Positions 1 through 64,000 of a stretch of 64,000 nucleotides of DNA are shown here, piece after piece. This DNA is from Nitrospirota bacterium (GTDB lineage: Bacteria; Nitrospirota; Nitrospiria; JACQBZ01). Made by a program: the position numbers and the translations under genes. Positions within the stretch are counted from its first letter, which is position 1. The number at the start of each line of letters is the position of its first letter. The stretch covers positions 385-64,384 of the forward strand of contig JACQBZ010000035.1 in NCBI GenBank assembly GCA_016194285.1, written 5' to 3'. The notes beneath the pieces are model-generated. The model was not told the DNA's origin. It was given only the letters and a program-made list of their open reading frames with translations, and did not search any database.

Positions 1-2245
1 TCCACAACCGTTCATTGGAAGAACGGGGCGGCCTTTTCATGATCCGCGGCTCGGGTTTCTCCACACCCAACGCCAGGGCCGGCAGCATGTCGGTTCCCAA
101 GTCCACCGCCAGGATCTGGATGATGGTCAGCGGCAGCGGAATTTTAAAGAGAACGAAGGTCAGATAAGGAACGATCTCGGGAACGTTGGAGGTCAGGATG
201 TAGGTGAGAAATTTTTGAATATTGGAGAAAACGGCGCGGCCTTCCTCGACCGCGCCGACGATGCTCGCAAAGTTATCGTCCATCAGGATCATGTCGGAGG
301 CTTCTCGGGCCACGTCCGTGCCCGTGATTCCCATCGCAATACCGATATCGGCCATTTTGAGCGCCGGCGCGTCGTTCACGCCGTCCCCCGTCACGGCCAC
401 GATTTCTTTCTTGCGCTTCAAGGCGTTGACGATGCGCATCTTCTGATCCGCGCCGACCCGGGCGAAGAGAATTTCCGGAGCATCCAGCGCGAGCTGGAGC
501 TCGGTGTCGGAAAATCGTCGGAGTTGATCGCCCGTGATGATCACGGGCGCTCGGGATTTCATCAGCCCGATCTCGCGGGCGATCGCCCGGGCGGTCTGGG
601 GATGGTCTCCGGTCACCATGATCACTTTGATGCCGGCCTCTTTGCATTTCTGAATCGCCCCGGGAACCTCAGGCCTGGGAGGGTCTTCCAATCCCACCAA
701 CCCGGTCAGGATCATGTCCTCCTCCAGATGCAGACGGTCACACCCTTCCGAAACGGGACGGTAGGCGAAAGCCAGTACCCTCAATCCATCCGCCGCCATC
801 GCCTCCTCGGCCCGAAGAAATTTTTCTTGAATCACCGCCGTGAGGGCTTGAACCGTTCCGCCCTGTCGGATTTGACGGCAGAGCGGGAGAAGCGCTTCCA
901 GCGCCCCTTTTGTATAAAGAACGGGACCCTCCGGGGTTCGATGGAGCGTGGACAGCCTTTTTCGATCGGAATCAAACGGGATCTCGTCCAGACGGGGATA
1001 TTCTTTTTCGATGGAAATCGCCTTTCGGGCCAACCCGACCAGCGCCACCTCCATGGGATCTCCCAGCAGCTCCTCCCGCCCATCCTTTTCGATCTTCTTT
1101 AGATTGTGGCAGAAGAGCGCTGTTTCGAAAAAGGCGCGGTGGGTGTCTCGTAGGGGCGGTTCGCGAACCGCCCCTACCTCATCGGGCCGATAAAACCGAT
1201 CATTCAGGTATAATTTTTTTGCCTCCATGCGATTCAAGGTCAGCGTGCCCGTTTTATCGGTGCAGATGACCGTGGCCGATCCCAAGGTTTCGACCGAGGG
1301 AAGGTGCCGAATCAAGGCGTTCCTTTTCGCCATGCGTTGAGATCCCATGGCCAGGGCCAGGGTCACGGTGGGCAACAGCCCCTCCGGGACATTGGCGACG
1401 ATGATACCGATCGCAAAGATAAAGTTCTGCCAGAAGGAGAGGCCCAGCGATTGCCCGATAAAGAAAAAGACCACACCCAGTCCGGTGGCCAGAAGGGCCA
1501 CCATGCGGCTCAAACGAATGATCTCCTTTTGGAGCGGAGAGAGGGTTTCGCGCTCGGTCTGGGTGAGGTGAGCGATTCGTCCGAACTCCGTTTGCATCCC
1601 GGTGGCGAAAACCAGGGCCCGGGCCTGACCCGAGACCATCGAGGTTCCGGCCAGAAGGATGTTTTTGCTCTGAATCAATTCCTCCCGCTCGCTCGGATGC
1701 GCATCCCGCGCCTTGGGCAAAGACTCCCCGGTCACGGTGGCATTATTCACCCGCACTCCGAAGCCCTGGATCAATCGGCAGTCGGCCGGAATGTGATCCC
1801 CTTCCTCCAGATCGACCACATCACCGGGAACCAGTTCCTCGGAGGGCGTCGGCACCACTTTGCCGTCTCGGAGCACCTTCACCTGACGCGGGAGGAGATT
1901 CTGAAGCGCCGCGATCGCCTGTTCGGCCCGGTATTCCTGCCAGAATGAGAACAGTCCGTTGATCAGGATCACGCCCAGGATCGCCAGACCCAACGTGACC
2001 ATTCCTTTTCCCGGATCATTCCATTCGGCCCAAAAAGCCAGTCCGGCGGCAACCCAGAGGATCAGTGCAAAGAAATGGGCGAACCCCTTCAAGAACCGAA
2101 GGACCAGGGATTCTTCTCGAATCCGTTCGACCCGGTTCGGGCCGAACTCCGACCGTCTTCGGCCGGCTTCCGCGACGGGAAGTCCTTCGGGGCCGCTGTG
2201 GAGGCTCTTGAGCGCCTCGTCGACTGTGAGATGATGAATCTTCAT
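1..2245 (-). CDS. Cation-transporting P-type ATPase (type II, PEGL class), first ~748 codons; C-terminus lies left of the window
   Basis: Absent from ORF track (edge-truncated). Manual minus-strand translation from ATG at 2243-2245 gives MKIHHLTVDEALKSL..., VANVPEGLLPTVT (TM4), ICTDKTGTLT phosphorylation site (~1240-1270), [12 protein letters not shown] hinge and MKRPPRS near base 40. Frame is open to base 1. Confidence 0.9.
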   Translation of the reverse strand, partial: MKIHHLTVDEALKSLHSGPEGLPVAEAGRRRSEFGPNRVERIREESLVLRFLKGFAHFFALILWVAAGLAFWAEWNDPGKGMVTLGLAILGVILINGLFSFWQEYRAEQAIAALQNLLPRQVKVLRDGKVVPTPSEELVPGDVVDLEEGDHIPADCRLIQGFGVRVNNATVTGESLPKARDAHPSEREELIQSKNILLAGTSMVSGQARALVFATGMQTEFGRIAHLTQTERETLSPLQKEIIRLSRMVALLATGLGVVFFFIGQSLGLSFWQNFIFAIGIIVANVPEGLLPTVTLALAMGSQRMAKRNALIRHLPSVETLGSATVICTDKTGTLTLNRMEAKKLYLNDRFYRPDEVGAVREPPLRDTHRAFFETALFCHNLKKIEKDGREELLGDPMEVALVGLARKAISIEKEYPRLDEIPFDSDRKRLSTLHRTPEGPVLYTKGALEALLPLCRQIRQGGTVQALTAVIQEKFLRAEEAMAADGLRVLAFAYRPVSEGCDRLHLEEDMILTGLVGLEDPPRPEVPGAIQKCKEAGIKVIMVTGDHPQTARAIAREIGLMKSRAPVIITGDQLRRFSDTELQLALDAPEILFARVGADQKMRIVNALKRKKEIVAVTGDGVNDAPALKMADIGIAMGITGTDVAREASDMILMDDNFASIVGAVEEGRAVFSNIQKFLTYILTSNVPEIVPYLTFVLFKIPLPLTIIQILAVDLGTDMLPALALGVEKPEPRIMKRPPRSSNERLW
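1151..1176. repeat. Perfect 26-bp palindrome TAGGGGCGGTTCG/CGAACCGCCCCTA inside the ATPase coding sequence
   Basis: Read directly. The two 13-nt halves are exact reverse complements. Encodes ..EVGAVREPPLR.. on the minus strand. The TAGGGGC...GCCCCTA stem matches the first hairpin of the ~90-nt repeat family. Confidence 0.9.
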
Positions 2246-2250
2246 AGATA

Positions 2251-2273
2251 CCCAGCGAGCAAAGCGAGCGAGA
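2251..2273. repeat. 23-nt fragment of the ~90-nt repeat family (CCCAGCGAGCAAAGCGAGCGAGA)
   Basis: Matches CCCAGCGAGCAACGCGAGCGAGA of the copy at 61774-61866. Lies in the 30-nt gap between the hyhL stop and the ATPase start. Confidence 0.6.
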
Positions 2274-2275
2274 CG

Positions 2276-3565
2276 TCATTCCCGGTCATAGTGGAGCCGT
2301 AGAAAATGTGTTGCGCATGAAATGCACGGATCATAATTGCGTATGGTTTGTTCGCACTGCAGTCCCAATTTTTCCTTGGGCAGATTGATATTCGCCTGCA
2401 CAAACCGCCGCAGATCATCCTCGATCATCTTCTGATTCTGGGACGTCGGCGGGACGATCTTCGCCTCCTGAATCACGCCCGCGTCATCCACGCGGTAGCG
2501 ATGATAGAGGATACCCCGCGGGGCTTCGGTGCAACCGTAACCGGTTCCCGCACGGGGCCGGATCGGAACGGCGGGCCGGGTCGGCCTCTCATAGCCGTCG
2601 ATGATCCGAATCGCCTCGTCGCACGCCTGGAGGATCTCGACGCTCCGGACGACGATACTGCGAAACGGATTGCGGCAGACGGCGGAAAGGCCGGCCGCGC
2701 GGGCCGCCTCCTGCGCAATCGGCGAGAGCCGGTCGAAGTTCAGGCTGTAGCGTGCGATCGGGCCGACCAGGTAAGCGCCCCGGTTCTTAAAGCGGGAATG
2801 CAAGGCGTGGCTGTGCGGAATCTGTTCTTCGACGAAGGAATCCTCGTACTCGCGCACCGAGATGTTCAAACCCCGGTTCGAGATCAGACGACCTTCATTA
2901 AAGGGATACTCAAAGGGATGACGAAGCCCGACGAATTCATAGTCCTGGTCAAACTCCGGAACCGGCAGCGTGGCCGTCCAGCGAACCGTCTCCAGCGCCG
3001 CCTCCCGCGCCCACCGGAGCCGCTCGGCCACCGGAGCGAGCTCGCTTTTGGTCGGCACCTTGTAGAAACCCCCGACACGCACGTTGATGGGATGAACCTC
3101 CCGCCCGCCCATCAAGCGGATAATCTCGTTCCCGGCCTTCTTGAGTTGAAGTCCACGCTCAACGATCCCGGGATGGTCTTTCGCCATCCGGAGGGCATCG
3201 GCATATCCCAGATAATCCGGCGCGTGAAGCAGGTACACATGAAGCGTATGGCTTTCGATCCATTCGCCGCAATAGATCAGACGGCGAAGCGCCCGGAGCG
3301 GGCCGTCCACCTCGACGCCGAAGGCGTTCTCCATTGCATGCACCGCGCTCATCTGGTAGGCGACGGGACAGATGCCGCAGATCCGCGCGGTGATGTCCGG
3401 CGCCTCGCCGAAGGCCCGCCCTCGCAACAGCGCCTCAAAAAAGCGCGGCGGCTCGAAGATCTCCAGCCGGACGTCCACGACCGCGTCGCCCTTGATCTTC
3501 ACAAAAAGCGCGCCCTCGCCCTCGATCCGTGCGAGATTACTGATCTTGATCGTTTTGTCTTTCAT
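2276..3565 (-). CDS. hyhL: [NiFe] hydrogenase large (alpha) subunit, group 3b (sulfhydrogenase/NAD(P)-linked type)
   Basis: N-terminal [10 protein letters not shown] and C-terminal DPCISCATH Ni-Fe ligand motifs. Last gene of a beta-gamma-delta-alpha array. Start set at [18 protein letters not shown] (ORF track start is 3598). Confidence 0.9.
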
Positions 3566-4334
3566 GGGCCTCGCTCTCTTTACGAAACGCCTCGGCAAAG
3601 GCGTTCACCCCGCGGAAGACCCGCACGAGATCCTGCTCCCCCACACCGAGGCGGCCCCACCACCGGCTTAAGGAAGACGTGTTGGGCGTTTCCTTCGGGC
3701 CGAAGCAGCCGTAACAGCCGCGGTCGTACGACGGGCAGATTGCGCCGCAGCCGGCATGGGTGACGGGTCCGAGACACGGCGTGCCGTGCGCCACCATCAC
3801 ACAGACGTTCCCGCGGAGTTTGCACTCGACGCAGACGCTGTGGGACAGCGTGTTCGGCTTGCGGCCGTGTAGGAAGGCGCTGATCACCTCCACCAACTGC
3901 CGTTTGTCGATGGGACAGCCTTGAAGCTCGAAATCAACGGAAACGTGATCCGCGATCGGCGTCGAGGTGTTGAGCGTCTGGATATACTCCGGACGGGCAT
4001 AGACGATCGAAATAAACTCTTTGACATCCTGAAAATTGCGAAGGGCCTGAATGCCGCCGGCGGTCGCGCACGCGCCGATCGTGACCAGAAATTTCGAGGC
4101 GCGCCGGACCTCCTGGATGCGCACGGCGTCACTCGGCGTGGTGATTGATCCCTCCACCAACGAAAGGTCATAGGGACCCTTCACCACCGCGCGCGACGCC
4201 TCCAAAAAATGGGCGATCTGGACCCGGTCGGCGATCTTCAGCAACTCGTCTTCGCAATCCAGAAGACTCAACTGACAGCCGTCGCAGGAGGCGAATTTCC
4301 AGACGGCCATTTTCGGCTTGCGGCCCTGGCCCAT
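3537..4334 (-). CDS. hyhS: [NiFe] hydrogenase small (delta) subunit, group 3b
   Basis: [24 protein letters not shown] plus later Cys clusters ([25 protein letters not shown]), typical of NuoB-like 3b small subunits. No Tat signal. Confidence 0.88.
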
Positions 4335-5165
4335 TTACAGTTCGTCCTTTCCGAACCATTCCTGGATTTGATCAAAGCGGAGCACCGGACCGTCCTTGCA
4401 GATGAACCGTGGACCGTATTGACAATGTCCGCAGAAACCGATCGCGCATTTCATATTCCGCTCCAGCGAGAGGTAGATCCGATCCGCGGGCACTCCTTGG
4501 GCCCGGAGGTCCCGCACGGCGCTTTTCATCATGCCCTCCGGACCGCACATCATCACCGCGCTCTTCCGGGCGTCGATCCGGACCTGACGGAAGAGATTCG
4601 TGACGACGCCGACCTTGTATTTCCATTCCCGATCCGGATGGTCCACGGTGAGGTACACCTCCGTATCCGGGTGTTTCTGCCAGGCGCGAAACCGCGCGCG
4701 ATAGAGCAGGTCCTTCGGCGTCTTGACCCCGTGGAAGATCTTAAGGCGGCCGTAGCGGTCGCGCCGGTGGGCGACATAGTTGATCACCGAAACGACGGGG
4801 GCGCAGCCCAGTCCGCCCGTGACGATCACCACATCCATGCCCCGCGCCTCTTCCAGGGGCCACCAGCTCCCGTACGGTCCACGAAGTCCCACCGTATCGC
4901 CTTCTTTCAATCCGACGAGGGCGGCGGTCATTTTTCCGACGACGCGGATCGTGTGATCCAGAAATCCGGACTCGTCCGGGTCCGACACAATCGAGATCGG
5001 AACTTCACCCGTCCCGAAGACGTAGATCATGTTGAACTGGCCGGGCCGGAACCGATAGGCGCGCCGGATCGCTTCATCCCGAATCCGGAGCCGCAAGGTA
5101 TGGACCCGCAGGGCCTCCCGGCGCTTCTCGATCACCTCCGCCGGATAGGGAATCCAGGGATTCAT
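4335..5165 (-). CDS. hyhG: Group 3b hydrogenase gamma subunit (FAD/NAD(P)-binding, C-terminal 2Fe-2S)
   Basis: Ferredoxin-reductase-like fold motifs (RPGQF, GTGEVPISI, VIVTGGLGCAP) and C-terminal CAIGFCGHCQYG cluster. ATGA overlap with hyhB. Confidence 0.85.
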   Translation of the reverse strand: MNPWIPYPAEVIEKRREALRVHTLRLRIRDEAIRRAYRFRPGQFNMIYVFGTGEVPISIVSDPDESGFLDHTIRVVGKMTAALVGLKEGDTVGLRGPYGSWWPLEEARGMDVVIVTGGLGCAPVVSVINYVAHRRDRYGRLKIFHGVKTPKDLLYRARFRAWQKHPDTEVYLTVDHPDREWKYKVGVVTNLFRQVRIDARKSAVMMCGPEGMMKSAVRDLRAQGVPADRIYLSLERNMKCAIGFCGHCQYGPRFICKDGPVLRFDQIQEWFGKDEL

Positions 5166-6286
5166 TTTTCCGTCTCCCGGATGGCGCGGACCTCCTCGGT
5201 GATGTCAATCCCGACGGGACACCATGTGATGCAGCGCCCGCAGCCCACGCAGCCCGATGTGCCGAACTGATCGATCCAGGTGGCCAGCTTGTGCGTCATC
5301 CATTGGCGGTAGCGGGACTTCACCGAGGACCGGACGGTCCCGCCGTGAATGTAGGAAAAGTCCATCGTGAAGCAGGAGTCCCACTTCCGCCACCGTTCGG
5401 CGTGTTCGCCCGTCAGGTCCGTGACATCTTCCACGGTGGAACAGAAACAGGTCGGGCAGACCATCGTACAGTTGGCGCAGGTCAGGCAACGCGTCGCGAC
5501 CTCATCCCATCTCGGATGTTCAAAATTCCGATAAAGGAGATTTTTAATGTCGGTCGTGTCCAGCGTCCGACCCATTTGCGAAGCCGTTTTTTCCACGACG
5601 CGCTCCGCCGCCGCGTTCTCCTGTTCGGTCGCCTCCGTGTGCGGAACATCGCGAAGAACCTCGGCCCCGCGGTCCGTGCCGACCTCCACCACGAAGTAGT
5701 GCCGATCGGCCCCGATAGCCAGCCGGGCAGGCTCCAGAACCTCGGTCAGGACCAGATCATAACCGGCCGTCGCCTTGGGTCCTGTATTCATCGAGACGCA
5801 GAAACAGGTTCCGCCGGCCTGACCGCAGTTGACCGCAATGATAAAGAGATCTTTTCGCTGCGTCGGGTAAGAGGAATCCGGGGCGGGGCCGCTGATAAAA
5901 ACCTTATCCTGAATCGCGATCGCGTGCAGCTCGCATGAGCGGACGCCGATGAACGCCCACTTGGGCGGTTTCTCTTCCTCCGGAATGATCCGAAACCCTT
6001 CCCCTTCGCGCCGGGCCTGCCATAGACGCTGGACCGGTTGAAACAGAAATTTTTTCCAGGAGCGCGGTCCGACGGCGTAACCGAAAAGGGCCTCGTCGGC
6101 GCGTTTCTTCACCCGATAACGGCCCCCTTCCTGCTCGTCCGTCCATCCGACCGGGAGATCGGCCGTCGAGGCCAAGGCATCATAGACGATCGCACCGTCA
6201 TGAAGGGTTGGACCGACCAGATTGAACCCCCGACGCTTCAAGGCGTCAAAAAGGAGATCCAGAGAATTTCGATCCAGGATCGGCAT
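5162..6286 (-). CDS. hyhB: Group 3b hydrogenase beta subunit (4Fe-4S dicluster)
   Basis: CLTCANCTMVCPTCFC and CVGCGRCITWCPVGID ferredoxin-type motifs. First gene of the hyhBGSL array. Confidence 0.85.
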   Translation of the reverse strand: MPILDRNSLDLLFDALKRRGFNLVGPTLHDGAIVYDALASTADLPVGWTDEQEGGRYRVKKRADEALFGYAVGPRSWKKFLFQPVQRLWQARREGEGFRIIPEEEKPPKWAFIGVRSCELHAIAIQDKVFISGPAPDSSYPTQRKDLFIIAVNCGQAGGTCFCVSMNTGPKATAGYDLVLTEVLEPARLAIGADRHYFVVEVGTDRGAEVLRDVPHTEATEQENAAAERVVEKTASQMGRTLDTTDIKNLLYRNFEHPRWDEVATRCLTCANCTMVCPTCFCSTVEDVTDLTGEHAERWRKWDSCFTMDFSYIHGGTVRSSVKSRYRQWMTHKLATWIDQFGTSGCVGCGRCITWCPVGIDITEEVRAIRETEK

Positions 6287-6289
6287 GGC

Positions 6290-6922
6290 TCAGTGGCCGT
6301 GGGGATCGCCGCCTTTGGGATTCTGTTCGGTCGCCGGCGGGCCCGGCGCCGCCTTGGGCGCTTTTGGGTACATTGGCTTTTCCTTTTCTCCCGGCGATCC
6401 CATCATCGGTTCCATCGGGTGACCCATGCCGTGGCCCATCTTCATCTCCATCTCTTGAAGCTGCTGACGTTGTTCCGGCGTCAGGACCGCCTTGATCTGC
6501 TGCTGGAGTTGAAGATGGCTGATCTCCAGATCGGCCATCGCCTCGTACTTTTCCTTCGTCTTCGCCTTGACCTTCTCCAAATTGACCGGGTCGGCCATCA
6601 GGAGCTCTTCGATTTCCACCCCGGCCATCCGGATCCTTCCGAAAAGGGGGATCGCCTCCTTTTGATGCTGAATCCGGAGGGTCTGGATCTTCTTCCGCTG
6701 CTCCGGCGTCAGGTCCAGATGATTGATCGCCATCATCGTCCTCATCATGCCCCTCATGCCGCCGTCCATCCCCATCCCTTCATGCATGCCCATGCCCTCG
6801 TGCATGCCCATTTCGTCGCCGCGCATTTCCTCGCCCGGCATCCCGTGCATCTGAGCCGGGACGGCCGACGGGGCCAGCATGAACACCAAACTGCAAACGA
6901 CCAAGATCAATCTTCGATGCAT
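6290..6922 (-). CDS. Periplasmic Spy/CpxP/ZraP-family protein with Met/His-rich termini (metal-stress chaperone-like)
   Basis: Signal peptide. Two LTPEQR(K/Q) LTxxQ motifs. N-terminal MHGMPGEEMRGDEMGMHEGMGMHEGMGMDGGM and C-terminal MEMKMGHGMGHPMEPMM tracts. Confidence 0.75.
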   Translation of the reverse strand: MHRRLILVVCSLVFMLAPSAVPAQMHGMPGEEMRGDEMGMHEGMGMHEGMGMDGGMRGMMRTMMAINHLDLTPEQRKKIQTLRIQHQKEAIPLFGRIRMAGVEIEELLMADPVNLEKVKAKTKEKYEAMADLEISHLQLQQQIKAVLTPEQRQQLQEMEMKMGHGMGHPMEPMMGSPGEKEKPMYPKAPKAAPGPPATEQNPKGGDPHGH

Positions 6923-6955
6923 TTTTCCTCCTTTGGGATATCTTCCTATTATAAG

Positions 6956-8671
6956 CTACCGGCCGGGTCCCTGGCGCAATCGAATAAAGAACCAGGCCAG
7001 CAAGACGACAAACAACGGAACCGCCAGGGCGCTGAGCGAGAAGCCCAGAATCGTTCTCGTGCCCTCCAGATAAAGAAGCCCGAGCATTCCGAAGAAGACG
7101 GCCGTCAGGACGATCCCCAGAATCCTCAGATCGTTCTGCCGGTCGAATTCCCGCTCGATCTCTTTCAAGTCGCCCGCATCGAATTTAATTCCGATCTCCC
7201 CCCGCTCCAGCTTTGTCAGCACGCCCTGAACCCGATCGGGTAGATCCTGGATGAATCCCAAGTAGTCCAGAATATCCGCTTCCAATGTCTGGAGCGTTTT
7301 TGCGGGGCTGAAATGCTTCCACATGGCCTTTTTCACAAAAGGTTCCAGCTCCCGATTAAAATCAAACTCCGGGTACAACATCAAACCCATGGACTCGGTC
7401 GTCACCAGCGCCTTGCCGAACAACGCGAGATCTCCCGGAAATCGGATGCCGTTCTGCGCCCCCCGGTTGATCACGCGGAAGAAGGCCCAGGCCACGCTCG
7501 GCCGGCGCTCCGAGAAGAAAAATTCGCTCAGGATGCCGGCCACGTCTTTTTCAAAACTGCCGACATCGCTCTTTTCATCGATCAAGGCCATATGCAGGAT
7601 GTGTTTGATGAACCCGTCGACGTCCTTGTTGACAAACGAGACAAGACAGCTCAGGAGTTCTTTGCGCGTTCTTTGATCGAGGTATCCGACCATCCCGAAA
7701 TCGTGAAGGCAGAGCCGACCGTCCGGCATGGCGAAAAAATTTCCGGGATGGGGGTCGGCATGGAAAAAGCCCGATATAAAAAATTGGTGAAAGAGGGCGT
7801 CCACGCCGATCGAGGCCAATTGCTTCCGGTCCAATCCAAGCGCCCCGATCTGGCCCAGGTCATTGGCTTTCACTCCATGCGAAAACTCCATGGTAATGAC
7901 CCGGGGCGTCGTAAAATCCCAGAATATTTTCGGAATGTAAATTTGCGGGTTTTCTTTAAAGATAAAGGCAAACCGTTCCGCGTTGTGGCCTTCGACTCCG
8001 AAATCGAGTTCCCGCAGGGTCCAGTCGGCAAATTCCCTGACCACCCTTACCGGCTGATAGACCCGCAGTTCGGGGATAAAACGCTCCGCCAGGCCGGCTA
8101 GGTAATAAAAGATGTGGACATCCTGCTCGATCATCTTCCGGATACCCGGCCTCTGGATCTTCACGGCGACCTCGGTCCCGTCCTTCAACACGGCCCGGTG
8201 CACTTGAGCCAGTGAGGCCGCCGCCACCGGCGTCTCCTCAAACGATTTGAAAACCTCCTCGGGATATCGGCCCGTTTCCTCCTTAAAAATGCGCCGGGCT
8301 TCCTCGCCAGGGAATGGCGCGGCGTCGCTTTGAAATTTTGAAAGTTCTTCGGCCAATGCCTCACCGACCACGTCCGCCCTCAGGCTTAAGACCTGCCCCA
8401 ACTTGATAAACGTCGGGCCCAAGCGTTCCAAAACAGACCGAAGGACGTCGGGGGACAGAACCGGTCTTCCCGTTTCCATCCGGATCAGGCGCGCCTCCGA
8501 CGTCCGTCGTGTCAAGAAGCCCGAGAGCCGGGACCAAAACGGGATGAGATATTTCAGCCGGAGTTGATCGATCAGCGCACCCCCGCCCGACTCGCTGACC
8601 ACCGTCAGAATCTTCCGTAAGCGATTCAGGTCCGAGAATCCGACTCTGAAAGATCGAGCGTCTTTATTCAT
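6956..8671 (-). CDS. ABC1/UbiB-family atypical kinase with C-terminal TM helices
   Basis: [30 protein letters not shown] and HADPHPGNF motifs typical of the ABC1/AarF/UbiB family. 571 aa. Confidence 0.85.
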
Positions 8672-8677
8672 GGGTAT

Positions 8678-9019
8678 CTACTTCGGCGCCTCTGGCTGCA
8701 TCATCCCCTGCTGTTTCATCATGTCCTGATGCTGTTTCATCATCTGGTCCATCTGCTTCATCATCTCGCCCATCTCCTGCTTACCGCCCTTGTCTCCCAT
8801 CATGCCTTGCATGTGCTGCATCATCTTCTTCATCATCTCCATCATCTCGCCCATCTGATTCATCATCTGCATCTGACCTTGATCCGCACCTTTCATCTCC
8901 ATCTCGCCGCCCTTCATCATTCCGCCCCCCTTCATCTGGGCTGAAACCACCGGGCCGATCATCAAAACCAGAGCCAACATTACGACTGTGACCATTGCGG
9001 TATTCATGCGGATATTCAT
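8678..9019 (-). CDS. Secreted, extremely methionine-rich small protein (113 aa)
   Basis: Start moved to ATG 9019, preceded by AAAGGAGG. Signal peptide MNIRMNTAMVTVVMLALVLMIGPVVSA. The mature part is MM/MK/MQ repeats, 28 Met in 86 residues by hand count. Confidence 0.7.
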   Translation of the reverse strand: MNIRMNTAMVTVVMLALVLMIGPVVSAQMKGGGMMKGGEMEMKGADQGQMQMMNQMGEMMEMMKKMMQHMQGMMGDKGGKQEMGEMMKQMDQMMKQHQDMMKQQGMMQPEAPK

Positions 9020-9139
9020 GGTTGCCTCCTTTGGTTTCTCCGTTAAGGTTATTCTACAAATTGTCCGGTTTTTTTTAAAATTTCTCCCTTCAGACGGCCA
9101 GGCAGAAGCAGCCGGTCTGTATCCGCCCCACAATGTCTC

Positions 9140-9829
9140 CTACGGATTCTGCGGAAGATCCCATCGAAACACCGCCTCTTTTTCACCCGGCAATCCCTTC
9201 AAAGTGAGCTCAAGCCAGGTCGGCGGCTTCTCGCCCGGAAGATGCTCGCCGATCAGATGCCCGATCAGGTGCTCACCCGCCTCGGTCATCTGCGGAAAAA
9301 ACAAGACCCCCTCTAAATGCCGGGAAGACGCGCCGCGCCCTTCCGACCACTGCCAGGGAGGGATACTAATCTCTTTGTCGTTGCGCAACAAACTTTTCTC
9401 TTTCACATCATACATCCTCAGATCAACCGATGTCGAATCCATTATAACCGTGAAGCCAAGATTATCGTGGACGTTAAATCGCTTTGCATACTCATGGTAG
9501 AGGGCATCCGGACGCTTCATGCCCCGCGCTCCTTCCGCCACCGCCAGGGTTCTGAAGAATTCGGGTGTATTCCAGGTCACGGTGATCCTGACGTCACCGG
9601 CGGTGGCCTTCCGGGTGAACGTGTCCTTCACGCGATGGAATGCTGCGACCCCCGCCGTGGAATCTTCAGGAACTTCCGCACCGGGAATATCGGGGCTGCG
9701 ACTGACGAACTCTTCGACCTCCCGGTGCTTTACGAAATCCCAGACGATGAACCCGGCTAATAAAATCAGACCCACCACGACATACGGCCAGATCTTCGCC
9801 TTTCTCCGAATATTGTTCATCTCCATCAC
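9140..9829 (-). CDS. Membrane-anchored periplasmic protein of unknown function, ends FRWDLPQNP
   Basis: One N-terminal TM helix (IWPYVVVGLILLAGFIVW). Shares motif order with the 18693-19133 protein. Start is ambiguous (GTG 9829, ATG 9826 or ATG 9820). Confidence 0.6.
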   Translation of the reverse strand: MMEMNNIRRKAKIWPYVVVGLILLAGFIVWDFVKHREVEEFVSRSPDIPGAEVPEDSTAGVAAFHRVKDTFTRKATAGDVRITVTWNTPEFFRTLAVAEGARGMKRPDALYHEYAKRFNVHDNLGFTVIMDSTSVDLRMYDVKEKSLLRNDKEISIPPWQWSEGRGASSRHLEGVLFFPQMTEAGEHLIGHLIGEHLPGEKPPTWLELTLKGLPGEKEAVFRWDLPQNP

Positions 9830-9839
9830 CCCCTTGAGT

Positions 9840-10427
9840 TTACGCCCGCCGCCAAAGGCGTGGCATGAAACGAGGCACCTGTTCCATATACTCGCGGTAG
9901 GCCGGCAAGCGCTGGAGCAGATCGATTTCTTCCAAGCGAGCTTGGACGATAAGCCAGACGAATCCGAGCGCGCAGGCTACCCCGACAGTGAACGTCGGCT
10001 TGAGCAACACCCCCCCAACACATATCAAAAGTCCGCCGGCATAGATCGGATGGCGGACATAAGCATACACGCTGTGGCGTACCAACGCGTCGCGGACAGA
10101 AGGCCACCCTGTTGGCTGGCCCAACACCACATGGCCCCAGACGAATGGAACCGAACCCACGGTAACGAGTAGCCAGCCGAGACTCTTCGCTGCCCAACCA
10201 CCGATGAACAACAACGGTGCAGGCTGAAACCATGCAAGGAGAAAACCCCAGAGGCCTAAAGGTATACCGAGGTAATTCCTTAAGATCGATGTGGCCAGTT
10301 CACCCTGCGGTTCGCCCCACCAACGCGAGTAGGCCGCCGTGAAGGCGCTGGCTCCAGCCAGGCCAAAACCGAGCAGCAAGGGGATAAGAAACAGATACAT
10401 CTCTTGACCCGCAACAGTTATTCCCAT
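9840..10427 (-). CDS. ICMT/phospholipid-methyltransferase-family membrane methyltransferase
   Basis: Multi-TM protein with the VRHPIYAGGLL motif of the isoprenylcysteine carboxyl methyltransferase / PEMT family. Confidence 0.75.
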   Translation of the reverse strand: MGITVAGQEMYLFLIPLLLGFGLAGASAFTAAYSRWWGEPQGELATSILRNYLGIPLGLWGFLLAWFQPAPLLFIGGWAAKSLGWLLVTVGSVPFVWGHVVLGQPTGWPSVRDALVRHSVYAYVRHPIYAGGLLICVGGVLLKPTFTVGVACALGFVWLIVQARLEEIDLLQRLPAYREYMEQVPRFMPRLWRRA

Positions 10428-10678
10428 CGCCGGAGGATGAAGTTATAAATCGGCACATACACAAGTCCGGTGTAGGCTCCATATATAAAGCTCCTCAGCA
10501 GTCCCACGAAGAAGCCGGAGAGGCTTCCCCATTTAAAACCCGGGAGCGCAATCTCCAGAAACTCGTGCATGTGCAGGCTCTCCGGCGCGATGAGGCCATA
10601 CAGCACGCAGAGGAGAAAGGTCACCGTGCTAAAAATCGCCAGCGACCAAGTCACGATTAGAAGATTCAGCGGTTTCAT
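10418..10678 (-). CDS. Small membrane protein, paralog of 13442-13702 (DUF5676-like from memory)
   Basis: 86 aa, 2-3 TM helices. Aligns with the 13442-13702 product (..IAPE(S/T)..., G(S/A)..G...G..Y(N)). ATGA overlap with the upstream ORF. Confidence 0.6.
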   Translation of the reverse strand: MKPLNLLIVTWSLAIFSTVTFLLCVLYGLIAPESLHMHEFLEIALPGFKWGSLSGFFVGLLRSFIYGAYTGLVYVPIYNFILRRWE

Positions 10679-10803
10679 CGGCGACCCCCTCTTTCATCTT
10701 TATCGTGCCCCTCATGGCCGCCATGTCCTGGAAGCAGATGGCAGCCGACCATCAATAAAACCACCAAGATAAAAAACCAATTCTGTCTCAGGAATTCAAT
10801 CAT
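10675..10803 (-). CDS. DUF2933-like mini-protein (TM helix plus HGGHEGH tail)
   Basis: MIEFLRQNWFFILVVLLMVGCHLLPGHGGHEGHDKDE. Internal ATG of the 118-aa track ORF was chosen because it makes ATGA overlaps at both ends. Confidence 0.5.
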   Translation of the reverse strand: MIEFLRQNWFFILVVLLMVGCHLLPGHGGHEGHDKDERGGRR

Positions 10804-11024
10804 GATCCTCTCTCCCGCTCTTTCGATTTGCGACGTCTCACCTGGATCGCTCCCCAGATCAGCACCGCTGGGCAAACCAACAGTATGGCGACGAGAAGGG
10901 ACGTCCAGACCGAAAACCCTAACAGCAACAAGATCGCTGCGGCAAGTCCCAGCATCGCATAGGGGCAGAGCCATGCCCATCGGCCCGCCCATACCAGACA
11001 GGTTTTTACCGCGCCCGGTCTCAT
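10800..11024 (-). CDS. Small 2-TM membrane protein with a Cys-Pro motif in each helix
   Basis: MRPGAVKTCLVWAGRWAWLCPYAMLGL...LLVCPAVLIWG. AAGGAG lies 9 nt upstream of ATG 11024. Immediately downstream of copA. Confidence 0.5.
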   Translation of the reverse strand: MRPGAVKTCLVWAGRWAWLCPYAMLGLAAAILLLLGFSVWTSLLVAILLVCPAVLIWGAIQVRRRKSKERERGS

Positions 11025-11072
11025 CCAACAAATCTCCTTTGACTGCAATACATACAACCGCAGATCCCGATT

Positions 11073-13409
11073 TCAGCTGGTGGACAGCTTCTTCCGCTTC
11101 AGCAACGCCGAGTTGACGATGACCGATAGAGAACTCAAGGCCATCGCGGCCGCCGCGATAATCGGATTTAAAAAGCCCAAGGCTGCCACCGGAATGCCGA
11201 TGGCGTTATAGATAAAGGCCCAAAAAAGATTTTGCTTGATCTTCCGCATCGTGGCGCGGGAGAGGCGGATGCCGGACACCACGTCACGCACATCGTTCTT
11301 GACCAGAATGATCCCGCCGGTCTCTTTCGCCACATCCGAACCGGAGCCGATGGCGATGCCGATATCGGCCGCCGCCAATGCCGGGGCATCGTTGACTCCG
11401 TCGCCCACCATCGCCACCACTTTTCCCTGTTTTTGTAAATCCTGCACGACCCGAGCTTTGTCGGCGGGCAGGACTTCGGCAATGACACGTTCAATCCCCA
11501 ATTCCTTTGCAATCGCCCGGGCGGTGCGCTCGTTGTCTCCGGTGAGGAGAATCACTTCGACGTTCTCCGTGCGCAGGGCAGCGACCGCCTCTTTCGCCTC
11601 CGGCTTGAGCGTATCGGCCACTGCGACGACCCCGACCAACTTCCCATCGCACCCAACGAGCATGGCCGTTTTGCCCTCCGATTCCAGACGCGTCATTGAT
11701 GCTTCCGCTGTCGCGGGGTCGATCCCCTCCCGCTGAAAAAGACGCCGGTTGCCCAAGAGGACCTTTTTCGCATCGACGTCTCCCCGGATCCCGTGACCGG
11801 GGATCGCCTCAAACCCGGTGACTTTGGGAAGCTCCAGTCCGCGGTGTGTAGCTGCCCGAACGATCGCTTCGCCCAAGGGATGTTCCGAGCCGACTTCCAC
11901 GGCGGCGGCGAGTCTCAGGATTTCCTCTTCCTTCGAATCGGAGAGTGAAATAATGTCCGTGACGTTCGGCTCCCCTCGAGTGAGCGTTCCGGTCTTGTCG
12001 AAGATGACGGCCGTGAGTTTCTGGGCCCGCTCGAGGACTTCGCCCCCGCGGATCAAAATGCCGCCCTCGGCTCCCTTGCCGACGCCCACCATCAGCGCCG
12101 CCGGGGTGGCGATGCCCAGCGCGCAGGGGCAGGCGATGATGAGCACGGCGATGAAGGCAAGCAGCGCTTGCGGAAAATTGCCCGACAACCACCAGCCGGC
12201 AAAGGAGAGAACCGCCACTCCTACGACGGCCGGAACAAAGTAGCCCGTCACCTGATCGGCGATCCGCTGAATCGGCGCGCTGCTGGCCTGAGCCTCTTCC
12301 ACCATTTTGATGATCTGGGCCAGAGCCGTCTCGGCGCCCACCCGCGTGGCCTTGAAGCGGAACAGGCCGGTGCGATTCAACGTGCCGCCGATCACCTGCG
12401 CCCCCGGCCCTTTTTCCACCGGCATCGATTCGCCGGTCAGCATCGACTCATCAACCGCCGAGGCCCCTTCCAGCACCGCTCCATCGGTCGGAATCTTCTC
12501 CCCGGGGCGTACGACGACAATTTCATCTATCATCACCATCTCGGCAGGAACCTCCACCTCTGTTCCTTCCCGAATGACGCGGGCCGTCGCCGGTTTTAGA
12601 TCCATCAGTTTGCGCACGGCGGCCGACGAGCGTTTTTTGATCAACTCCTCCATATATTTTCCTAACAGCACAAAGGCGATGATGACGGCCGAGACCTCAA
12701 AATAGACGTCCCGCTCCTCGACCTTCACCGGTAGCACATCGGGAAAGAAAATCACGGCCACGCTGTAGAGGTAGGCCACCGTGGTGCCGAGTGCGATCAA
12801 AAAGTCCATGTTGATCGTCCGGGTCCGTATGGCGTTCCAAGAACCGACGTAGAAGGACCACCCGCCGATGAATTGCACCGGCGTCACCAGGATGAAGAGC
12901 CACATGCCCCATGTGAACCAGGGAAGCTGAGGAATCGGCGCCCAGGTCACGATGGTCGCGCCCGCCGCCAGCGCGATGAAGGCCGCGGCCCGGAGGATCG
13001 CCAGGGCCAGAACTCCTGTCAGGGCGATCGTGACACGGGTCCGCATCGATTTGAGTTCGGCCTCGGGCGATTCGAAGGTTCGCTGACAGCCGACGCTGCA
13101 AAAATAGTAGGCGCGTCCTCCTCGCTCCGATTTAAGCGCCGTCGTCTTGTCCACCACCATCCCACAGATCGGGTCCTTGGCTTTCTCCTTTGAAGCCTTG
13201 ACAGCGGCGGTGGGCATACCCTCAGCCGCCTCCGCTTTTGCTTCCATCTGTGTGACACGATGACCTTCCAAGATGAAACTTGCTGGATTCATCTCAAATT
13301 TGCGGAGACACTCCGGAGAACAGAAATAATAGGCCACTCCCTTATAGACCGATCTGCCCGCCGCCGTCTTCTCGTCCACCTGCATGCCGCATACCGGATC
13401 GGTTATCAT
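11073..13409 (-). CDS. copA: Cu(I)-translocating P1B-type ATPase with two N-terminal TRASH/YHS domains
   Basis: [17 protein letters not shown] and [46 protein letters not shown] and MALSS transmembrane signatures. Start at ATG 13409, 6 nt after GAGGAGG. Confidence 0.92.
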
Positions 13410-13441
13410 GACCATCCTCCTCTGTTTTACATCCCGATCCC

Positions 13442-13702
13442 TTAACTCCGGGAGAGACGGTTGTAGATCCAAGCCACCGCACCGGCCAGGAAGGCCATCC
13501 CAAGGCCGGTTCCCAGAAGTCCGGCAATGAAACTCCCCCAACTGATCGTACTGGCCATACCGCTGAGATCAATATGAAAGAGATAGCTAAAAAAAGCTCT
13601 GGTTGTCTCAGGTGCGATAGCCACGAAGAACGCGCAAATCGTAAAGACCGCAGCCGTGACAGCCCCCACGGCGAGGGCAAAGGCACGAATATCCAGTTTC
13701 AT
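13442..13702 (-). CDS. Small membrane protein, paralog of 10418-10678 (DUF5676-like from memory)
   Basis: [34 protein letters not shown]... AAGGAGG upstream of ATG 13702. Directly upstream of copA. Confidence 0.6.
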
Positions 13703-13722
13703 GACTGACCTCCTTGAACCTT

Positions 13723-14853
13723 TTACTCCCGTTGACAGCGGCACCAGACACAGTCGCAATCCTCATGGGAACAACTGTAATCCCTGAAACGGCTCCGGCG
13801 CAAGTAGAACGGATAGGTCACAGGATAAAGGAGCCGCTTAAGTAGCGATGGGTTGCACTGCCGCCGCACTAGTTCCCTGGGGTCGCGACTCCGCCCGATG
13901 TAGTCTGCCAAGCGCCGGTAACCCCCATTCCCAAAAAGTTCAAAAAGGAATCGATTCACCAAGCCGGTCCTAAGCTGAGGAAGCAGTTCGTGCCTCCACA
14001 GGCGATCGTAGTCCTTTCCTTCGATGATCGCACGGGCCGCGAGATGCCCGGACATGATGGCATACCGTATCCCGAACCCAAACAGGGCATCCTGGAAACC
14101 GGCCGCCTCCCCGACATAAAGTTTTCCGCTCCTTTGCTCCGTCGGTCGAATTGAGAAATTACCGTAGCCCCCGAACTCCCTCGGATGTTTCATGTCCAGC
14201 GGGACAATTTTTTGAAAAGCCGCGAGCGTCTTCTTATAGAACTCCTTCTCCCGTCGAAATTCGCGGAGAATCACCGTCGCCAGTGTGGCTCGTCCTTGAT
14301 GAACAAGGAGATAGGCATACCCTTTGGGGGCGAGTCGGTCATCCCCGATGGCCACAGCCATGTCGGGTAGTTCCGTCTCAAAAAGGACTCCCTTGACAAT
14401 CGCATCTGCTACCTTTGGACCGATCGCTACAATGCCCCCTTCGGGAAGTTTCTCCACACGCTTGTTGAAGACGAACTCCACCCCCGCTTCGAGCGCCTGG
14501 GCTTTCAGTCCATAATCCAGCGTTCCCGCCTCGCTTCCCCTCCGGACAAGATAAAAGAAGGGTTCGAATGACCGGACCGTCACCTTCCGTAGATCCGGAT
14601 CATACAGATCGCCTTCGCGATAAGGTTGGCAGAGAAAATTGATCTTGATTCCCATCCGCTGAAGAAGATCGGTCACATCCTCTCGGCTACTCCAGTTCTC
14701 CAGCCCCTGGAAATCGCCGTGGAAGCGGTGTCCTACGTCGGACCGTTCCTCATGCACGATGACACGGTATCCATGGTGCGCCAGCGTCATGGCGGCCACA
14801 AGCCCCGACGGCCCTGCACCCACGATCTCGATAGGCTGATCTTTTCTATCCAT
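13723..14853 (-). CDS. FAD-dependent oxidoreductase (geranylgeranyl-reductase-like) with Cys-rich C-terminal tail
   Basis: IEIVGAGPSGLVAAMTLA dinucleotide-binding motif, GEAAGFQD motif, tail CSHEDCDCVWCRCQRE. Start placed at MDRKDQ. Confidence 0.7.
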   Translation of the reverse strand: MDRKDQPIEIVGAGPSGLVAAMTLAHHGYRVIVHEERSDVGHRFHGDFQGLENWSSREDVTDLLQRMGIKINFLCQPYREGDLYDPDLRKVTVRSFEPFFYLVRRGSEAGTLDYGLKAQALEAGVEFVFNKRVEKLPEGGIVAIGPKVADAIVKGVLFETELPDMAVAIGDDRLAPKGYAYLLVHQGRATLATVILREFRREKEFYKKTLAAFQKIVPLDMKHPREFGGYGNFSIRPTEQRSGKLYVGEAAGFQDALFGFGIRYAIMSGHLAARAIIEGKDYDRLWRHELLPQLRTGLVNRFLFELFGNGGYRRLADYIGRSRDPRELVRRQCNPSLLKRLLYPVTYPFYLRRSRFRDYSCSHEDCDCVWCRCQRE

Positions 14854-14906
14854 CACGATCTCCCTTGAACGGTTGCGCTTTGTAGATCTTCCAAAGAGGT
14901 CATCCT

Positions 14907-15467
14907 TCAAGAGACGGCCACGATTGATCGCACCGCATCCAGAAACTTTGCATCGCTGATCGCCGAGAGATGGCTTTTCAACCGGACCCTCCCGGATTGG
15001 TCCAAGATCAAGAGATTGTAGAGGGGACAGGCATTCTCCGGGTGCTCAAATTCCAGGATCCGGCCAACCCAGTCCTCCGGGTCCAGAAGAAGCGGGAAGT
15101 CGATCCGATGGGTGCGAAGGATCCGCTCCGGCGTATCCCGATCGTCCCCCAGGGTCGAGATGGCTATGATCTCCAGCCGATCCCGCTTTTCCTCATAGAC
15201 TCTCTGGAGGAGACCGATCCGCTCCTCGCAGCTTGAGCAGAGATTCGTCAACCAGAGAACCACGGCTTTTTTCGGAAAAGCATGCGACAGGGTGACCGGC
15301 TGACCGTAAAGGTCGCGCAGGGTAAAATCCGGTATCCGTTCCCCGGCCTCCATTGCTTTTTTACCGAAAGAATGAAACAGCCAGCGGGCGTAGATAAAGG
15401 CTTTCCAAAATACCCTGCTTATTGGTGACAGAATTCTTAGCATGACATTTCTTTCCCGGATTTCCAA
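14907..15467 (-). CDS. Thioredoxin-fold redoxin/TlpA-like protein (CSSC active site)
   Basis: IPDFTLRDLYGQPVTL...VVLWLTNLCSSCEE. N-terminal hydrophobic anchor. Start is either TTG 15467 or ATG 15443. Confidence 0.7.
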   Translation of the reverse strand: MEIRERNVMLRILSPISRVFWKAFIYARWLFHSFGKKAMEAGERIPDFTLRDLYGQPVTLSHAFPKKAVVLWLTNLCSSCEERIGLLQRVYEEKRDRLEIIAISTLGDDRDTPERILRTHRIDFPLLLDPEDWVGRILEFEHPENACPLYNLLILDQSGRVRLKSHLSAISDAKFLDAVRSIVAVS

Positions 15468-15476
15468 TCGCGACTG

Positions 15477-16112
15477 TCACACGCCGCCAAACTTTGGGAT
15501 AAACATCGGCGTCCTGGCCCGGTACTGCCGATAGCGGTCCCCGAATTGGGCTTCCTCCTCAGTCTCCTCCCGCCGCGCCAGGCGGACGTACATATAGACC
15601 AGAACGGGAAACATCAGGAGCGTCAAGAAGGTCGGCCACTGGAGCAGGAATCCAAACAGGATCAGAACGAAGCCCACGTATTGCGGATGCCGGATCCGGG
15701 CATAAGGTCCCGTCACGGCCAGGCTGTGGCCGCTCTGTGCGGCATGAAGCACCTTCCAGGCGGCCGAAAGCAGAATGAATCCCCCGAAGATCAGGATGTT
15801 GCTGATGAGGTGGAATGGACCGAAATGGGGGTTCGTTCGCCAGCCGAACAGGATTTCCAGCAGATGGCCCGACTCGTGGGAAAAGGGATCCAGACCGGGA
15901 TAACGCCGCTGGAGCCAGCCCGAAAGGAGATAGATCGTGAGCGGGAATCCGTACATCTCGGTAAACAATGCGATGATGAAAGCCGAAAAGGCCCCGAACG
16001 ACCGCCAGTCCCGCCGGTTGCGCGGATGTGTGAAGCTGAACGCGAAGATGATAAAGACCAGCGCGTTGATCACGACCAGCGGCCACAGACCGTATGCCGG
16101 CGCGTCGTTCAT
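15477..16112 (-). CDS. ICMT/phospholipid-methyltransferase-family membrane methyltransferase (second copy)
   Basis: IRHPQYVGFVLILFG motif, multi-TM. Start at MNDAPAY gives an ATGA overlap with the DUF2933-like gene. Confidence 0.75.
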   Translation of the reverse strand: MNDAPAYGLWPLVVINALVFIIFAFSFTHPRNRRDWRSFGAFSAFIIALFTEMYGFPLTIYLLSGWLQRRYPGLDPFSHESGHLLEILFGWRTNPHFGPFHLISNILIFGGFILLSAAWKVLHAAQSGHSLAVTGPYARIRHPQYVGFVLILFGFLLQWPTFLTLLMFPVLVYMYVRLARREETEEEAQFGDRYRQYRARTPMFIPKFGGV

Positions 16113-16354
16113 GGTCGTTCCCTCCCCGAGTCGGAATGACGATCTCCTTCGTGCTCTTTCGGTTCCCCATGGCCGCCGTGTCCGAACAGATGAAGCAGTA
16201 TGCACGCGAGCAGCAGGTACGGCAGTGCCCCGAACAGATGGGCGCGGTGCTCAGTGAAGAGAAAGAACACCGCGATCGCCAGAAAGCCCAGCAGCACCAG
16301 GCCGCCGCGGGATCGTAGCCAATTATTCCTGGACGGTCGAGTTTCATTGTTCAT
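16109..16354 (-). CDS. DUF2933-like membrane protein with HGGHG tail
   Basis: LRSRGGLVLLGFLAIAVFFLFTEHRAHLFGALPYLLLACILLHLFGHGGHGEPKEHEGD. Confidence 0.65.
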   Translation of the reverse strand: MNNETRPSRNNWLRSRGGLVLLGFLAIAVFFLFTEHRAHLFGALPYLLLACILLHLFGHGGHGEPKEHEGDRHSDSGRERP

Positions 16355-16364
16355 CGGTTACCCC

Positions 16365-17165
16365 CTACCTTCCTTGCCGTGAAAGGATGTAATGTACAAG
16401 ATCCCAGGCGCTTTCCTCCTTGCCTTTGAACTGGCTGCTGAAGCCGGGCATGGGGGTCCCGTCCAGGCCGGTCATGATGGTCCGATAGATGTCTTCGTGA
16501 GAGGTCCCGTTCCCGAAGGTCTCCTGGCGGGTCAGGTCCACCGGCTTGATGGGAAGCCCTCTTTTATCCTTTAACGAAATACCCGTCCCTCGGCCGTCCA
16601 GTCCATGGCATGCAAAGCATCCCAATCTTTTGTAAACTTCTTTTCCGCGCACGACGCTCTCGACCGAATAGGTATACGGCCCCACATGTTCCACATACTT
16701 GATGGTTGTTTGGGTAGGGAGCTCTTTTTGAATGAACTCTCGAGCGATATACAACGAGACCTGCCTGATCCTTTCCTCTCCAAGATTTCGGAAAGACGGC
16801 ATGAAACCAGGGATTCCTTCACGGATCGTCCGCATCAGATCCTCCAACATGGGCAGCTGACCCGACTCGGTGGATCGGAACTTGAAAATCCCGGCCGTAA
16901 AATCATTCGGACGGGGATGCGAATAGGGACCGATAAAAATCGCTGCGGCGCCATCGCCCCGTCCCTTCGATCCGTGGCAGTGGATGCAGGTCATCCGATA
17001 AATCATCTTCCCCGTCGCAATGTCCGCGGCGCCCGTTTCTTCCATGCGTCCCATATCATGCCCCTGTTCCGGATTCGTCTGGCCGAATCCAGCTTCCGTA
17101 TAGAAGAGGGACAGACATGTCGTTGCGACCACGACCAAACCAAAACTGAAAGCGTGACGGTTCAT
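16365..17165 (-). CDS. Periplasmic dihaem c-type cytochrome
   Basis: Signal peptide from MNRHAFSF (GAGGAGG upstream). Two CxxCH sites (CIHCHG, CFACHG). Confidence 0.8.
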   Translation of the reverse strand: MNRHAFSFGLVVVATTCLSLFYTEAGFGQTNPEQGHDMGRMEETGAADIATGKMIYRMTCIHCHGSKGRGDGAAAIFIGPYSHPRPNDFTAGIFKFRSTESGQLPMLEDLMRTIREGIPGFMPSFRNLGEERIRQVSLYIAREFIQKELPTQTTIKYVEHVGPYTYSVESVVRGKEVYKRLGCFACHGLDGRGTGISLKDKRGLPIKPVDLTRQETFGNGTSHEDIYRTIMTGLDGTPMPGFSSQFKGKEESAWDLVHYILSRQGR

Positions 17166-17196
17166 AGGTATTGCCTCCTCGATCCCGCGAGCCTGC

Positions 17197-26153: not shown

Positions 26154-28835
26154 TTACGGCCGCACGCCGCCGCCGAGGAACGCCAGAGCGTCTGTTTTCT
26201 GCTGGCTGGTCAGAGACAGCCCGTTGATGGTGGCTGTAATGTTCCCATCGAGTGTACCGTTATCCAGGAAGTCTATTGAATCAAAAATCAACCGCCTCGT
26301 ATACAGACTGTTGTGAACAAAGGCCATCGGCATATGCTCGAGCATGTTCATATTGAAAGCGGCGCCAAGAGTGTCTTTGTTCGGCCAGGTTGTATATGCC
26401 GTAGTGGTACAACCGGTGACGTCGTAGACATTAAAGTATGGATAGGCACTCGTCCAGCAGATCCCCTTTGTATTCAAGGTCCCCTGAAAGGCCGCCAGCG
26501 CGGCGTTGTACTGCGTCTCAAGGTTGTTCAGGACCGTCGGCGTCATGGCCGGCGCTTCCAGCGATGCGCCGTGACAGGTGTTACAGACGGCACTCGCTGT
26601 AATCGCGGTGATCTTGTCCGTCGTCGCGTCCCTTGTCGTGGGAAGAAAAAGGTGGCTTTCCGAGGTCTTCATGTGGCATCCGACACAGGGCCCGTTCGTA
26701 CCCGTGCCCGCCGCGGTCACGCTCCCGATGGTGTCATGGGCAAAATTCGTCGGGTTTGAATAACTGAGCGAGGAATACTCATAGCCGATGGTCCTGAAGA
26801 GAACGCCCCCCGCGGCCAGATAATGGGAATTGAATGTTCCAAAATTCTTGCCGCTGATGGCTACCGGATAGCTCTTTATGTACTCACCCGTTTCCCGACC
26901 GGAATGGCAGGATACACAGACAAACGAACCGGATATGCCGGTGATCCCGCGTCCGGCGGGCACGATGTACGGAGTGATCTGATAATTGACATCTGAGGCA
27001 GTCGTGCCTGCGTACGGCTGAGTCAGTGTTATTTGTGTCGTTGAGTTGATTGCTGAAACGATATAGGTATCGGGATCACCCGACACCTGGAAGAGACTTC
27101 CGACCGGGGTATTGCCGCTTGTCCATGTTGTGCCGCTCCCGGTCACGGTTGCGGAACCATTTGTTACGCTTGCCGCACCTGCGACATAGTTCGGCGCAAC
27201 AAATTGCTTCGGGTTTCTCAGATCGCCTACTGAGGAAGTATGGCACGCCCAGCAGTAAAGCATCTCTGCTTGTTGTCCAGCGGCCCCAAAGACATTATTG
27301 GTAGCGTTGTATGTTATCGGCGCGTTGGCAAAGTTCCTGAACCCGGTTGAGGTATGGCACCTCTGGCAGGCATCTCTTGATGGGTGCGACTTAAAATCAT
27401 AGTGGACCCACCCCGCAGCGTCCGCGTCGGTGACCGCTGCTGTGTAACCGTTTGCGGCCTGTTCTTTGATATCCAGGATAAAACCGCCGTGCGCCGACCG
27501 GGCCCACTGCTTGTTAATGGTAATGTCTGCAGCATGCGCATTGTGGCAATCTCGGCAAGTGCCGGAATTCATATTGGTATGCGTTGCCGAGGTAGGGAGG
27601 GGATCGTGCGAGCTCGTAGGATCGACAACATACCCCTCAATTCCGCCGGTACCCGGTATCGCAGCACCTTGCGCGTCTCTCAACGGCGTCGCGGGATTGT
27701 CAAAGTGCGTGTCCCCGATGATCTCGTCGAAATTTGAATCTTTATTGACTATATTCCCGATCTTGTCGATCGGGGCATGGTAACCGTTATCGAGCAACGT
27801 ATAGTTGCCATATATCGGATCCGCGTTGCTCGATAACAATTGGTGACAGGACGTGCACGTTGAAAACTCATCCGACCACTGAATTGGGACGATACCGGCA
27901 TCGAGCGCTTTCTGGCCGAGAATGATAAGCGGGTTGTGACCGTCATGACAGGTGCGGCATTGGTTCGCGGAAGCATTCTGAATGGTCGGGATGCTGCTGT
28001 TGAGAGCCGACTCCAGTTCGTCATGCGTCATCGTTCCCGGGGCTATGGACAGATAGCGCCGCGCGCCTTCATCGGTATGGCACCGGGAACAGAGCGCGAT
28101 CACGTCCGTGTTGCTTCCGGAGAACTCTAAAACCGTCGAATTGACCGAGCCGGCATGCTTTGAAGCGTCGTAGTCCTCAACAATATTACTCCCTTCAGGA
28201 TGGAACGGGAGATGGCCGTCCGGGAAATCCTTGTTGTGGCACTGGCCACACCGGCTCGGATCGGGGTTCGGATAAGGCAGGGGCCCGATGCCCCAGTGGT
28301 TGCCGCCGTTGCCGTGACAACTCTCGCAGCCGATGATCGGGCGGTCAACCGAGCCCAGCATACCAATCCCGGTCTTATAGAAGAACTCGGCCATTTTCTT
28401 CCCATCTCCCAGCGGATCATGGCAAGCGGTCGTGCAGCTGGGATCCGTGCCGAGCCCCTCATATCCGTAATAGGGGAACCCGGTATTGGCCGGGGCGTTG
28501 TCGAATTTCTGGAACGTCGTCCCGTTCCATGATTCGTAGTTGCCATGGGACCCGTTCAGCCATCCATTCCATTTGGTTCTCCAATCAGGCCCAACACTCG
28601 GAACATTTCCATCATCCCCCCCACTCCCTGCCGCAGTATCGCCGAAGGCCACCGGGAACGACGCCGGGTTGTTCGCATCCGCGTGGCAGTTGTAACAGGC
28701 ATCAAATCCGACCGCGCTGACCCCCACCGCCGCCTCGGGTGCATGCTCCCTCGTGCTGCTCCGACAACCCCCCATGAGAAGCAACGCCATGGCCACCCCA
28801 ACCGATCCGATCATGAATTTTGATACGCCGGCCAT
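26154..28835 (-). CDS. Large multihaem cytochrome lipoprotein (12 CxxCH + 1 CxxxCH), OmcB-like position
   Basis: Start at MAGVSKFMIGSVGVAMALLLMGGC (lipobox; AGGAGGG upstream). 893 aa. Haem motifs counted by hand. Haem-free Thr/Ser/Gly-rich insert at aa ~532-639. Confidence 0.8.
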   Translation of the reverse strand: MAGVSKFMIGSVGVAMALLLMGGCRSSTREHAPEAAVGVSAVGFDACYNCHADANNPASFPVAFGDTAAGSGGDDGNVPSVGPDWRTKWNGWLNGSHGNYESWNGTTFQKFDNAPANTGFPYYGYEGLGTDPSCTTACHDPLGDGKKMAEFFYKTGIGMLGSVDRPIIGCESCHGNGGNHWGIGPLPYPNPDPSRCGQCHNKDFPDGHLPFHPEGSNIVEDYDASKHAGSVNSTVLEFSGSNTDVIALCSRCHTDEGARRYLSIAPGTMTHDELESALNSSIPTIQNASANQCRTCHDGHNPLIILGQKALDAGIVPIQWSDEFSTCTSCHQLLSSNADPIYGNYTLLDNGYHAPIDKIGNIVNKDSNFDEIIGDTHFDNPATPLRDAQGAAIPGTGGIEGYVVDPTSSHDPLPTSATHTNMNSGTCRDCHNAHAADITINKQWARSAHGGFILDIKEQAANGYTAAVTDADAAGWVHYDFKSHPSRDACQRCHTSTGFRNFANAPITYNATNNVFGAAGQQAEMLYCWACHTSSVGDLRNPKQFVAPNYVAGAASVTNGSATVTGSGTTWTSGNTPVGSLFQVSGDPDTYIVSAINSTTQITLTQPYAGTTASDVNYQITPYIVPAGRGITGISGSFVCVSCHSGRETGEYIKSYPVAISGKNFGTFNSHYLAAGGVLFRTIGYEYSSLSYSNPTNFAHDTIGSVTAAGTGTNGPCVGCHMKTSESHLFLPTTRDATTDKITAITASAVCNTCHGASLEAPAMTPTVLNNLETQYNAALAAFQGTLNTKGICWTSAYPYFNVYDVTGCTTTAYTTWPNKDTLGAAFNMNMLEHMPMAFVHNSLYTRRLIFDSIDFLDNGTLDGNITATINGLSLTSQQKTDALAFLGGGVRP

Positions 28836-28852
28836 TTGACCGCCCTCCTGCG

Positions 28853-29614
28853 CTAAGAATGACACTTGACGCATGACTTGTTTTTGCCGTACTGTTTCAG
28901 CCGATCCGCGATCCGTCCCCAATTCTTCGGGTGGGGATTTATCTTCAAACCGCTGACCGCGCTGTGGCATTTCAGGCAAGTCTCCCCATCCGCATGACAG
29001 GATTGACAGGATGAAAGGTTCCTCCGGGCCTCCTTGGCATGGGAATCTGTCCAGTTATGCGTGGGGAGAACGCTGCCGGGATGACAGGTCTGGCACTGCG
29101 CGGGCGTGAACGTGGAATGTTGCGGCCCTCCGGCGCTGACCTCGATATCCGAAAATCCCCTCCGGTGAGATAAGAACCTCAGGTCGTTCGGATTGAACTT
29201 TTCATGGCAATCCACGCAGAATCGCTTCTGGTCGTGGCACCGGTAACACGAGTTCGGGTCATCAAAGGCCTTGATCGGGTGGATCTCTCTGAAATCCGTT
29301 CGATGCGACTTCGGCATATAGTCCACGCCCGACGTGGAGGCGTGCAGGTCACGGTCGATTCCGCCGCCCGTGTGGCAGTCCAGACAGAACGACTGTTGAT
29401 GGCAGGCCTTGCAGTTGCTGGGTTCCTTTTCGGCGTACAATCGGTGCTCTTTCACCCAGATCGAGCCGTGGTTCGGTGCGATCCCGTTGGATTGATGACA
29501 CCCGTTGCAGTCCGGGATGCTCATCTTTGCATAATCCTCATGGGGGGTCGCGGCCCAGGTTCGGGCTCCGAGACCCAGCATGAAAATCGCAAGCAGGATC
29601 GTCTTTCTGAACAT
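28853..29614 (-). CDS. Periplasmic 9-haem c-type cytochrome, OmaB-like position
   Basis: Start MFRKTILLAIFMLGLGARTWA (GAGGAG upstream). 9 CxxCH motifs counted. Confidence 0.8.
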   Translation of the reverse strand: MFRKTILLAIFMLGLGARTWAATPHEDYAKMSIPDCNGCHQSNGIAPNHGSIWVKEHRLYAEKEPSNCKACHQQSFCLDCHTGGGIDRDLHASTSGVDYMPKSHRTDFREIHPIKAFDDPNSCYRCHDQKRFCVDCHEKFNPNDLRFLSHRRGFSDIEVSAGGPQHSTFTPAQCQTCHPGSVLPTHNWTDSHAKEARRNLSSCQSCHADGETCLKCHSAVSGLKINPHPKNWGRIADRLKQYGKNKSCVKCHS

Positions 29615-29628
29615 GTTTGGCTCCTCTT

Positions 29629-30897
29629 TCAGAATGCCCAATCCAACGTGATCCTTCCTAAAGGCCGATGGACAAAATTTTCATTGATGTTATCCTCCAA
29701 CCGGGCCGAAAACGAAACGTCCGTTCGGAGACTCCACCGGCCGCCCACCCAATACCGCGTGGCATAATTCTCGCTGAAATCATCCGGCCGTTTGTACGTG
29801 TCGTACTGCGCGCCCGCAGACAAGCTGAGGCGCTCTCCGACCTTGTAATCGCCGTCGATCTCAAAGCCCCAATCATGCCCCGCGTAACCGGTCCGGCGAT
29901 CGACGGAAACTTTGAGGGTCAGATGCTCGAGGGGATAGACGTTGACGCCGGCCGTGTAGATATTCGCGTGCTCCGTGTCCCCGTAGAGTTGCCGGGTATA
30001 AGAAGCCGTCAAGCCCAGCGGCGCGCTGAGACTGTAATCGGCCTGGACGAGATATTCACGGTAGGAGTCCACCGCGAAGACGCTGTAAATCGAGGTGGAA
30101 TCAAACGTCGGGTAGGAATGGTAAAACTCTCCCTTGAGCATCAGGTCATTCACCGGGTAAAGATCCAATCCCACGAGGGCCTCGGAAACATCCGCCGAGG
30201 CCCGATCGTATCGGACCTCTCCGTACGGACTGAAATAATTCCAGGACCTTCGAAAGTTCAGTCCGAACTCCTCCCGGGCGATATTCCAATCGTCGTACCG
30301 CCGGACATAGCTGATCCCGAGCTGGGTGGCTCGGACATTCTCCAAACGAATGTTCAGTCCGATAAAATGATTCCCGAGCTTGGAATCCGTGCCGTCCAAT
30401 GAAAACAGAACATCCGCGCCTTCCGCAAAGGTGACGCCGATCGGGCCCAGACCGCTCGCATCCAGCCGGATACCATCCAGCACCGCCGAGCCGGCGGTGA
30501 AATTCACAAACTGCCGGCCCAGCCTCAGCGATGTATTATCAAACGGAGAATAATTCATGTAGAGATAGTAAAGCCTTCCCAAAGGACCGGTTTCCCGGAT
30601 TTCGCTCTCGGTGTAATCCCTCCAGGCCCGTCCGTAACCCGTGATCGAGAATGTCGCGCTTTGAGGCTTGTAATTAAATCTCAAGTACTGCGCGATGATG
30701 CCCTGACCCTCGCCCATCAGGTCATCGCCCCATAAAAACTGCGTCGAAGATTTGACATCCAGGATCTTGTCTTGCGGCGGCTTGTCCTGTGCACGGGCGA
30801 AGGACGAAAGGAAAAGTATCCCGGCAAGACCGATCCAAATCCATCGTCGGTAAGAAAACCGCTCAACGGATGAAGCACCGAATTTTACAGGTCGCAT
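29629..30897 (-). CDS. Outer-membrane beta-barrel (porin) of a porin-cytochrome set, OmbB-like position
   Basis: Start MRPVKFG..WIWIGLAGILFLSSFARAQ signal peptide. 422 aa with alternating strand pattern, ends ITLDWAF. Followed 14 nt later by the multihaem genes. Confidence 0.7.
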   Translation of the reverse strand: MRPVKFGASSVERFSYRRWIWIGLAGILFLSSFARAQDKPPQDKILDVKSSTQFLWGDDLMGEGQGIIAQYLRFNYKPQSATFSITGYGRAWRDYTESEIRETGPLGRLYYLYMNYSPFDNTSLRLGRQFVNFTAGSAVLDGIRLDASGLGPIGVTFAEGADVLFSLDGTDSKLGNHFIGLNIRLENVRATQLGISYVRRYDDWNIAREEFGLNFRRSWNYFSPYGEVRYDRASADVSEALVGLDLYPVNDLMLKGEFYHSYPTFDSTSIYSVFAVDSYREYLVQADYSLSAPLGLTASYTRQLYGDTEHANIYTAGVNVYPLEHLTLKVSVDRRTGYAGHDWGFEIDGDYKVGERLSLSAGAQYDTYKRPDDFSENYATRYWVGGRWSLRTDVSFSARLEDNINENFVHRPLGRITLDWAF

Positions 30898-31042
30898 GAT
30901 CCGCTCTCTTGAGGTGTAGCCGGCGGCCGCCCGTTGGCTCGGTTTACACGATGATGAAACCGAACAGCGAGCGCAATCCCCGGCGGGCTGGCAGGCTTGG
31001 CTGGGAGGCTGGGGCTCTTCAAACGACGGATTCGCTCTTCGC

Positions 31043-32110
31043 TCAGCAAATCCTCGGCAACTGTTCACCCGACAGCATGTCGACGACGCGTCGGCCGCCG
31101 ATCCGGCTCTTCATGACGACGGTGCCGGCGTGATCATCGACGACCTCTCCAATCACGGCGGCCTCCTTTCCGAGCGGATGCCGCCGCATCGCGTCCAACA
31201 CGCGGTCGGCCGCGTCGGGGTCGACAAACGCGATCAGCTTCCCCTCATTCGCGACGTAAAGCGGATCGAGCCCCAGAATTTCACAGGCGCCTTTCACCTC
31301 TTCACCGACCAAAATCCGGTCTTCCGATATCGAAATTCCGACCCGGGCCGTCTCGGCGATCTCATTGAGCGCGGTGGCCAGACCCCCGCGGGTGGGATCG
31401 CGAAGCACATGGATCTCACGGCTCGCCTGAAACATCGTCATCACCAGATCATGGAGCGCGGCCGTGTCGCTTTCGATCCGGGTCTCGAACTCCAGTCCTT
31501 CCCGGACGGACATGATCGCGATCCCGTGCAGCGCGATCGGCCCGTTGAGGATAATTTTGTCACCAACCTTTGCACGTTTTGGATGAATCTCGACGCCGGG
31601 CTCGATCATCCCCACGCCCGAGGTATTGATGAAGATCTTGTCGCCTTTGCCCCGGTCTACGACCTTGGTATCGCCCGTCACCAGCGCAACGTCGGCCTTC
31701 CGGGCCGCCGCCTGCATGGAGAGGACGACCCGCCACAAATCCTCCATCGGAAATCCCTCTTCAATGATGAACGCGGCCGAGAGATAGAGCGGCCGGGCCC
31801 CGCACATCGCGAGATCATTCACCGTGCCGTTGACCGCCAGCTCGCCGATATCCCCCCCGGGGAAGACGATCGGGTTCACGACGTACGAATCCGTGGTGAA
31901 CGCCATCCGACCGCCGTTGAACGGAACGACGGCGCCGTCGTGCAGCGGTTCAAGAAACGCGTTCTGAAACGACGGGAGAAACATCTTCCGGATCATCTGC
32001 TGCGTGAGCCTCCCCCCGCCGCCGTGAGCGAGAAGTACGCTCTTGTACTCGGTGATGGGAATGGGACACGATAACCCGGCCGTTCGATCTGCGATGGTTT
32101 TATTGTCCAT
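31043..32110 (-). CDS. hypE: Hydrogenase maturation protein HypE
   Basis: AIR-synthase-like PurM fold motifs and the diagnostic C-terminal ...EQLPRIC. Confidence 0.92.
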   Translation of the reverse strand: MDNKTIADRTAGLSCPIPITEYKSVLLAHGGGGRLTQQMIRKMFLPSFQNAFLEPLHDGAVVPFNGGRMAFTTDSYVVNPIVFPGGDIGELAVNGTVNDLAMCGARPLYLSAAFIIEEGFPMEDLWRVVLSMQAAARKADVALVTGDTKVVDRGKGDKIFINTSGVGMIEPGVEIHPKRAKVGDKIILNGPIALHGIAIMSVREGLEFETRIESDTAALHDLVMTMFQASREIHVLRDPTRGGLATALNEIAETARVGISISEDRILVGEEVKGACEILGLDPLYVANEGKLIAFVDPDAADRVLDAMRRHPLGKEAAVIGEVVDDHAGTVVMKSRIGGRRVVDMLSGEQLPRIC

Positions 32111-32131
32111 ACTCGCTCCGTTTCTTTAATC

Positions 32132-33235
32132 TCAAATTTGAGATTTCATTTGCATTCTCCCGAAATGATAATAAGCCGCACAGGCCCCTTCGGAGGAGAC
32201 CATCGGAGCGCCGAGCGGAAACTCGGGGGTGCATTGCGCGCCGAACGCGGGACAGTCGTGAGGCTTCTTCAGTCCTTGGAGCACAAGCCCCGCGATGCAG
32301 AGGGGAGATTCCCGGGCCTCGATCCCGGTCACATCGAAACGCGTTTCGGCGTCATACGCGGAATAGTCCCGGTTCAATCGGTACCCGCTCATCGGAATCT
32401 CGCCGATGCCGCGCCACGCGCGGTCGGTCGGCTCGAACACCTCCGACAAGAGTTGTCGGGCCAAGACATTTCCCTCGCGTCGAACGGACCGCGCATACTG
32501 GTTCTGGACCTCGGCGCGACCTGCCTCAAGCTGTTGGACCGTCATGGCGATGCCCTGCAGAATGTCCACCGGCTCGAACCCGGTCACGACGATCGGAACA
32601 CGATACCGAGCCGCGATCGGAACGTATTCCTCGTATCCCATCACCGTGCAGACATGCCCGGCCGCGAGAAATCCCTGCACCCGATGGTCCTCCGACGAGA
32701 GAAGCGCCTCCATCGCGGGCGGCACCAGAACGTGCGAGCAAAGGATCGAAAAGTTTATCAGGCCCAGCCGCTTCGCCTGCCAGACCGCCATCGCATTGGC
32801 CGGGGCGGTCGTCTCAAACCCGACGGCGAAGAAGACGACCTCCTTATCGGGGTTCTGTTTTGCGATCTTTAGCGCGTCGAGCGGCGAATAGACCATCCGC
32901 ACGGCGCCCCCCTCCGCTTTCACCGTGAGCAGATCTTTGCTCGAACCGGGCACGCGAAGCATGTCGCCGAACGAGGTGAGAATGACATCCGGGCGGGATG
33001 CGATGGCGATGGCCTTGTCGATCATCTCCAGCGGCGTGACGCAGACGGGACAGCCGGGGCCGTGCACCAGGGTGATTTCCTCCGGCAGCAGCGACTCGAT
33101 TCCGTATTTGACGATCGTATGGGTCTGTCCGCCGCAGATCTCCATGATCGTCCACGGACGCGTGACGATCGCGCGTATACGCTCGGAATATTTCCGGGCG
33201 GTCGCTTCGTTCCGATATTCATCAACGAATCGCAT
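32132..33235 (-). CDS. hypD: Hydrogenase maturation protein HypD
   Basis: [10 protein letters not shown]..., [14 protein letters not shown] and FETTAP motifs. Confidence 0.92.
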
Positions 33236-33530
33236 CGGCCTCTCCCCCGGGCGGTCGCGGAGCACCCCGGTGATCCTCGGGCTCCGGGATCTTCAGCTCC
33301 TCCAGAGCGCCGTCGATCTCCCGGAACAGTTCGAGCGTCTTCAAGGCTTCCTCCTCATCCATCTTGCTGATCGCAAAACCCACATGGACGATCACATAAT
33401 CGCCGAGCTTGACGTCCGGAATCCATTCCAGACAGACCCGCTTTTCGATCCCTCCAAAACTGGCCCGCCCCATTCGGGGCTGGACCGAATCCTCGATCTC
33501 CAACACTTTACCGGGAATGGCTAAACACAT
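33222..33530 (-). CDS. hypC: Hydrogenase maturation protein HypC
   Basis: N-terminal [12 protein letters not shown], the HypC/HupF signature with Cys2. Confidence 0.88.
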
Positions 33531-33536
33531 GGGTAT

Positions 33537-35882
33537 CTACTCCGTTTCAACCGCGACGACAGGATTCCTCATCGCTTTGGCCTTCTGGAGCGCGACAAAG
33601 ACCTGCCCCAGGGCGATCCCTCCGTCGTTCGGCGGAACCCGCCGATGCCAGTAAGGACGGAAGCCCGCCGCATCGAGCCGATGAACAACCCGTTCGGTCA
33701 GATATTTGTTCTGGAAGCATCCGCCGGTCAGGACGACCCGTTCTTCGCCGATCCGTTCGGCAACAACGACAATGATCTCGGCGAGTGTGTTGTGGAATTT
33801 GGCCGAGAGAATGCCGACGGAAACTTCACGCGCCAGGCCGTCGAGAATCTCCATGATCATCGGTTCCCAATCCACGACCTGCAGGGGCGATTCATACGTC
33901 TCCCCTGCTTCATGAATCCGAAACGGATACGCCTCCTCCGTCCGCTCGTTTCCGATCGCGAACTCCAGCTCCATCGCCGCCTGGCCTTCAAAACTGACCC
34001 GCTGACGGAGCCCGACGATCGAGGCCACCGCATCAAACAACCGTCCGACGCTGGAGGTCAGAGGCGAATGGATCCCCCGGGTCAGCATCGTCCGGAGCAC
34101 GGCCCGTTCGGCGGGGGCGAAGACCCGGCTCAAAAGAGGATCGCCCGGCTCAAACAATCGGTCGCCGATGATTTCGAACCTCACCCCGGCGGCCGTCCGC
34201 CGGGGCTCGTGGATGGCCGCCGCGCCGCCGGGCAGCCGGAACCTCCGAAACGAGGCGACACGCCGAAAGGAGGCCGCGTCCGTCAGTAAAAATTCGCCGC
34301 CCCAAATCGTCCCGTCGGTGCCGTAGCCGGCGCCGTCCCATGAAACGCCGAGGACCGATCCGTCGAGTTCGTTCTCGGCCATGCAGGACGCCACGTGGGC
34401 CCAATGGTGTTGAACCGCCGTGACGGGATCACCCTGACCCTTGGCATACCGGGTGGATATATAATCCGGATGAAGATCGCAAACCATCCGCTCCGGCCGA
34501 ACAGGGTAGAGTGTTCGAAAGCCGGAGATCACGTTTTGAAAGGCCTCAAAGGCTTCCCGGGTTTCCAGATCGCCGATGTGTTGACTGATAAAAACGTTGT
34601 GGTCCGCCGTCAGGGCCACGGCGTTCTTCAGATGCCCGCCGACCGCCAAGAGAGGCGGGGCAGGCTCCTTGAGACGAACGGGAAGCGGCGCGTAACCGCG
34701 GGATCGCCGCAGGACCAGCTCGCGTCCCATCATGATCCGGACCACCGAGTCATCCACGTGTCGGACGATGGGACGGTCATGAACCAGAAAGAGATCCGCG
34801 ATGTTGCCCAGCCGATCGACGGCCTCCCGCTCGTCCGTGCAGATCGGCTCATCCGATAAATTTCCGCTGGTCGCCACGACCGGGAAATCCAGCTCCCTCA
34901 TCAACACATGATGCAGCGGCGTGTAGGGCAGCATCACCCCGAGATCGGGATTGCCGGGAGCGACCGAAGGGGCGATGTCGGCGCGAGGCGTAAGGCGTGA
35001 GGCGTGAGGGGCGGGGGAGCGACGGAGCAAAACGATGGGCGACTCCGGCGAGAGAAGCAGGCGCGCCTCCGTCTCGGAAACCTCGCAGCGGGTCCGGACC
35101 GATTCAAGGGACGGGAACATCAGCGCGAACGGCTTCTCTTCGCGATGCTTGCGTTCCCGCAATCGGACCACGGCTCCTTCATGACGGGCGTCCGCCATCA
35201 AATGGAATCCGCCGAGGCCTTTGATCGCGACGATCTTCCCGGCGCGGATCGCCGCCGCCGCCTCGACCAACGCCTCCGGATGTTTGGAGAGAAGACGGGC
35301 CGTCCCGTCCCACAGCTCCAGATGAGGACCGCAGACCGGGCAGGCGTTGGGCTGTGCGTGAAACCGCCGGTCGAGCGGGTCTTCATACTCGCCGCGGCAG
35401 GCGTCGCACATCTCGAATTTTTTCATCGTCGTGTTGGCGCGATCATACGGAACGGATTCGATAATCGTGAACCGCGGCCCGCAGTGGGTGCAGTTCGTGA
35501 AGGGATAGAGATATCGCCGATTCGTCGGATCAAACAGTTCGCCCAAACACTCCGGACAGGTGGCGATGTCCGGAAGCACGAGCGCGGTCGGGACCCCGGC
35601 CTTGTCGCTGGGTCGAATCTCAAACCCGGCGTATCCGACGGGATCCCGGAATGAGAATTCAAGGCTCTGGATGAAGGAGCGGGGCGGCCTTTCCTTTTTG
35701 ATGCGGAGAAGGAATGCATCCAGCCGGGACTTGCTCCCCTCCGCCTCGATCACAATCCCTCGGGAGGAATTCAGGACCCAACCCGACAAACCCAGCTCGG
35801 TGGCCAGCCGGTGGATGAATGGACGGAAGCCGACCCCCTGCACGGCTCCCCGGACGGCGATCTGTACACGTTGGGTCATCAT
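33537..35882 (-). CDS. hypF: Carbamoyltransferase HypF
   Basis: Acylphosphatase-like N-terminus (VRGAVQGVGFRPF), two CxxC...CxxC zinc fingers, YrdC-like and Kae1-like regions. 781 aa. Confidence 0.92.
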   Translation of the reverse strand: MMTQRVQIAVRGAVQGVGFRPFIHRLATELGLSGWVLNSSRGIVIEAEGSKSRLDAFLLRIKKERPPRSFIQSLEFSFRDPVGYAGFEIRPSDKAGVPTALVLPDIATCPECLGELFDPTNRRYLYPFTNCTHCGPRFTIIESVPYDRANTTMKKFEMCDACRGEYEDPLDRRFHAQPNACPVCGPHLELWDGTARLLSKHPEALVEAAAAIRAGKIVAIKGLGGFHLMADARHEGAVVRLRERKHREEKPFALMFPSLESVRTRCEVSETEARLLLSPESPIVLLRRSPAPHASRLTPRADIAPSVAPGNPDLGVMLPYTPLHHVLMRELDFPVVATSGNLSDEPICTDEREAVDRLGNIADLFLVHDRPIVRHVDDSVVRIMMGRELVLRRSRGYAPLPVRLKEPAPPLLAVGGHLKNAVALTADHNVFISQHIGDLETREAFEAFQNVISGFRTLYPVRPERMVCDLHPDYISTRYAKGQGDPVTAVQHHWAHVASCMAENELDGSVLGVSWDGAGYGTDGTIWGGEFLLTDAASFRRVASFRRFRLPGGAAAIHEPRRTAAGVRFEIIGDRLFEPGDPLLSRVFAPAERAVLRTMLTRGIHSPLTSSVGRLFDAVASIVGLRQRVSFEGQAAMELEFAIGNERTEEAYPFRIHEAGETYESPLQVVDWEPMIMEILDGLAREVSVGILSAKFHNTLAEIIVVVAERIGEERVVLTGGCFQNKYLTERVVHRLDAAGFRPYWHRRVPPNDGGIALGQVFVALQKAKAMRNPVVAVETE

Positions 35883-36232
35883 CCTGACGACTCGGAGAGT
35901 TCGACCTCGACCACATCCAGCTCGTTTCCGGAAATCAATTCGACGCCTGCATTTCCGCAGTTCGGACAGAGAACGACGTAACGGCCGGCCTCAAAGCCCG
36001 CACCGCACGCCGTGCACAGACAACGAACCGGGACCGTTTCGATCTTGAGCTTTGCCCCCTGAGCGGCTGTTCCTTCGGTGGCCATTTCAAAACAGAACGC
36101 AAGCGATTCGGGAACGATGCGGGTAAAATCGCCCAGCTTCAACGTCACGGATTTTACGCTTCTCACCTCCCCCGACGGAAGATGTTGTCGCACCGCTTCT
36201 ACGATACCCCGCGCGATCGAGAGCTCATGCAT
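35879..36232 (-). CDS. hypA: Hydrogenase nickel-insertion protein HypA
   Basis: MHELSIARGIVEAV start and CLCTACG...CPNCG zinc site. 117 aa. Confidence 0.9.
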   Translation of the reverse strand: MHELSIARGIVEAVRQHLPSGEVRSVKSVTLKLGDFTRIVPESLAFCFEMATEGTAAQGAKLKIETVPVRCLCTACGAGFEAGRYVVLCPNCGNAGVELISGNELDVVEVELSESSG

Positions 36233-36731
36233 GGGCGTCGACCTTCCGAACGGGTTTTACGCCCAGGGACTCAAGTTCCCCGACCGCGGCATCGACCACG
36301 CGCGGGAGGACGGCTCGGAGCACCGGGGTGAGATCCAGACCGATTTCACGGACCTCCTGCGGTTGAACGCCGAGAATCCGGGTGAGGGGAAGCCTCCCCA
36401 GGAACCGGGCCACCGACAGCAGTTCCGCGACGCCGACTTCGTGGGCCGAGAAAAAGGGCCCCCGACGCGCGGATAGCTCTTCGGGGGTGAGGTGGTAGAT
36501 CGTCCCCGGCGGTTGCTGTCCGGATACGGCATCGATGATCAAGAGATGCTCCGCCCCTTCGAATTCGGACAGGCAGCGAAGACCGGCCACGCCCCCGTCG
36601 ATCAGCCGGACGCGGGCTGGCAGGTCATAGGTCTCGGCCAGGGTCCGAACGGCCCAAACACCGATGCCGTCATCCTGCATCAGCGTATTGCCCACGCCCA
36701 GAACAACGATGGACGGAGGAGCGCCCGTCAT
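36225..36731 (-). CDS. Hydrogenase maturation endopeptidase (HyaD/HybD/HupD family)
   Basis: VVLGVGNTLMQDDGIGVWAV motif. Follows the cytochrome b subunit with an ATGA overlap. Confidence 0.88.
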   Translation of the reverse strand: MTGAPPSIVVLGVGNTLMQDDGIGVWAVRTLAETYDLPARVRLIDGGVAGLRCLSEFEGAEHLLIIDAVSGQQPPGTIYHLTPEELSARRGPFFSAHEVGVAELLSVARFLGRLPLTRILGVQPQEVREIGLDLTPVLRAVLPRVVDAAVGELESLGVKPVRKVDAHA

Positions 36732-37399
36732 TTGCCGGCGCCTCCCCGACTCTCATGGACCTTGTATTTGTAACCGGTGATCATGGAACGAACCGTATGA
36801 TCGCGATGAATCCAGGTGTACATTGTCGCCATATAGACATGGATCGAGACCGTCACGATGAAGATCCACATCCCGATAAAGTGCCAGATTCGCGTGTAGG
36901 ATTCGCCCCCGAGCAGGAGGTTCACCCAGCCGAAGGCCGCCTGGGCCGAGAAAAGTCCGAAGACCTTCCCGTGGTACAGCGCGAATCCGGTCGCGGCCAT
37001 AAAGAGGATCAGGAACACCCAGAAAAGGTAGGTCAGGGCCTGCATCGGATTGTAACGGCGGTATTTCTTGTGCGTATCCTTGAGAAACAGATAGTACAGC
37101 AGCACGTCGGGGATGTTTTTGATGTTTTTCAAAATGCCAAAGTCCCGCCAGTCCGAGTCGAATGTCGAATTAAAGGCCAGGTAGACGCGCACGACCAACC
37201 CCAGGATAAAAATATAGGCCGCCGCAAAATGAAAAAACCTCATCCAGGCCATGACCGCGATGCCACCCGGCTCGCCACCAGGCAAAAAAGGCCAATGGAT
37301 GTAAAATCCCGTGACGGTCAGGACGGCCAGGGCCAGGACACGGACCCAGTGGTCGATCCGATAGGTCAGGTTCCATTCATACACATACTCGCGCTTCAT
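36728..37399 (-). CDS. Ni/Fe-hydrogenase b-type cytochrome subunit
   Basis: Four TM helices with conserved His (RIDHWVR, FHFAAAYIF, HFIGMW). Start placed at MKREYVYEW, 12 nt after the large-subunit stop. Confidence 0.85.
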   Translation of the reverse strand: MKREYVYEWNLTYRIDHWVRVLALAVLTVTGFYIHWPFLPGGEPGGIAVMAWMRFFHFAAAYIFILGLVVRVYLAFNSTFDSDWRDFGILKNIKNIPDVLLYYLFLKDTHKKYRRYNPMQALTYLFWVFLILFMAATGFALYHGKVFGLFSAQAAFGWVNLLLGGESYTRIWHFIGMWIFIVTVSIHVYMATMYTWIHRDHTVRSMITGYKYKVHESRGGAGK

Positions 37400-37410
37400 G
37401 GATTGCCTCG

Positions 37411-39000
37411 CTACGAAACCCGGACCTTGTAGACCGCGTTGCTTTCCGGGTCGATCACATGGACGGTGCACGCCAAACAGGGGTCAAAGGAATGGGCCAC
37501 GCGTAAGAGTTCCAGCGGCCGCTTGGGATCGGCCACCGGCGTCCCGATGAGGGCCTGTTCAATGGGTCCTTTGACCCCTTTCGCATCGCGGGGCGAGATG
37601 TTCCAGCAGGTCGGGGTGATCACCTGATAGTTGGCCAGCCGCCCCCGCTCGATCTGATTCCAATGTCCCAACGCGCCCCGAGGGGCTTCCCACAAGCCCA
37701 CCCCCTGCGCCTTCTGCGGCAGCTCATACGGGGTAAAGGTCTCCTTCTTTCCGGCCTTGAGATTTTCCATAATTTCGTTGGACCATTCCACCATGGCATC
37801 CGCAATGATCTTGGTCTCCAGGGCCCGCGCGGCGATTCGTCCCACCACGGAACAGAGGACCTCCGGCTTATCGGCGACGCCGAGCTGGCCGAGCGTCTGG
37901 TCAATAAGCTTTTTCGCGCTGGGGTTGCCCTTGGAATAAGCCACAACCATCCGGGCCAGGGCCCCCGTCTCCATCGGCCGGTCCCCGTAGCGGGGCGCTT
38001 TGGCCCAGGTGTATTTCTTTTCGACGTCCCAGGTCGTGAATTCCGGCTCCGTCACGCCCGTGCTCGGATGCTCCGGCGGACCGTTCTTGTACCAGCCGTG
38101 GGCGACGTCTTCCGTGACGGTTTTTTGATCCACTTCTTGAGCCTTGAAGCTGCAGTCCATGACGATCCCGCTGGGCAGAAGCCGGTTTTTCGAATCGAAG
38201 CTCGGAGCGTCGAAAACGCCCCAGGCCAGAAAGTTTCGCGACCCCGCGCCGATGCCGGCGTAGTCGAGGTAATACGGGGCGATCGCCAGGACATCCGGGA
38301 TATAGACATGGTCGACCCAATGCCGGATTTCTTCCAGCCGCGGGATCAGGTTCGCCATGTCATCCAGTGTCGGGATATGGACCGAGCCGCCGGCCGGGGT
38401 CGTCATCGTCATCGGCATCCGGCCGCCGAAGATGGCCGAGATATGGGAGGCCTGGGCCTGCTTGTCCAGCGCCTCAAGGTAATGGGCCACCGCCAGCAGG
38501 TTCAGCTCGGGGGGAAGTTTGTAGGCGGGATGTCCCCAGTAGGCGTTTGCGAACGGACCGAGCTGGCCTCCCTCCACGGATCTTCGCACGCGGGCCTGGA
38601 CGTCTTTTAAATAATGCTCCTTCGTCTCGGCCTTGAGCGCCGAGACGACATCCACGAAATCGAGCGCGGCCAGATGATAGAACCACAGGATATGGGAATG
38701 GAGGAACTGGGCGCCCTCCACCATGTTGCGAACGAGTCGGCCCATTTCGGGAGGATGAATGCCAACCGCACTTTCCAGACAGAGGGCGGCCGCATGGGAA
38801 TGGGAGGTGGGGCAAACGCCGCAGATCCGCTGAGTGATGTGATAGGCATCGCGCGGATCACGGTCTTTCAGGACGATTTCAAACCCGCGGAAAAGGGTCC
38901 CGGAGGCCCAGGCGTCCTTGACCTTTCCCCCTTCCACTTCGACCTCGATGGCCAAGTGCCCCTCGATGCGGGTGATCGGATCAATGATGATACGACTCAT
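37411..39000 (-). CDS. [NiFe] uptake hydrogenase large subunit (group 1, membrane-bound)
   Basis: DPITRIEGH, QRICGVCPTSH and C-terminal DPCLACTVHV motifs. Paired with a Tat-signal small subunit and cytochrome b. Confidence 0.92.
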   Translation of the reverse strand: MSRIIIDPITRIEGHLAIEVEVEGGKVKDAWASGTLFRGFEIVLKDRDPRDAYHITQRICGVCPTSHSHAAALCLESAVGIHPPEMGRLVRNMVEGAQFLHSHILWFYHLAALDFVDVVSALKAETKEHYLKDVQARVRRSVEGGQLGPFANAYWGHPAYKLPPELNLLAVAHYLEALDKQAQASHISAIFGGRMPMTMTTPAGGSVHIPTLDDMANLIPRLEEIRHWVDHVYIPDVLAIAPYYLDYAGIGAGSRNFLAWGVFDAPSFDSKNRLLPSGIVMDCSFKAQEVDQKTVTEDVAHGWYKNGPPEHPSTGVTEPEFTTWDVEKKYTWAKAPRYGDRPMETGALARMVVAYSKGNPSAKKLIDQTLGQLGVADKPEVLCSVVGRIAARALETKIIADAMVEWSNEIMENLKAGKKETFTPYELPQKAQGVGLWEAPRGALGHWNQIERGRLANYQVITPTCWNISPRDAKGVKGPIEQALIGTPVADPKRPLELLRVAHSFDPCLACTVHVIDPESNAVYKVRVS

Positions 39001-39018
39001 GGTTTAGTCCTCCGTCTT

Positions 39019-39137
39019 TTAGGAGCTTGCGTCGCGCCTATCATCTGTGGGGGCCCGTGCGGCTCGCTATTGCGAATTCTCCGATGCCCCCACGCCCCGC
39101 GCTCGGTCTGGCAAAGCCAGAACCTCGCTTTCTCCCT
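39019..39137. repeat. Diverged, expanded copy of the ~90-nt repeat family in the small/large subunit spacer
   Basis: TAGGAGCTTGCGTCGCGCCTA and CTGGCAAAGCCAG hairpins plus a CCTCGCTTTCTCCCTC tail parallel TAGGGGCTCGCGTCGCCCC, CCGGCAAAGCCGG and CCTCCCCCTCTCGC of the full copies. Confidence 0.55.
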
Positions 39138-40355
39138 CTACTTCTTCTTTTTCGATTCGTCCGTTTCCTCTTCGGGCTTTTCCTCCTTAAACCGTCCTTT
39201 GGCGGCCGTGCCGATCGCATGGGCCGCGATGCCCACAGCCGTGGCTGCACCGGCAACGAGGCCGATTTTGTCGGCGCCCGCTTCCACCCCGCCGATTCCC
39301 GGGATCCAGACTTCCGGGAGTCTTTCGTAGAATCCGGCGAATTTGTCTACCCAGTAGGGCTCCGCACAGCCGATGCAGGGAGCCCCCGCCCCAATGCACC
39401 AGCTCACCCGGTCGTTATAGCGCATCTTCGAGCAGTTGGCGTACGTGTCCGGTCCTTTGCAGCCCACCTTGTAGAGGCAGTAGCCGAGTTCTTCTTCCTT
39501 GCTGCCGAACCGCTCCACGAACCGACCCGCATCGAAGTGGGCCCGGCGTTCGCACTGATCATGGATCGTCTGACCGTAAAAGATCTTCGGCCGTCCGTGG
39601 CTGTCCAGTTCCGGAAGTCGGTTATTAATCAGATAATCCGTAATGGTGGCGACGAGAATCCCTTCATTGACGGGGCAGAGATCGAGGTTGATGCATTCCA
39701 CCCCCAGCGCTTCGCGGACCCCTTTCAATCCGGCCGGGTTCGGATTGCCGGCGGGCACTCCGCCCCAGGTGGCGCAGCTTCCCACCGCAATAATCGCCTT
39801 GGCCTTCTGCGCGAACTCCTTGCCGATGTCGATCATGTCGCGACGGGCAACCATTCCATAGCCCCGCTTGGTCGGGATCGCCCCCTCGATGATCAGGATG
39901 TAGCCGCCCTGTTTCAAGGCCCGCTGCAAAATCTCCTCGGCCTGGTAGCCGGCCGCCGCCATAATCGTCTCGTTGAAGTCCAGGCTCAATGTTTCCAGTA
40001 TCAGCTGTGCGGCATTCGGATAGTTGGCCTTGATGAGCGCTTCGGTGCAGCCGGTGTCTGAAGCGAAGTTCAACCAGATCACCGACGGCCGTTGGGCCAT
40101 CGCAGCGACCAACGCCTCGGCGATTTTGGGAACCCACATCGACCCGAGACCGAGGAGAGCCGCCGCGGTCCCGCAGACCTTGAGAAAGTCCCGCCGACTG
40201 ACCCCAAGAATCACCGAAGGTTCATTCCCTTGGACATCGGGCTCCTGAATCACCGGTAATCGGACACCCTTCCGATGACTCATCCCTGCAATGAGAGGCG
40301 GTTCAACCTCTTGAATGATCGGCAACTCCAAAGATGGACCGATATTATTCTGCAT
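39138..40355 (-). CDS. [NiFe] uptake hydrogenase small subunit (Tat signal, C-terminal membrane anchor)
   Basis: SRRDFLK twin-arginine motif, WLNFASDTGCTEA, distal Cys clusters, C-terminal helix IGLVAGAATAVGIAAHAIG. GGAGGA upstream of ATG 40355. Confidence 0.9.
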   Translation of the reverse strand: MQNNIGPSLELPIIQEVEPPLIAGMSHRKGVRLPVIQEPDVQGNEPSVILGVSRRDFLKVCGTAAALLGLGSMWVPKIAEALVAAMAQRPSVIWLNFASDTGCTEALIKANYPNAAQLILETLSLDFNETIMAAAGYQAEEILQRALKQGGYILIIEGAIPTKRGYGMVARRDMIDIGKEFAQKAKAIIAVGSCATWGGVPAGNPNPAGLKGVREALGVECINLDLCPVNEGILVATITDYLINNRLPELDSHGRPKIFYGQTIHDQCERRAHFDAGRFVERFGSKEEELGYCLYKVGCKGPDTYANCSKMRYNDRVSWCIGAGAPCIGCAEPYWVDKFAGFYERLPEVWIPGIGGVEAGADKIGLVAGAATAVGIAAHAIGTAAKGRFKEEKPEEETDESKKKK

Positions 40356-40431
40356 GGCGTCCTCCGTGCAAAACATAAAAGATTATCGTGCGATCTTTCG
40401 ACTACACATGCCTGTATTTCAAACTAAATAG

Positions 40432-40447
40432 TGCAATGCCTGTGCCA
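40432..40447 (-). promoter_or_regulatory. Sigma-54 promoter (TGGCAC-N5-TTGCA) for the uptake hydrogenase operon
   Basis: Minus-strand reading aTGGCACaggcaTTGCAct, with exact GG-N10-GC spacing. About 77 nt upstream of the small-subunit ATG. Confidence 0.8.
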
Positions 40448-40575
40448 TGTCCTGTTCCGGGGAACCGCCGATCTTGTTGCGAACAGAATCGTCCGATAAG
40501 ACGAGGAGATTTATTGGTGGAGTCAATGAAAACAGATCCGGGATGATCCATGATTCAAATTCGCAAATTCGTCTA

Positions 40576-40593
40576 TGTCTATAAAATTGGACA
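40576..40593. promoter_or_regulatory. Candidate enhancer-binding-protein site TGTCTA-N6-TGGACA
   Basis: One mismatch from the TGTCCA-N6-TGGACA palindrome. About 130 nt upstream of the sigma-54 promoter. Confidence 0.45.
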
Positions 40594-40644
40594 TGATTTT
40601 GTGAGAATTTGTCTCATAACCTGAATTTTCTGAGACTTAGGGTG

Positions 40645-40662
40645 CGTCCATGAAGATGGACA
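40645..40662. promoter_or_regulatory. Candidate enhancer-binding-protein site CGTCCA-TGAAGA-TGGACA
   Basis: Near-perfect 18-bp palindrome with the same half-sites and spacing as 51222-51239. About 200 nt upstream of the sigma-54 promoter. Confidence 0.5.
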
Positions 40663-40720
40663 TCTTTACATCTGTTCTTAGACAAGTGGACCGCGTTGGG
40701 GCTGGCCCGGGGACGTGAAC

Positions 40721-42094
40721 TCATTTTGGTCTCTCAAGACGCGTCTCCGCGTCCACCTTGTTGGCCAGGGCGGTGAGGGCTTCCGCAATCTTCACCGGAT
40801 AAGCAGGAACGTCTCGAAACCCGCGGAGCGGCTCGGGCAGATGCGCGAGTTGGTCGGCGGCGTAAGCGCGCAATTCGGTCAGCGGAGCGGGCGGCGCCAG
40901 ACGCCGGCCGGCGCGCATCACCGGATGGATCAGCGGCTCGCCCTCCTCCGAACGGTCGTCGAGTGTGAGGAGATCTTCAATCATCCGGCTGTCCGGGCCG
41001 TACCGTCGAAAGATCTGTTTTCGCCCGGGCCACGTGGCCTTGCCTTCCGAGCGCTTGCGCCGCGCGCGCCCGGCGTATTCTTGGAGTTTATAGGCGCAGT
41101 CCAGATGCGGCGCGTCGGCCGAAGTGACGAGATCCGAACCGATTCCGTAACCGTCGATCGGGGCCGCCGTCTCGATCAGGCTCCGCAAGCGGCCTTCGCC
41201 CAGGTTTCCGCTGGCGAAGATCTTGACGTCGGTCAAACCCCCGTTGTCCAGAATTCGCCGTACTTTCCGTGCATGGTCGCCCAGATCCCCGCTGTCGAGC
41301 CGCACGCCCTTGATCGCGATTCCTTCCGCTGTGAGCCGAGGGGCGAGCGCGACCACCTTCTCGGCCGCCGCCTCCGTGTCGTAGGTGTCCAGCAGAAGCA
41401 TCACGTTGTTCGGCTGCGCGCGGGCAAAATTGATGAAGGCCTCCCGTTCATCGTCATGGGCCTGGATAAAAGAGTGGGCCATGGTACCGTACGCCGGTAC
41501 GCCGAAGAGGAACTCGGCCAGGACGGTGGCCGATCCGGAAAATCCGGCGAGGTATGCGGCCCGCGCCGCCATCAGTCCGGCCTCCGCCCCGTGGGCTCGG
41601 CGTAATCCGAAATCAACCAAGAGTTTTCCGGGCGCCGCCAGGACAAAGCGCGCCGCCTTGGAAGCGATCAGGGTTTGGAAGTGGAGGAGATTGATCAGGC
41701 GGGTTTCGATCAGTTGCGCCTGCGGAAGCGGTGCGGTCACCCGTAGGATCGGCTCATGGGGAAAGAAGAGGGTTCCTTCCGGCATGGCATGGACATCGCC
41801 GGTAAACCGGAGCCGTTCAAGATAGTCGACAAAATTCCGACTGAACCGGCCGCTCCGCGCCAGCCATTCCAGCTCCGGTGGAGTAAAACGCAGCCGCTCC
41901 AGATAATCCAGCGACTGCTGAAGGCCGGCGGCCATCAGGAACCCGCGGCTTGGCGGAAGTTTACGCACAAAGAATTCGAAGACCGCCGTCTCTTCCATTC
42001 CCCGGTCAAAATAACCCTGGAGCATCGTGAGCTGGTAGAGATCGGTGAGCAGGACGCTGGAATCGGACTCCATCGGGCGTTGATCCTTGGCCAA
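40721..42094 (-). CDS. pncB: Nicotinate phosphoribosyltransferase
   Basis: LLTDLYQLTMLQGYF N-terminal signature and overall NAPRTase-like length (457 aa). Confidence 0.85.
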   Translation of the reverse strand: MAKDQRPMESDSSVLLTDLYQLTMLQGYFDRGMEETAVFEFFVRKLPPSRGFLMAAGLQQSLDYLERLRFTPPELEWLARSGRFSRNFVDYLERLRFTGDVHAMPEGTLFFPHEPILRVTAPLPQAQLIETRLINLLHFQTLIASKAARFVLAAPGKLLVDFGLRRAHGAEAGLMAARAAYLAGFSGSATVLAEFLFGVPAYGTMAHSFIQAHDDEREAFINFARAQPNNVMLLLDTYDTEAAAEKVVALAPRLTAEGIAIKGVRLDSGDLGDHARKVRRILDNGGLTDVKIFASGNLGEGRLRSLIETAAPIDGYGIGSDLVTSADAPHLDCAYKLQEYAGRARRKRSEGKATWPGRKQIFRRYGPDSRMIEDLLTLDDRSEEGEPLIHPVMRAGRRLAPPAPLTELRAYAADQLAHLPEPLRGFRDVPAYPVKIAEALTALANKVDAETRLERPK

Positions 42095-42131
42095 TTGTGA
42101 AAGGACCCGAACGGGGGCGTTGAAGGCCGGA

Positions 42132-44585
42132 CTACTCTGTCAGGCTTTCGTCAAGCGGTTCCAAGCTCGAAGCCCGGATGGAGCGGGGCCGGTCGGCCTC
42201 CATCGCGCGTATTTTTTCATTCATGTCGGTCAGGCGCTTCATGATCGCCGCGTTGAGGGTGCCGGCCGGGTATTTTCCGTCCGGTTGCAGATCTCCGGCG
42301 GGATGACCCGTTAGAATCTCCATCGCCTCATCCACCGTCGAAGCCGCATACACGTGGAATTGGCCCGAGGCCGCGGCCTCCACGACCTCGTCATTCAACA
42401 TCAGGTGCTTGAGATTCCGGCTGGGAATGATCACGCCCTGGTCCTTTGTCAACCCCCGGGCCTTGCAGACGGCAAAGAAGCCTTCGATCTTCTCGTTCAC
42501 GCCGCCGATGGCTTGAAGCTCGCCCCGTTGATTCACCGAGCCCGTGATGGCGATCCCCTGACGGAGGGGAATATCGGAAAGGGCGGACAGGAGGGCAATC
42601 AATTCGGCGGCCGAGGCGCTGTCGCCCTCCACCTCGCCGTAGCTCTGCTCAAAGCAGAGGCTCGCCGAGAGCGACAACGGAATTTCCCGAGCATAACGGC
42701 CGCCCAGATACCCCGAAAGGATCATCACGCCTTTGTTATGCGTCCTCCCGCTGAGCTTGGCTTCCCGCTCGATATTGACGATACCGGAGGGGCCCAGAAA
42801 AACCCGTGCCGTGATGCGGGAAGGACGGCCAAAAGAGAAATCGCCCAGCTCATAAACGGAAAGCCCGTTGATCTGACCCACGATGGCCCCGGACAGATCC
42901 ACCATGAGGGTTCCCTCCGCGATCAACTCTTGGATCTGCTGCTCCAACAGATTGGATCGGTAGTTTTTTTCCTCTACGGCCTTCTGAACATGCCGGCGTG
43001 AAACACGGGCGGCGCCCTCGGAATGAGCCCAGTGGCTCGACTCCCGGATCAAATCCGTGAGTTCGCTGAAACGGAGGGAGAGTTTTCCCTGGTGATTCGC
43101 CCACCGGGAAGTTTGCTCCAAGAGGGCGGCCACCGCGGTTCGATCGAAATGGAGCAATCCCTCTTCTCGGCAAATCCGTCCGACGAAACGAGCGTACTGG
43201 AGCGGAGCGTCGGCATCGCGATGCCGCTCCATCTCGAAGTCGACCCTCACCTTATAAAGCTTCCCGAAATCCTCGTCGTAGGCATGGAGCAGGTAATAGA
43301 TCAGCGGATTCCCGATCAGGACCACTCGCAGATGCACCGGGATCGGCTCCGGCTTGATGCCGGCGGAGGCAATGACTCCGTAGAGTTCACCGATGTCCTC
43401 AATTTTGACCTCTTGGTTTTTGATCACGCGCTTGAGCGCGTCCCAAGTGAAGGGACTCCGAAGAACATCTAATACGTTCAAAAGCAGGTACCCGCCGTTG
43501 GCCTGAAGAAGGGAGCCGGTTTTAATCAAGGTGAAGTCCGTGTACAGGGTTCCCAATCGGCCTTTCTTTTCGATGCGGCCGATCAGGTTGTTGTACGTGG
43601 GATTCCCCTCCTCCACCAGCGGCGCGCCCTGGGTTCCGGCGTTATCCACGATCACATTCACCGCATAACGGATCATCGATTTCCGCGGAGACTCGATCTC
43701 CAGACCGGGAATCCGAATCGGCGTCTCCTGCTCGGGAAGGAAGTCCTTGAAGTTTTCCAGGACATCCTGCTGGACGGCCTGGATGTAGTCCATCACTTTG
43801 GGAAAAGCCCGATAGTTCTTCCGCAAGCTATCGAAGGCATGCTCGGAGGTGAAGTGCGCCGCCTGACGGTCCAGCTCCGCGACCTTCTGATGCATCTCTT
43901 CCCGCAGCGAGCGGATTTGCTGAACGAGGGTGTGGATATGTTCGTGAAGATTCTTTTGCTTCCGTTCGATCTCGTCGCGGGTCCTGGCGTCCAGCGCCTC
44001 AACCTGTTCGGCCTCTATCGGTTTCCCTCTGACCACGGGAACCACCGCCATTCCAAACGGGGTGCTCTTGATAATGAATCCATACTCTCGGGCCTGTTCC
44101 TCCAGTTGATTCGTGAGGCTGTCACGGGCCTTCGAAAAAGTTTCCTCTAAATGTCTCCGCTGGTCTTCATACTCCTTGCTCTGGAACACCCTTGAAAGCT
44201 CAGCCTGGAGAGCGCCGATGAGACGTTCCATATCCCGCTGAAACTCCCGTCCTTTCCCCGCGGGCAGGTTCAACGCTTTCGGACGATCCGGATCCTGAAA
44301 GTTATGGACATAGCACCAATCATCCGGGGTGGGCTGCGTTTCGGCCACCCGCTTGATCATGGACTTTACGATCGTGTTCTTTCCCGTCCCCGGAACTCCG
44401 GAAACGTAGATGTTGTATCCCCGGTCCTGAATGTGCAGACCAAAGTCGATCGCTCGAACAGCCCGTTCCTGCCCGATGACGGCGTCTTGCGGGACCAGTT
44501 CTTCTGTGGTCGTGAAAGTAAATTGATCCGGATCAATGCGAGCGCGGAGGCTGTCGGAAGAAACCTCCCAGCGGTTCAAGGTCAT
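42132..44585 (-). CDS. Lon-like (LonC-type) AAA+ protease with long helical insertion
   Basis: IGQERAVRAIDFGL, GVPGTGKNT Walker A, C-terminal Lon S16 domain (ITGSVNQRGELQAIGGVNEKIEGFF). Start at MTLNRW, GGAGAG upstream. Confidence 0.8.
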   Translation of the reverse strand: MTLNRWEVSSDSLRARIDPDQFTFTTTEELVPQDAVIGQERAVRAIDFGLHIQDRGYNIYVSGVPGTGKNTIVKSMIKRVAETQPTPDDWCYVHNFQDPDRPKALNLPAGKGREFQRDMERLIGALQAELSRVFQSKEYEDQRRHLEETFSKARDSLTNQLEEQAREYGFIIKSTPFGMAVVPVVRGKPIEAEQVEALDARTRDEIERKQKNLHEHIHTLVQQIRSLREEMHQKVAELDRQAAHFTSEHAFDSLRKNYRAFPKVMDYIQAVQQDVLENFKDFLPEQETPIRIPGLEIESPRKSMIRYAVNVIVDNAGTQGAPLVEEGNPTYNNLIGRIEKKGRLGTLYTDFTLIKTGSLLQANGGYLLLNVLDVLRSPFTWDALKRVIKNQEVKIEDIGELYGVIASAGIKPEPIPVHLRVVLIGNPLIYYLLHAYDEDFGKLYKVRVDFEMERHRDADAPLQYARFVGRICREEGLLHFDRTAVAALLEQTSRWANHQGKLSLRFSELTDLIRESSHWAHSEGAARVSRRHVQKAVEEKNYRSNLLEQQIQELIAEGTLMVDLSGAIVGQINGLSVYELGDFSFGRPSRITARVFLGPSGIVNIEREAKLSGRTHNKGVMILSGYLGGRYAREIPLSLSASLCFEQSYGEVEGDSASAAELIALLSALSDIPLRQGIAITGSVNQRGELQAIGGVNEKIEGFFAVCKARGLTKDQGVIIPSRNLKHLMLNDEVVEAAASGQFHVYAASTVDEAMEILTGHPAGDLQPDGKYPAGTLNAAIMKRLTDMNEKIRAMEADRPRSIRASSLEPLDESLTE

Positions 44586-44619
44586 GGCATCTCTCCAGTG
44601 ATAACGCTTGGAGGAGAAC

Positions 44620-44647
44620 TTTATCCGGTTTGGCCGTTCAATGTCAA
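44620..44647 (-). promoter_or_regulatory. Possible sigma-70-type promoter (TTGACA-N16-GATAAA) for the Lon-like gene
   Basis: Minus-strand TTGACAttgaacggccaaaccgGATAAA, about 35 nt upstream of ATG 44585. Sequence match only. Confidence 0.3.
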
Positions 44648-45235
44648 TGTCTTGATTCGAAAAGACGCATGCGGGGGCCGCGTGAATAAAAAAAACCGAA
44701 CCCACCGGCTCTCGTGGAATTCGGTATTTTAAAAAAGAAGGCATCGTCCCAAACGCTCACCTTTCGTCCGTCGGTCCGAATATCGACCGGTCGGTTTGCT
44801 GCGACCCTTATGGGCTGTCGCCGCATTCCCTCACCGGTTTTCTTCGGTCCGGTTACGCACCTAACGGTGCTGCGGACACGTCGAACGTCGACAGGCTTTC
44901 TTCGGGACGGTGCCATTGACCGCGATGCCGTTTTGAAGTCGTTGAACCTGAGGCTTTGGTCTACGTGGGTGCTCTTTTCGACCCCCATCCGTCTCCGACA
45001 GGAAAGGGGGAAGGCTCCCATTCTTTAGCTGATCCCAAAGGTCAACCAACCGTCACAAACACCGCAGTCTTATTCTTTTTTCAAAGAACACGCTCTCTGA
45101 TCCACTATTATAATACACCCCTGAAATGACAAATGTCAACTCCCGCTGCGTTTCAACCATTTGATATTACAGCGTTTTATCAAACAAAATTTCATGAACT
45201 TTTTTAAAAAAATCGCCGGGCCTGGCCGTTTCGGA

Positions 45236-45802
45236 TCAGGCCTGGGCCTCACGACCACGACGAGCTCGAATCATCTCGACGGTGCTCGCTTGCGGACCCT
45301 TCTCTCCTAATTCTTCAACAAACCGTACTTCTGTTCCAATCTTCATCCGGTCGAAGGCATCCTTCAGCACGCTGTTTCGATGAAAATAGATTTCCTGCCC
45401 GTCCGGCGCTTCGAGGAACCCGTACCCCTCCTGCGGAAACAGTTTGCTCACGCGGGCACGCGTTGCGGACTTGTGGTTTTTCACATCCCCACGAAGCCGA
45501 CGCTCATAATCCTCCAGCTGTCGACGGACTGCATCAAAGGCATCCCGAATCGCCACATAAATATCCTCATGGGGCTGGCGTTTGACCACCAGTTCGGAGC
45601 CCTGGACGGTCAGATCGATTTGCACTTTATACAGCACGCCTTGATGTTGATGTCGATGGGGACTGTCCACGGTCACACGACAGCCCATAATGTGATCGGA
45701 AAATTGATCCAGCTTGGACGCTTTCTCATGGATCTCGTTTTTAACCGCTTCTGAAACCGAGGCATTACGTACCGTAATCTGAAGTGGAAGTTTCATGGCC
45801 AT
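45236..45802 (-). CDS. HPF/RaiA-like ribosome-associated domain fused to a cold-shock (CSD) domain
   Basis: N-terminal LQITVRNASVSEAVKNEIHEKASKL..(HPF/YfiA-like). C-terminal GYGFLEAPDGQEIYFHRNSV (CSD RNP-like motif). Confidence 0.7.
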   Translation of the reverse strand: MAMKLPLQITVRNASVSEAVKNEIHEKASKLDQFSDHIMGCRVTVDSPHRHQHQGVLYKVQIDLTVQGSELVVKRQPHEDIYVAIRDAFDAVRRQLEDYERRLRGDVKNHKSATRARVSKLFPQEGYGFLEAPDGQEIYFHRNSVLKDAFDRMKIGTEVRFVEELGEKGPQASTVEMIRARRGREAQA

Positions 45803-45933
45803 TCTCCTTGATCCCGATGGTTCCGAACCTGCACGGCCAGTTGAACGCCTCCGACCCAGGAAACGATCACCGACTCTTTTTTAATTTCGACCGGTCTCGA
45901 CATGGAATCCTACCATTTCCGAGCGGGCTTATG

Positions 45934-46416
45934 TCAAGAGCCCTTCTCTTCTTTTTTACTGCCCAGCGCCTTCGGCTTTACCGTAAACACGGGACAGGCG
46001 GCCTTTCGCACGACCCGCTCGGCCACGCTCCCCATCAGGACATGCCCCAGCCCCGTGCGTCCATGCGTTCCGAGCACGATCAGATCGGCCGGGATCTCTC
46101 CCGCGGTTTTGAGAATTTCAAGGAACGGGGTTCCCTCTTTCAAAATGGCATGCACGTTCGGTCCCTGATGTCGGACACGATCCGCCAGTTTATTGAGCTT
46201 GTGATGCTCTTCTTCCTTGACCTCCTTGATCCATTGATGGATCTCCGGCCGGACGCCGGGAGACACACCCGTATGGCTGAAGAAGGGCGGCTCGAACACA
46301 TTAAGCAGATAAAGATCCGCCCCGAAGCCCCGGGCCAACTGCACGGCGTACTCTAATGCTTCATTGGAATAATCCGAAAAATCGGTCGCCATCAAGATCC
46401 GATGCAACGTGATCAT
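45934..46416 (-). CDS. Universal stress protein (UspA family)
   Basis: ILMATDFSDYS...DLIVLGTHGRTGLGHVLMGSVAERVVRKAACPVF. Confidence 0.88.
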   Translation of the reverse strand: MITLHRILMATDFSDYSNEALEYAVQLARGFGADLYLLNVFEPPFFSHTGVSPGVRPEIHQWIKEVKEEEHHKLNKLADRVRHQGPNVHAILKEGTPFLEILKTAGEIPADLIVLGTHGRTGLGHVLMGSVAERVVRKAACPVFTVKPKALGSKKEEKGS

Positions 46417-46459
46417 CTCTTATCCCCCCTTTGCCTTTCTATTCGATTTTGGAACGGGA

Positions 46460-49162
46460 TCAGGCCGGACGCCTGCTCCACTCCCGAAAACGCAGCCACT
46501 TCTCTCCCTCCACAGCCAGATAGACCGTCAAGGCCACCCCCACGCACAAGACCAGTTCCCCCATCGTCAAGGCCGTGGTATGAAAAACCGGCTGAAGGAG
46601 GGGGCTATAGGTGATGGCCAGTTGAAGGATCACGATCACGAACACCGCGCTGATCAGCTTTCGGTTTGAAAAAAAACCGATCGTCCACAGTGCATTCCGT
46701 TCGGAGCGCATGGCCAGCACGCTGAACATCTGAAAAATCGTGAGGACGAAAAAAGCCGCCGTCTGGCCATGACCGAGACCCTGCTTCGCCTGGGCCCATC
46801 CGAAAATACCGATGGTTCCCAACCCCATGACCAGACCCACCCAGACAACCTGCAGGCCCAGACCCTCGGCAAACAGGCTCGCCTTCGCATCCCTCGGCGG
46901 TCTCTTCATCACATCCCGCTCGGCCGGTTCCACGCCCAAGGCCAGGGCCGGAAGTCCGTCCGTCATCAGGTTGATCCAGAGAATTTGGACCGGGAGCAGC
47001 GGAAGCGGCAGGCCGAACAGGATCGCGAAAAACATGGTCATGATCTCGCCGCTGTTCGTGGACAGCATATATCGGGTGAATTTCCGGATGTTGTCGTAGA
47101 TGATCCGCCCCTCTCTCACGGCCCAAACGATCGTGGCGAAGTTGTCATCCAACAGCACGATGTCGGAGGCCTCCCGAGCCACGTCCGTGCCCCCCCTTCC
47201 CATTGCCACGCCGATATCGGCCATCCGCAGCGCCGGAGCGTCATTCACGCCGTCCCCCGTCATGGCCACGATTCCCCCCCTCCGTTTGAGGGCCTGGACG
47301 ATCTTCACTTTCTGCTCGGGCGAGACCCGGGCATAGACGGAAACATTCGGGATCAACGGCGCGAGTTCATCCAGAGACATGGACTCCAGATCCTCGCCGG
47401 TTAAGATGCGATCCTTCGGACCCCGGATCTTCAAGTGGGTCGCGATCGCTTCGGCCGTCATCCGATGATCCCCCGTAATCATCACCGGTCGAATCCCGGC
47501 CTCCCGGCAATTCGCCACGGCCGCCTCGACCTCCGGCCTTGGAGGATCCATCATCCCGACCAGGCCCAGGAAGACCGTCTCTTCCTCCACATCCTTTAAG
47601 CCCTCCTCGGAGGGTACGATTTCAAGGCCTCGCATCGCGCAGGCCAAAATACGGACCCCATCCGCGGCCAGCTCCCGGTGGATCTGCATAATTTTGTCAT
47701 GATGATGACGAGTCAGCGGCATGAGAGTCCCTCCTTCCGTCACCCAAACGGCTCGCCGGAGGATTTCTTCAACGCTGCCTTTGCTGAAGGCCCATAGTCG
47801 TCCCGACGGATCCTGGTGGACCGTCGTCATGAGCTTTCGATTCGAGTCAAAAGGTCTCTCGGCGATTCGCGGATATTCCGCTTCAAGCCGGTCCTTCCAG
47901 AAACCGGCCTTTGCGGCCGCCGCAAGCAGGGCCCCCTCCGTCGGATCTCCCAAAATGGTCCAGCGGTTCTCCTGCTGCTCCAGACGGGCGTTGGTGCAAA
48001 GGGCGGCCGCACGGAGCAGTTGAAGAAGCGCCGGTACGTTCTTTGGATCCAACCGTGCTCCTTTTTCATGAAAATTCCCCTCCGGTGCGTAACCGCTCCC
48101 GGTGATATTCACCAACCGTCCTTCGAAGTAGACGATTTCGACCGACATGACATTCTGGGTGAGGGTCCCGGTCTTGTCGGAGCAGATCGTGGTGACGGAA
48201 CCCAGCGTCTCCACGGCCGGCAGTTTTCGGATCAGCGCATTGCGGCGGACCATCGCCTGGGCACCGATCGCCAGAACGATGGTCACCACCGCCGGAAGTC
48301 CCTCCGGAATCACCGCCACGGCGAGGCTGATCGCCGTCAAAAGCATCGTCTCCGTCGGCTCGCCCCGAACGAGACCGGCGATGAAAATCACCCCCGTCAT
48401 GGCCACGGCCGCGCCGGCCAGCCATTTTCCAAGATAGGCCAAACGGAGTTGTAGCGGCGTCTTGGGTTCTTCGATCGTCTGGAGGAGGCGGGCGATCTTT
48501 CCGAGCTCGGTCTCCATCCCCGTCTCGGTGACCACGGCCCACGCATGGCCGGCGACGACCGATGTTCCCATAAAGACCATGTTGAGCCGATCACCCAAGG
48601 AGAGATCTTTTTTGTGGAGCGTTCGGGGGTGTTTGACGACGGACGCGGCTTCCCCGCTCAATTGCGACTCGTTCAGCCGCAATTGGACCGCTTCGATGAG
48701 CCTCCCGTCGGCCGGAATCCGCTGGCCTTCGTTCAGGGCCATGAGATCCCCCGGGACGAGTTCCTGGGATGGAATCTCCGCGAATTTTCCTTCCCGCCGA
48801 ACCACCACGTGGAGCCGCTCAAGCTTCTTTAAGGCGCCCAGGGCCCGCTCGGCGCGGTACTCCTGAGCAAATCCCAGAGAGGCGTTCAGCCCCACGATGA
48901 CCAGAATCATCACGGCATCGGTAAAATCCCCCATCCAACCGGCGATCCCGGCGGCCGCAAGCAGAATCAGGATCATCACGTCCTTAAACTGCCTGGAGAG
49001 GATGGGCCAGAGGGTCCTTCGCTCTTCCTCCCTTAAGAGATTGGGGCCGTGCTGTCTTAACCGCCGTTCCGCTTCGCGAACGGAAAGCCCCTCTTGTCGA
49101 GAACTCTCCAATACCCGAAGAACCTCCTCGGCATCCATCTGGAACCACGGTCGGGCCATCAA
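46460..49162 (-). CDS. Cation-transporting P-type ATPase, type IIA (SERCA/PacL-like, probably Ca2+)
   Basis: [47 protein letters not shown]. 900 aa. Confidence 0.88.
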   Translation of the reverse strand: MMARPWFQMDAEEVLRVLESSRQEGLSVREAERRLRQHGPNLLREEERRTLWPILSRQFKDVMILILLAAAGIAGWMGDFTDAVMILVIVGLNASLGFAQEYRAERALGALKKLERLHVVVRREGKFAEIPSQELVPGDLMALNEGQRIPADGRLIEAVQLRLNESQLSGEAASVVKHPRTLHKKDLSLGDRLNMVFMGTSVVAGHAWAVVTETGMETELGKIARLLQTIEEPKTPLQLRLAYLGKWLAGAAVAMTGVIFIAGLVRGEPTETMLLTAISLAVAVIPEGLPAVVTIVLAIGAQAMVRRNALIRKLPAVETLGSVTTICSDKTGTLTQNVMSVEIVYFEGRLVNITGSGYAPEGNFHEKGARLDPKNVPALLQLLRAAALCTNARLEQQENRWTILGDPTEGALLAAAAKAGFWKDRLEAEYPRIAERPFDSNRKLMTTVHQDPSGRLWAFSKGSVEEILRRAVWVTEGGTLMPLTRHHHDKIMQIHRELAADGVRILACAMRGLEIVPSEEGLKDVEEETVFLGLVGMMDPPRPEVEAAVANCREAGIRPVMITGDHRMTAEAIATHLKIRGPKDRILTGEDLESMSLDELAPLIPNVSVYARVSPEQKVKIVQALKRRGGIVAMTGDGVNDAPALRMADIGVAMGRGGTDVAREASDIVLLDDNFATIVWAVREGRIIYDNIRKFTRYMLSTNSGEIMTMFFAILFGLPLPLLPVQILWINLMTDGLPALALGVEPAERDVMKRPPRDAKASLFAEGLGLQVVWVGLVMGLGTIGIFGWAQAKQGLGHGQTAAFFVLTIFQMFSVLAMRSERNALWTIGFFSNRKLISAVFVIVILQLAITYSPLLQPVFHTTALTMGELVLCVGVALTVYLAVEGEKWLRFREWSRRPA

Positions 49163-49369
49163 TCAGCGCTTTCCTCTCGCTTTCCCGACGGAGACCGTCT
49201 CAAGTTCTCTGGCCTCCTTGCGGTTCAGGAGGATAAGGGAATCGACAATTTCCCCGCAATAGACGCACCGCCAACCCTCATAAGACCAGGGTGCCCCTTC
49301 GCACGCCACATTGACGAACTCCTCAAAATTCATCTGCCCGCCGCATTTCGGACATTTCATCTTCATCAT
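49163..49369 (-). CDS. Small zinc-ribbon protein (68 aa), abuts the ATPase start codon
   Basis: CPKCGG...CVYCGE. Its stop codon is immediately followed by the ATPase ATG (0-nt spacer). Confidence 0.55.
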   Translation of the reverse strand: MMKMKCPKCGGQMNFEEFVNVACEGAPWSYEGWRCVYCGEIVDSLILLNRKEARELETVSVGKARGKR

Positions 49370-49392
49370 CTCCTTTCTCCCGAGGATCGTCT

Positions 49393-49482
49393 TATAGGGG
49401 CTCGCGTCGCCCCCTCCACTGGCGAAGCCGGATGGAGCCTCCCCCTCTCGCTCGCCGTGCTCGCTGGGTCAATGCCATGGGC
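49393..49482 (+). repeat. ~90-nt hairpin-rich intergenic repeat, copy A
   Basis: TATAGGGGCTCGCGTCGCCCCCTCCACTGGCGAAGCCGGATGGAGCCTCCCCCTCTCGCTCGCCGTGCTCGCTGGG.. Near-identical to copies at 49995-50085 and 61774-61866. Confidence 0.85.
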
Positions 49483-49484
49483 AT

Positions 49485-49973
49485 CTACTCTACCTTGATC
49501 TTCACTTCTTTCCGCTTGGCTTCCTCCGTCTTAGGCAACCGCACTTCCAACACGCCGTCCTTAAAATTGGCATACGCTTTGTCGACCTGCACCTCTTTGG
49601 GCAGGTCAATCGTCCGCACAAAACTCCCGTAGGAGCGCTCGGAATAGTAATACCCTTTCTTTTTCACTTCCTCTTCCTGTTTCTTTTCGCCCTTGATGGT
49701 GAGAAGACTGCCGGAGATGTTGATATCCAAATCCTCCTTTTTCATACCGGGAATCTCGGCCTTGACCACGACGTCGTCTTTTTCTTCGTAAACCTCGATC
49801 GCCGGTTCACGGAGCCCGATTTCCCGAAAGCGTTCCGGCCAGCTTAAACCCCATAAGGGCCTGCGGAAGAAATCGCCGAACAGTTGCTCTGCCTCCCGCT
49901 CCACTCGACTCAACTCCGAGAAAGGTTTCCAGGGTGTCACCTCCCGCGTTTGTTTCTCTTTTTCCTTGGCCAT
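49485..49973 (-). CDS. Hsp20/alpha-crystallin small heat-shock protein
   Basis: PAIEVYEEKDDVVVKAEIPGMKKEDLDI...GVLEVRLPK alpha-crystallin domain. Confidence 0.9.
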   Translation of the reverse strand: MAKEKEKQTREVTPWKPFSELSRVEREAEQLFGDFFRRPLWGLSWPERFREIGLREPAIEVYEEKDDVVVKAEIPGMKKEDLDINISGSLLTIKGEKKQEEEVKKKGYYYSERSYGSFVRTIDLPKEVQVDKAYANFKDGVLEVRLPKTEEAKRKEVKIKVE

Positions 49974-49994
49974 GGCTAAACCTCCTTTCTTTTT

Positions 49995-50085
49995 TATAGG
50001 GGCTCACGTCGCCCCCTCCACCGGCAAAGCCGGATGGAGCCTCCCCCTCTCGCTCGCCTGGCTCGCTGGGCAAATCCCAACGGGC
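49995..50085 (+). repeat. ~90-nt hairpin-rich intergenic repeat, copy B
   Basis: TATAGGGGCTCACGTCGCCCCCTCCACCGGCAAAGCCGGATGGAGCCTCCCCCTCTCGCTCGCCTGGCTCGCTGGG.. Same orientation as copy A. Together the two copies bracket hsp20. Confidence 0.85.
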
Positions 50086-50107
50086 AACAGGAGCCAGAGG
50101 ACCCCAG

Positions 50108-50584
50108 TCATCGATGCCATTTCACCCGGATGAATTTATCATCCCGCGACCAGTTATACGTGACATCACCTTTATAGGCCCGCTGGATCTCCATCCCGAT
50201 CCGTTGGGCAAACCGATCGCTGGTCGTCTGGATCTCCACTGATTTTAAGTTATCTTTGATCGAAATGATGCGATCGAGAGGATTGATCCTCTTGGCCCGA
50301 GCTTCCTCATTTCGAACCAGGTGGAGAATCTGCTCCTTATTGGGCACTAAGAACTCTCCGCTCAACGTGATAATCCCGCCCGGGAAAGAATCATGTCCCT
50401 TCTGACAGGCCGGGCAGATCGCGGAACGAACCGTACGGCCTTTCACCAAAGCCGGAAGGCTTTCCATGGACCAGCGCTTGTGATGATAAACCGCCCCGCA
50501 AGTTGGGCAGACGGCCACTTCCTTCGGCCCCATCAGCGGCAGGTAAGGATCACGATGGACCGCGAGATTTTTTCGAATCGGCAA
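50108..50584 (-). CDS. Zinc-ribbon protein of unknown function (two CxxC pairs)
   Basis: HRDPYLPL..VAVCPTCGAVYHHKRW...CPACQK. Start is uncertain: TTG 50584 lies 5 nt after GGAGG, while the track ORF extends to 50704 inside the CBS gene. Confidence 0.6.
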   Translation of the reverse strand: MPIRKNLAVHRDPYLPLMGPKEVAVCPTCGAVYHHKRWSMESLPALVKGRTVRSAICPACQKGHDSFPGGIITLSGEFLVPNKEQILHLVRNEEARAKRINPLDRIISIKDNLKSVEIQTTSDRFAQRIGMEIQRAYKGDVTYNWSRDDKFIRVKWHR

Positions 50585-50606
50585 CACCGCCTCCGCTTGA
50601 AGCCCC

Positions 50607-51044
50607 TTAAGGCCAGTATTCGGCCGTGGACTTGATATAGCCGAAGAGGATGTCCCGCCGCGCGACAATGCCCACCAGTTTTCCATCCCGGACAACCGGC
50701 ACACGGATCAGATGATCGGCCTCCAACAACCGGATAATCTCATCCACCGGGGTGTCTTCACGGACAAACTTCACCTCCCGCGACATGATCTCCTCGGCCC
50801 GGATGTCCTTCAGGTCCCGACTCTTTATGAGAACATCCAGCAGATCAAATTCGCTAATCAACCCCAGCAGCATCCCCTTGTCATCCACCACCGGCAGACT
50901 TCCAAAATTGAATTTGGTCAGCTGGGATGCGACGTGGCGGGCCGAATCGGAGAGCCTGCAGAATTTCACGTCCTCCTCCATTAAGAGAGAGGCCGTGAGC
51001 TTATGGAAATCACGCTTTTCGGTTAAATATTCTGAGCGTCTCAT
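50607..51044 (-). CDS. CBS-domain pair protein
   Basis: Two CBS repeats (..FGSLPVVDDKGMLLGLISEFDLL.. and ..LIRVPVVRDGKLVGIVARRDIL..). Confidence 0.85.
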   Translation of the reverse strand: MRRSEYLTEKRDFHKLTASLLMEEDVKFCRLSDSARHVASQLTKFNFGSLPVVDDKGMLLGLISEFDLLDVLIKSRDLKDIRAEEIMSREVKFVREDTPVDEIIRLLEADHLIRVPVVRDGKLVGIVARRDILFGYIKSTAEYWP

Positions 51045-51095
51045 GGCAAATCCTCCTTTTTTTTCCCCTCATATCCTTCCCTATTATCATAATAA

Positions 51096-51110
51096 GCAAA
51101 GGCCATGCCA
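51096..51110 (-). promoter_or_regulatory. Sigma-54 promoter (TGGCAT-N5-TTGCT) upstream of the CBS/stress operon
   Basis: Minus-strand aaTGGCATggcctTTGCTt with correct GG-N10-GC spacing. About 52 nt upstream of ATG 51044. Confidence 0.7.
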
Positions 51111-51221
51111 TTCGTGGATAGAAACTGAATAGAACAAATTCGGCGGACCTCTTTATAAATCGAGGGTTAGACGGACATCGACGAAGCACGGCAGAAAGTC
51201 AGATTCAATGAAAAGAGGAAA

Positions 51222-51239
51222 TGTCCAATGACCTGGACA
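51222..51239. promoter_or_regulatory. Candidate enhancer-binding-protein site, perfect palindrome TGTCCA-ATGACC-TGGACA
   Basis: Read directly. About 115 nt upstream of the sigma-54 promoter. Same half-sites and spacing as 40645-40662. Confidence 0.5.
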
Positions 51240-51289
51240 GGAAAAAGCTCGTATGATTTTTTTTCATCGGGTTTTCAAAGGAGTTCTGA

Positions 51290-51307
51290 TGTCAAGGAGA
51301 ATGGACA
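51290..51307. promoter_or_regulatory. Candidate enhancer-binding-protein site TGTCAA-GGAGAA-TGGACA
   Basis: One mismatch from the palindrome. Second site upstream of the same promoter. Confidence 0.4.
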
Positions 51308-51335
51308 TTTGTCTATACAACGATGGGGGGGGCGG

Positions 51336-52712
51336 TTATTCGATGAGGTTGTAGCGCTTCAATTTATTGTAGAGAGTGGCCCGACTGATTCCCAAAAGTT
51401 TGGCCGCCCGGGACCGGTTCCCCTTCGCCTTCAGGGTGGCCTCCGTAATTTTTTCTTTCTCAACCGTTTCGGTGGCCGTTCGGATGACTTTGTATAACGC
51501 ATCGTCCGGCTGCTCGACCGATGGTTCCATGAAGAGGGCCTCCGCAGCGATCTCCGTGGCGGGATTCATCAACACCGCACGCTCGATCACATTTTCAAGC
51601 TCTCTCACATTCCCCGGCCATGGAGACTCGACTAAAAGTCTCAGGGCTTTCGGTGAGATTCGCTTGGGTTCGAGGCGATTCCGTTCGCAATACTTCTTGA
51701 TGAAGTGGTCCGCCAAAAGGGGGATATCCTCTCTCCGTTGTCGCAGGGGCGGAATCACGATCGGAACGACGGCCAGGCGATAGTAAAGATCCTCCCGGAA
51801 GGACTTCTTCTCGACGCTTTTTTTGAGATCTTTGTTGGTCGCGGCGATAACGCGGACGTCGACTTTAATGGTCTTGTTGCCTCCCACCGGCCGGATTTCA
51901 TTTTCCTGCAAGACCCGCAACAACTTCGACTGGAACGCCGGAGTGGTATCACCGATCTCGTCCAACAAGAGCGTCCCTCCATCGGCTTCTTCGAAAAGTC
52001 CCTTTTTATTGCTGACGGCTCCGGTAAAAGACCCCCGCACGTGACCGAACAACTCGCTCTCCAACAAGGTTTCGGGAAGGGCTCCGCAGTCGATCGCGAC
52101 GAACGGTCGCTCCCGTCTCGGACTTTGCTGATGGATCGCTCGCGCGAACAGCTCCTTGCCGGTCCCGGACTCTCCGTAGATCAGAATCGTGGTATGGCTG
52201 TTCGCCACCCGCTCGATCAGGCGAAAGAGATCCTGCATCGGCTTGCTCCGACCGATGATGTTGCCCAAGGCGCCCTCGACCCCGACTTTTTCCCGTAACC
52301 GTTCCACCTCCCGGGTCAGCCGATGCAGGTCCAGGGCCTTTTTCACCGTCAACGTGATCTCATCGTTGTTGATCGGCTTGGTCAGATAATCGTAGGCCCC
52401 TGCCTTCATCGCGGCCACGGCCGAATCAATCGTTCCATGCGCCGTGAGCACGATGCAGGGCAAGGTCGGTCTCATGCTTTTCACTTTCTTTAACAGCTCC
52501 AGGCCGCTCAATCCGGGCATCTTAAGGTCGGATATGATAAGATCAAACCACCCCGTTTCCAACTTCTTGATCGCCTCTTCTCCCGAAAAGGCGGTCACCA
52601 CGTCGTAGCCCCCTTTCCCAAGGACCTTTTTGAAGAGGCCGAGCATGTTGGGCTCATCATCGACCACCAGAATCCGATCGGACGTATTTTGGTCAGGAGC
52701 TGACGGACTCAT
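51336..52712 (-). CDS. Sigma-54-dependent response regulator (NtrC family: REC + AAA+ + Fis-type HTH)
   Basis: ILVVDDEPN..D..DLKMPG receiver. GESGTGKE Walker A. GSFTGA (GAFTGA variant). C-terminal AAKLLGISRATLYNKLKRY. Confidence 0.9.
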   Translation of the reverse strand: MSPSAPDQNTSDRILVVDDEPNMLGLFKKVLGKGGYDVVTAFSGEEAIKKLETGWFDLIISDLKMPGLSGLELLKKVKSMRPTLPCIVLTAHGTIDSAVAAMKAGAYDYLTKPINNDEITLTVKKALDLHRLTREVERLREKVGVEGALGNIIGRSKPMQDLFRLIERVANSHTTILIYGESGTGKELFARAIHQQSPRRERPFVAIDCGALPETLLESELFGHVRGSFTGAVSNKKGLFEEADGGTLLLDEIGDTTPAFQSKLLRVLQENEIRPVGGNKTIKVDVRVIAATNKDLKKSVEKKSFREDLYYRLAVVPIVIPPLRQRREDIPLLADHFIKKYCERNRLEPKRISPKALRLLVESPWPGNVRELENVIERAVLMNPATEIAAEALFMEPSVEQPDDALYKVIRTATETVEKEKITEATLKAKGNRSRAAKLLGISRATLYNKLKRYNLIE

Positions 52713-53958
52713 CGCGCGGACTTCTCCTTCGGTCTACCGGCAAATGAAGGTAAAACGTGGTCCCCCGGCCCGGGACGGTCTCGGCCGAGATCCGTCCTCC
52801 GTGGGCCTCCATAATGCTCTTGCAGATCGAGAGCCCGAGCCCCATCCCCTTTTTGCTCTTGGTCGTGAAGAACGGATGGAATATTTTGGACAGATGGTCC
52901 GGATCAATCCCCTGGCCGGTGTCGGTCACGGTGATGATCACTTCGTCCCCATCCGTCCGGCTGGCAGGCCCTCCGGCCAAACTGTCTTCCTGATCCTCGA
53001 TAGACGAAGTCGGTTTGGCCGTCAAGCTAACCGTCAAGGTTCCCCCGTCCGGCATCGCCTCGATCGCGTTGAAAAAGAGATTCACCAGCACCTGCCCCAC
53101 TTGCTGCGGATCCACCCAAATCTTCGGAAGCCCGTTCCGATCCTGAATCACGGGCCGAATGTTGGCCTTATGGAAACGGGGCGTGAGCAGATCGATGCTC
53201 TTCCGGATCATCTCCATCGGATCCATCTGTGTAAACTGCGGAGTGGCTTGACGGCCGAAATCCAAAAGGTCCTGCATGATTTTTTTGCAGCGCCGGGCCT
53301 CCTCTTCAATGATCTTCACGGACTGATACCGGGGATCCGTCGGATCCACCTCCGTCAGCAGATCCTGAGCGAACCCGATCACGATGCCCAGCGGGTTGTT
53401 GAACTCATGGGCAAGGGAGGCCGTCATCTCGCCAAAGGAGATCAGCCGCTCCGAGAGAATCAGTTGCCGCTCCTGATCCTGGGCCAGATCGCGGAATCGC
53501 CGTTCGCTTTCCCGAAGCGCTTCCTCCATCCGTTTGCGGTCGGTGATGTTCTGGATGAGGGCGGTGACGAAGATCTGTTCCCGCACGCTCACGGGGCTTA
53601 AGCTGATCTCGACGGGAATCTCGGTTCCATCCTTACGACGGCCGGTCAACTCAAGGCCGATGCCCATTGGCCGTGTGGTCAGGTGGGAAATATAATTAGC
53701 GCGATGGCCGCTGTGACGCTCTCGCAAATGTTCGGGCACCAAGGTTTCAACGAACCGGCCAAGCAGTTCATTCCGGTTGTAACCGAAGATCTTCTCGGTC
53801 TGCTCATTGATGAATAAAATGTGCCCCTCCCGGTTGATGATGACCACGGCATACGGAAGCGCCTCCATGACAGACATGAATAGCTCGTCCTTCAAAACAA
53901 GCGCTTCAACCGGTTGGGCTGATCCTTCGTCTAAACGATCCTGTTCCGAATGCGACAT
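52693..53958 (-). CDS. PAS-domain sensor histidine kinase
   Basis: PAS-like N-terminus, SLAHEFNNPL H-box, N/G boxes (NLFFNAIEAM, DTGQGI, GMGLGLSI). Confidence 0.88.
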   Translation of the reverse strand: MSHSEQDRLDEGSAQPVEALVLKDELFMSVMEALPYAVVIINREGHILFINEQTEKIFGYNRNELLGRFVETLVPEHLRERHSGHRANYISHLTTRPMGIGLELTGRRKDGTEIPVEISLSPVSVREQIFVTALIQNITDRKRMEEALRESERRFRDLAQDQERQLILSERLISFGEMTASLAHEFNNPLGIVIGFAQDLLTEVDPTDPRYQSVKIIEEEARRCKKIMQDLLDFGRQATPQFTQMDPMEMIRKSIDLLTPRFHKANIRPVIQDRNGLPKIWVDPQQVGQVLVNLFFNAIEAMPDGGTLTVSLTAKPTSSIEDQEDSLAGGPASRTDGDEVIITVTDTGQGIDPDHLSKIFHPFFTTKSKKGMGLGLSICKSIMEAHGGRISAETVPGRGTTFYLHLPVDRRRSPRDESVSS

Positions 53959-54058
53959 AGGAAATTGTCCTTAAGGTATTCCGATATCTTATCCTATGCC
54001 CATGAAATTTCATTGTCAAGATGATCGGGGTGAGAGATTCATCGTTGACGGATCTTGA

Positions 54059-54427
54059 CTAGGGAGGGAGAAGATGTTCCCGAACCGTTTCTTTCAATAC
54101 GTCAATATCAATGGGTTTGACAAGATATTCCACGGCGCCCTTCAGAAAGGCCATCGCCCGCGTTTGATCGCCCGGATAAGTCGAGAGCATGACGACCTTG
54201 GTACCCGGCTCGAGATTTTTGACCCGATCCAGAATCGAAAAACCATCGATCGGACGCATCCGAATATCCACGAACACGAGATCAAACGGCTCCTCTTCAT
54301 GCCATCTCAGGGCCTGGTTCCCGTCGGTTGTTGTTCTAACTTCGTAACCCTCCTTTCCAAGGACTTTAGATAGAAGGCCAAGAAAATTCTCTTCGTCATC
54401 AATGACCAGGATTCTGGGATAACTCAT
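54059..54427 (-). CDS. Single-domain response regulator (CheY-like receiver)
   Basis: ILVIDDEENF...DLVFVDIRMRPIDG...KP. 122 aa. Confidence 0.88.
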   Translation of the reverse strand: MSYPRILVIDDEENFLGLLSKVLGKEGYEVRTTTDGNQALRWHEEEPFDLVFVDIRMRPIDGFSILDRVKNLEPGTKVVMLSTYPGDQTRAMAFLKGAVEYLVKPIDIDVLKETVREHLLPP

Positions 54428-54493
54428 TTTTTAACACTCGTTTCCAACGGCACGAAAATTCGACATGATGACCCACTGCTACTTCTATTACAA

Positions 54494-54508
54494 GCAAGAT
54501 ACGTGCCA
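54494..54508 (-). promoter_or_regulatory. Sigma-54 promoter (TGGCAC-N5-TTGCT) upstream of the receiver/kinase/activator operon
   Basis: Minus-strand aTGGCACgtatcTTGCTtg. About 67 nt upstream of ATG 54427. Confidence 0.75.
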
Positions 54509-54591
54509 TGGGCTACGTTTTTTTCCCTCGGTCTCAGAGTCGTACATTTCCGGAAATAAATAGGGTATTCACCTGACTTCAGAAGCGGCCA

Positions 54592-56331
54592 TTGGGGAAA
54601 GTCTGGTGTTTGGGTGCTTCAATTGATATAATGGGCGCGACACGGAGAAGATCGATTCCCACACTTCACGGACATCTCAGCGGTCTCAAGGCTGGACAGA
54701 CCCGACGCCTGGAGCATCTATATCGCCGTCGGATCCCCCCCGACAAGGTCATCACGCCGGAACTGGCCCGCGCGCTGACCGAACTCTCGCGTGATGTCGG
54801 GAGGCAGATTGGGCTGATCGTGACGCGGCGGGGCGATATTTACGCCGTGATCGTGGGTGACGACCGCGAGATTCTGATCCCCGACCTGTCGAAGTTCCGC
54901 GCGGGCCGATTCCGGCTTCGGGGCGTCCGCTGCCTCCATACCCATCTCGACGACTCGCCGCTGACGCAGGACGACTTCACCGACTTGGCGTTGCTCCGGC
55001 TGGACCTCATCGCCGCGATCGGCGTTCTTGAAAACGGGCTTCCCGGACATTGTTATCTCGCCCACCTCCTCCCGCCCAATCCGGAAGGCAAGGCCTGGGA
55101 AGTGCATCCGCCGCAATGGACACACCAGTTGAACCTGGATTTCCAATCCTTCGTCACGACGATCGAAGACGAGCTGGCCCGCCACCAGACGGCCTATGAC
55201 GTCAAGGACAAACGGGAACGGGCGATCCTGGCCAGCGCCTCCACCCGGAACCGGCTCGATCAGGAGGAATCCATGGAGGAATTGGCCGAGCTGGCGCGGA
55301 CGGATCAGCTCGTCGTGGTGGATGTCGTGACCCAGCGGCCCAAGACGCTGCATCCGAAATATCTCATGGGGGAAGGAAAGATAAAGGAGCTGATCATGAA
55401 GGCCTATCAGCAAGGGTCCGATCTGCTCGTCTTCGACCAGAACCTCACCCCGCTTCAGACCAAGGCGATCGGCGAGATCACGGAGATGAAGGTGATCGAC
55501 CGGACTCAATTGATCCTGGACATCTTCGCGCGGCGCGCGCACAGCCGGGACGGAAAGGTCCAGGTCGAGCTGGCCCAGTTGAAATACCGTCTGCCCCGCT
55601 TATCGGAGCGGAGCACGGCGCTCTCAAGGCTCACCGGAGGGATCGGCGGACGCGGACCGGGCGAGACCCGATTGGAAGTGGACCGACGGCGCGCGCGGGA
55701 TCGAATCAGCCGCTTAGAGAAAGAACTTCAGATGCTCAGCCGGGCGAGGACGGAACGGCGGTCGTTGCGGGTGAAAAGCGGCATTCCCATTATCTCAATC
55801 GTGGGATATACGAATGCAGGTAAATCGACGCTGTTGAACGCACTGACCCACAGCGAGGTGCTGACGGACGACCTCCTGTTCGCCACACTGGACACCGCCA
55901 GCCGCCGCTTACGTTTTCCCCGCGAGAGAGAAGTCATCATCACCGACACGGTCGGCTTCATCCGCGAGCTGCCGGAAGATTTGATGGGCGCCTTCGCCCC
56001 GACGCTGGACGAACTGCGGGACGCCCATCTGCTTCTCCACGTCGTGGACATCAGCAATCCCCGGTTCGAGGAGCAGATCGCGGCCGTCGTGAAACTGTTG
56101 ACGCAGCTTTTGCTTGATCAAATTCCCCGGCTGGTGGTGTTCAATAAAGAAGATCGGGTCGATCCGCAGATCGTCAAAGACGTCTGCCGGCGCTATGATG
56201 CCGTCTCGATCTCGGCGCTTCATCCCGAGACGTTGCCCAAACTGCTGGCGGTTCTCGAAGATCGGGTCTTCCGGTCGGTCAGGGAAATTGAAGAACCCCG
56301 GCCTTCCAGCCGGGGATTCTTCGACACCTGA
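54592..56331 (+). CDS. hflX: GTPase HflX with a long N-terminal extension
   Basis: GYTNAGKSTLLNALT (G1), DTVGF (G3), NKED (G4). HflX N-domain ..RAILAS...ELAELA. Start is either TTG 54592 or ATG 54631. Confidence 0.88.
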   Translation: MGKVWCLGASIDIMGATRRRSIPTLHGHLSGLKAGQTRRLEHLYRRRIPPDKVITPELARALTELSRDVGRQIGLIVTRRGDIYAVIVGDDREILIPDLSKFRAGRFRLRGVRCLHTHLDDSPLTQDDFTDLALLRLDLIAAIGVLENGLPGHCYLAHLLPPNPEGKAWEVHPPQWTHQLNLDFQSFVTTIEDELARHQTAYDVKDKRERAILASASTRNRLDQEESMEELAELARTDQLVVVDVVTQRPKTLHPKYLMGEGKIKELIMKAYQQGSDLLVFDQNLTPLQTKAIGEITEMKVIDRTQLILDIFARRAHSRDGKVQVELAQLKYRLPRLSERSTALSRLTGGIGGRGPGETRLEVDRRRARDRISRLEKELQMLSRARTERRSLRVKSGIPIISIVGYTNAGKSTLLNALTHSEVLTDDLLFATLDTASRRLRFPREREVIITDTVGFIRELPEDLMGAFAPTLDELRDAHLLLHVVDISNPRFEEQIAAVVKLLTQLLLDQIPRLVVFNKEDRVDPQIVKDVCRRYDAVSISALHPETLPKLLAVLEDRVFRSVREIEEPRPSSRGFFDT

Positions 56332-56341
56332 GCAAAACGTC

Positions 56342-57376
56342 CTACCATCCCTGGTTTTTCCCAAACAGCACGGCGATCCCGTATGGCGCATCGTCGACCG
56401 GAAACGTGGTCTGGACCGTGTCGGTTTCTGTATCGATAACGGCGACCCGTCCCTTGGGCTTCTCCCCGCTCAACGTAACATAAGCATATCTTCCATCCGC
56501 ACGATACGCGATGCCGTGCGGTCCCTGGCCGACCGGGATTACTTTTTCCACCCTCCAATGGTCGAGATCGACCTTGTAGACGGCCGCCGACTCCATACAG
56601 GGAATATAGAGAAAAGGCCGGGTGGGATGAACCGGAGCCTGCATCGGGCGTTTGCCCACGGCCAAACTCGCCAACACCGCTTTTTGCGCCACGTCGATCT
56701 TGTGCACCTGGTTCAATCCCACGTCGGTTACATAGGCAAACTTTCCATCACTCGTGATTCCCATGGCCATCGGTTTGGCACCCGAAGGCAGTTGAATTCG
56801 ATCGACTTGATGACGCGCGAGATCGACCACCGAAACATCGCCGGAGCGGCTATTGGGAGTGAGCACGAATCGACCATCCGGCGTGATGACCAGTCCATGC
56901 GGACCCCTCCCCTTCAGCTTCACGGTCTCAACCACTTTAAACTCCGGAACCGAGATCACGGAAAGCGTGGAGGCGGCTTCATTGGAAACGTACAGGCGCT
57001 CCCCGGTGTGATCCGGAACGACATGGGCCGGCTGATGTCCCGTCACCACGGACGTCAGGAGGGCATTGGTCTTGACATCAAAAACCTGAACCAGGTCATC
57101 CGACTCTTTGGTAAATAGAACGGTCACATAGAAATACCTCCCGAGGGGATCCACGTTCACATAATGCGGGCGTGAACCGGTCGGAACCTCCGCCACGGTG
57201 CCAAGATTCGTAAGATCAATGACCGAAATGCTGTCCGAACCTTCGTTGGCGACATACAAGCGTTGGAGGGATGAGGAAAAAGCCCATGGGGTCGCGGAGA
57301 AGAGAACCCATAAAATAATCGCGATCCCCAACACGATTTCGCGGGGCAAAGGTGAAAAAGGGGGTGGAGCTCCCAT
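56342..57376 (-). CDS. YVTN-family beta-propeller repeat protein (secreted)
   Basis: Repeated LYV(A/S)NEGSD.ISVID-type blades and an N-terminal hydrophobic signal. Confidence 0.75.
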   Translation of the reverse strand: MGAPPPFSPLPREIVLGIAIILWVLFSATPWAFSSSLQRLYVANEGSDSISVIDLTNLGTVAEVPTGSRPHYVNVDPLGRYFYVTVLFTKESDDLVQVFDVKTNALLTSVVTGHQPAHVVPDHTGERLYVSNEAASTLSVISVPEFKVVETVKLKGRGPHGLVITPDGRFVLTPNSRSGDVSVVDLARHQVDRIQLPSGAKPMAMGITSDGKFAYVTDVGLNQVHKIDVAQKAVLASLAVGKRPMQAPVHPTRPFLYIPCMESAAVYKVDLDHWRVEKVIPVGQGPHGIAYRADGRYAYVTLSGEKPKGRVAVIDTETDTVQTTFPVDDAPYGIAVLFGKNQGW

Positions 57377-57417
57377 CTCGTGCGCATCCCTTCCCGTTTT
57401 TTTTGGAATGCCGCTTC

Positions 57418-57819
57418 TTACCGAAGATGCTTCTTCAAAACTTCATTATCCCTGATCCGAGGATCGGCAGGGGCCAGCAGGATCGCCTTCTTAAAATGTT
57501 CCGCGGCCTCCTCGTGTTTTCCTTCCTGATCCAAGGCCAGCGCGAGATTGAAATGGGCCGCCGCCAGATCCGGATCGGCCTCCAGCGCGCGTCGGAAGTC
57601 GGCGGCCGCCTTCTCCCAGTGCTCCCGAAGCAGATGATCCATCCCGTCCTGATTCCTTGCCGCGGCCGATCCGATCGCGTACCCCTCGGGCGTCGCAATC
57701 GCCATCCGGCCCACCGGACTCTCCGGCAGCCTCGGCCTGGAACGATCCGAGCAAGAAGAACAGAGGAGCAGGACAACCACCAGCAGACAAACCCCGATAC
57801 GGACTTTTCCGACGCTCAT
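57418..57819 (-). CDS. TPR-repeat lipoprotein
   Basis: LLLCSSCS lipobox. TPR-like AAADFRRALEADPDLAAAHFNLALALDQEGKHEEAAEHFKKAI. Confidence 0.7.
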   Translation of the reverse strand: MSVGKVRIGVCLLVVVLLLCSSCSDRSRPRLPESPVGRMAIATPEGYAIGSAAARNQDGMDHLLREHWEKAAADFRRALEADPDLAAAHFNLALALDQEGKHEEAAEHFKKAILLAPADPRIRDNEVLKKHLR

Positions 57820-57853
57820 CGTCTGTCCTGATCCTTGCCCCTTATAAAGATGT

Positions 57854-58288
57854 TTATCGTTCGGCTTCTCGTTCGAGAAGGCTCAGGCAAAATTTGAGCA
57901 CGTCCTGTTCGGAGAGGATGCCCACCAGCGACCCGTCCCGATCGACAATCGGTAAACCGCCGATCTTGTGCTTGATCATCGACGCGATCGCGTCTTGCAC
58001 GGTGTGATGTTCACGAAGGGTGATGACATTCAACGTCATCGCTTCTTCAACCGGCAGTTGCAGGTAGGCATCATCCCGATCGCTTTTGGGGAGCTTCAGG
58101 CTGGGTCGGCCGCCCAGTTGTCGCAGATCACGGTCGGAAATGATTCCGACAAGCTTGCCGTCTTTGGTGACCGGCAGCCGGCGGATTTCGTAGCGGGTCA
58201 TGACTTCGATCGCCATGCCCACGGTTTGATTATGCGCGATGGTGATGGGCTTGGGAGTCATTAATTCGCTGACGGGTATGCGTTTCAT
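57854..58288 (-). CDS. CBS-domain pair protein
   Basis: Two CBS repeats (RRLPVTKDGKLVGIISDRDL, GGLPIVDRDGSLVGILSEQDV). Confidence 0.85.
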   Translation of the reverse strand: MKRIPVSELMTPKPITIAHNQTVGMAIEVMTRYEIRRLPVTKDGKLVGIISDRDLRQLGGRPSLKLPKSDRDDAYLQLPVEEAMTLNVITLREHHTVQDAIASMIKHKIGGLPIVDRDGSLVGILSEQDVLKFCLSLLEREAER

Positions 58289-58381
58289 CTCGGCCTCATG
58301 GAATAAAGATACATTTAAACGGCGCTAAAATTACGGATGCACTATAGCATGATTCGACATCGGTCAACAAGGGGGGATACC

Positions 58382-59641
58382 TCAATCTCCCCCGACGCCC
58401 CTGCGGACAACCACGATACCGGATGGATCAAGATGATACCGGGAGCGGTCATGTTCCGGATCATATCCCAAATGCGTGCCGGCCTCGAGGTCGTTGTAAC
58501 GATCGACGATGGCCCGACGAAGGCGGGACCCCCGCCGAATACAAACGTAGTCCATCACGATCGAATCCTCGATCAACACATCCTCTTCAAGCCACACCTC
58601 CCGCCGGATGATCGAATTGCGAACGGTCGCGTTGTTCACCACCGTCCCACCCGCCAAGCTGCTGTTCTCAATTTTGCCCCGGATGATCTTGGCCACCGGC
58701 CCCTGATAATTGCTGGAATAGATGGGCCATTGAGAATTGAAGGTTTCAAACTTGGCCTCCGTTCCGAGGAGGTCCTGATGGGCGGCGTAATAAGCCCCGA
58801 TGGTTCCCACATCGCGCCAGTAACCCCGTTCTTCAAAGGGATGGATGCCGGGGACTTGGTTGGTGAGAAAATCATAGGCGAACACCCGGTGGGTCTTGCT
58901 TAAGCGTGGAATCACGTGCCTTCCAAAATCGCGTTCGCCATAGCGATTGGCTTCATTCAGGGCGGCGGTGAGCACCTCGGTCGTGAACAGGTAATTGCCC
59001 ATGGAAGCATACGCGCGTGCCGGGTCGCCGGGCATGGCCGTCGGATGCTCGGGCTTTTCCTCAAATCCCCGGATACGACCGTCCGCATCGGCCGAAATGA
59101 TTCCGAACGAGGAGGCTTGGTCGAGCGGGACGGGTAACGCGGCCACGGTCACGTCCGCGCCGCGCTCCAAATGGAACGCGACCATCTGGCGGACGTCCAT
59201 CCGGTATATATGATCCGCTCCGAAAACGGCCACAAAGTCGGGATGATGCCGGTCGAAGAGGTTGATGTTCTGATAAACCGCGTCGGCGGTTCCCTGAAAC
59301 CACTCCGGTCCGGTCCGCATCTGGGGGGGCACGACCGTGACGAAATGATCGGGCAGCATGGGAGAAAGGATCCAGGAGCGGCGGACGTGCTCGATGAGCG
59401 ATTGGGATTTATACTGGACCAGCAGATAGATGGCGTGAATTTCGGAATTGACCAGACTGCTCAGGACGAAATCGACGATCCGGTAGCGCCCTCCGAACGG
59501 GACCGCGGGCTTCGAGCGCTCGGCGGTCAACGGATGGAGGCGGCGTCCTTCTCCGCCGGCCATGACCATGGCCAGGATTCTCGGATGTTCCATCGCGGAA
59601 CCCGAAGCCGGCCGGTCGCTGCTCTTTTTCACGCGAGGCAT
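58382..59641 (-). CDS. glgC: Glucose-1-phosphate adenylyltransferase
   Basis: AMVMAGGEGRRLHPLTAERSKPAVPFGGRYRIVDFVLSS and FQGTADAV motifs, C-terminal left-handed helix repeats. Confidence 0.9.
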   Translation of the reverse strand: MPRVKKSSDRPASGSAMEHPRILAMVMAGGEGRRLHPLTAERSKPAVPFGGRYRIVDFVLSSLVNSEIHAIYLLVQYKSQSLIEHVRRSWILSPMLPDHFVTVVPPQMRTGPEWFQGTADAVYQNINLFDRHHPDFVAVFGADHIYRMDVRQMVAFHLERGADVTVAALPVPLDQASSFGIISADADGRIRGFEEKPEHPTAMPGDPARAYASMGNYLFTTEVLTAALNEANRYGERDFGRHVIPRLSKTHRVFAYDFLTNQVPGIHPFEERGYWRDVGTIGAYYAAHQDLLGTEAKFETFNSQWPIYSSNYQGPVAKIIRGKIENSSLAGGTVVNNATVRNSIIRREVWLEEDVLIEDSIVMDYVCIRRGSRLRRAIVDRYNDLEAGTHLGYDPEHDRSRYHLDPSGIVVVRRGVGGD

Positions 59642-59849
59642 AAAGCCTCCTCACATCCATTCTCGTTTGGGGGTTTAGAAAAGGTTCCCCGGTCCATCGT
59701 GGAGGCCCCGCGCTGGCGCGATGATGCAAAATGAAGCTGAAAGACGGAAAAAACTCTGACGGACCGATGGGGGAAGTATAGCGAAAACCGAAAAGAATCT
59801 CAAGGGGAGTCGGACTGTAACGGCCCTGATAGGAAAAGGCTTGTTCGGA

Positions 59850-60968
59850 TCATCCCAAGGCATGGTTGGGATAGGGCCATTTCGGCAGCGGGGCCGATTC
59901 TTTGACGAGATAGCGCCTCATTTGGATGTCGCAGACCGCATAACCCCAATTGATGAGCCGGCATTGCTCCTCTTCGCTGAAGGGGTTCAGCCGAGTACGA
60001 ATCTTCGCCAGTTCTTTCATGACTTCCGTGGGGACGAGGAGACTGCCTGGAAGGTTATACCCCTTTATTTCTGTATGGGTCCCCCAATAGGCACCGTTGC
60101 GGTACCCGAATTGGTATTCATATGCAAGCGCCCGTTTTCGGAGCGCGCGCGCTTGGTTGCTGGTCATATCAAATGCACGGAGAGTTTGACTATACCAGTT
60201 CGTCCTTGGACCGGCGAAACTTTCGAAAGGCATGCCTGCATCGCTCACGAGAAGGGTCTGGTAGCGGTTCCAGACGGTTTCAAGACCGAGATTGTCATAG
60301 ATCCCGCCGTCGGTGAGAATGAGACGCTTTCGGTATGCGACCTCATCGTAGAGGTCGGCCCCCTTGGTCTTTGTGAAGCTCCCGGGATCCGTATCAATGA
60401 CCATCGGCGAGAGATAGGGCGGGAAGGCGCTTGAGGCGGATACGGCCACCGAAACGCGGAAGGTGGGATTTTTGATCAGTCCAATCCGATAATCCCCCGC
60501 ATAGAGTTTGGAGAATCGGAAATCCACACCCGTGGCAAAATTTGTGGTATTGAAGATAAACAGCGGGGCATTATTCGTCGGGAGATCCTGAAGGGTTTTT
60601 TCTCCGAAAAGATACTTCCGATACTTTCTCTCAACGGCGTCACTCACGCGCTTTCTTGGCCATAGAACCCCTTTCACCATGGAAGGACCGTCGATGGAAC
60701 GGCCACAAAATTGCCGGAGAGGATTCACCACTTCTTTGACGAAGTTGGTGGCGATACCACCGGAGAAGTGTAACGCGGTCCATTGACAGGCCAATAAGCC
60801 GGCCGTAATCGAACCCCCCGATACGCTCGAGACCCGGTTCAGTTTGGGCAGATAGCCCAGTTCGTTCAGGCGCCATAGGGCTCCGCAGTGAAAGAGGGTC
60901 GCGCGAAAACCTCCCCCTGAAAGAGCCAGGCCGATCCCTGCTTCAACACCCTCACTCCCAAACGGCAT
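59850..60968 (-). CDS. Patatin-like phospholipase
   Basis: GLALSGGGFRA oxyanion motif, VSSVSGGS (GxSxG-type Ser), DGGIYDNLG (catalytic Asp). Confidence 0.85.
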   Translation of the reverse strand: MPFGSEGVEAGIGLALSGGGFRATLFHCGALWRLNELGYLPKLNRVSSVSGGSITAGLLACQWTALHFSGGIATNFVKEVVNPLRQFCGRSIDGPSMVKGVLWPRKRVSDAVERKYRKYLFGEKTLQDLPTNNAPLFIFNTTNFATGVDFRFSKLYAGDYRIGLIKNPTFRVSVAVSASSAFPPYLSPMVIDTDPGSFTKTKGADLYDEVAYRKRLILTDGGIYDNLGLETVWNRYQTLLVSDAGMPFESFAGPRTNWYSQTLRAFDMTSNQARALRKRALAYEYQFGYRNGAYWGTHTEIKGYNLPGSLLVPTEVMKELAKIRTRLNPFSEEEQCRLINWGYAVCDIQMRRYLVKESAPLPKWPYPNHALG

Positions 60969-60987
60969 ATCTATTTTCCTATAGACA

Positions 60988-61036
60988 TGGAGCCGTCAGT
61001 CGGGACTGAACCGACGACCTTCCGATTACGAAGACG
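60988..61036 (-). pseudogene. Diverged tRNA 3' fragment (anticodon loop to CCA), not a complete tRNA
   Basis: Sense strand ..CUUCGUAAUCGGAAGGUCGUCGGUUCAGUCCCGACUGACGGCUCCA has a T-arm, 3' acceptor and CCA, and shares UUCGUAAUC with tRNA-Thr at 61870-61944. No complementary 5' acceptor or D-arm upstream. Confidence 0.55.
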
Positions 61037-61264
61037 ATCCGTAGTATTACCAGAACCCCTTGCGAAGTCAAGACGATTTTGATTTTGTATGGGAATCCGA
61101 CCCGGGCCAACCGGGCCGCAAAAACATACTTATTATTGGGTTTGACAGAACAATTTTGTCGGCTATCCTTTAGTAAAGAGTGCCACGATCCGTTTTTCCA
61201 TTCACTTTTTCCAAAAGAAGAAAGAGATCCCCGTCTTTTGGGGGAGAAAATCAGGGTATCGCTT

Positions 61265-61681
61265 ATGGCCTTGGATCAGAATTTGGTTGTTCGTTTCCAA
61301 AACGGAAGAGTTTTAAAGGGGACTTCTAAGGATTTTTCCACGAACAGGGACAGTTTTAACCTGACCTTGGCAAATCGATCGTCCGCTAATCCGTTGGTCA
61401 AGATTTTCCTCAGAGATCTCAAAGGAATTTTTTTTGTGAAGGATTTTGTGGGAAAGAAAGAATATCAGGAAGACAAAGGGTTTTCAAAACCCGGAAAGAC
61501 TTTTTACGGAAAAAAAACAATTGTTCATTTCAAGGACGGTGAGATCCTTTATGGCTTCACTCAAAACTATGCGCCGGACCGGCGGGGGTTTTTTCTCTAT
61601 TCTTACGATTCTCAATCAAATAATCTGAAACTCTTCGCCATAAATTCGTTTGTCACCAAGGTTGAATTCCCTCCCCTTTAA
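61265..61681 (+). CDS. Hypothetical protein with an internal duplication (low-GC ORF between tRNA fragments)
   Basis: VVRFQNGRVLKGTSKDFS..FNL and IVHFKDGEILYGFTQNYA..FFLY half-repeats. Visibly AT-richer than neighbours. Start is uncertain (track ORF begins at 61079). Confidence 0.5.
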   Translation: MALDQNLVVRFQNGRVLKGTSKDFSTNRDSFNLTLANRSSANPLVKIFLRDLKGIFFVKDFVGKKEYQEDKGFSKPGKTFYGKKTIVHFKDGEILYGFTQNYAPDRRGFFLYSYDSQSNNLKLFAINSFVTKVEFPPL

Positions 61682-61731
61682 AATTTCATCGTTCGTACAT
61701 TTCCCAAAAAGCAGAAGGCCATGCGGGAAAG

Positions 61732-61763
61732 ATGGAGCCGGCGAGTGGGATTGAACCACCAAC
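61732..61763 (-). pseudogene. Duplicate of the tRNA-Thr 3' end (T-arm + acceptor + CCA)
   Basis: ATGGAGCCGGCGAGTGGGATTGAACCACC (29 nt) is identical to 61869-61897. No 5' half present. Confidence 0.8.
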
Positions 61764-61773
61764 TTGAAACTCG

Positions 61774-61866
61774 GCCCGTCGTGGGATCAACCCAGCGAGC
61801 AACGCGAGCGAGAGAGGGAGGCTCCATCCGGCTGTGCCGGTGGAGGGGGCGACGTGAGCCCCTATA
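61774..61866 (-). repeat. ~90-nt hairpin-rich intergenic repeat, copy C (inverted relative to A/B)
   Basis: Reverse complement reads TATAGGGGCTCACGTCGCCCCCTCCACCGGCACAGCCGGATGGAGCCTCCCTCTCTCGCTCGCGTTGCTCGCTGGG.. Sits between the tRNA 3' duplicate and the intact tRNA. Confidence 0.85.
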
Positions 61867-61869
61867 ATA

Positions 61870-61944
61870 TGGAGCCGGCGAGTGGGATTGAACCACCGAC
61901 CTGCTGATTACGAATCAGCTGCTCTACCACTGAGCTACGCCGGC
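61870..61944 (-). tRNA. tRNA-Thr (anticodon CGU), CCA encoded
   Basis: Hand fold: GCCGGCG/CGCCGGC acceptor, GCUC-AGUGGUA-GAGC D-arm, GCUGA-UUCGUAA-UCAGC anticodon arm, AGGUC variable loop, GGUGG-UUCAAUC-CCACU T-arm, U-CCA. 75 nt. Confidence 0.9.
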
Positions 61945-62006
61945 GCGACAAGTTTCGAAGTGTATCATAAAAAAGGCGTGAGGAAAAGCGAAAGATGAAA
62001 AAAGCG

Positions 62007-63044
62007 CTACTCCCGGGTGATCTTGACGTCCTTGACGACGGCCCCCTTCGGGCCGAAGGGCGGAAGCGATTTCCCGTTGAACTGGATCTTCACCCCGCCG
62101 GCATTCCCGAAACTGACCAGGAAATGATCCGACGCCTTCCAGGTGACCTTCTGGCCAGGCTGCAGGAACACTTCCTTGGTATCCCCGCCGTCGATCCTGG
62201 CCGAAACCCAACTCGACTCCACGGCTTCGATCACCAAAACGAGGTCTCCAACCGGGGCGGAAGATACGACCGGTGCAAGAGGCGCGGGGGGAACGGGATG
62301 TCCGGCCGGAGCGGAGGGCGTTTGAGACGCGGCGGGTGCGGGAGACTCTCCGGGCACGTTCACGATCAGGGGTAATTTTTCGACCGGCGGCTTTGTCTTC
62401 GTTTCGGCCGGAGGTTTTGGAACCGCCTGCGGATTGGGGAGCACCGGGGGCTTGAGAGCCGCCGGAGGCTTGGTGTTCTCGGGTGTCACAGCCTCGGGAG
62501 CGATCGGAACATTGGCCGGTTTGGGCTCGGCCTCATTGAGCGCGGGTTTGTTGACGGCCGGCTCGGCCTGTTCAAGTGGCGTCTCGGGGGCGGTCGACGT
62601 CTCCTGGGCGGGCGGCGACGGGCGGGAGTCGAAGCCGCCCTCCTTATCCGTCGAACGCCTGGCGTTCATGCTGTAAACCGTCAGAATGGCCAGGCCCAGC
62701 ACGGCCACGACCGCCACCTGGGCGATGCGGCCCTGCAACTTTCTCCGGCTATTCTGGAGTTCAAGCGTTTGTTCGGAGTGCCGTTGGCTCTCGTCCCGCC
62801 GTTGGAAAAAGGCCTGAGCCGATTGGGAAAACCGGGTCATCGTGTCCTCGTCGTCCAGACCCAGGCAGCGTCCATAGACCCGGACGAAGCCCCGGGCAAA
62901 CACTTCGCCCGGAAATTTCTCCAGCCGGTTTTCCTCCAGCGCCTGAATATAGCCCGGGCTGATCCGGGTCAGCCGGGCCACCTCCCCGACCGAAAGCCCG
63001 TGTTCTTCGCGTATTCTTCGCAGGTATTGTCCGATGGATTCCAT
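62007..63044 (-). CDS. rodZ: RodZ-like cytoskeleton protein (XRE HTH + TM + Pro-rich linker + DUF4115-like C-terminus)
   Basis: IGQYLRRIREEHGLSVGEVARLTRISPGYIQALEENR HTH, one TM helix, PA/PK-rich linker, C-terminal WVSARIDGG...GNAGGV. Confidence 0.8.
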   Translation of the reverse strand: MESIGQYLRRIREEHGLSVGEVARLTRISPGYIQALEENRLEKFPGEVFARGFVRVYGRCLGLDDEDTMTRFSQSAQAFFQRRDESQRHSEQTLELQNSRRKLQGRIAQVAVVAVLGLAILTVYSMNARRSTDKEGGFDSRPSPPAQETSTAPETPLEQAEPAVNKPALNEAEPKPANVPIAPEAVTPENTKPPAALKPPVLPNPQAVPKPPAETKTKPPVEKLPLIVNVPGESPAPAASQTPSAPAGHPVPPAPLAPVVSSAPVGDLVLVIEAVESSWVSARIDGGDTKEVFLQPGQKVTWKASDHFLVSFGNAGGVKIQFNGKSLPPFGPKGAVVKDVKITRE

Positions 63045-63059
63045 GGCGCTTCCCTCGGC

Positions 63060-63860
63060 TTAACGGAGAAGCTCAAGGCTCTGTTTTGCTTTTTTCGCCA
63101 GCTCACTGTCCGGCGCAAGGCGGATCACGCGTTGAAACTCCTCCTTGGCCAGCGGGCTGGAGCCGGTTTTAAAATAGGCCTGTCCCAGAAAGAAATGGAC
63201 CTCCGTGTAATCCGGCGCGATCTTTAATGCGCCGTTGAAGGCGTCCACGGCCTCCGGATACTGCCCGTCTTTATAATAGGCCTGACCCAGACCGTTATAG
63301 ACCAGCGCGTTGAAGAGCGGATCATCCGGCGGAGGCGGCAGGCTCAGCGCTTCCTTGAACTCTTTAATGGCGCTCTTGTACTCATTCGTATTCAGGTAGA
63401 CCATGGCCAAGTTTCGGTGGGGATATTGCGGTGTCATGTATTGCGGATTCTGGAGGGCCATCTTATACTCGGCGATCGCTTTGTCCCGATCGTCCAGCCG
63501 CTCGTAAACCGTCCCGAGATAGTTATGGGCCTCGGAGAATTTCGGATCGATCTCGATCGCTTTTTTGAAGGCGTCCCGGGCCTCCGCAAATTTACCCTGA
63601 CTGAAATAGATATGCCCCAGGCCGTAGTAGGAATCCCGGTCTTTCGGGTTGGCCTCGATCGCCTTTTGGAACTCGACGAAGGCCATCTGCGTCTGATTTT
63701 CGTTCAAATAGGAGAGTCCCAGTTTGTAATGGGCCTGGGCGCTCTTCTCCCGTTGGACCCTAGACGTCGTGGAGCATCCGGATAAAGATAAACCGACAAG
63801 GATCACGAGCACCACGATCCATCGTGCTTGAGAACGAATGATCTTCCCTATGACTTTCAT
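63060..63860 (-). CDS. TPR-repeat lipoprotein (PilW/PilF-like)
   Basis: LSLSGCS lipobox and at least 5 TPR repeats. Lies upstream of rodZ, as in the pilF-rodZ arrangements recalled from proteobacteria. Confidence 0.6.
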   Translation of the reverse strand: MKVIGKIIRSQARWIVVLVILVGLSLSGCSTTSRVQREKSAQAHYKLGLSYLNENQTQMAFVEFQKAIEANPKDRDSYYGLGHIYFSQGKFAEARDAFKKAIEIDPKFSEAHNYLGTVYERLDDRDKAIAEYKMALQNPQYMTPQYPHRNLAMVYLNTNEYKSAIKEFKEALSLPPPPDDPLFNALVYNGLGQAYYKDGQYPEAVDAFNGALKIAPDYTEVHFFLGQAYFKTGSSPLAKEEFQRVIRLAPDSELAKKAKQSLELLR

Positions 63861-63907
63861 TGATGCATTCCTCATTAACATTGTAGCGGAACGATCCCGG
63901 ACGGTTC

Positions 63908-64000
63908 AGATGGCCTTCAGATCTTCAAAGGAGGTCAGCCGTCCGAATTCCCGGTAGCGGTCGTCGATCTCCCGCCGGGTCAATCGGCGGAGACGGTCCA
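63908..64000 (-). CDS. 3' end of an unidentified gene truncated by the window edge
   Basis: Manual minus-strand translation ..DRLRRLTRREIDDRYREFGRLTSFEDLKAI*. Only 30 codons are visible, so no function call is possible. Confidence 0.3.

What the first reader, a model, noticed from the sequence alone, without database searches (positions are those of the whole stretch)
8678..9019. Secreted 113-aa protein that is about one-third methionine
After a clear signal peptide, the mature 86 residues contain 28 Met by hand count. They are arranged as MM, M-x-M and MMK/MMQ repeats: QMKGGGMMKGGEMEMK...MMEMMKKMMQHMQGMMG...DMMKQQGMM. The gene has a strong RBS. It lies between an unknown membrane-anchored protein and the ABC1 kinase, downstream of copA. 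Met-only arrays bind Cu(I)/Ag(I) in CusF/PcoE/CopA-type proteins and can also act as sacrificial oxidant sinks. This density is extreme.
Basis: partly seen in the sequence, partly recalled or inferred. Interest (0 to 1): 0.6.

Follow-up and report, generated by a model that had tools for sequence, protein, structure and literature searches.

The report
Secreted one-third-methionine copper-island protein
A groundwater Nitrospirota bacterium makes a small exported protein in which methionine is one residue in three and the only hydrophobic residue. Its gene neighbours in many relatives point to it soaking up or passing on toxic copper or silver ions outside the cytoplasm, but nothing has been measured.

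Summary
The ORF at 8678-9019 (-) is real. It encodes 113 aa with an AGGAGG ribosome-binding site and a signal peptide (VSA|Q). The mature 86 aa hold 28 Met (33%), no Leu/Ile/Val/Phe/Cys, and only ten residue types. It is by far the most Met-rich ORF of its genome.

It is under purifying selection (dN/dS 0.16-0.22). It belongs to a small unnamed family: 37 representatives among 1.84 billion, and every named record is Nitrospirota. The model is a floppy Gly/Met tail plus a helical hairpin with Met on one face of each helix. It has no Pfam, NCBIfam or PDB relative, and it is not SilE/PcoE, CopM, CusF, Spy/CpxP or MrpX by sequence.

Context points to soft-metal handling:
- Relatives sit directly beside small cytoplasmic YHS proteins in five gene orders, in MerR-CopA-cupredoxin islands, or beside HlyD-ABC-OEP exporters.
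- Two relatives are fused to the Ig-like domain of the window's upstream neighbour.
- No Msr gene lies in 16 loci; this genome keeps secreted MsrA/MsrB beside another Met-tailed protein.

Best reading: a periplasmic Cu(I)/Ag(I) thioether buffer or relay (about 0.55). The scan has noted similar proteins on other DNA.

The parts
8678..9019 (-). Gene for the 113-aa Met-rich secreted protein (stop at 8678-8680)
   Evidence: ORF and translation. Eight close homologues at 53-84% identity. dN/dS of 0.16-0.22 in five pairs.
8939..9019 (-). Signal peptide, residues 1-27 (MNIRMNTAMVTVVMLALVLMIGPVVSA), cleaved before Q28
   Evidence: It has an n-region with Arg, a hydrophobic core and V-S-A at -3..-1. 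A27 and Q28 are invariant in close relatives, and the ..SAQ|M junction recurs across the family. AF2 models a helix over residues 4-27. No SignalP run was possible.
8885..8938 (-). Mature N-terminal Gly/Met tail, residues 28-45 (QMKGGGMMKGGEMEMKGA), predicted disordered
   Evidence: AF2 pLDDT is below 50 over residues 27-44. The GGGMMKGG motif is conserved.
8798..8884 (-). Helix 1, residues 46-74, with 13 Met
   Evidence: AF2 helix 46-73 with pLDDT 74-81. The Met cluster on one helical face; 0.24% of shuffles reach the observed clustering.
8711..8791 (-). Helix 2, residues 77-103, with 8 Met and the M94-x-x-H97-x-x-M100 motif; H97 lies inside the Met face
   Evidence: AF2 helix 77-103. Helical-wheel test: 0.32% of shuffles reach the observed clustering. 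H97 is invariant in close relatives.
9025..9030 (-). Shine-Dalgarno AGGAGG, 5 nt before the ATG
   Evidence: Read directly from the sequence. Conserved in L003.
9051..9079 (-). Sigma-70-like promoter candidate (TTTAAA-17-TAGAAT)
   Evidence: Consensus scan with 9 of 12 matches. The site is retained in L003, and the intergenic region is 90% identical overall. A consensus match only.
9091..9119 (-). Conserved imperfect hairpin (CAGACCGGC..GCCGTCTG) between the neighbour gene and the promoter-like site
   Evidence: Read from the sequence. Conserved in L003. Its function is unknown.
9140..9829 (-). Upstream partner: a 229-aa membrane-anchored periplasmic protein with an Ig-like beta-sandwich ending in FRWDLP
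   Evidence: Its residues 119-225 are homologous to the C-terminal domain that two family members (P0017, P0035) carry fused to the Met-rich hairpin (E 1e-8 and 2e-7). AF2 pLDDT is 86.6. It has no Pfam or NCBIfam hit.
6956..8671 (-). ABC1/UbiB-type atypical kinase; its start is 6 nt after the Met-rich stop, so it is probably co-transcribed
   Evidence: Pfam ABC1, E 2e-80. The same order is seen in L003/4/5/13. ABC1 recurs in related islands L030, L032 and L041.
6290..6922 (-). Spy/CpxP-like LTXXQ protein with Met/His-rich tails (13% Met)
   Evidence: Pfam Metal_resist and LTXXQ, NCBIfam Spy and CpxP. Conserved downstream of the ABC1 kinase in L003.
11073..13541 (-). P1B-1-type Cu(I)/Ag(I) ATPase CopA with two N-terminal YHS domains
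   Evidence: Pfam E1-E2_ATPase, Hydrolase and YHS x2. Motifs CPC471, YN778 and MALSS800 are present.
9840..10803 (-). Island genes between copA and the pair: a His-tailed mini-protein, a DUF5676 2-TM protein and an ICMT/PEMT-family methyltransferase
   Evidence: Pfam hits. The same trio stands next to CopA, cupredoxin and MerR in L030.
18693..19133 (-). Secreted 146-aa paralogue of the Ig-like 'FRW' domain
   Evidence: 36% identity, E 5e-13, to the C-terminal domain of the fusion protein P0017. Its orthologue lies two genes upstream of the Met-rich gene in L003.

Best explanation
The gene encodes a periplasmic soft-metal protein, most likely binding Cu(I) and probably Ag(I), that belongs to a Nitrospirota copper-stress island.

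Proposed mechanism:
1. After Sec export and cleavage at VSA|Q, the 86-residue product has a flexible GGGMMKGG tail and a helix-turn-helix hairpin.
2. Met replaces every aliphatic residue, so the apolar face of each helix is a strip of thioethers, with one conserved His (M94-x-x-H97-x-x-M100).
3. Facing strips, within one hairpin or between hairpins, would offer many three- or four-thioether sites that capture Cu(I) pumped out by the YHS-type CopA or leaking in from outside.
4. This would buffer Cu(I) and may pass it to partners: the Ig-like 'FRW' protein encoded upstream (fused to the hairpin in some relatives) and, in other lineages, a haem-c membrane protein (Aq_1264_TM) or an HlyD-ABC-OEP exporter.

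Shown: the gene, its export signal (by sequence), its conservation, the Met-specific selection, the hairpin model and the gene linkages. Inferred: metal binding, the stoichiometry, the partners' roles and the induction by copper.
For: 1. It is a real, selected gene. It has 8 close homologues and 37 family representatives. dN/dS is 0.16-0.22, like its neighbours.
2. Selection is for Met itself, not for hydrophobicity. The window protein's Met positions remain Met in 77% of cells across 31 relatives and become L, I or V in only 7%. Mature family members average 28% Met and 3% L+I+V+F.
3. The geometry fits. AF2 gives a hairpin (helices 46-73 and 77-103). Met cluster on one face of each helix (0.24% and 0.32% of shuffles reach the observed value), and H97 lies inside the Met face. 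i/i+3/i+4 Met/His strips on helices are the motif type shown to bind Ag+ in SilE (PMC5008109).
4. Gene linkage points to copper:
   - A small leaderless YHS protein is the immediate neighbour in five different gene orders (L006, L039, L007/L038, L030, L037). A YHS domain was characterised as a probable copper sensor (PMC4626032).
   - L030 is a MerR - DUF2933 - ICMT - CopA - cupredoxin - DUF5676 - YHS island that ends in a tandem two-hairpin version.
   - L042 has the hairpin::FRW fusion 2.8 kb behind an 82%-identical YHS-CopA.
   - The window's own CopA has the Cu(I) signature CPC/YN/MxxSS.
5. Rosetta-stone fusion: P0017 and P0035 join the hairpin to the domain of the window's upstream neighbour.
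6. No CusF was found in this genome, which is 88.6% complete.
Against: - No binding, expression or phenotype data exist.
- copA adjacency is not conserved in the closest relatives (L003: 219-aa protein, Met-rich, ABC1, CpxP-like, hydrogenase, with no copA within 8 kb upstream). In genomes G004-G006 the gene lies between a type II P-type ATPase and pyruvate kinase.
- Two near-complete genomes of the same genus lack it, so it is dispensable.
- The family was gathered with a Met-rich profile, which inflates the apparent conservation of Met.
- The loci come from related MAGs, so the contexts are not fully independent.
- In E. coli CueO, deleting the Met-rich domain did not abolish copper resistance (PMC12510620, PMC11494321). 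Met-rich tracts therefore need not confer resistance by sequestration.
- The AF2 model has only moderate confidence (mean pLDDT 65).
Confidence: 0.55

Rival explanations
1. It is a sacrificial periplasmic oxidant sink of the MrpX type. The exposed Met would scavenge hypochlorite, peroxide or copper-driven oxidants and be re-reduced by periplasmic methionine sulfoxide reductases. This reading does not exclude metal binding.
For: - Its composition resembles MrpX: small, secreted, and made of Met plus charged residues. MrpX is 20% Met and 44% charged (PMC4436054); this protein is 33% Met and 26% charged.
- The genome encodes two MsrA with signal peptides and an MsrB with an N-terminal leader, so periplasmic repair is available.
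- The GGMMKGG-type tail resembles the tails of the Msr-linked Met-rich protein on contig C78.
- Copper stress itself oxidises periplasmic Met-proteins such as CusF in E. coli (PMC9302797).
Against: - No Msr or sulfite-oxidase-family gene lies within 5-8 kb in any of the 16 loci examined.
- In this genome the secreted MsrA/MsrB and an ECF sigma/anti-sigma pair sit on another contig, beside a different Met-tailed protein.
- The recurrent partners are metal-related proteins: YHS, CopA, MerR and cupredoxin.
- A sink needs exposed Met but not the conserved amphipathic register or the conserved His.
Confidence: 0.15
2. It is a protein-binding adaptor or chaperone. The flexible Met face would act like the 'methionine bristles' of the SRP54 M-domain or like Spy. 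It would bind unfolded envelope proteins, or dock onto the Ig-like FRW protein or the Aq_1264_TM cytochrome as a subunit, with no direct metal chemistry.
For: - It is fused to the FRW Ig-like domain in P0017 and P0035.
- It recurs immediately beside the 4-TM CxxCH protein Aq_1264_TM (L006, L007/L038, L039, G005).
- A Spy/CpxP-like gene lies in the same array, and DegP and FtsH lie in the related locus L032.
- The only PDB sequence matches are designed coiled coils.
Against: - hhalign against the neighbouring CpxP-like family aligns only the signal peptide and the first residues.
- No LTXXQ hit reaches threshold.
- A docking helix would tolerate Leu, Ile or Val, yet Met is kept in 77% of cells and L, I or V appear in 7%.
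- The window genome has the gene but no Aq_1264_TM was found in it, at 88.6% completeness.
Confidence: 0.15
3. It is not a gene, or the gene is on the wrong strand. On this reading the Met run is a by-product of a His/Leu-rich ORF on the plus strand (8729-8944, HHLxHLLHH), or a chance low-complexity frame.
For: The antisense frame is open here and in relatives, and His-rich proteins can bind metals.
Against: - The antisense frame is open automatically, because the sense frame lacks Leu and Ser codons (TTA, CTA, TCA) whose reverse complements are stops.
- The sense frame has a ribosome-binding site, a signal peptide and a conserved cleavage site.
- It shows purifying selection.
- It lies in a tight same-strand gene array.
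- In P0017 and L042 it runs in frame into a folded domain that is homologous to independent proteins.
Confidence: 0.02

Closest known systems
SilE / PcoE (periplasmic Ag+/Cu+ 'molecular sponge' of the sil and pco determinants; PMC5008109)
   Same: - It is a small Sec-exported protein of about 100-140 aa, rich in Met.
- It is largely disordered or helical, with ligands spaced i/i+3/i+4 on one helical face, including one MxxHxxM element.
- It is encoded within a soft-metal export island beside a P1B ATPase.
   Different: - No sequence similarity was detected.
- It has 2 His, against 10 conserved His in SilE and PcoE.
- It has 28 Met, against 10 in SilE and 15 in PcoE.
- It has no aliphatic residues at all.
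- It forms a single hairpin rather than about six helices.
- There is no RND CusCBA/SilCBA operon; the partners are YHS mini-proteins, an Ig-like protein, a haem-c membrane protein or an ABC-type tripartite exporter.
- It is confined to Nitrospirota and is not plasmid-borne (no match in the plasmid collection).
MrpX of Azospira suillum (methionine-rich periplasmic hypochlorite scavenger working with YedY1/MsrP; PMC4436054)
   Same: It is a small secreted protein made almost wholly of Met and charged or polar residues.
   Different: - No yedYZ/msrPQ or SigF/NrsF linkage was found in any of 16 loci.
- Its context is metal handling.
- The Met content is higher: 33% against 20%.
- The genome's Msr-linked Met-rich protein is a different gene, on contig C78.
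CopM of Synechocystis (Met/His-rich periplasmic helical-bundle Cu(I) protein, DUF305; PDB 5FEJ; PMC4335983)
   Same: It is a helical, Met-lined periplasmic protein from a copper-response locus.
   Different: - It gives no DUF305 hit.
- The Foldseek matches to CopM are not significant (E of 6 or more).
- It is a hairpin, half the size of a four-helix bundle.
- It has far fewer His.
Met-rich domain of CueO and the 'Mets' motifs of Ctr1/CusB/CopA-type proteins (PMC11494321; the thioether-only Cu(I)/Ag(I) sites are cited from my own knowledge of the Ctr1 Mets-motif peptide literature)
   Same: It has dense MM, MxM and MxxM arrays: 10 MM, 3 MxM and 11 MxxM in 86 residues. These offer thioether-only sites that are insensitive to oxidation state and pH.
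   Different: - It is a free-standing protein rather than an insert in an enzyme or transporter.
- It has no catalytic copper site.
- The CueO work warns that such tracts may recruit copper rather than confer resistance themselves (PMC12510620).
Spy/CpxP/ZraP LTXXQ family (the gene 6290-6922 in the same array)
   Same: It is a secreted helical hairpin-type protein in an envelope-stress array. The mature N-terminus begins the same way (AQM.GGM..). Distant family members carry an H-x-P-T/S-x-x-Q-K-K-L turn that looks like LTXXQ.
   Different: - The profile-profile comparison aligns only the leader.
- The best Pfam LTXXQ hit among family members has E 0.055, below threshold.

Membership tests
SilE/PcoE | Detectable sequence homology to SilE or PcoE | tested here: not met
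   No family matched in Pfam-A (E up to 10) or NCBIfam (E up to 1) apart from noise. tblastn against 72,556 plasmids gave no match.
SilE/PcoE | Ten positionally conserved His within repeated MxxH.../HxxM... motifs (PMC5008109) | tested here: not met
   There are 2 His (H69, H97) and a single MxxHxxM element.
SilE/PcoE | Small secreted protein, disordered in the apo form, that folds to helices on binding Ag+/Cu+ | not testable with these tools
   The signal peptide, the disordered tail and two predicted helices are compatible with this. Metal-induced folding needs CD or NMR.
SilE/PcoE | Encoded in a sil or pco operon with an RND CBA pump and a two-component sensor | tested here: not met
   None of the 16 loci has that layout. 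The partners are YHS, FRW, Aq_1264_TM, ABC1 or HlyD-ABC-OEP genes.
MrpX-type sacrificial Met sink | Small secreted protein made mostly of Met and charged residues | tested here: met
   The mature protein is 33% Met and 26% K/E/D. MrpX is 20% Met and 44% charged.
MrpX-type sacrificial Met sink | Operon or regulon link to a periplasmic methionine sulfoxide reductase (YedYZ/MsrPQ) and an ECF sigma/anti-sigma pair | tested here: not met
   tblastn with the genome's MsrA, MsrB and two molybdoenzymes found nothing in 16 loci. The secreted MsrA/MsrB and the ECF pair are on contig C78.
MrpX-type sacrificial Met sink | Rapid oxidation by reactive chlorine species and enzymatic re-reduction | not testable with these tools
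   This needs biochemistry.
Spy/CpxP/ZraP (LTXXQ, PF07813/PF13801) | A match to the family profiles | tested here: not met
   The window protein gives no hit. The best hit among family members has E 0.055. hhalign against the neighbouring CpxP-like alignment covers the leader only.
CopM / DUF305 | DUF305 profile match and a four-helix-bundle fold | tested here: not met
   There is no Pfam hit. Foldseek against CopM entries gives E 6-10 and probability of 0.25 or less.
CusF (PF11604), CopK, DUF6799 | A match to the family profile | tested here: not met
   No Pfam hit at E up to 10. The predicted fold is all-helical, not a beta-barrel.
Unnamed Nitrospirota 'Met-hairpin' family (defined here) | Signal peptide ending ..SAQ|M, a GGGMM tail, helix 1 (MMxEMMGMMKxMM), a turn, helix 2 (EMMKxMDxMMKxHxxMMK), and about 100-135 aa in all | tested here: met
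   Alignments A1 and A2. The profile search gave 37 hits at E up to 1e-3 and 16 at E up to 1e-10.

The most novel reading that the evidence does not exclude
The hairpin may be the periplasmic thioether 'wire' of an undescribed Nitrospirota Cu(I) pathway that works without oxygen or an RND pump. A cytoplasmic YHS mini-protein would feed Cu(I) to a YHS-CopA or to an HlyD-ABC-OEP exporter. The all-Met hairpin would self-assemble around Cu(I) into a Met-zipper bundle holding several ions. It would then hand them to the Ig-like FRW protein, or to the haem-c membrane protein Aq_1264_TM, which would oxidise Cu(I) to Cu(II) using the respiratory chain instead of O2. That last step would be an anaerobic functional analogue of CueO.
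Probability: 0.12. Interest if true: 0.75.

Novelty: new variant of a known kind. Interest (0 to 1): 0.45.

Why it matters
Periplasmic Met-rich copper and silver buffers are known (SilE/PcoE, CopM, the CueO insert). This family shares no detectable sequence with them and pushes the design to an extreme. Its folded-looking helical hairpin has only Met as hydrophobic residue, and that Met is conserved as Met.

If it binds Cu(I), it would be a minimal natural model for thioether-only multi-copper sites and for metal-driven coiled-coil assembly.

Its conserved partners all lack an assigned function: leaderless YHS mini-proteins, an unnamed Ig-like domain, the CxxCH membrane protein Aq_1264_TM, and an ABC-type tripartite exporter. 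Together they outline how anaerobic, cytochrome-rich Nitrospirota may protect their periplasm from Cu(I) without O2-dependent oxidases or CusF.

The practical value is a short, testable list of genes. The claim itself still rests on inference.

Tried and rejected
- Sequence libraries: Pfam-A at E up to 10 and NCBIfam at E up to 1 gave only noise. The PDB profile search returned only de novo coiled coils.
- Fold search with the hairpin model found nothing below E 4. CopM entries appear among the noise, and I do not count them as evidence.
- Fold search with the neighbour's model (pLDDT 86.6) gave an Ig-like sandwich. The best match was 3fjv, a protein of unknown function (E 3.8e-4), followed by MPT63 and butyrophilin-type Ig domains. 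This gives no functional clue.
- hhalign of the family against the adjacent CpxP-like proteins aligned only the leader peptide. Remote LTXXQ membership is rejected.
- tblastn against the plasmid collection gave no match.
- Pfam family PF27139 (Aq_1264_TM) is absent from the searchable Pfam copy. A protein query found no copy in the window's genome.
- A literature search for Met-rich proteins in Nitrospira-type organisms found nothing relevant.
- The plus-strand His/Leu ORF (8729-8944) was rejected as a mirror-image by-product.
- A direct functional link to the group 3b hydrogenase downstream was considered. I treat it as conserved synteny within this bacterial family: the position relative to the hydrogenase changes in G004-G006, and the more distant loci have no hydrogenase.
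Full report
**1.

The minus strand carries an ORF from the ATG at 9017-9019 to the stop at 8678-8680. AGGAGG (9025-9030) lies 5 nt upstream of the ATG. The product is 113 aa with 33 Met.

The mature chain uses only ten residue types (M, Q, G, K, E, D, A, H, P, N) and has zero net charge. It has no Leu, Ile, Val, Phe, Trp, Tyr or Cys. At the genome-wide ORF Met frequency of 2.6%, the chance of at least 28 Met in 86 residues is about 5e-23. Among 10,742 ORFs of at least 60 aa in the 2.31-Mb assembly it is the top outlier; the next ORF has 13% Met.

The stated surroundings are also right. A membrane-anchored 229-aa protein lies upstream (9140-9829). An ABC1 kinase starts 6 nt after the stop (6956-8671). 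A copA lies 2 kb upstream on the same strand. That copA has two YHS domains and the Cu(I)-pump motifs CPC, YN and MxxSS.

**2. It is a real gene on this strand**

- The word-indexed search found eight homologues at 53-84% identity. In their alignment 25 columns are invariant, 14 of them Met, together with the A27-Q28 cleavage junction and H97.
- Nei-Gojobori dN/dS is 0.16-0.22 in five pairs of orthologues. The neighbouring genes give 0.13-0.21.
- The plus-strand His/Leu-rich frame (8729-8944) is open only because ATG, AAG, GAG and CAG reverse-complement to CAT, CTT, CTC and CTG, and because the sense frame lacks the codons whose complements are stops.
- The sense frame has the ribosome-binding site, the leader and the same-strand operon. 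In some relatives it continues in frame into a folded domain (section 5).

**3. The family is small, unnamed and Nitrospirota-only as far as records are named**

A profile search of 1.84 billion cluster representatives gave 37 proteins at E up to 1e-3 and 16 at E up to 1e-10.

All share one plan (A2):
- a leader ending ..SAQ|M;
- a Gly/Met tail (GGGMMKGG);
- helix 1 (MMxEMMGMMKxMMxxMxGM);
- a short turn (xDxxxK, or HxPTxxQ in distant members);
- helix 2 (EMMKxMDxMMKxHxxMMK);
- a GMM end.

Every named record is a Nitrospirota MAG.

In genome samples the gene is sporadic. Four of 8 genomes of the order have it, but two 98-99% complete genomes of the same genus do not. In an even sample of the phylum, 9 of 401 genomes in 9 of 162 genera have it, some with two copies.

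Variants show that the repeat-like body is plastic. These include a tandem two-hairpin protein (178 aa, L030) and a 13-residue deletion form (P0006).

**4. Shape and chemistry**

AlphaFold2 with the nine-sequence alignment gives mean pLDDT 65. It models the leader helix, a disordered stretch over residues 28-45, and two helices (46-73 and 77-103; pLDDT 74-81) joined by a three-residue turn.

On a 100-degree helical wheel the Met cluster on one face of each helix. The resultant lengths are 0.52 and 0.70, and 0.24% and 0.32% of shuffles reach them. The opposite faces are K, E and Q. H97 sits inside the Met face, giving M94-x-x-H97-x-x-M100.

Across 31 relatives, the window protein's Met positions are Met in 77% of cells and Leu, Ile or Val in only 7%. 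Mature family members average 28% Met and 3% L+I+V+F. Met normally exchanges freely with aliphatic residues, so this argues for selection on the thioether itself. The caveat is that the profile used to collect the family favours Met-rich sequences.

**5. Context**

The immediate array in the window is FRW-type 229-aa protein, Met-rich, ABC1 kinase, CpxP-like protein, then group 3b hydrogenase. It recurs in four JGI contigs (L003, L004, L005, L013). There the copA island is not upstream.

More distant relatives are more informative.
- **YHS neighbours.** A leaderless 47-58-aa YHS protein is the immediate neighbour in five different gene orders:
  - Aq_1264_TM, Met-rich, YHS, HlyD-ABC-ABC2..OEP (L006);
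  - Aq_1264_TM, YHS, Met-rich (L039);
  - ABC2, YHS, Met-rich, Aq_1264_TM, patatin (L007/L038);
  - patatin, YHS, tandem Met-rich, at the end of a MerR - DUF2933 - ICMT - CopA - cupredoxin - His-tail - DUF5676 - YHS - FRW island (L030);
  - YHS, Met-rich (L037).
- **What YHS does.** YHS domains also form the N-terminus of the window's CopA. One was characterised as a probable copper-sensor module (PMC4626032).
- **Fusions.** Two family members, P0017 (246 aa) and P0035 (229 aa), fuse the hairpin to a C-terminal domain (FDTHSV..GSGHH..FRWE). That domain is homologous to the window's upstream neighbour (E 1e-8 and 2e-7) and to a second window protein at 18693-19133 (36% identity, E 5e-13).
- **Fusion locus.** The locus of this fusion type (L042, same contig as P0017; a 242-aa ORF) lies 2.8 kb behind an 82%-identical YHS-CopA.
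- **The neighbour.** It models confidently (pLDDT 86.6) as a TM helix plus an Ig-like sandwich. It has no informative structural relative: the best is 3fjv, of unknown function. Its own family (33 homologues, no Pfam) sits in similar islands.
- **G004-G006.** In these genomes the gene lies between a type II P-type ATPase and pyruvate kinase, once with Aq_1264_TM.

The linkage to soft-metal genes is therefore repeated but not universal.

**6. The rival oxidant-sink reading**

MrpX of Azospira is a secreted protein of 20% Met and 44% charged residues. It is oxidised by hypochlorite and recycled by YedY1, and it is encoded with yedYZ under SigF/NrsF (PMC4436054). The window protein resembles it in composition.

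The genome does have secreted Msr enzymes. They lie on contig C78 in an operon with a different Met-tailed 192-aa secreted protein, divergent from an ECF sigma/anti-sigma pair. That operon is itself an MrpX-like arrangement.

No Msr or molybdoenzyme gene occurs in any of the 16 Met-hairpin or FRW loci. I therefore rank the sink reading second. It is not exclusive, because copper stress oxidises periplasmic Met proteins in E. coli (PMC9302797).

**7. Comparison with known families**

The protein works most like SilE/PcoE, the secreted Met/His 'sponges' whose ligands lie on helical faces (PMC5008109). It fails every testable membership criterion for that family:
- no sequence similarity;
- 2 His against 10 conserved His;
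- a different operon type.

It is also not a CopM/DUF305, CusF, CopK, DUF6799 or LTXXQ protein.

Work on CueO cautions that a Met-rich tract may recruit Cu(I) rather than confer resistance by itself (PMC11494321, PMC12510620).

Earlier notes of this scan describe similar Met-rich secreted proteins on other DNA. These include what looks like the same hairpin-plus-beta-domain fusion (e1-1152777) and a peat Nitrospirota Met/His protein (e1-4933098). Those are unchecked leads, but they show that the general kind is common.

**8. Verdict**

This is a genuine and compositionally extreme member of an unnamed Nitrospirota family. Most probably it is a periplasmic Cu(I)/Ag(I) thioether buffer or relay acting with the Ig-like FRW protein (confidence about 0.55).

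The rivals are an oxidant sink (0.15) and a non-metal adaptor or chaperone (0.15). I class it as a new variant of a known kind, of moderate interest. All functional steps are inferred.

Noticed in passing
Own genome, contig C78:1025-3915 (outside the window; loci L026/L028): This looks like an MrpX-type module. A secreted 192-aa protein has Met-rich N- and C-tails (GEMMEKEKGMMGKEGMM.. and ..MMEKGGMMEKGGMMNEKK..). It is followed by an MsrA with a signal peptide and an MsrB with an N-terminal leader. An ECF sigma/anti-sigma pair lies divergent from them. A second secreted MsrA is at C15:533-1186.
   Followed up: partly
L006:1045-1749, L007:3212-3970, L019:7810-8598, L038:8356-9111, L039:1383-2084: A 4-TM membrane protein (precomputed Pfam PF27139, Aq_1264_TM) has a CxxCH haem-c motif in its first loop. 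It is the immediate neighbour of the Met-rich gene in several lineages, in different orders. It was not found in the window's genome (88.6% complete). Its function is unknown.
   Followed up: partly
window 9020-9139: The 120-nt intergenic region upstream of the Met-rich gene is 90% identical to that of L003, although the encoded Met-rich proteins are only 69% identical. It contains a promoter-like TTTAAA-17-TAGAAT and an imperfect hairpin (9091-9119). It may be a regulatory element, but only two sequences were available.
   Followed up: partly
L030:7899-8435 and L013:785-1087: The family shows length plasticity. One form is a tandem two-hairpin protein (178 aa, 26% Met). Another lacks 13 residues of helix 1 but is otherwise identical to P0004.
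   Followed up: no
window 6956-8671; L030, L032, L041: An ABC1/UbiB-type kinase, and often a patatin-like lipase, recur inside these copper-type islands. In L032 they lie next to DegP and FtsH. This hints at a membrane-lipid or quinone arm of the same stress response.
   Followed up: no
window 6290-6922 and L029:868-1521: The Spy/CpxP-like proteins of these islands are themselves 13-17% Met. Their mature N-terminus begins like that of the Met-hairpin family (..AQM.GGM..). hhalign aligned only that part.
   Followed up: partly
window 8729-8944 (+): A His/Leu-rich antisense ORF (HHLxHLLHH) mirrors the Met-rich gene. Equivalent open antisense frames occur in relatives. It is a compositional by-product and could be mis-called as a gene.
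   Followed up: yes
window 19644-20453 (-): An HD-domain (HD_5) protein has an N-terminal Cys-rich CxxC...CCxxC segment. It lies just upstream of the secreted FRW paralogue in the same-strand array.
   Followed up: no
L029:2491-3618, L034, L038, L042: A PII-like protein and a DUF3047 protein recur beside the YHS / HlyD-ABC-ABC2 exporter modules of these islands.
   Followed up: no

What the first reader, a model, noticed from the sequence alone, without database searches (positions are those of the whole stretch)
40432..40662. Near-consensus sigma-54 promoter plus two 18-bp palindromes upstream of the uptake hydrogenase
- On the minus strand, aTGGCACaggcaTTGCAct lies about 77 nt upstream of the small-subunit ATG.
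- Further upstream are TGTCTA-TAAAAT-TGGACA (40576-40593) and CGTCCA-TGAAGA-TGGACA (40645-40662), at 130-215 nt. This is the usual distance for bacterial enhancer-binding-protein sites.
- The same half-sites and 6-nt spacing recur upstream of the stress-operon sigma-54 promoter at 51096-51307.
Basis: partly seen in the sequence, partly recalled or inferred. Interest (0 to 1): 0.6.

Follow-up and report, generated by a model that had tools for sequence, protein, structure and literature searches.

The report
Sigma-54 enhancer promoter of uptake hydrogenase
The flagged DNA is a genuine, evolutionarily conserved sigma-54 promoter with two activator-docking sites that most likely puts a hydrogen-oxidising enzyme of an uncultured groundwater Nitrospirota bacterium under the same sensor/activator as a small set of stress-survival genes; the design is textbook, but this regulator, its DNA motif and its gene set do not appear in the papers I searched.

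Summary
TGGCACaggcaTTGCA (40447-40432, minus strand) lies 77 nt before the small-subunit ATG. Two dyads, TGTCCAattttaTAGACA and TGTCCAtcttcaTGGACG, start 146 and 215 nt upstream of it.

- **Conservation:** the promoter is kept in front of the orthologous hydrogenase in all 5 genomes that have it, and the dyads in 4 of them.
- **Motif:** it is TGTCYA-N6-TRGACA, with a free spacer.
- **Regulon in this genome:** only three places carry the two-dyad module, each before a sigma-54 promoter: the hydrogenase, the CBS/Hsp20/P-type ATPase/USP/HPF operon, and a phosphoribosyltransferase gene on another contig.
- **Link to the activator:** the module sits directly after the NtrC-type activator gene (51336-52712) in 7 genomes. 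Among 41 relatives it occurs only in genomes with a close orthologue of that activator.
- **Partner kinase:** it has a FixL/DosP-like PAS domain with the haem-ligand histidine, so low oxygen or redox is the likely signal. This step is inferred.

Verdict: a new member of a known kind. This scan has already reported sigma-54 stress regulons with shared palindromes in other genomes, including other Nitrospirota.

The parts
40432..40447 (-). Sigma-54 (-24/-12) promoter of the hydrogenase operon, TGGCACaggcaTTGCA. The predicted start is near 40421, giving a leader of about 67 nt.
   Evidence: Perfect match to the consensus. Conserved upstream of the orthologous small-subunit gene in G002, G003, G014 and G022. 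rpoN is present in the genome. The start site is inferred, not mapped.
40576..40593 (.). Proximal enhancer dyad, TGTCCAattttaTAGACA on the minus strand. It starts 146 nt upstream of the TGG.
   Evidence: It has the same position and half-sites in G002 (-146), G003 (-147) and G022 (-150).
40645..40662 (.). Distal enhancer dyad, TGTCCAtcttcaTGGACG on the minus strand. It starts 215 nt upstream of the TGG and 69 bp from the proximal dyad.
   Evidence: Conserved at -215 in G002 and -216 in G003. Spacing between the two dyads is 66-69 bp in 15 of 19 promoters compiled.
40679..40684 (-). Extra conserved half-site TGTCTA, 22 nt upstream of the distal dyad.
   Evidence: Invariant in the 4-genome alignment. 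In G022 the same position holds a full dyad, TGTCTAtcaattTAGACG. Its role is unknown.
40625..40632 (-). Conserved element between the two dyads, CAGAAAAT (consensus YWGAAAAY), 13 nt after the distal dyad.
   Evidence: Present at the same offset in the hydrogenase, CBS-operon and phosphoribosyltransferase promoters of family f1. Its role is unknown; a bend or an architectural protein is my inference.
33537..40355 (-). Genes driven by the promoter: Tat-signal small subunit 39138-40355, large subunit 37411-39000, cytochrome b 36728-37471, maturation protease 36225-36731, HypA 35879-36232 and HypF 33537-35882. The tightly packed same-strand array continues with HypC, HypD, HypE and multihaem cytochromes to about 22146.
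   Evidence: Pfam, NCBIfam and PDB matches. No other sigma-54 motif at <=1 mismatch lies inside the array. The operon's extent is inferred from packing only.
51095..51110 (-). Sigma-54 promoter of the CBS / zinc-ribbon / Hsp20 / P-type ATPase / USP / HPF-CSD operon, TGGCATggcctTTGCT.
   Evidence: Conserved directly after the activator gene in 7 genomes.
51222..51307 (.). The two enhancer dyads of the second promoter, 68 bp apart: 51222-51239 (perfect TGTCCAggtcatTGGACA) and 51290-51307 (TGTCCAttctccTTGACA).
   Evidence: Conserved in G001, G002, G003, G007, G014 and G022.
51336..52712 (-). Candidate activator: an NtrC-type response regulator and enhancer-binding protein. It has a receiver domain with Asp62, an AAA+ domain with GESGTGKE and a GSFTGA loop, and a Fis-type HTH (LGISRATLYNKLKRY).
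   Evidence: Pfam, sequence, PDB relatives NtrC1/NtrC4/ZraR. No NCBIfam equivalog reaches its cut-off. Orthologues and HTH conservation.
52693..53958 (-). Partner soluble histidine kinase with one FixL/DosP-like PAS domain.
   Evidence: Pfam. The PAS domain aligns without gaps to the FixL and DosP haem domains, E about 1e-16, with the proximal histidine conserved. That histidine is kept in the G001, G002 and G003 orthologues.
54059..54508 (-). Single-domain receiver gene (54059-54427) and the regulatory operon's own sigma-54 promoter, TGGCACgtatcTTGCT (54493-54508). This promoter has no TGTCYA dyad.
   Evidence: The promoter is conserved in G001, G002, G003 and G022, also without the dyad.

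Best explanation
The region 40432-40684 is the control region of a periplasmic, cytochrome-b-linked [NiFe] uptake hydrogenase operon (hydSLC, its protease and hyp genes, possibly also the downstream cytochromes).

Proposed mechanism:
1. RNA polymerase with sigma-54 binds TGGCAC-N5-TTGCA as a closed complex.
2. Dimers of the NtrC-type response regulator encoded at 51336-52712 bind the two TGTCYA-N6-TRGACA dyads, 69 bp apart and centred about 165 and 235 nt upstream of the predicted start.
3. Once phosphorylated by the adjacent soluble PAS kinase, they assemble into the active ATPase ring.
4. The ring reaches the promoter by DNA looping and opens it.

The same activator drives two other promoters of identical design: the CBS/Hsp20/P-type ATPase/USP/ribosome-hibernation operon directly downstream of its own gene, and a phosphoribosyltransferase gene on contig C14. 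The hydrogenase is therefore an accessory member of a small survival regulon.

Shown:
- the sequence elements and their conservation;
- their exclusive association with sigma-54 promoters;
- their co-occurrence with this activator.

Inferred:
- binding by this particular activator (about 80% likely);
- a low-oxygen or redox signal sensed by a haem-type PAS domain (about 50%);
- looping helped by a bend at the conserved GAAAA element between the dyads (speculative).
For: **Promoter**
- Perfect consensus, correct strand, 77 nt before an ATG preceded by GGAGG.
- rpoN and about 12 full-length activator genes are present in the genome.
- Conserved before the hydrogenase in 5 of 5 genomes, while the flanking sequence averages 60% column identity.

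**Sites**
- Half-sites and positions are kept and spacers are free in G002, G003 and G022.
- The same two-dyad module occurs at the CBS-operon promoter in 7 genomes.
- It also occurs at the phosphoribosyltransferase promoter in 4 genomes.
- A profile of the module finds exactly these three places in the 2.31-Mb genome (E about 1e-13). The next hit has E 0.24.

**Link to the activator**
- The module lies immediately after its stop codon in 7 genomes.
- Among 41 relatives, the composite pattern (dyad plus sigma-54 motif) occurs in 9 of 11 genomes with a >=67% orthologue and in 0 of 30 without. Fisher 1.6e-7, though related genomes are not independent.
- Class-wide there are 14 hits in 12 of 401 genomes and 0 with the reversed control pattern. 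None is in 228 genomes of family f2 or 84 of f15.
- Among 80 loci with homologues of the activator from many phyla, only the 82% orthologue has the module beside it. The three 66-70% homologues and the 76 more distant ones do not.
- The HTH GISRA(T/S)LYNK is kept in all orthologues down to 55% identity and differs in paralogues.

**Signal**
- The kinase PAS domain aligns over about 124 residues to the FixL and DosP haem-PAS domains, with the proximal His conserved.
- The hydrogenase is closest to the Desulfovibrio periplasmic [NiFe] enzymes, which I recall to be oxygen-sensitive.
- The regulon's gene content resembles low-oxygen regulons, such as NmpR of Myxococcus (PMC11841059).
Against: - There is no transcript, start-site or binding data.
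- G014 keeps the sigma-54 promoter before its hydrogenase, but I found no dyad in the 235 nt available before the contig ends.
- Three genomes of one genus (g32, family f7) have the composite pattern but only about 50%-identical activator homologues with a different HTH.
- The activator's own operon has a conserved sigma-54 promoter without the dyad, so another activator acts in the circuit.
- Spacing of 68-69 bp (about 6.5 helical turns) between dyads is unusual for NtrC-type enhancers. I found no E. coli-type IHF consensus.
- The PAS domain lacks the FixL residues Arg206 and Arg220. Orthologous activators in families f5 and f8 pair with a different, Cys-rich PAS kinase. The signal is therefore uncertain.
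- The activator's sigma-54 contact loop reads GSFTGA rather than GAFTGA.
Confidence: 0.8

Rival explanations
1. The promoter and dyads are real, but the dyads are bound by one of the other roughly 11 sigma-54 activators in the genome, not the one at 51336-52712. On this view the adjacency to that gene is only a by-product of gene order.
For: - The genome has about 12 full-length activator genes.
- The regulatory operon's own promoter lacks the dyad.
- Genus g32 has the composite pattern without a close orthologue.
- The GISRATLYNK-type HTH is not very distinctive among this protein family. This is my own knowledge, not tested here.
Against: - The module lies directly after this gene in 7 genomes from four genera of two families.
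- The pattern occurs in 9 of 11 genomes with the orthologue and 0 of 30 without.
- No other activator gene lies next to any of the three target promoters in G000.
Confidence: 0.1
2. The activator is a HoxA/HupR-type hydrogen-responsive regulator. The circuit would then switch the hydrogenase on in response to H2 rather than to oxygen or redox state.
For: - HoxA and HupR are NtrC-family response regulators that control uptake hydrogenase operons. HoxA acts at sigma-54 promoters with upstream sites (my knowledge; context in PMC4377017).
- This activator also has a PAS kinase partner.
Against: - No regulatory (HoxBC/HupUV-type) hydrogenase was found. The only other hits to the large-subunit family are partial, group-3/4-like matches.
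- Activator orthologues occur in six genomes in which no hydrogenase orthologue was found: G001, G007, G011, G019, G031 and G036.
- The conserved core targets are stress genes, not the hydrogenase.
- The kinase PAS domain resembles haem oxygen sensors.
Confidence: 0.05
3. The dyads are operators for a conventional, non-AAA+ transcription factor such as a CRP/FNR-like or other dimeric regulator. That factor would modulate or repress the promoters, and the true enhancer sites would lie elsewhere.
For: - The 6-N6-6 dyad resembles CRP/FNR-family sites in layout (my knowledge).
- In G022 a CRP/FNR-like gene ends just upstream of the regulatory operon.
- A cNMP-binding-domain gene lies at 25089-25640.
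Against: - The sites lie 118-216 nt upstream of the -24 element. That is far from where a repressor or a class I/II activator works, and it is the typical enhancer range.
- Sigma-54 promoters need an AAA+ activator, and no other shared dyad is visible in the three promoters.
- The sites occur only with sigma-54 promoters.
Confidence: 0.04
4. The matches are chance look-alikes with no regulatory role.
For: The raw genome-wide counts of the dyad pattern and of the promoter pattern are each close to the shuffled expectation.
Against: - Conservation across genera in otherwise diverged intergenic DNA.
- Identical geometry at three unlinked promoters.
- No hits with the reversed control pattern in 401 genomes, against 14 with the true pattern.
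- P about 1e-6 or lower for the co-location.
Confidence: 0.01

Closest known systems
NtrB/NtrC at glnAp2 and other two-component NtrC-family enhancer systems (AtoSC, ZraSR, Aquifex NtrC1/NtrC4)
   Same: - Same receiver-AAA+-Fis-HTH activator architecture. The best solved relatives are NtrC4 (4l4u) and NtrC1 (1ny5).
- A cognate kinase is encoded upstream.
- Dyad-symmetric upstream sites in pairs.
- A -24/-12 promoter.
   Different: - The motif is TGTCYA-N6-TRGACA.
- The dyads are 68-69 bp apart rather than adjacent or about three turns apart.
- The targets are a hydrogenase and stress genes, not nitrogen assimilation.
- No NCBIfam equivalog model reaches its cut-off.
HoxJ-HoxA-HoxBC (Cupriavidus necator) and HupT-HupR-HupUV control of uptake hydrogenases
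   Same: An NtrC-family response regulator with a PAS kinase controls a membrane-bound uptake [NiFe] hydrogenase operon. In C. necator this is through a sigma-54 promoter (my knowledge).
   Different: - No H2-sensing regulatory hydrogenase was found.
- The regulator also occurs in genomes where no such hydrogenase was found, and its core targets are stress genes.
- The kinase sensor domain resembles haem oxygen sensors.
NmpRSTU of Myxococcus xanthus (McAllister et al. 2025, PMC11841059)
   Same: - An NtrC-like response regulator activates sigma-54 promoters through paired dyads.
- The regulon holds universal-stress-protein genes and is upregulated under hypoxia.
- A haem-dependent kinase starts the pathway.
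   Different: - NmpR binds GCGCA-N5-TGCGC, with sites 14-15 bp apart.
- Myxococcales homologues are only about 46-50% identical, which is paralogue level.
- No hydrogenase is reported in the NmpR regulon: the word occurs 0 times in the paper.
DosS/DosT-DosR dormancy regulon of mycobacteria, and FixL-FixJ
   Same: - Gene content: small heat-shock protein, USP, CBS protein, cation P-type ATPase, ribosome hibernation factor, phosphoribosyltransferases. In M. smegmatis a hydrogenase is also under a haem-kinase-controlled low-oxygen regulon (my knowledge, not tested here).
- The PAS domain aligns to the FixL haem domain with the proximal His conserved.
   Different: - DosR and FixJ are NarL/LuxR-type regulators acting at sigma-70-type promoters. 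Here the output is an AAA+ activator with sigma-54.
- DosS and DosT sense through GAF domains.
- FixL Arg206 and Arg220 are not conserved here.

Membership tests
Sigma-54-dependent (-24/-12) promoter | GG and GC dinucleotides exactly 10 nt apart, within the TGGCAC-N5-TTGCW consensus. | tested here: met
   TGGCACaggcaTTGCA at 40447-40432, 0 mismatches.
Sigma-54-dependent (-24/-12) promoter | The organism encodes sigma-54 and enhancer-binding proteins. | tested here: met
   One rpoN hit (PF04552, 207 bits). Twelve full-length PF00158 matches plus one cut by a contig end and two weak partial ones.
Sigma-54-dependent (-24/-12) promoter | Intergenic, correctly oriented, and conserved before orthologous genes. 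| tested here: met
   It lies 77 nt before the ATG and is conserved in 5 of 5 hydrogenase loci.
Sigma-54-dependent (-24/-12) promoter | The transcript starts about 12 nt after the GC, and expression depends on rpoN. | not testable with these tools
Enhancer (UAS) of a bacterial enhancer-binding protein | Dyad-symmetric sites, usually two or more, about 80-250 nt upstream of a sigma-54 promoter. | tested here: met
   Two dyads start at -146 and -215 from the TGG. The layout is the same at the two other promoters.
Enhancer (UAS) of a bacterial enhancer-binding protein | The same motif recurs at the regulon's promoters and is conserved in half-sites but not in the spacer. | tested here: met
   Nineteen promoters were compiled and the N6 spacer is free. 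The module profile hits only the three promoters in G000.
Enhancer (UAS) of a bacterial enhancer-binding protein | Physical binding by the activator, and dependence of transcription on the sites. | not testable with these tools
   This needs EMSA, DAP-seq or reporter assays.
NtrC-type response-regulator enhancer-binding protein | A receiver domain with a phospho-acceptor Asp, an AAA+ domain with Walker A/B and the GAFTGA loop, and a C-terminal Fis-type HTH. | tested here: met
   Pfam Response_reg, Sigma54_activat and HTH_8. The sequence shows D62, GESGTGKE, LLLDEIGD and GSFTGA, a one-residue variant of GAFTGA. PDB relatives are NtrC4 and NtrC1.
HoxA/HupR hydrogen-sensing circuit | A regulatory (group 2b, HoxBC/HupUV) hydrogenase that signals to the kinase. 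| tested here: not met
   Only one full-length PF00374 hit, the uptake enzyme itself. The other hits are partial. The genome is 88.6% complete, so absence is not proven.
HoxA/HupR hydrogen-sensing circuit | The regulator co-occurs with the hydrogenase genes and is dedicated to them. | tested here: not met
   Activator orthologues occur in G001, G007, G011, G019, G031 and G036, where the hydrogenase search found no match.
FixL/DosP-type haem-PAS sensor | A PAS domain homologous to the haem-binding PAS, with the proximal histidine. | tested here: met
   Ungapped alignment to 1dp6/1y28 (E about 1e-16) and to DosP. The His in ...PEHLRERH... aligns to the His in the FixL and DosP haem-binding segment. 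That this His is the proximal ligand is from my memory. It is conserved in three orthologues.
FixL/DosP-type haem-PAS sensor | Distal-pocket residues (FixL Arg220 and Arg206, DosP Met95) and actual haem binding. | tested here: not met
   The aligned residues are Leu, Asn and Ile. Haem binding itself cannot be tested here.
NmpR regulon (Myxococcus) | Binding consensus GCGCA-N5-TGCGC, with sites 14-15 bp apart. | tested here: not met
   Here the motif is TGTCYA-N6-TRGACA and the dyads are 66-69 bp apart.

The most novel reading that the evidence does not exclude
A lineage of uncultured groundwater Nitrospirota uses a FixL-like haem kinase and a dedicated sigma-54 activator as its low-oxygen 'dormancy' switch, a functional counterpart of mycobacterial DosR. 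This switch would directly couple an oxygen-sensitive uptake hydrogenase, and possibly the hyp genes and outer-membrane cytochrome conduit packed behind it, to oxygen loss. It would act through an unusual enhancer: two dyads held 68-69 bp apart around a conserved GAAAA element, which implies a bent or wrapped enhancer complex rather than the usual adjacent sites.
Probability: 0.35. Interest if true: 0.55.

Novelty: new member of a known kind. Interest (0 to 1): 0.38.

Why it matters
- **Regulation of hydrogenases outside Proteobacteria is poorly known.** Here a complete, conserved circuit can be read from sequence: sensor kinase, activator, DNA motif and three target promoters. That gives specific, cheap experiments for an organism that cannot be grown.
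- **Physiology.** The circuit suggests that in these groundwater Nitrospirota, H2 oxidation is switched on together with proteostasis, ion pumping and ribosome hibernation genes, as part of a survival programme rather than in response to H2.
- **Annotation.** The motif TGTCYA-N6-TRGACA, with its fixed geometry, can be used to annotate the regulon in related genomes. In relatives it adds Hsp20, cytochrome c and multicopper-oxidase-like genes.
- **Limits.** The mechanism itself is textbook, and this scan has already met several similar sigma-54 stress regulons.

Tried and rejected
- **IHF site.** No match to WATCAANNNNTTR at <=1 mismatch on either strand within the 260 nt upstream of any of the four promoters. 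Three HU/IHF-family genes exist.
- **Rfam.** The leader and intergenic region give only far-sub-threshold noise, so there is no riboswitch.
- **Sigma-70 and terminator scan.** The three sigma-70-like hits (9 of 12 matches each; 0.7 expected from shuffles) and the one terminator-like hairpin (0.9 expected) are weak. Two of the three sigma-70-like hits are on the opposite strand and the third overlaps the start codon.
- **The repeat finder.** It returned nothing because the arms are only 6 nt long.
- **More regulon members in G000.** The eight other near-matches to the dyad have no sigma-54 motif nearby and mostly lie inside ORFs. The module profile finds nothing more.
- **A middle third dyad between the two sites.** I found no consistent match (inspection).
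- **Autoregulation of the kinase/activator operon through the same dyad.** Rejected: that promoter is conserved but has no dyad.
- **Literature.** I found no paper with this motif or this regulator.
- **Earlier scan notes.** The look-alike search found no related stretch.
- **Extending the link to genus g32.** This failed: those genomes have only about 50%-identical homologues.
Full report
**1. Observation**

On the minus strand the window reads TGGCAC-aggca-TTGCA at 40447..40432. GGAGG follows at 40365-40361 and the small-subunit ATG at 40355, 77 nt after the TTGCA.

TGTCCAattttaTAGACA is at 40593..40576 and TGTCCAtcttcaTGGACG at 40662..40645. Their starts lie 146 and 215 nt upstream of the TGG, 69 bp apart.

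The second locus is also as described. TGGCATggcctTTGCT is at 51110..51095, with a perfect TGTCCAggtcatTGGACA (51239..51222) and TGTCCAttctccTTGACA (51307..51290) 68 bp apart.

Chance:
- In the window, the dyad pattern TGTCYA-N6-TRGACA at <=1 mismatch has 4 matches against 0.16 expected. None of 100 shuffles reached 4.
- The promoter pattern alone is not unusual: 3 matches against 1.2 expected.

**2. Gene context**

Downstream of the promoter, all on the minus strand:
- a small subunit with a Tat motif (SRRDFLK at residue 53);
- a large subunit closest to the Desulfovibrio periplasmic [NiFe] enzymes (1h2a, E 2e-160);
- a b-type cytochrome and the maturation protease;
- HypA, HypF, HypC, HypD and HypE;
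- then multihaem cytochromes.

The genes overlap or lie close together. No other sigma-54 motif at <=1 mismatch lies inside this array.

Upstream on the same strand lie:
- a nicotinate phosphoribosyltransferase and a Lon-like protease;
- an operon of CBS pair, zinc ribbon, Hsp20, P-type ATPase, USP and HPF-cold-shock fusion;
- the NtrC-type activator (51336-52712);
- a soluble PAS histidine kinase (52693-53958);
- a single-domain receiver (54059-54427).

The genome is 2.31 Mb in 102 contigs and 88.6% complete. It has one rpoN and about 12 full-length activator genes. Earlier scan notes and the titles of orthologous records place it among uncultured groundwater Nitrospirota.

**3. Genome-wide test**

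- At <=1 mismatch the dyad occurs 14 times in the genome. That is within the shuffled range of 8-19.
- Six of the 14 form three pairs, 68-69 bp apart. Each pair lies upstream of one of the 33 good sigma-54 motifs.
- The three promoters are the hydrogenase, the CBS operon and a phosphoribosyltransferase gene on contig C14. At C14 the dyads start at -148 and -216.
- Expected co-locations are 0.027. P is about 5e-13, or 1.6e-6 if each pair counts once.
- The eight remaining near-matches have no sigma-54 motif nearby.
- A profile of the whole two-dyad module finds only these three places, at E about 1e-13. The next hit has E 0.24.

**4. Conservation**

*Hydrogenase promoter.* Orthologues of the small subunit exist in four of 40 relatives: G002, G003, G014 and G022.
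- All four have a sigma-54 motif at the same place.
- G002 and G003 keep both dyads at -146/-147 and -215/-216.
- G022 has two dyads at -150 and -244.
- G014 shows none in the 235 nt available before its contig ends.
- In the four-genome alignment the invariant islands are the half-sites, an extra TGTCTA half-site, a CAGAAAAT element, the -24/-12 element and the ribosome-binding site with its ATG. Mean column identity is only 60%.

*CBS-operon promoter.* It follows the activator gene in seven genomes. The dyads start at about -118 to -132 and -184 to -200, and the spacers vary freely.

*Phosphoribosyltransferase promoter.* It is conserved in G000, G002, G003 and G007.

*All promoters together.* Across 19 promoters, the spacing between the two dyads is 66-69 bp in 15.

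**5. Which activator**

- Clear orthologues (67-84% identity, against about 50% for paralogues) occur in G001, G002, G003, G007, G014, G022, G011, G019, G031 and G036.
- The composite pattern (perfect dyad, 100-130 nt, sigma-54 motif) occurs in 12 of 401 genomes of the class, with 14 hits.
- The reversed control pattern gives 0 hits.
- There are no hits in 228 genomes of family f2 or 84 genomes of f15.
- Within the 41 relatives it is found in 9 of the 11 genomes with the orthologue and in 0 of 30 without. Fisher gives 1.6e-7, but related genomes are not independent.
- Among 80 loci with homologues of the activator from many phyla, only the 82% orthologue carries the module next to the gene. 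The three 66-70% homologues and the 76 more distant ones do not.
- The HTH GISRA(T/S)LYNK is conserved in orthologues and differs in paralogues.

Exceptions:
- Genus g32 has the pattern without a close orthologue.
- The regulatory operon's own conserved sigma-54 promoter lacks the dyad, so it is not simply autoregulated.

**6. Signal**

- The kinase has a single PAS domain that aligns without gaps to the haem-PAS domains of B. japonicum FixL and E. coli DosP, at E about 1e-16.
- The aligned histidine, which I recall as the haem-proximal ligand, is conserved.
- It is also kept in the G001, G002 and G003 orthologues.
- FixL Arg206 and Arg220 are not conserved.
- In families f5 and f8 the orthologous activator is paired with a different, Cys-rich PAS kinase.
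- No H2-sensor hydrogenase is evident.
- Activator orthologues occur in six genomes where the hydrogenase search found no match.

I therefore favour an oxygen or redox signal (about 50%) over H2 (about 5%). In relatives the same module also precedes Hsp20, cytochrome c and two-domain multicopper-oxidase-like genes. That fits a low-oxygen or respiratory-stress theme.

**7. Mechanism**

The best-supported reading is a standard enhancer-dependent promoter:
1. The sigma-54 holoenzyme sits at -24/-12 as a closed complex.
2. Phosphorylated activator dimers sit on the two dyads.
3. They oligomerise, loop over to the promoter and open it using ATP.

Shown here are the elements, their conservation and their co-occurrence with the activator. 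Binding, looping and the signal are inferred.

The fixed spacing of 68-69 bp (about 6.5 helical turns) and the conserved YWGAAAAY element 13 nt after the distal dyad are not explained by the textbook model. They may mark a bend or an architectural protein. I found no E. coli-type IHF consensus.

**8. Comparison and novelty**

- The activator is a member of the NtrC-type response-regulator family. It is not an equivalog of any named regulator.
- It works like HoxA in that it controls an uptake hydrogenase through sigma-54. It fails two HoxA-circuit features.
- It works like NmpR of Myxococcus in gene set and probable signal. The motif and spacing differ.
- I found no paper on this motif or regulator.
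- This scan has already reported sigma-54 stress regulons with shared palindromes in other genomes, including other Nitrospirota.

It is therefore a new member of a known kind and of moderate interest. What this case adds is a named candidate activator and kinase, a three-promoter regulon that includes a hydrogenase, and an unusual enhancer geometry.

**9. Limits**

The genome is incomplete. Related genomes are not independent samples.

Noticed in passing
window 40625-40632; also the CBS-operon promoter (about 51265-51272) and L001 about 3400-3407: A conserved YWGAAAAY element lies 12-14 nt after the distal dyad in the hydrogenase, CBS-operon and phosphoribosyltransferase promoters of family f1. 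It may be a bend or the site of an architectural protein. It does not match the E. coli IHF consensus.
   Followed up: partly
window 40679-40684: An extra TGTCTA half-site lies 22 nt upstream of the distal dyad and is invariant in four genomes. In G022 the same position holds a full dyad. The CBS-operon promoter similarly has a TAGACA half-site 2 nt before its distal dyad.
   Followed up: partly
window 54493-54508: The receiver/kinase/activator operon has its own perfect sigma-54 promoter. It is conserved in G001, G002, G003 and G022 but has no TGTCYA dyad and only about 115 nt of intergenic DNA. This implies a second activator, or enhancer sites inside the neighbouring gene.
   Followed up: partly
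L012, L014, L015 and L017 (kinase genes next to the activator orthologues of G014, G011, G019 and G036): In families f5 and f8 the orthologous activator is paired with a kinase whose PAS domain is Cys-rich (GEKC...EPCxxCP) instead of FixL-like. The sensor was swapped while the output was kept.
   Followed up: partly
L027, L029, L030 (multicopper-oxidase-like); L028 (Hsp20); L039 (cytochrome c): In relatives the same dyad-plus-sigma-54 module precedes two-domain multicopper-oxidase-like genes (possibly NirK-like), an Hsp20 gene and a cytochrome c gene. The regulon's membership varies by lineage.
   Followed up: partly
L036, L037, L038 (genomes G055, G061 and G087, genus g32): Overlapping TGTCTA/TAGACA dyads plus a sigma-54 promoter precede a secreted His-rich protein with no Pfam match. 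These genomes have no close orthologue of the activator.
   Followed up: partly
(family f1 against families f5 and f8): Half-sites are mostly TGTCCA/TGGACA in family f1 but TGTCTA/TAGACA in f5 and f8. This parallels a change just after the HTH (KLKRY against K[MIL]R[QRL]Y). It may be co-variation of protein and site.
   Followed up: no
window 40206-40355: The hydrogenase small subunit has a 50-residue N-terminal extension before the Tat motif. Its start and ribosome-binding site are conserved in the four relatives.
   Followed up: no
window 33266-33530: A HypC gene (MCLAIPGKV...) fills the apparent 271-nt gap between HypF and HypD. The hyd-hyp-cytochrome array from 40355 down to about 22146 is therefore nearly gap-free.
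   Followed up: partly
window about 2306-3445, minus strand: A second [NiFe]-hydrogenase-like large subunit has a 442-aa open frame. Only its N- and C-terminal ends match PF00374, so it is probably a group 3 or 4 type.
   Followed up: no

What the first reader, a model, noticed from the sequence alone, without database searches (positions are those of the whole stretch)
51096..51307. Second sigma-54 promoter with the same TGTCCA-N6-TGGACA sites implies a shared regulon with the hydrogenase
- TGGCAT-ggcct-TTGCT lies about 52 nt upstream of the CBS gene.
- A perfect palindrome TGTCCAatgaccTGGACA (51222-51239) and a one-mismatch copy (51290-51307) lie upstream of it.
- These sites sit directly downstream of the NtrC-family activator gene (51336-52712).
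- The parsimonious reading is that this PAS-kinase/activator pair controls both the adjacent stress operon and the distant hydrogenase (and, by read-through, possibly the cytochrome conduit).
Basis: inference. Interest (0 to 1): 0.6.

Follow-up and report, generated by a model that had tools for sequence, protein, structure and literature searches.

The report
Sigma-54 hibernation-plus-hydrogenase regulon in Nitrospirota
The promoter and paired palindromes are real and mark a small, conserved set of operons (stress/hibernation genes, an H2-uptake hydrogenase and a phosphoribosyltransferase) that an adjacent two-component activator very probably switches on together in uncultured groundwater Nitrospirota.

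Summary
Observation confirmed. On the minus strand, TGGCATggcctTTGCT (51110-51095) lies about 50 nt before the CBS gene. TGTCCA-N6-TGGACA palindromes lie at 51222-51239 (perfect) and 51290-51307 (one mismatch), 29 nt after the NtrC-family activator gene.

- Of 33 sigma-54-like promoters in the 2.31-Mb assembly, only three carry such palindromes: this one, the hydrogenase promoter (40432-40662) and a third on contig C14 before a phosphoribosyltransferase gene.
- All three have two sites 68-69 bp apart, with the proximal one 128-147 bp from the promoter.
- The layout recurs at 24 promoters in eight related genomes, before CBS, BCAM0308-family, Hsp20, HPF-CSD, phosphoribosyltransferase, hydrogenase and giant multicopper-oxidase genes. 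It occurs only where the activator's orthologue exists.
- The orthologues share an invariant recognition helix (LLGISRATLYNK). No other activator in this genome has it.

The site core, TGTC-N10-GACA, equals the E. coli GlrR consensus, but the protein is not a GlrR orthologue.

The kinase's PAS domain most resembles haem O2 sensors (FixL, DosP). The gene set mirrors the DosR and lxa hypoxia regulons. An O2/redox signal is therefore inferred, not shown.

The mechanism is textbook and the regulon is new.

The parts
51095..51110 (-). Sigma-54 (-24/-12) promoter of the stress/hibernation operon: TGGCATggcctTTGCT.
   Evidence: Conserved in G001, G002, G003 and G007. rpoN is present in the genome.
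51222..51239 (.). Proximal activator site (UAS-P), TGTCCAatgaccTGGACA. Its centre is 128 bp from the promoter centre.
   Evidence: Half-sites are conserved and the spacer varies in orthologous promoters.
51290..51307 (.). Distal activator site (UAS-D), TGTCAAggagaaTGGACA, 68 bp from UAS-P.
51310..51315 (.). Extra conserved half-site TGTCTA, 2 nt beyond UAS-D. The minus strand reads TAGACA-AA-TGTCCA.
   Evidence: Alignment (conserved in G000-G003, weaker in G007). Role unknown.
51271..51279 (-). Conserved TTTGAAAAC box between the two sites. A GAAAAY box sits 22-24 nt from the distal site centre in all three promoters of this genome.
   Evidence: Not found in families f5 and f8. Function unknown (a bend or an accessory factor is possible).
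51151..51164 (-). Conserved A/T-rich block (minus strand CTCGATTTATAAAG) between UAS-P and the promoter. Candidate DNA-bending (IHF-type) site.
   Evidence: Alignment. No convincing match to the IHF consensus, so this is inference only.
51336..52712 (-). NtrC-family response regulator/activator (REC + AAA+ sigma-54 domain with GSFTGA + Fis-type HTH). Recognition helix LLGISRATLYNK.
52693..53958 (-). Cytoplasmic PAS histidine kinase. It overlaps the activator's start by 20 nt. The PAS domain resembles haem-PAS O2 sensors; the putative proximal His is H82.
54059..54427 (-). Single-domain receiver protein, first gene of the regulatory operon.
   Evidence: The order REC-kinase-activator is conserved in relatives.
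54493..54508 (-). Third sigma-54 promoter, TGGCACgtatcTTGCT, before the regulatory operon. It has no TGTC-N10-GACA site upstream.
45236..51044 (-). Target operon: CBS pair, BCAM0308-family protein, Hsp20, P-type (Ca-type, IIA) ATPase, Usp, HPF fused to a cold-shock domain.
   Evidence: Synteny is kept in G001, G003 and G007.
40432..40447 (-). Consensus sigma-54 promoter, TGGCACaggcaTTGCA, of the [NiFe] uptake hydrogenase operon.
   Evidence: Conserved in G002, G003, G014 and G022.
40576..40593 (.). Hydrogenase UAS-P, TGTCTAtaaaatTGGACA. Its centre is 145 bp from the promoter centre.
40645..40662 (.). Hydrogenase UAS-D, CGTCCAtgaagaTGGACA, 69 bp from UAS-P.
31043..40355 (-). Target operon: hydrogenase small and large subunits, cytochrome b, maturation protease, HypA/F/C/D/E. 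It continues without gaps into the porin-cytochrome genes.

Best explanation
The two palindromes are the upstream activator sequences of the NtrC-family response regulator encoded just upstream (51336-52712).

Proposed mechanism:
1. The co-transcribed PAS histidine kinase (52693-53958) phosphorylates the regulator.
2. Regulator dimers bind the TGTCyA-N6-TrGACA sites. There are two per promoter, 68-69 bp apart, with the proximal one 128-147 bp from the promoter.
3. The dimers assemble into the active AAA+ ring, contact sigma-54 RNA polymerase by DNA looping, and open the -24/-12 promoter.

The same protein drives three promoters in this genome:
- the CBS / BCAM0308 / Hsp20 / P-type ATPase / Usp / HPF-CSD operon;
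- the [NiFe] uptake-hydrogenase-hyp operon, probably extending into the porin-cytochrome conduit;
- a phosphoribosyltransferase gene on contig C14.

Together they form a small hibernation-plus-H2-energy regulon.

What is shown: the sequence elements, their conservation, and their co-occurrence with the regulator.

What is inferred: binding, activation, and the signal. I take the signal to be O2 or redox state sensed by a FixL-like, possibly haem-binding, PAS domain. I give that about 45%, with the direction unknown.
For: (1) Specificity within the genome. Of 33 near-consensus sigma-54 promoters, exactly three have palindromes upstream, each with two. The six sites are the top non-coding hits of a position weight matrix.

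(2) Stereotyped architecture. At 24 promoters in 8 genomes of 3 families, the proximal centre lies at about -117 to -159, mostly near -128 or -145. Where two sites are found, the distal site is mostly 68±1 bp further upstream (extremes 57 and 94).

(3) Phylogenetic footprinting. Half-sites are conserved while the 6-nt spacers and flanks diverge.

(4) Co-occurrence with the regulator.
- Phosphoribosyltransferase or BCAM0308 upstream regions carry sites in 10 of the 13 regions tested in genomes with the orthologue, and in none of the 7 regions from genomes without it.
- Perfect sites number 1-4 per genome with the orthologue, against 0, 0, 1, 1, 0 without.
- Among 80 activator loci from many phyla, only the 4 orthologues have the helix GISRATLYNK. 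Only those 4 have a perfect palindrome nearby.

(5) The recognition helix is invariant across orthologues and unique among the 12 activators of this genome.

(6) The sites begin 29 nt after the regulator's stop codon in family f1, and overlap its 3' end in families f5 and f8.

(7) Hydrogenase orthologues were found only in genomes with the regulator: 5 of 41 genomes searched.

(8) Signal. All 14 best PDB matches of the PAS domain are haem-PAS O2 sensors or close kin, with E about 1e-16. The proximal His is conserved. The target genes match the hypoxia-induced lxa and DosR sets (PMC3721108).
Against: - There is no binding, transcript or expression evidence.
- The distal O2-binding Arg of FixL (R220) and of DosP (R97) is Leu here, so haem or O2 sensing is uncertain.
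- Orthologous kinases in other families carry a different, Cys-rich PAS domain.
- A 68-bp gap (about 6.5 helical turns) between dimer sites is unusual for ring assembly. It may need an unidentified bending factor.
- The regulatory operon's own sigma-54 promoter lacks the sites, so another activator must exist in the circuit.
- The assembly is 88.6% complete, so the regulon may be larger.
Confidence: 0.8

Rival explanations
1. The palindromes are bound by a different protein: another of the 12 sigma-54 activators, or a sigma-70-type repressor/activator. The neighbouring activator would act elsewhere.
For: - No binding data exist.
- One paralogue (contig C5) has a similar helix, GISRKHLYNK.
- TGTC-N10-GACA is also used by E. 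coli GlrR, so the core is not unique to one protein.
Against: - The sites co-occur with this orthologue group and abut its gene across three families.
- They are missing in genomes without the orthologue, although paralogous activators are present in all of them.
- The C5 paralogue differs at two recognition-helix positions and has its own promoter downstream.
Confidence: 0.08
2. The regulator is a HoxA/HupR-type hydrogen-responsive activator, and the signal is H2 rather than O2 or redox.
For: NtrC-family activators with PAS kinases control uptake hydrogenases in Cupriavidus and Rhodobacter (established knowledge). Sigma-54 control of NiFe hydrogenases in Proteobacteria is noted in PMC12316311.
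Against: - Only one [NiFe] small-subunit gene was found in the assembly, so no regulatory H2-sensing hydrogenase partner is seen.
- G001, 98% complete, keeps the regulator, its sites and the stress and phosphoribosyltransferase targets, but no hydrogenase was found there.
- The core targets across families are hibernation genes, not hydrogenase.
Confidence: 0.07
3. The palindromes are RNA hairpins: weak intrinsic terminators of the upstream activator and NAPRTase genes. They are not protein-binding sites.
For: - The scan flags 51239-51222 as terminator-like, with a 7-bp stem and a T-rich tail. Its predicted energy is -8.4 kcal/mol.
- Both window pairs lie just after a co-directional gene.
Against: - The other three hairpins are weak (-2.3 to -7.2 kcal/mol) and lack U tails.
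- The C14 pair lies in a divergent intergenic region with no upstream co-directional gene.
- The half-site sequence is conserved, rather than maintained by compensatory changes.
- The fixed distance is to a sigma-54 promoter, not to a stop codon.
Confidence: 0.03

Closest known systems
GlrK/GlrR (QseE/QseF) with the glmY sigma-54 promoter, E. coli
   Same: - REC-AAA+-HTH activator.
- Several TGTC-N10-GACA sites more than 100 bp upstream of a -24/-12 promoter (PMC3045617; sites read).
- Two of the glmY sites are 64 bp apart, comparable with 68 bp here.
   Different: - 45% identity, the same as to any paralogue. The NCBIfam GlrR score is 437.6, below the 763 cut-off.
- The recognition helix differs.
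- The inner half-site bases differ (CGACA against GGACA/AGACA).
- The kinase is a soluble PAS protein, not a membrane protein with a QseG lipoprotein.
- The targets are hibernation and hydrogenase genes, not a small RNA.
DosS/DosT-DosR dormancy regulon of mycobacteria and the lxa locus of Burkholderia cenocepacia
   Same: - Gene content: Usp, alpha-crystallin/Hsp20, cation P-type ATPase (PMC3721108); CBS protein, HPF-type ribosome hibernation factor and phosphoribosyltransferases (my knowledge of the DosR regulon).
- The 50108-50704 product passes the NCBIfam lxa_BCAM0308 model (151 bits, cut-off 100).
- Gene clusters homologous to DosR-regulated genes, and hydrogenases, are induced by hypoxia in M. 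smegmatis (PMC2799521).
   Different: The regulators are unrelated. DosR is a NarL-type regulator at sigma-70-type promoters. The lxa locus is controlled through an Anr/Fnr-like TGA-N6-TCA motif. Here the control is an NtrC-type activator at sigma-54 promoters with remote paired sites.
HoxJ/HoxA and HupT/HupR control of uptake hydrogenases
   Same: An NtrC-family response regulator and a soluble PAS kinase control a membrane-bound [NiFe] uptake hydrogenase. HoxA acts at a sigma-54 promoter (established knowledge).
   Different: - No regulatory hydrogenase was found.
- The regulon is centred on hibernation genes.
- The site differs: from memory, HupR uses TTG-N5-CAA.
FixL/FixJ and DosP haem-PAS oxygen sensors
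   Same: The kinase's PAS domain gives its best solved-structure matches to the FixL and DosP haem domains, with E about 1e-16. The proximal histidine is aligned and conserved.
   Different: - The NCBIfam FixL score is 190.6, below the 850 cut-off.
- The distal Arg that binds O2 is Leu.
- The partner regulator is an NtrC type, not a FixJ type.

Membership tests
Sigma-54 promoter | GG and GC dinucleotides 10 bp apart within TGGCAC-N5-TTGCW, upstream of a gene, in a genome that encodes RpoN. | tested here: met
   One mismatch at 51110-51095, perfect at 40447-40432 and at 54508-54493. rpoN lies on contig C35. The promoters are conserved in relatives.
NtrC-family (group I) bacterial enhancer-binding protein | N-terminal receiver domain, central AAA+ sigma-54 interaction domain with a GAFTGA loop, C-terminal Fis-type HTH. 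| tested here: met
   Pfam Response_reg 111 bits, Sigma54_activat 247 bits, HTH_8 51.5 bits. The sequence shows GESGTGKE, GSFTGA and DEIGD.
NtrC proper (nitrogen regulator NR-I) | Passes the equivalog model TIGR01818. | tested here: not met
   458.9 bits against a cut-off of 558.6. The match also stops at residue 395, so the DNA-binding domain is not covered.
GlrR/QseF | Passes the equivalog model NF011695. Partnered with the membrane kinase GlrK and the lipoprotein QseG. | tested here: not met
   437.6 bits against a cut-off of 763. The partner is a soluble PAS kinase. Only the TGTC-N10-GACA core is shared.
HoxA/HupR hydrogen-sensing system | A regulatory [NiFe] hydrogenase (HoxBC/HupUV) partnered with the kinase. 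| tested here: not met
   Only one small-subunit gene was found in the assembly. The assembly is 88.6% complete, so absence is not proven.
FixL-type haem-PAS sensor kinase | Proximal haem-ligand histidine in the PAS F-alpha helix. | tested here: met
   H82 aligns with the FixL proximal His and with the DosP His. It is conserved in the four f1 orthologues.
FixL-type haem-PAS sensor kinase | Distal arginine that contacts bound O2 (BjFixL R220, DosP R97), and a pass on the equivalog model. | tested here: not met
   Leu102 occupies that position. NF041777 scores 190.6 against a cut-off of 850. Haem binding itself cannot be tested with these tools.
lxa/DosR-type hypoxia-dormancy gene set | Co-regulated Usp, Hsp20/alpha-crystallin, cation ATPase, BCAM0308-type and related genes. 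| tested here: met
   Pfam and NCBIfam assignments. The gene list of the lxa locus is in PMC3721108.
lxa/DosR-type hypoxia-dormancy gene set | Induction by low oxygen through DosR or an Anr/Fnr-type regulator. | not testable with these tools
   No expression data were available. The regulator here belongs to a different family, so this is an analogue and not a member.

The most novel reading that the evidence does not exclude
These uncultured Nitrospirota have a DosR-like dormancy programme rebuilt on sigma-54. A haem- or Fe-S-PAS kinase senses O2 or redox state. Through one NtrC-type activator it switches on ribosome hibernation and proteostasis genes. The same signal switches on an H2-uptake hydrogenase wired to an extracellular electron conduit. 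H2-to-mineral electron flow would then be the maintenance energy source of the dormant state.
Probability: 0.35. Interest if true: 0.65.

Novelty: new member of a known kind. Interest (0 to 1): 0.45.

Why it matters
- It gives a concrete, testable regulatory link between persistence functions and H2-driven energy conservation in a groundwater lineage that has no cultured member. The persistence functions are ribosome hibernation, a small heat-shock protein, Usp and a CBS protein.
- It supplies a precise cis-element and a recognition helix. Both can be used to predict this regulon in metagenomes.
- It shows that the dormancy gene set known from DosR (mycobacteria) and lxa (Burkholderia) has been placed under a third, unrelated control logic.
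- The strictly conserved 68-bp spacing of the two dimer sites is also an unusual case for studying how enhancer-binding-protein rings assemble.

Tried and rejected
- **Second activator next to the hydrogenase promoter.** Rejected: 40721-42094 is a nicotinate phosphoribosyltransferase and 42132-44744 is a Lon-like protease.
- **Autoregulation through the same sites.** No TGTC-N10-GACA site lies within 400 bp upstream of the 54508-54493 promoter. An alignment of eight orthologous regions shows only the promoter and the hflX coding start conserved.
- **IHF sites.** I read the conserved blocks by eye against WATCAANNNNTTR and found no convincing match. They are reported as conserved blocks only.
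- **Terminator reading.** Folded and rejected.
- **Further targets in this genome.** All other high-scoring matrix hits lie inside long open frames.
- **Earlier scan notes by keywords.** Nothing found.
- **Literature.** Searches for a described sigma-54 regulon of this composition, or in Nitrospira, found none in the held library. This does not prove that none exists.

Full report
**1. What is in the sequence**

All relevant genes lie on the minus strand.
- The minus strand reads TGGCATGGCCTTTGCT at 51110-51095. This is one mismatch from the sigma-54 consensus TGGCAC-N5-TTGCW. It ends 50 nt before the ATG of a CBS-pair gene (50607-51044).
- Upstream lie TGTCCAatgaccTGGACA (51222-51239, a perfect inverted repeat) and TGTCAAggagaaTGGACA (51290-51307, one mismatch).
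- The distal site is 29 nt from the stop codon of 51336-52712. That gene encodes a REC + sigma-54-AAA+ + Fis-HTH protein.

**2. Gene content**

Behind the promoter come these genes:
- the CBS protein;
- a protein that passes the NCBIfam model lxa_BCAM0308 (50108-50704);
- Hsp20;
- a type IIA P-type ATPase;
- Usp;
- an HPF ribosome-hibernation domain fused to a cold-shock domain.

Upstream of the activator lie a soluble PAS histidine kinase (52693-53958, overlapping the activator by 20 nt) and a single-domain receiver (54059-54427). This regulatory operon has its own consensus sigma-54 promoter at 54508-54493.

The gene beside the hydrogenase promoter is a nicotinate phosphoribosyltransferase, preceded by a Lon-like protease. 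It is not a second activator.

The hydrogenase operon comprises the small and large subunits, cytochrome b, the maturation protease and HypA/F/C/D/E. It runs without gaps into multihaem cytochrome genes. An earlier follow-up of this scan read those as a porin-cytochrome conduit.

**3. More than chance, and a third target**

- The window holds 9 matches at up to 2 mismatches, against 1.87 expected.
- The whole assembly (2.31 Mb, 102 contigs, 88.6% complete) holds 10 sites at up to 1 mismatch. Five of them lie in three places.
- A position weight matrix built from orthologous sites ranks six sites at the top among non-coding DNA: the two pairs in the window, and a pair on contig C14 at 36369 and 36437.
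- The C14 pair is 68 bp apart. It lies upstream of TGGCATggtcaTTGCA (C14:36585) and a phosphoribosyltransferase gene (C14:36670-37329), which is followed by a small FmdB-type zinc-ribbon gene.
- Of 33 near-consensus sigma-54 promoters in the genome, only these three have such sites upstream.
- Every other high-scoring hit lies inside an open frame of at least 200 codons.
- rpoN is present.

**4. Conservation**

The organism is an uncultured groundwater Nitrospirota (Nitrospiria) bacterium.

Clear orthologues of the activator (55-84% identity, against about 50% for paralogues) occur in 13 of 40 relatives. They keep the receiver-kinase-activator order.

In the same family (G001, G002, G003, G007), three features are conserved while the 6-nt spacers and flanks diverge:
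- the stress operon;
- its sigma-54 promoter;
- two palindromes 66-68 bp apart.

Hydrogenase orthologues were found in only four relatives, all of which have the activator.
- Three show the two sites plus the promoter.
- The fourth contig ends too early to tell.

The phosphoribosyltransferase promoter has the same layout in G001, G002, G003 and G007.

In two other families, the gene after the activator is a 1,385-1,636-residue secreted multicopper oxidase behind the same sites and a sigma-54 promoter. Further pairs there precede BCAM0308-family, CBS and Hsp20 + HPF-CSD genes.

Across 24 promoters in eight genomes:
- the proximal site centre lies between about -117 and -159, mostly near -128 or near -145 from the promoter centre;
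- where two sites are found, the distal site is mostly 68±1 bp further upstream (extremes 57 and 94).

**5. Link to this particular activator**

- In genomes without the orthologue, none of 7 phosphoribosyltransferase or BCAM0308 upstream regions has a site or a sigma-54 promoter.
- Perfect TGTCYA-N6-TRGACA sites number 1-4 per genome with the orthologue, against 0, 0, 1, 1, 0 without. The reversed-pattern control gives 0.
- The recognition helix LLGISRATLYNK is invariant in the orthologues down to about 67% identity (one Thr-to-Ser change in the 58% group). It is found in none of the other 11 activators of this genome.
- Among 80 activator loci from many phyla, only the four orthologues have this helix. 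Only those four have a perfect palindrome within 3 kb.
- This is strong comparative evidence that the protein binds these sites. It is not a binding experiment.

**6. Mechanism**

- The standard model for this family applies. Phosphorylated dimers bind remote sites, form the ATPase ring, loop to sigma-54 holoenzyme and open the promoter.
- The fixed 68-bp spacing, about 6.5 helical turns, is unusual. It suggests a bent or wrapped intervening segment.
- A conserved GAAAAY box lies 22-24 nt from the distal site in all three promoters of this genome. A conserved A/T block lies between the proximal site and the promoter. Neither matches the IHF consensus convincingly.

**7. Signal**

- The 14 best solved-structure matches of the PAS domain are the haem domains of FixL and DosP, plus one uncharacterised kinase, with E about 1e-16.
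- The proximal His aligns with H82 and is conserved in the family. The distal O2-binding Arg is Leu.
- Orthologous kinases in the other families have a different, four-cysteine PAS domain. That hints at a metal or Fe-S sensor.
- The target set matches the hypoxia-induced lxa locus and the DosR regulon. Gene clusters homologous to DosR-regulated genes are induced by hypoxia in M. smegmatis.
- I therefore favour an O2/redox signal at about 45%, with the direction unknown. An O2-dependent multicopper oxidase among the targets in other families leaves either direction open.

**8. Comparison with known systems**

- The site core TGTC-N10-GACA is the published GlrR consensus. I read the three glmY sites directly.
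- The protein is only 45% identical to GlrR and has a different recognition helix.
- It fails the NCBIfam cut-offs for GlrR, NtrC, AtoC and ZraR.
- HoxA/HupR-type H2 sensing is unlikely, because no second hydrogenase was found. G001 also keeps the regulator and its other targets although no hydrogenase was found there.
- A terminator reading fits only one of the four window hairpins and cannot apply on C14.

**9. Verdict**

This is a real, well-defined and conserved sigma-54 regulon. The mechanism is textbook. The composition (hibernation genes plus an uptake hydrogenase, probably with an electron conduit) and the lineage are new.

Nothing has been tested experimentally.

Noticed in passing
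window 54493-54508 (-): A consensus sigma-54 promoter before the receiver-kinase-activator operon. It is conserved in eight genomes of three families but has no TGTC-N10-GACA site. The only other conserved sequence upstream is the start of the divergent hflX gene (ATG at 54631, + strand). A different, unidentified activator must feed into the circuit.
   Followed up: partly
contig C14:36369-37329 of the same genome (outside the window): Third member of the regulon: two palindromes 68 bp apart, TGGCATggtcaTTGCA, then a 219-aa phosphoribosyltransferase and a small FmdB-type zinc-ribbon gene. The region is divergent from a 1,163-codon open frame (32733-36224) that I read by eye as dnaE.
   Followed up: yes
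L005-L010 (G014, G022, G011, G019, G031, G036), just downstream of the activator orthologue: In two other Nitrospirota families, the gene directly after the activator is a secreted giant multicopper oxidase of 1,385-1,636 residues. Where the promoter was resolved, it sits behind the same paired sites and a sigma-54 promoter. Its substrate is unknown (metal oxidation is possible).
   Followed up: partly
L005, L007, L008, L010 (kinase genes): Orthologous kinases in families f5 and f8 replace the FixL-like PAS segment with one carrying four conserved cysteines (C-x10-C-x2-C ... C). This could be a metal or Fe-S redox sensor feeding the same activator.
   Followed up: no
window 45236-45802 (-); also L122 and L123: HPF (ribosome hibernation factor) fused to a C-terminal cold-shock domain. 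The fusion is conserved in several Nitrospirota families and is always in this regulon.
   Followed up: partly
window 45110-45139 (-): A near-consensus sigma-70-type promoter (TTGACA-18-TATTAT, 11 of 12) lies between the HPF-CSD gene and the Lon-like protease gene. Lon and NAPRTase therefore probably have their own promoter and are not part of the sigma-54 operon.
   Followed up: no
G032, G039, G034, G012, G009, G027, G008, G004, G022, G017 (38 coordinates): The phosphoribosyltransferase and BCAM0308-family genes are adjacent in many Nitrospirota genomes, with or without the activator. They look like a functional pair of unknown role that is common to hypoxia-type islands.
   Followed up: no
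24 promoters listed: There are two main distance classes. Sites at about -128/-196 mostly go with a TTGCT -12 element (stress, BCAM0308 and CBS promoters). Sites at about -145/-213 mostly go with TTGCA (hydrogenase, phosphoribosyltransferase and Hsp20 promoters). The 17-bp difference is unexplained.
   Followed up: partly
contig C5:10393-11877: A paralogous activator has a similar recognition helix (GISRKHLYNK) and its own sigma-54-like promoter (TGGCATgagttTTGCT at C5:11862) about 110 nt after its gene. It may be a sister system with a related site.
   Followed up: no
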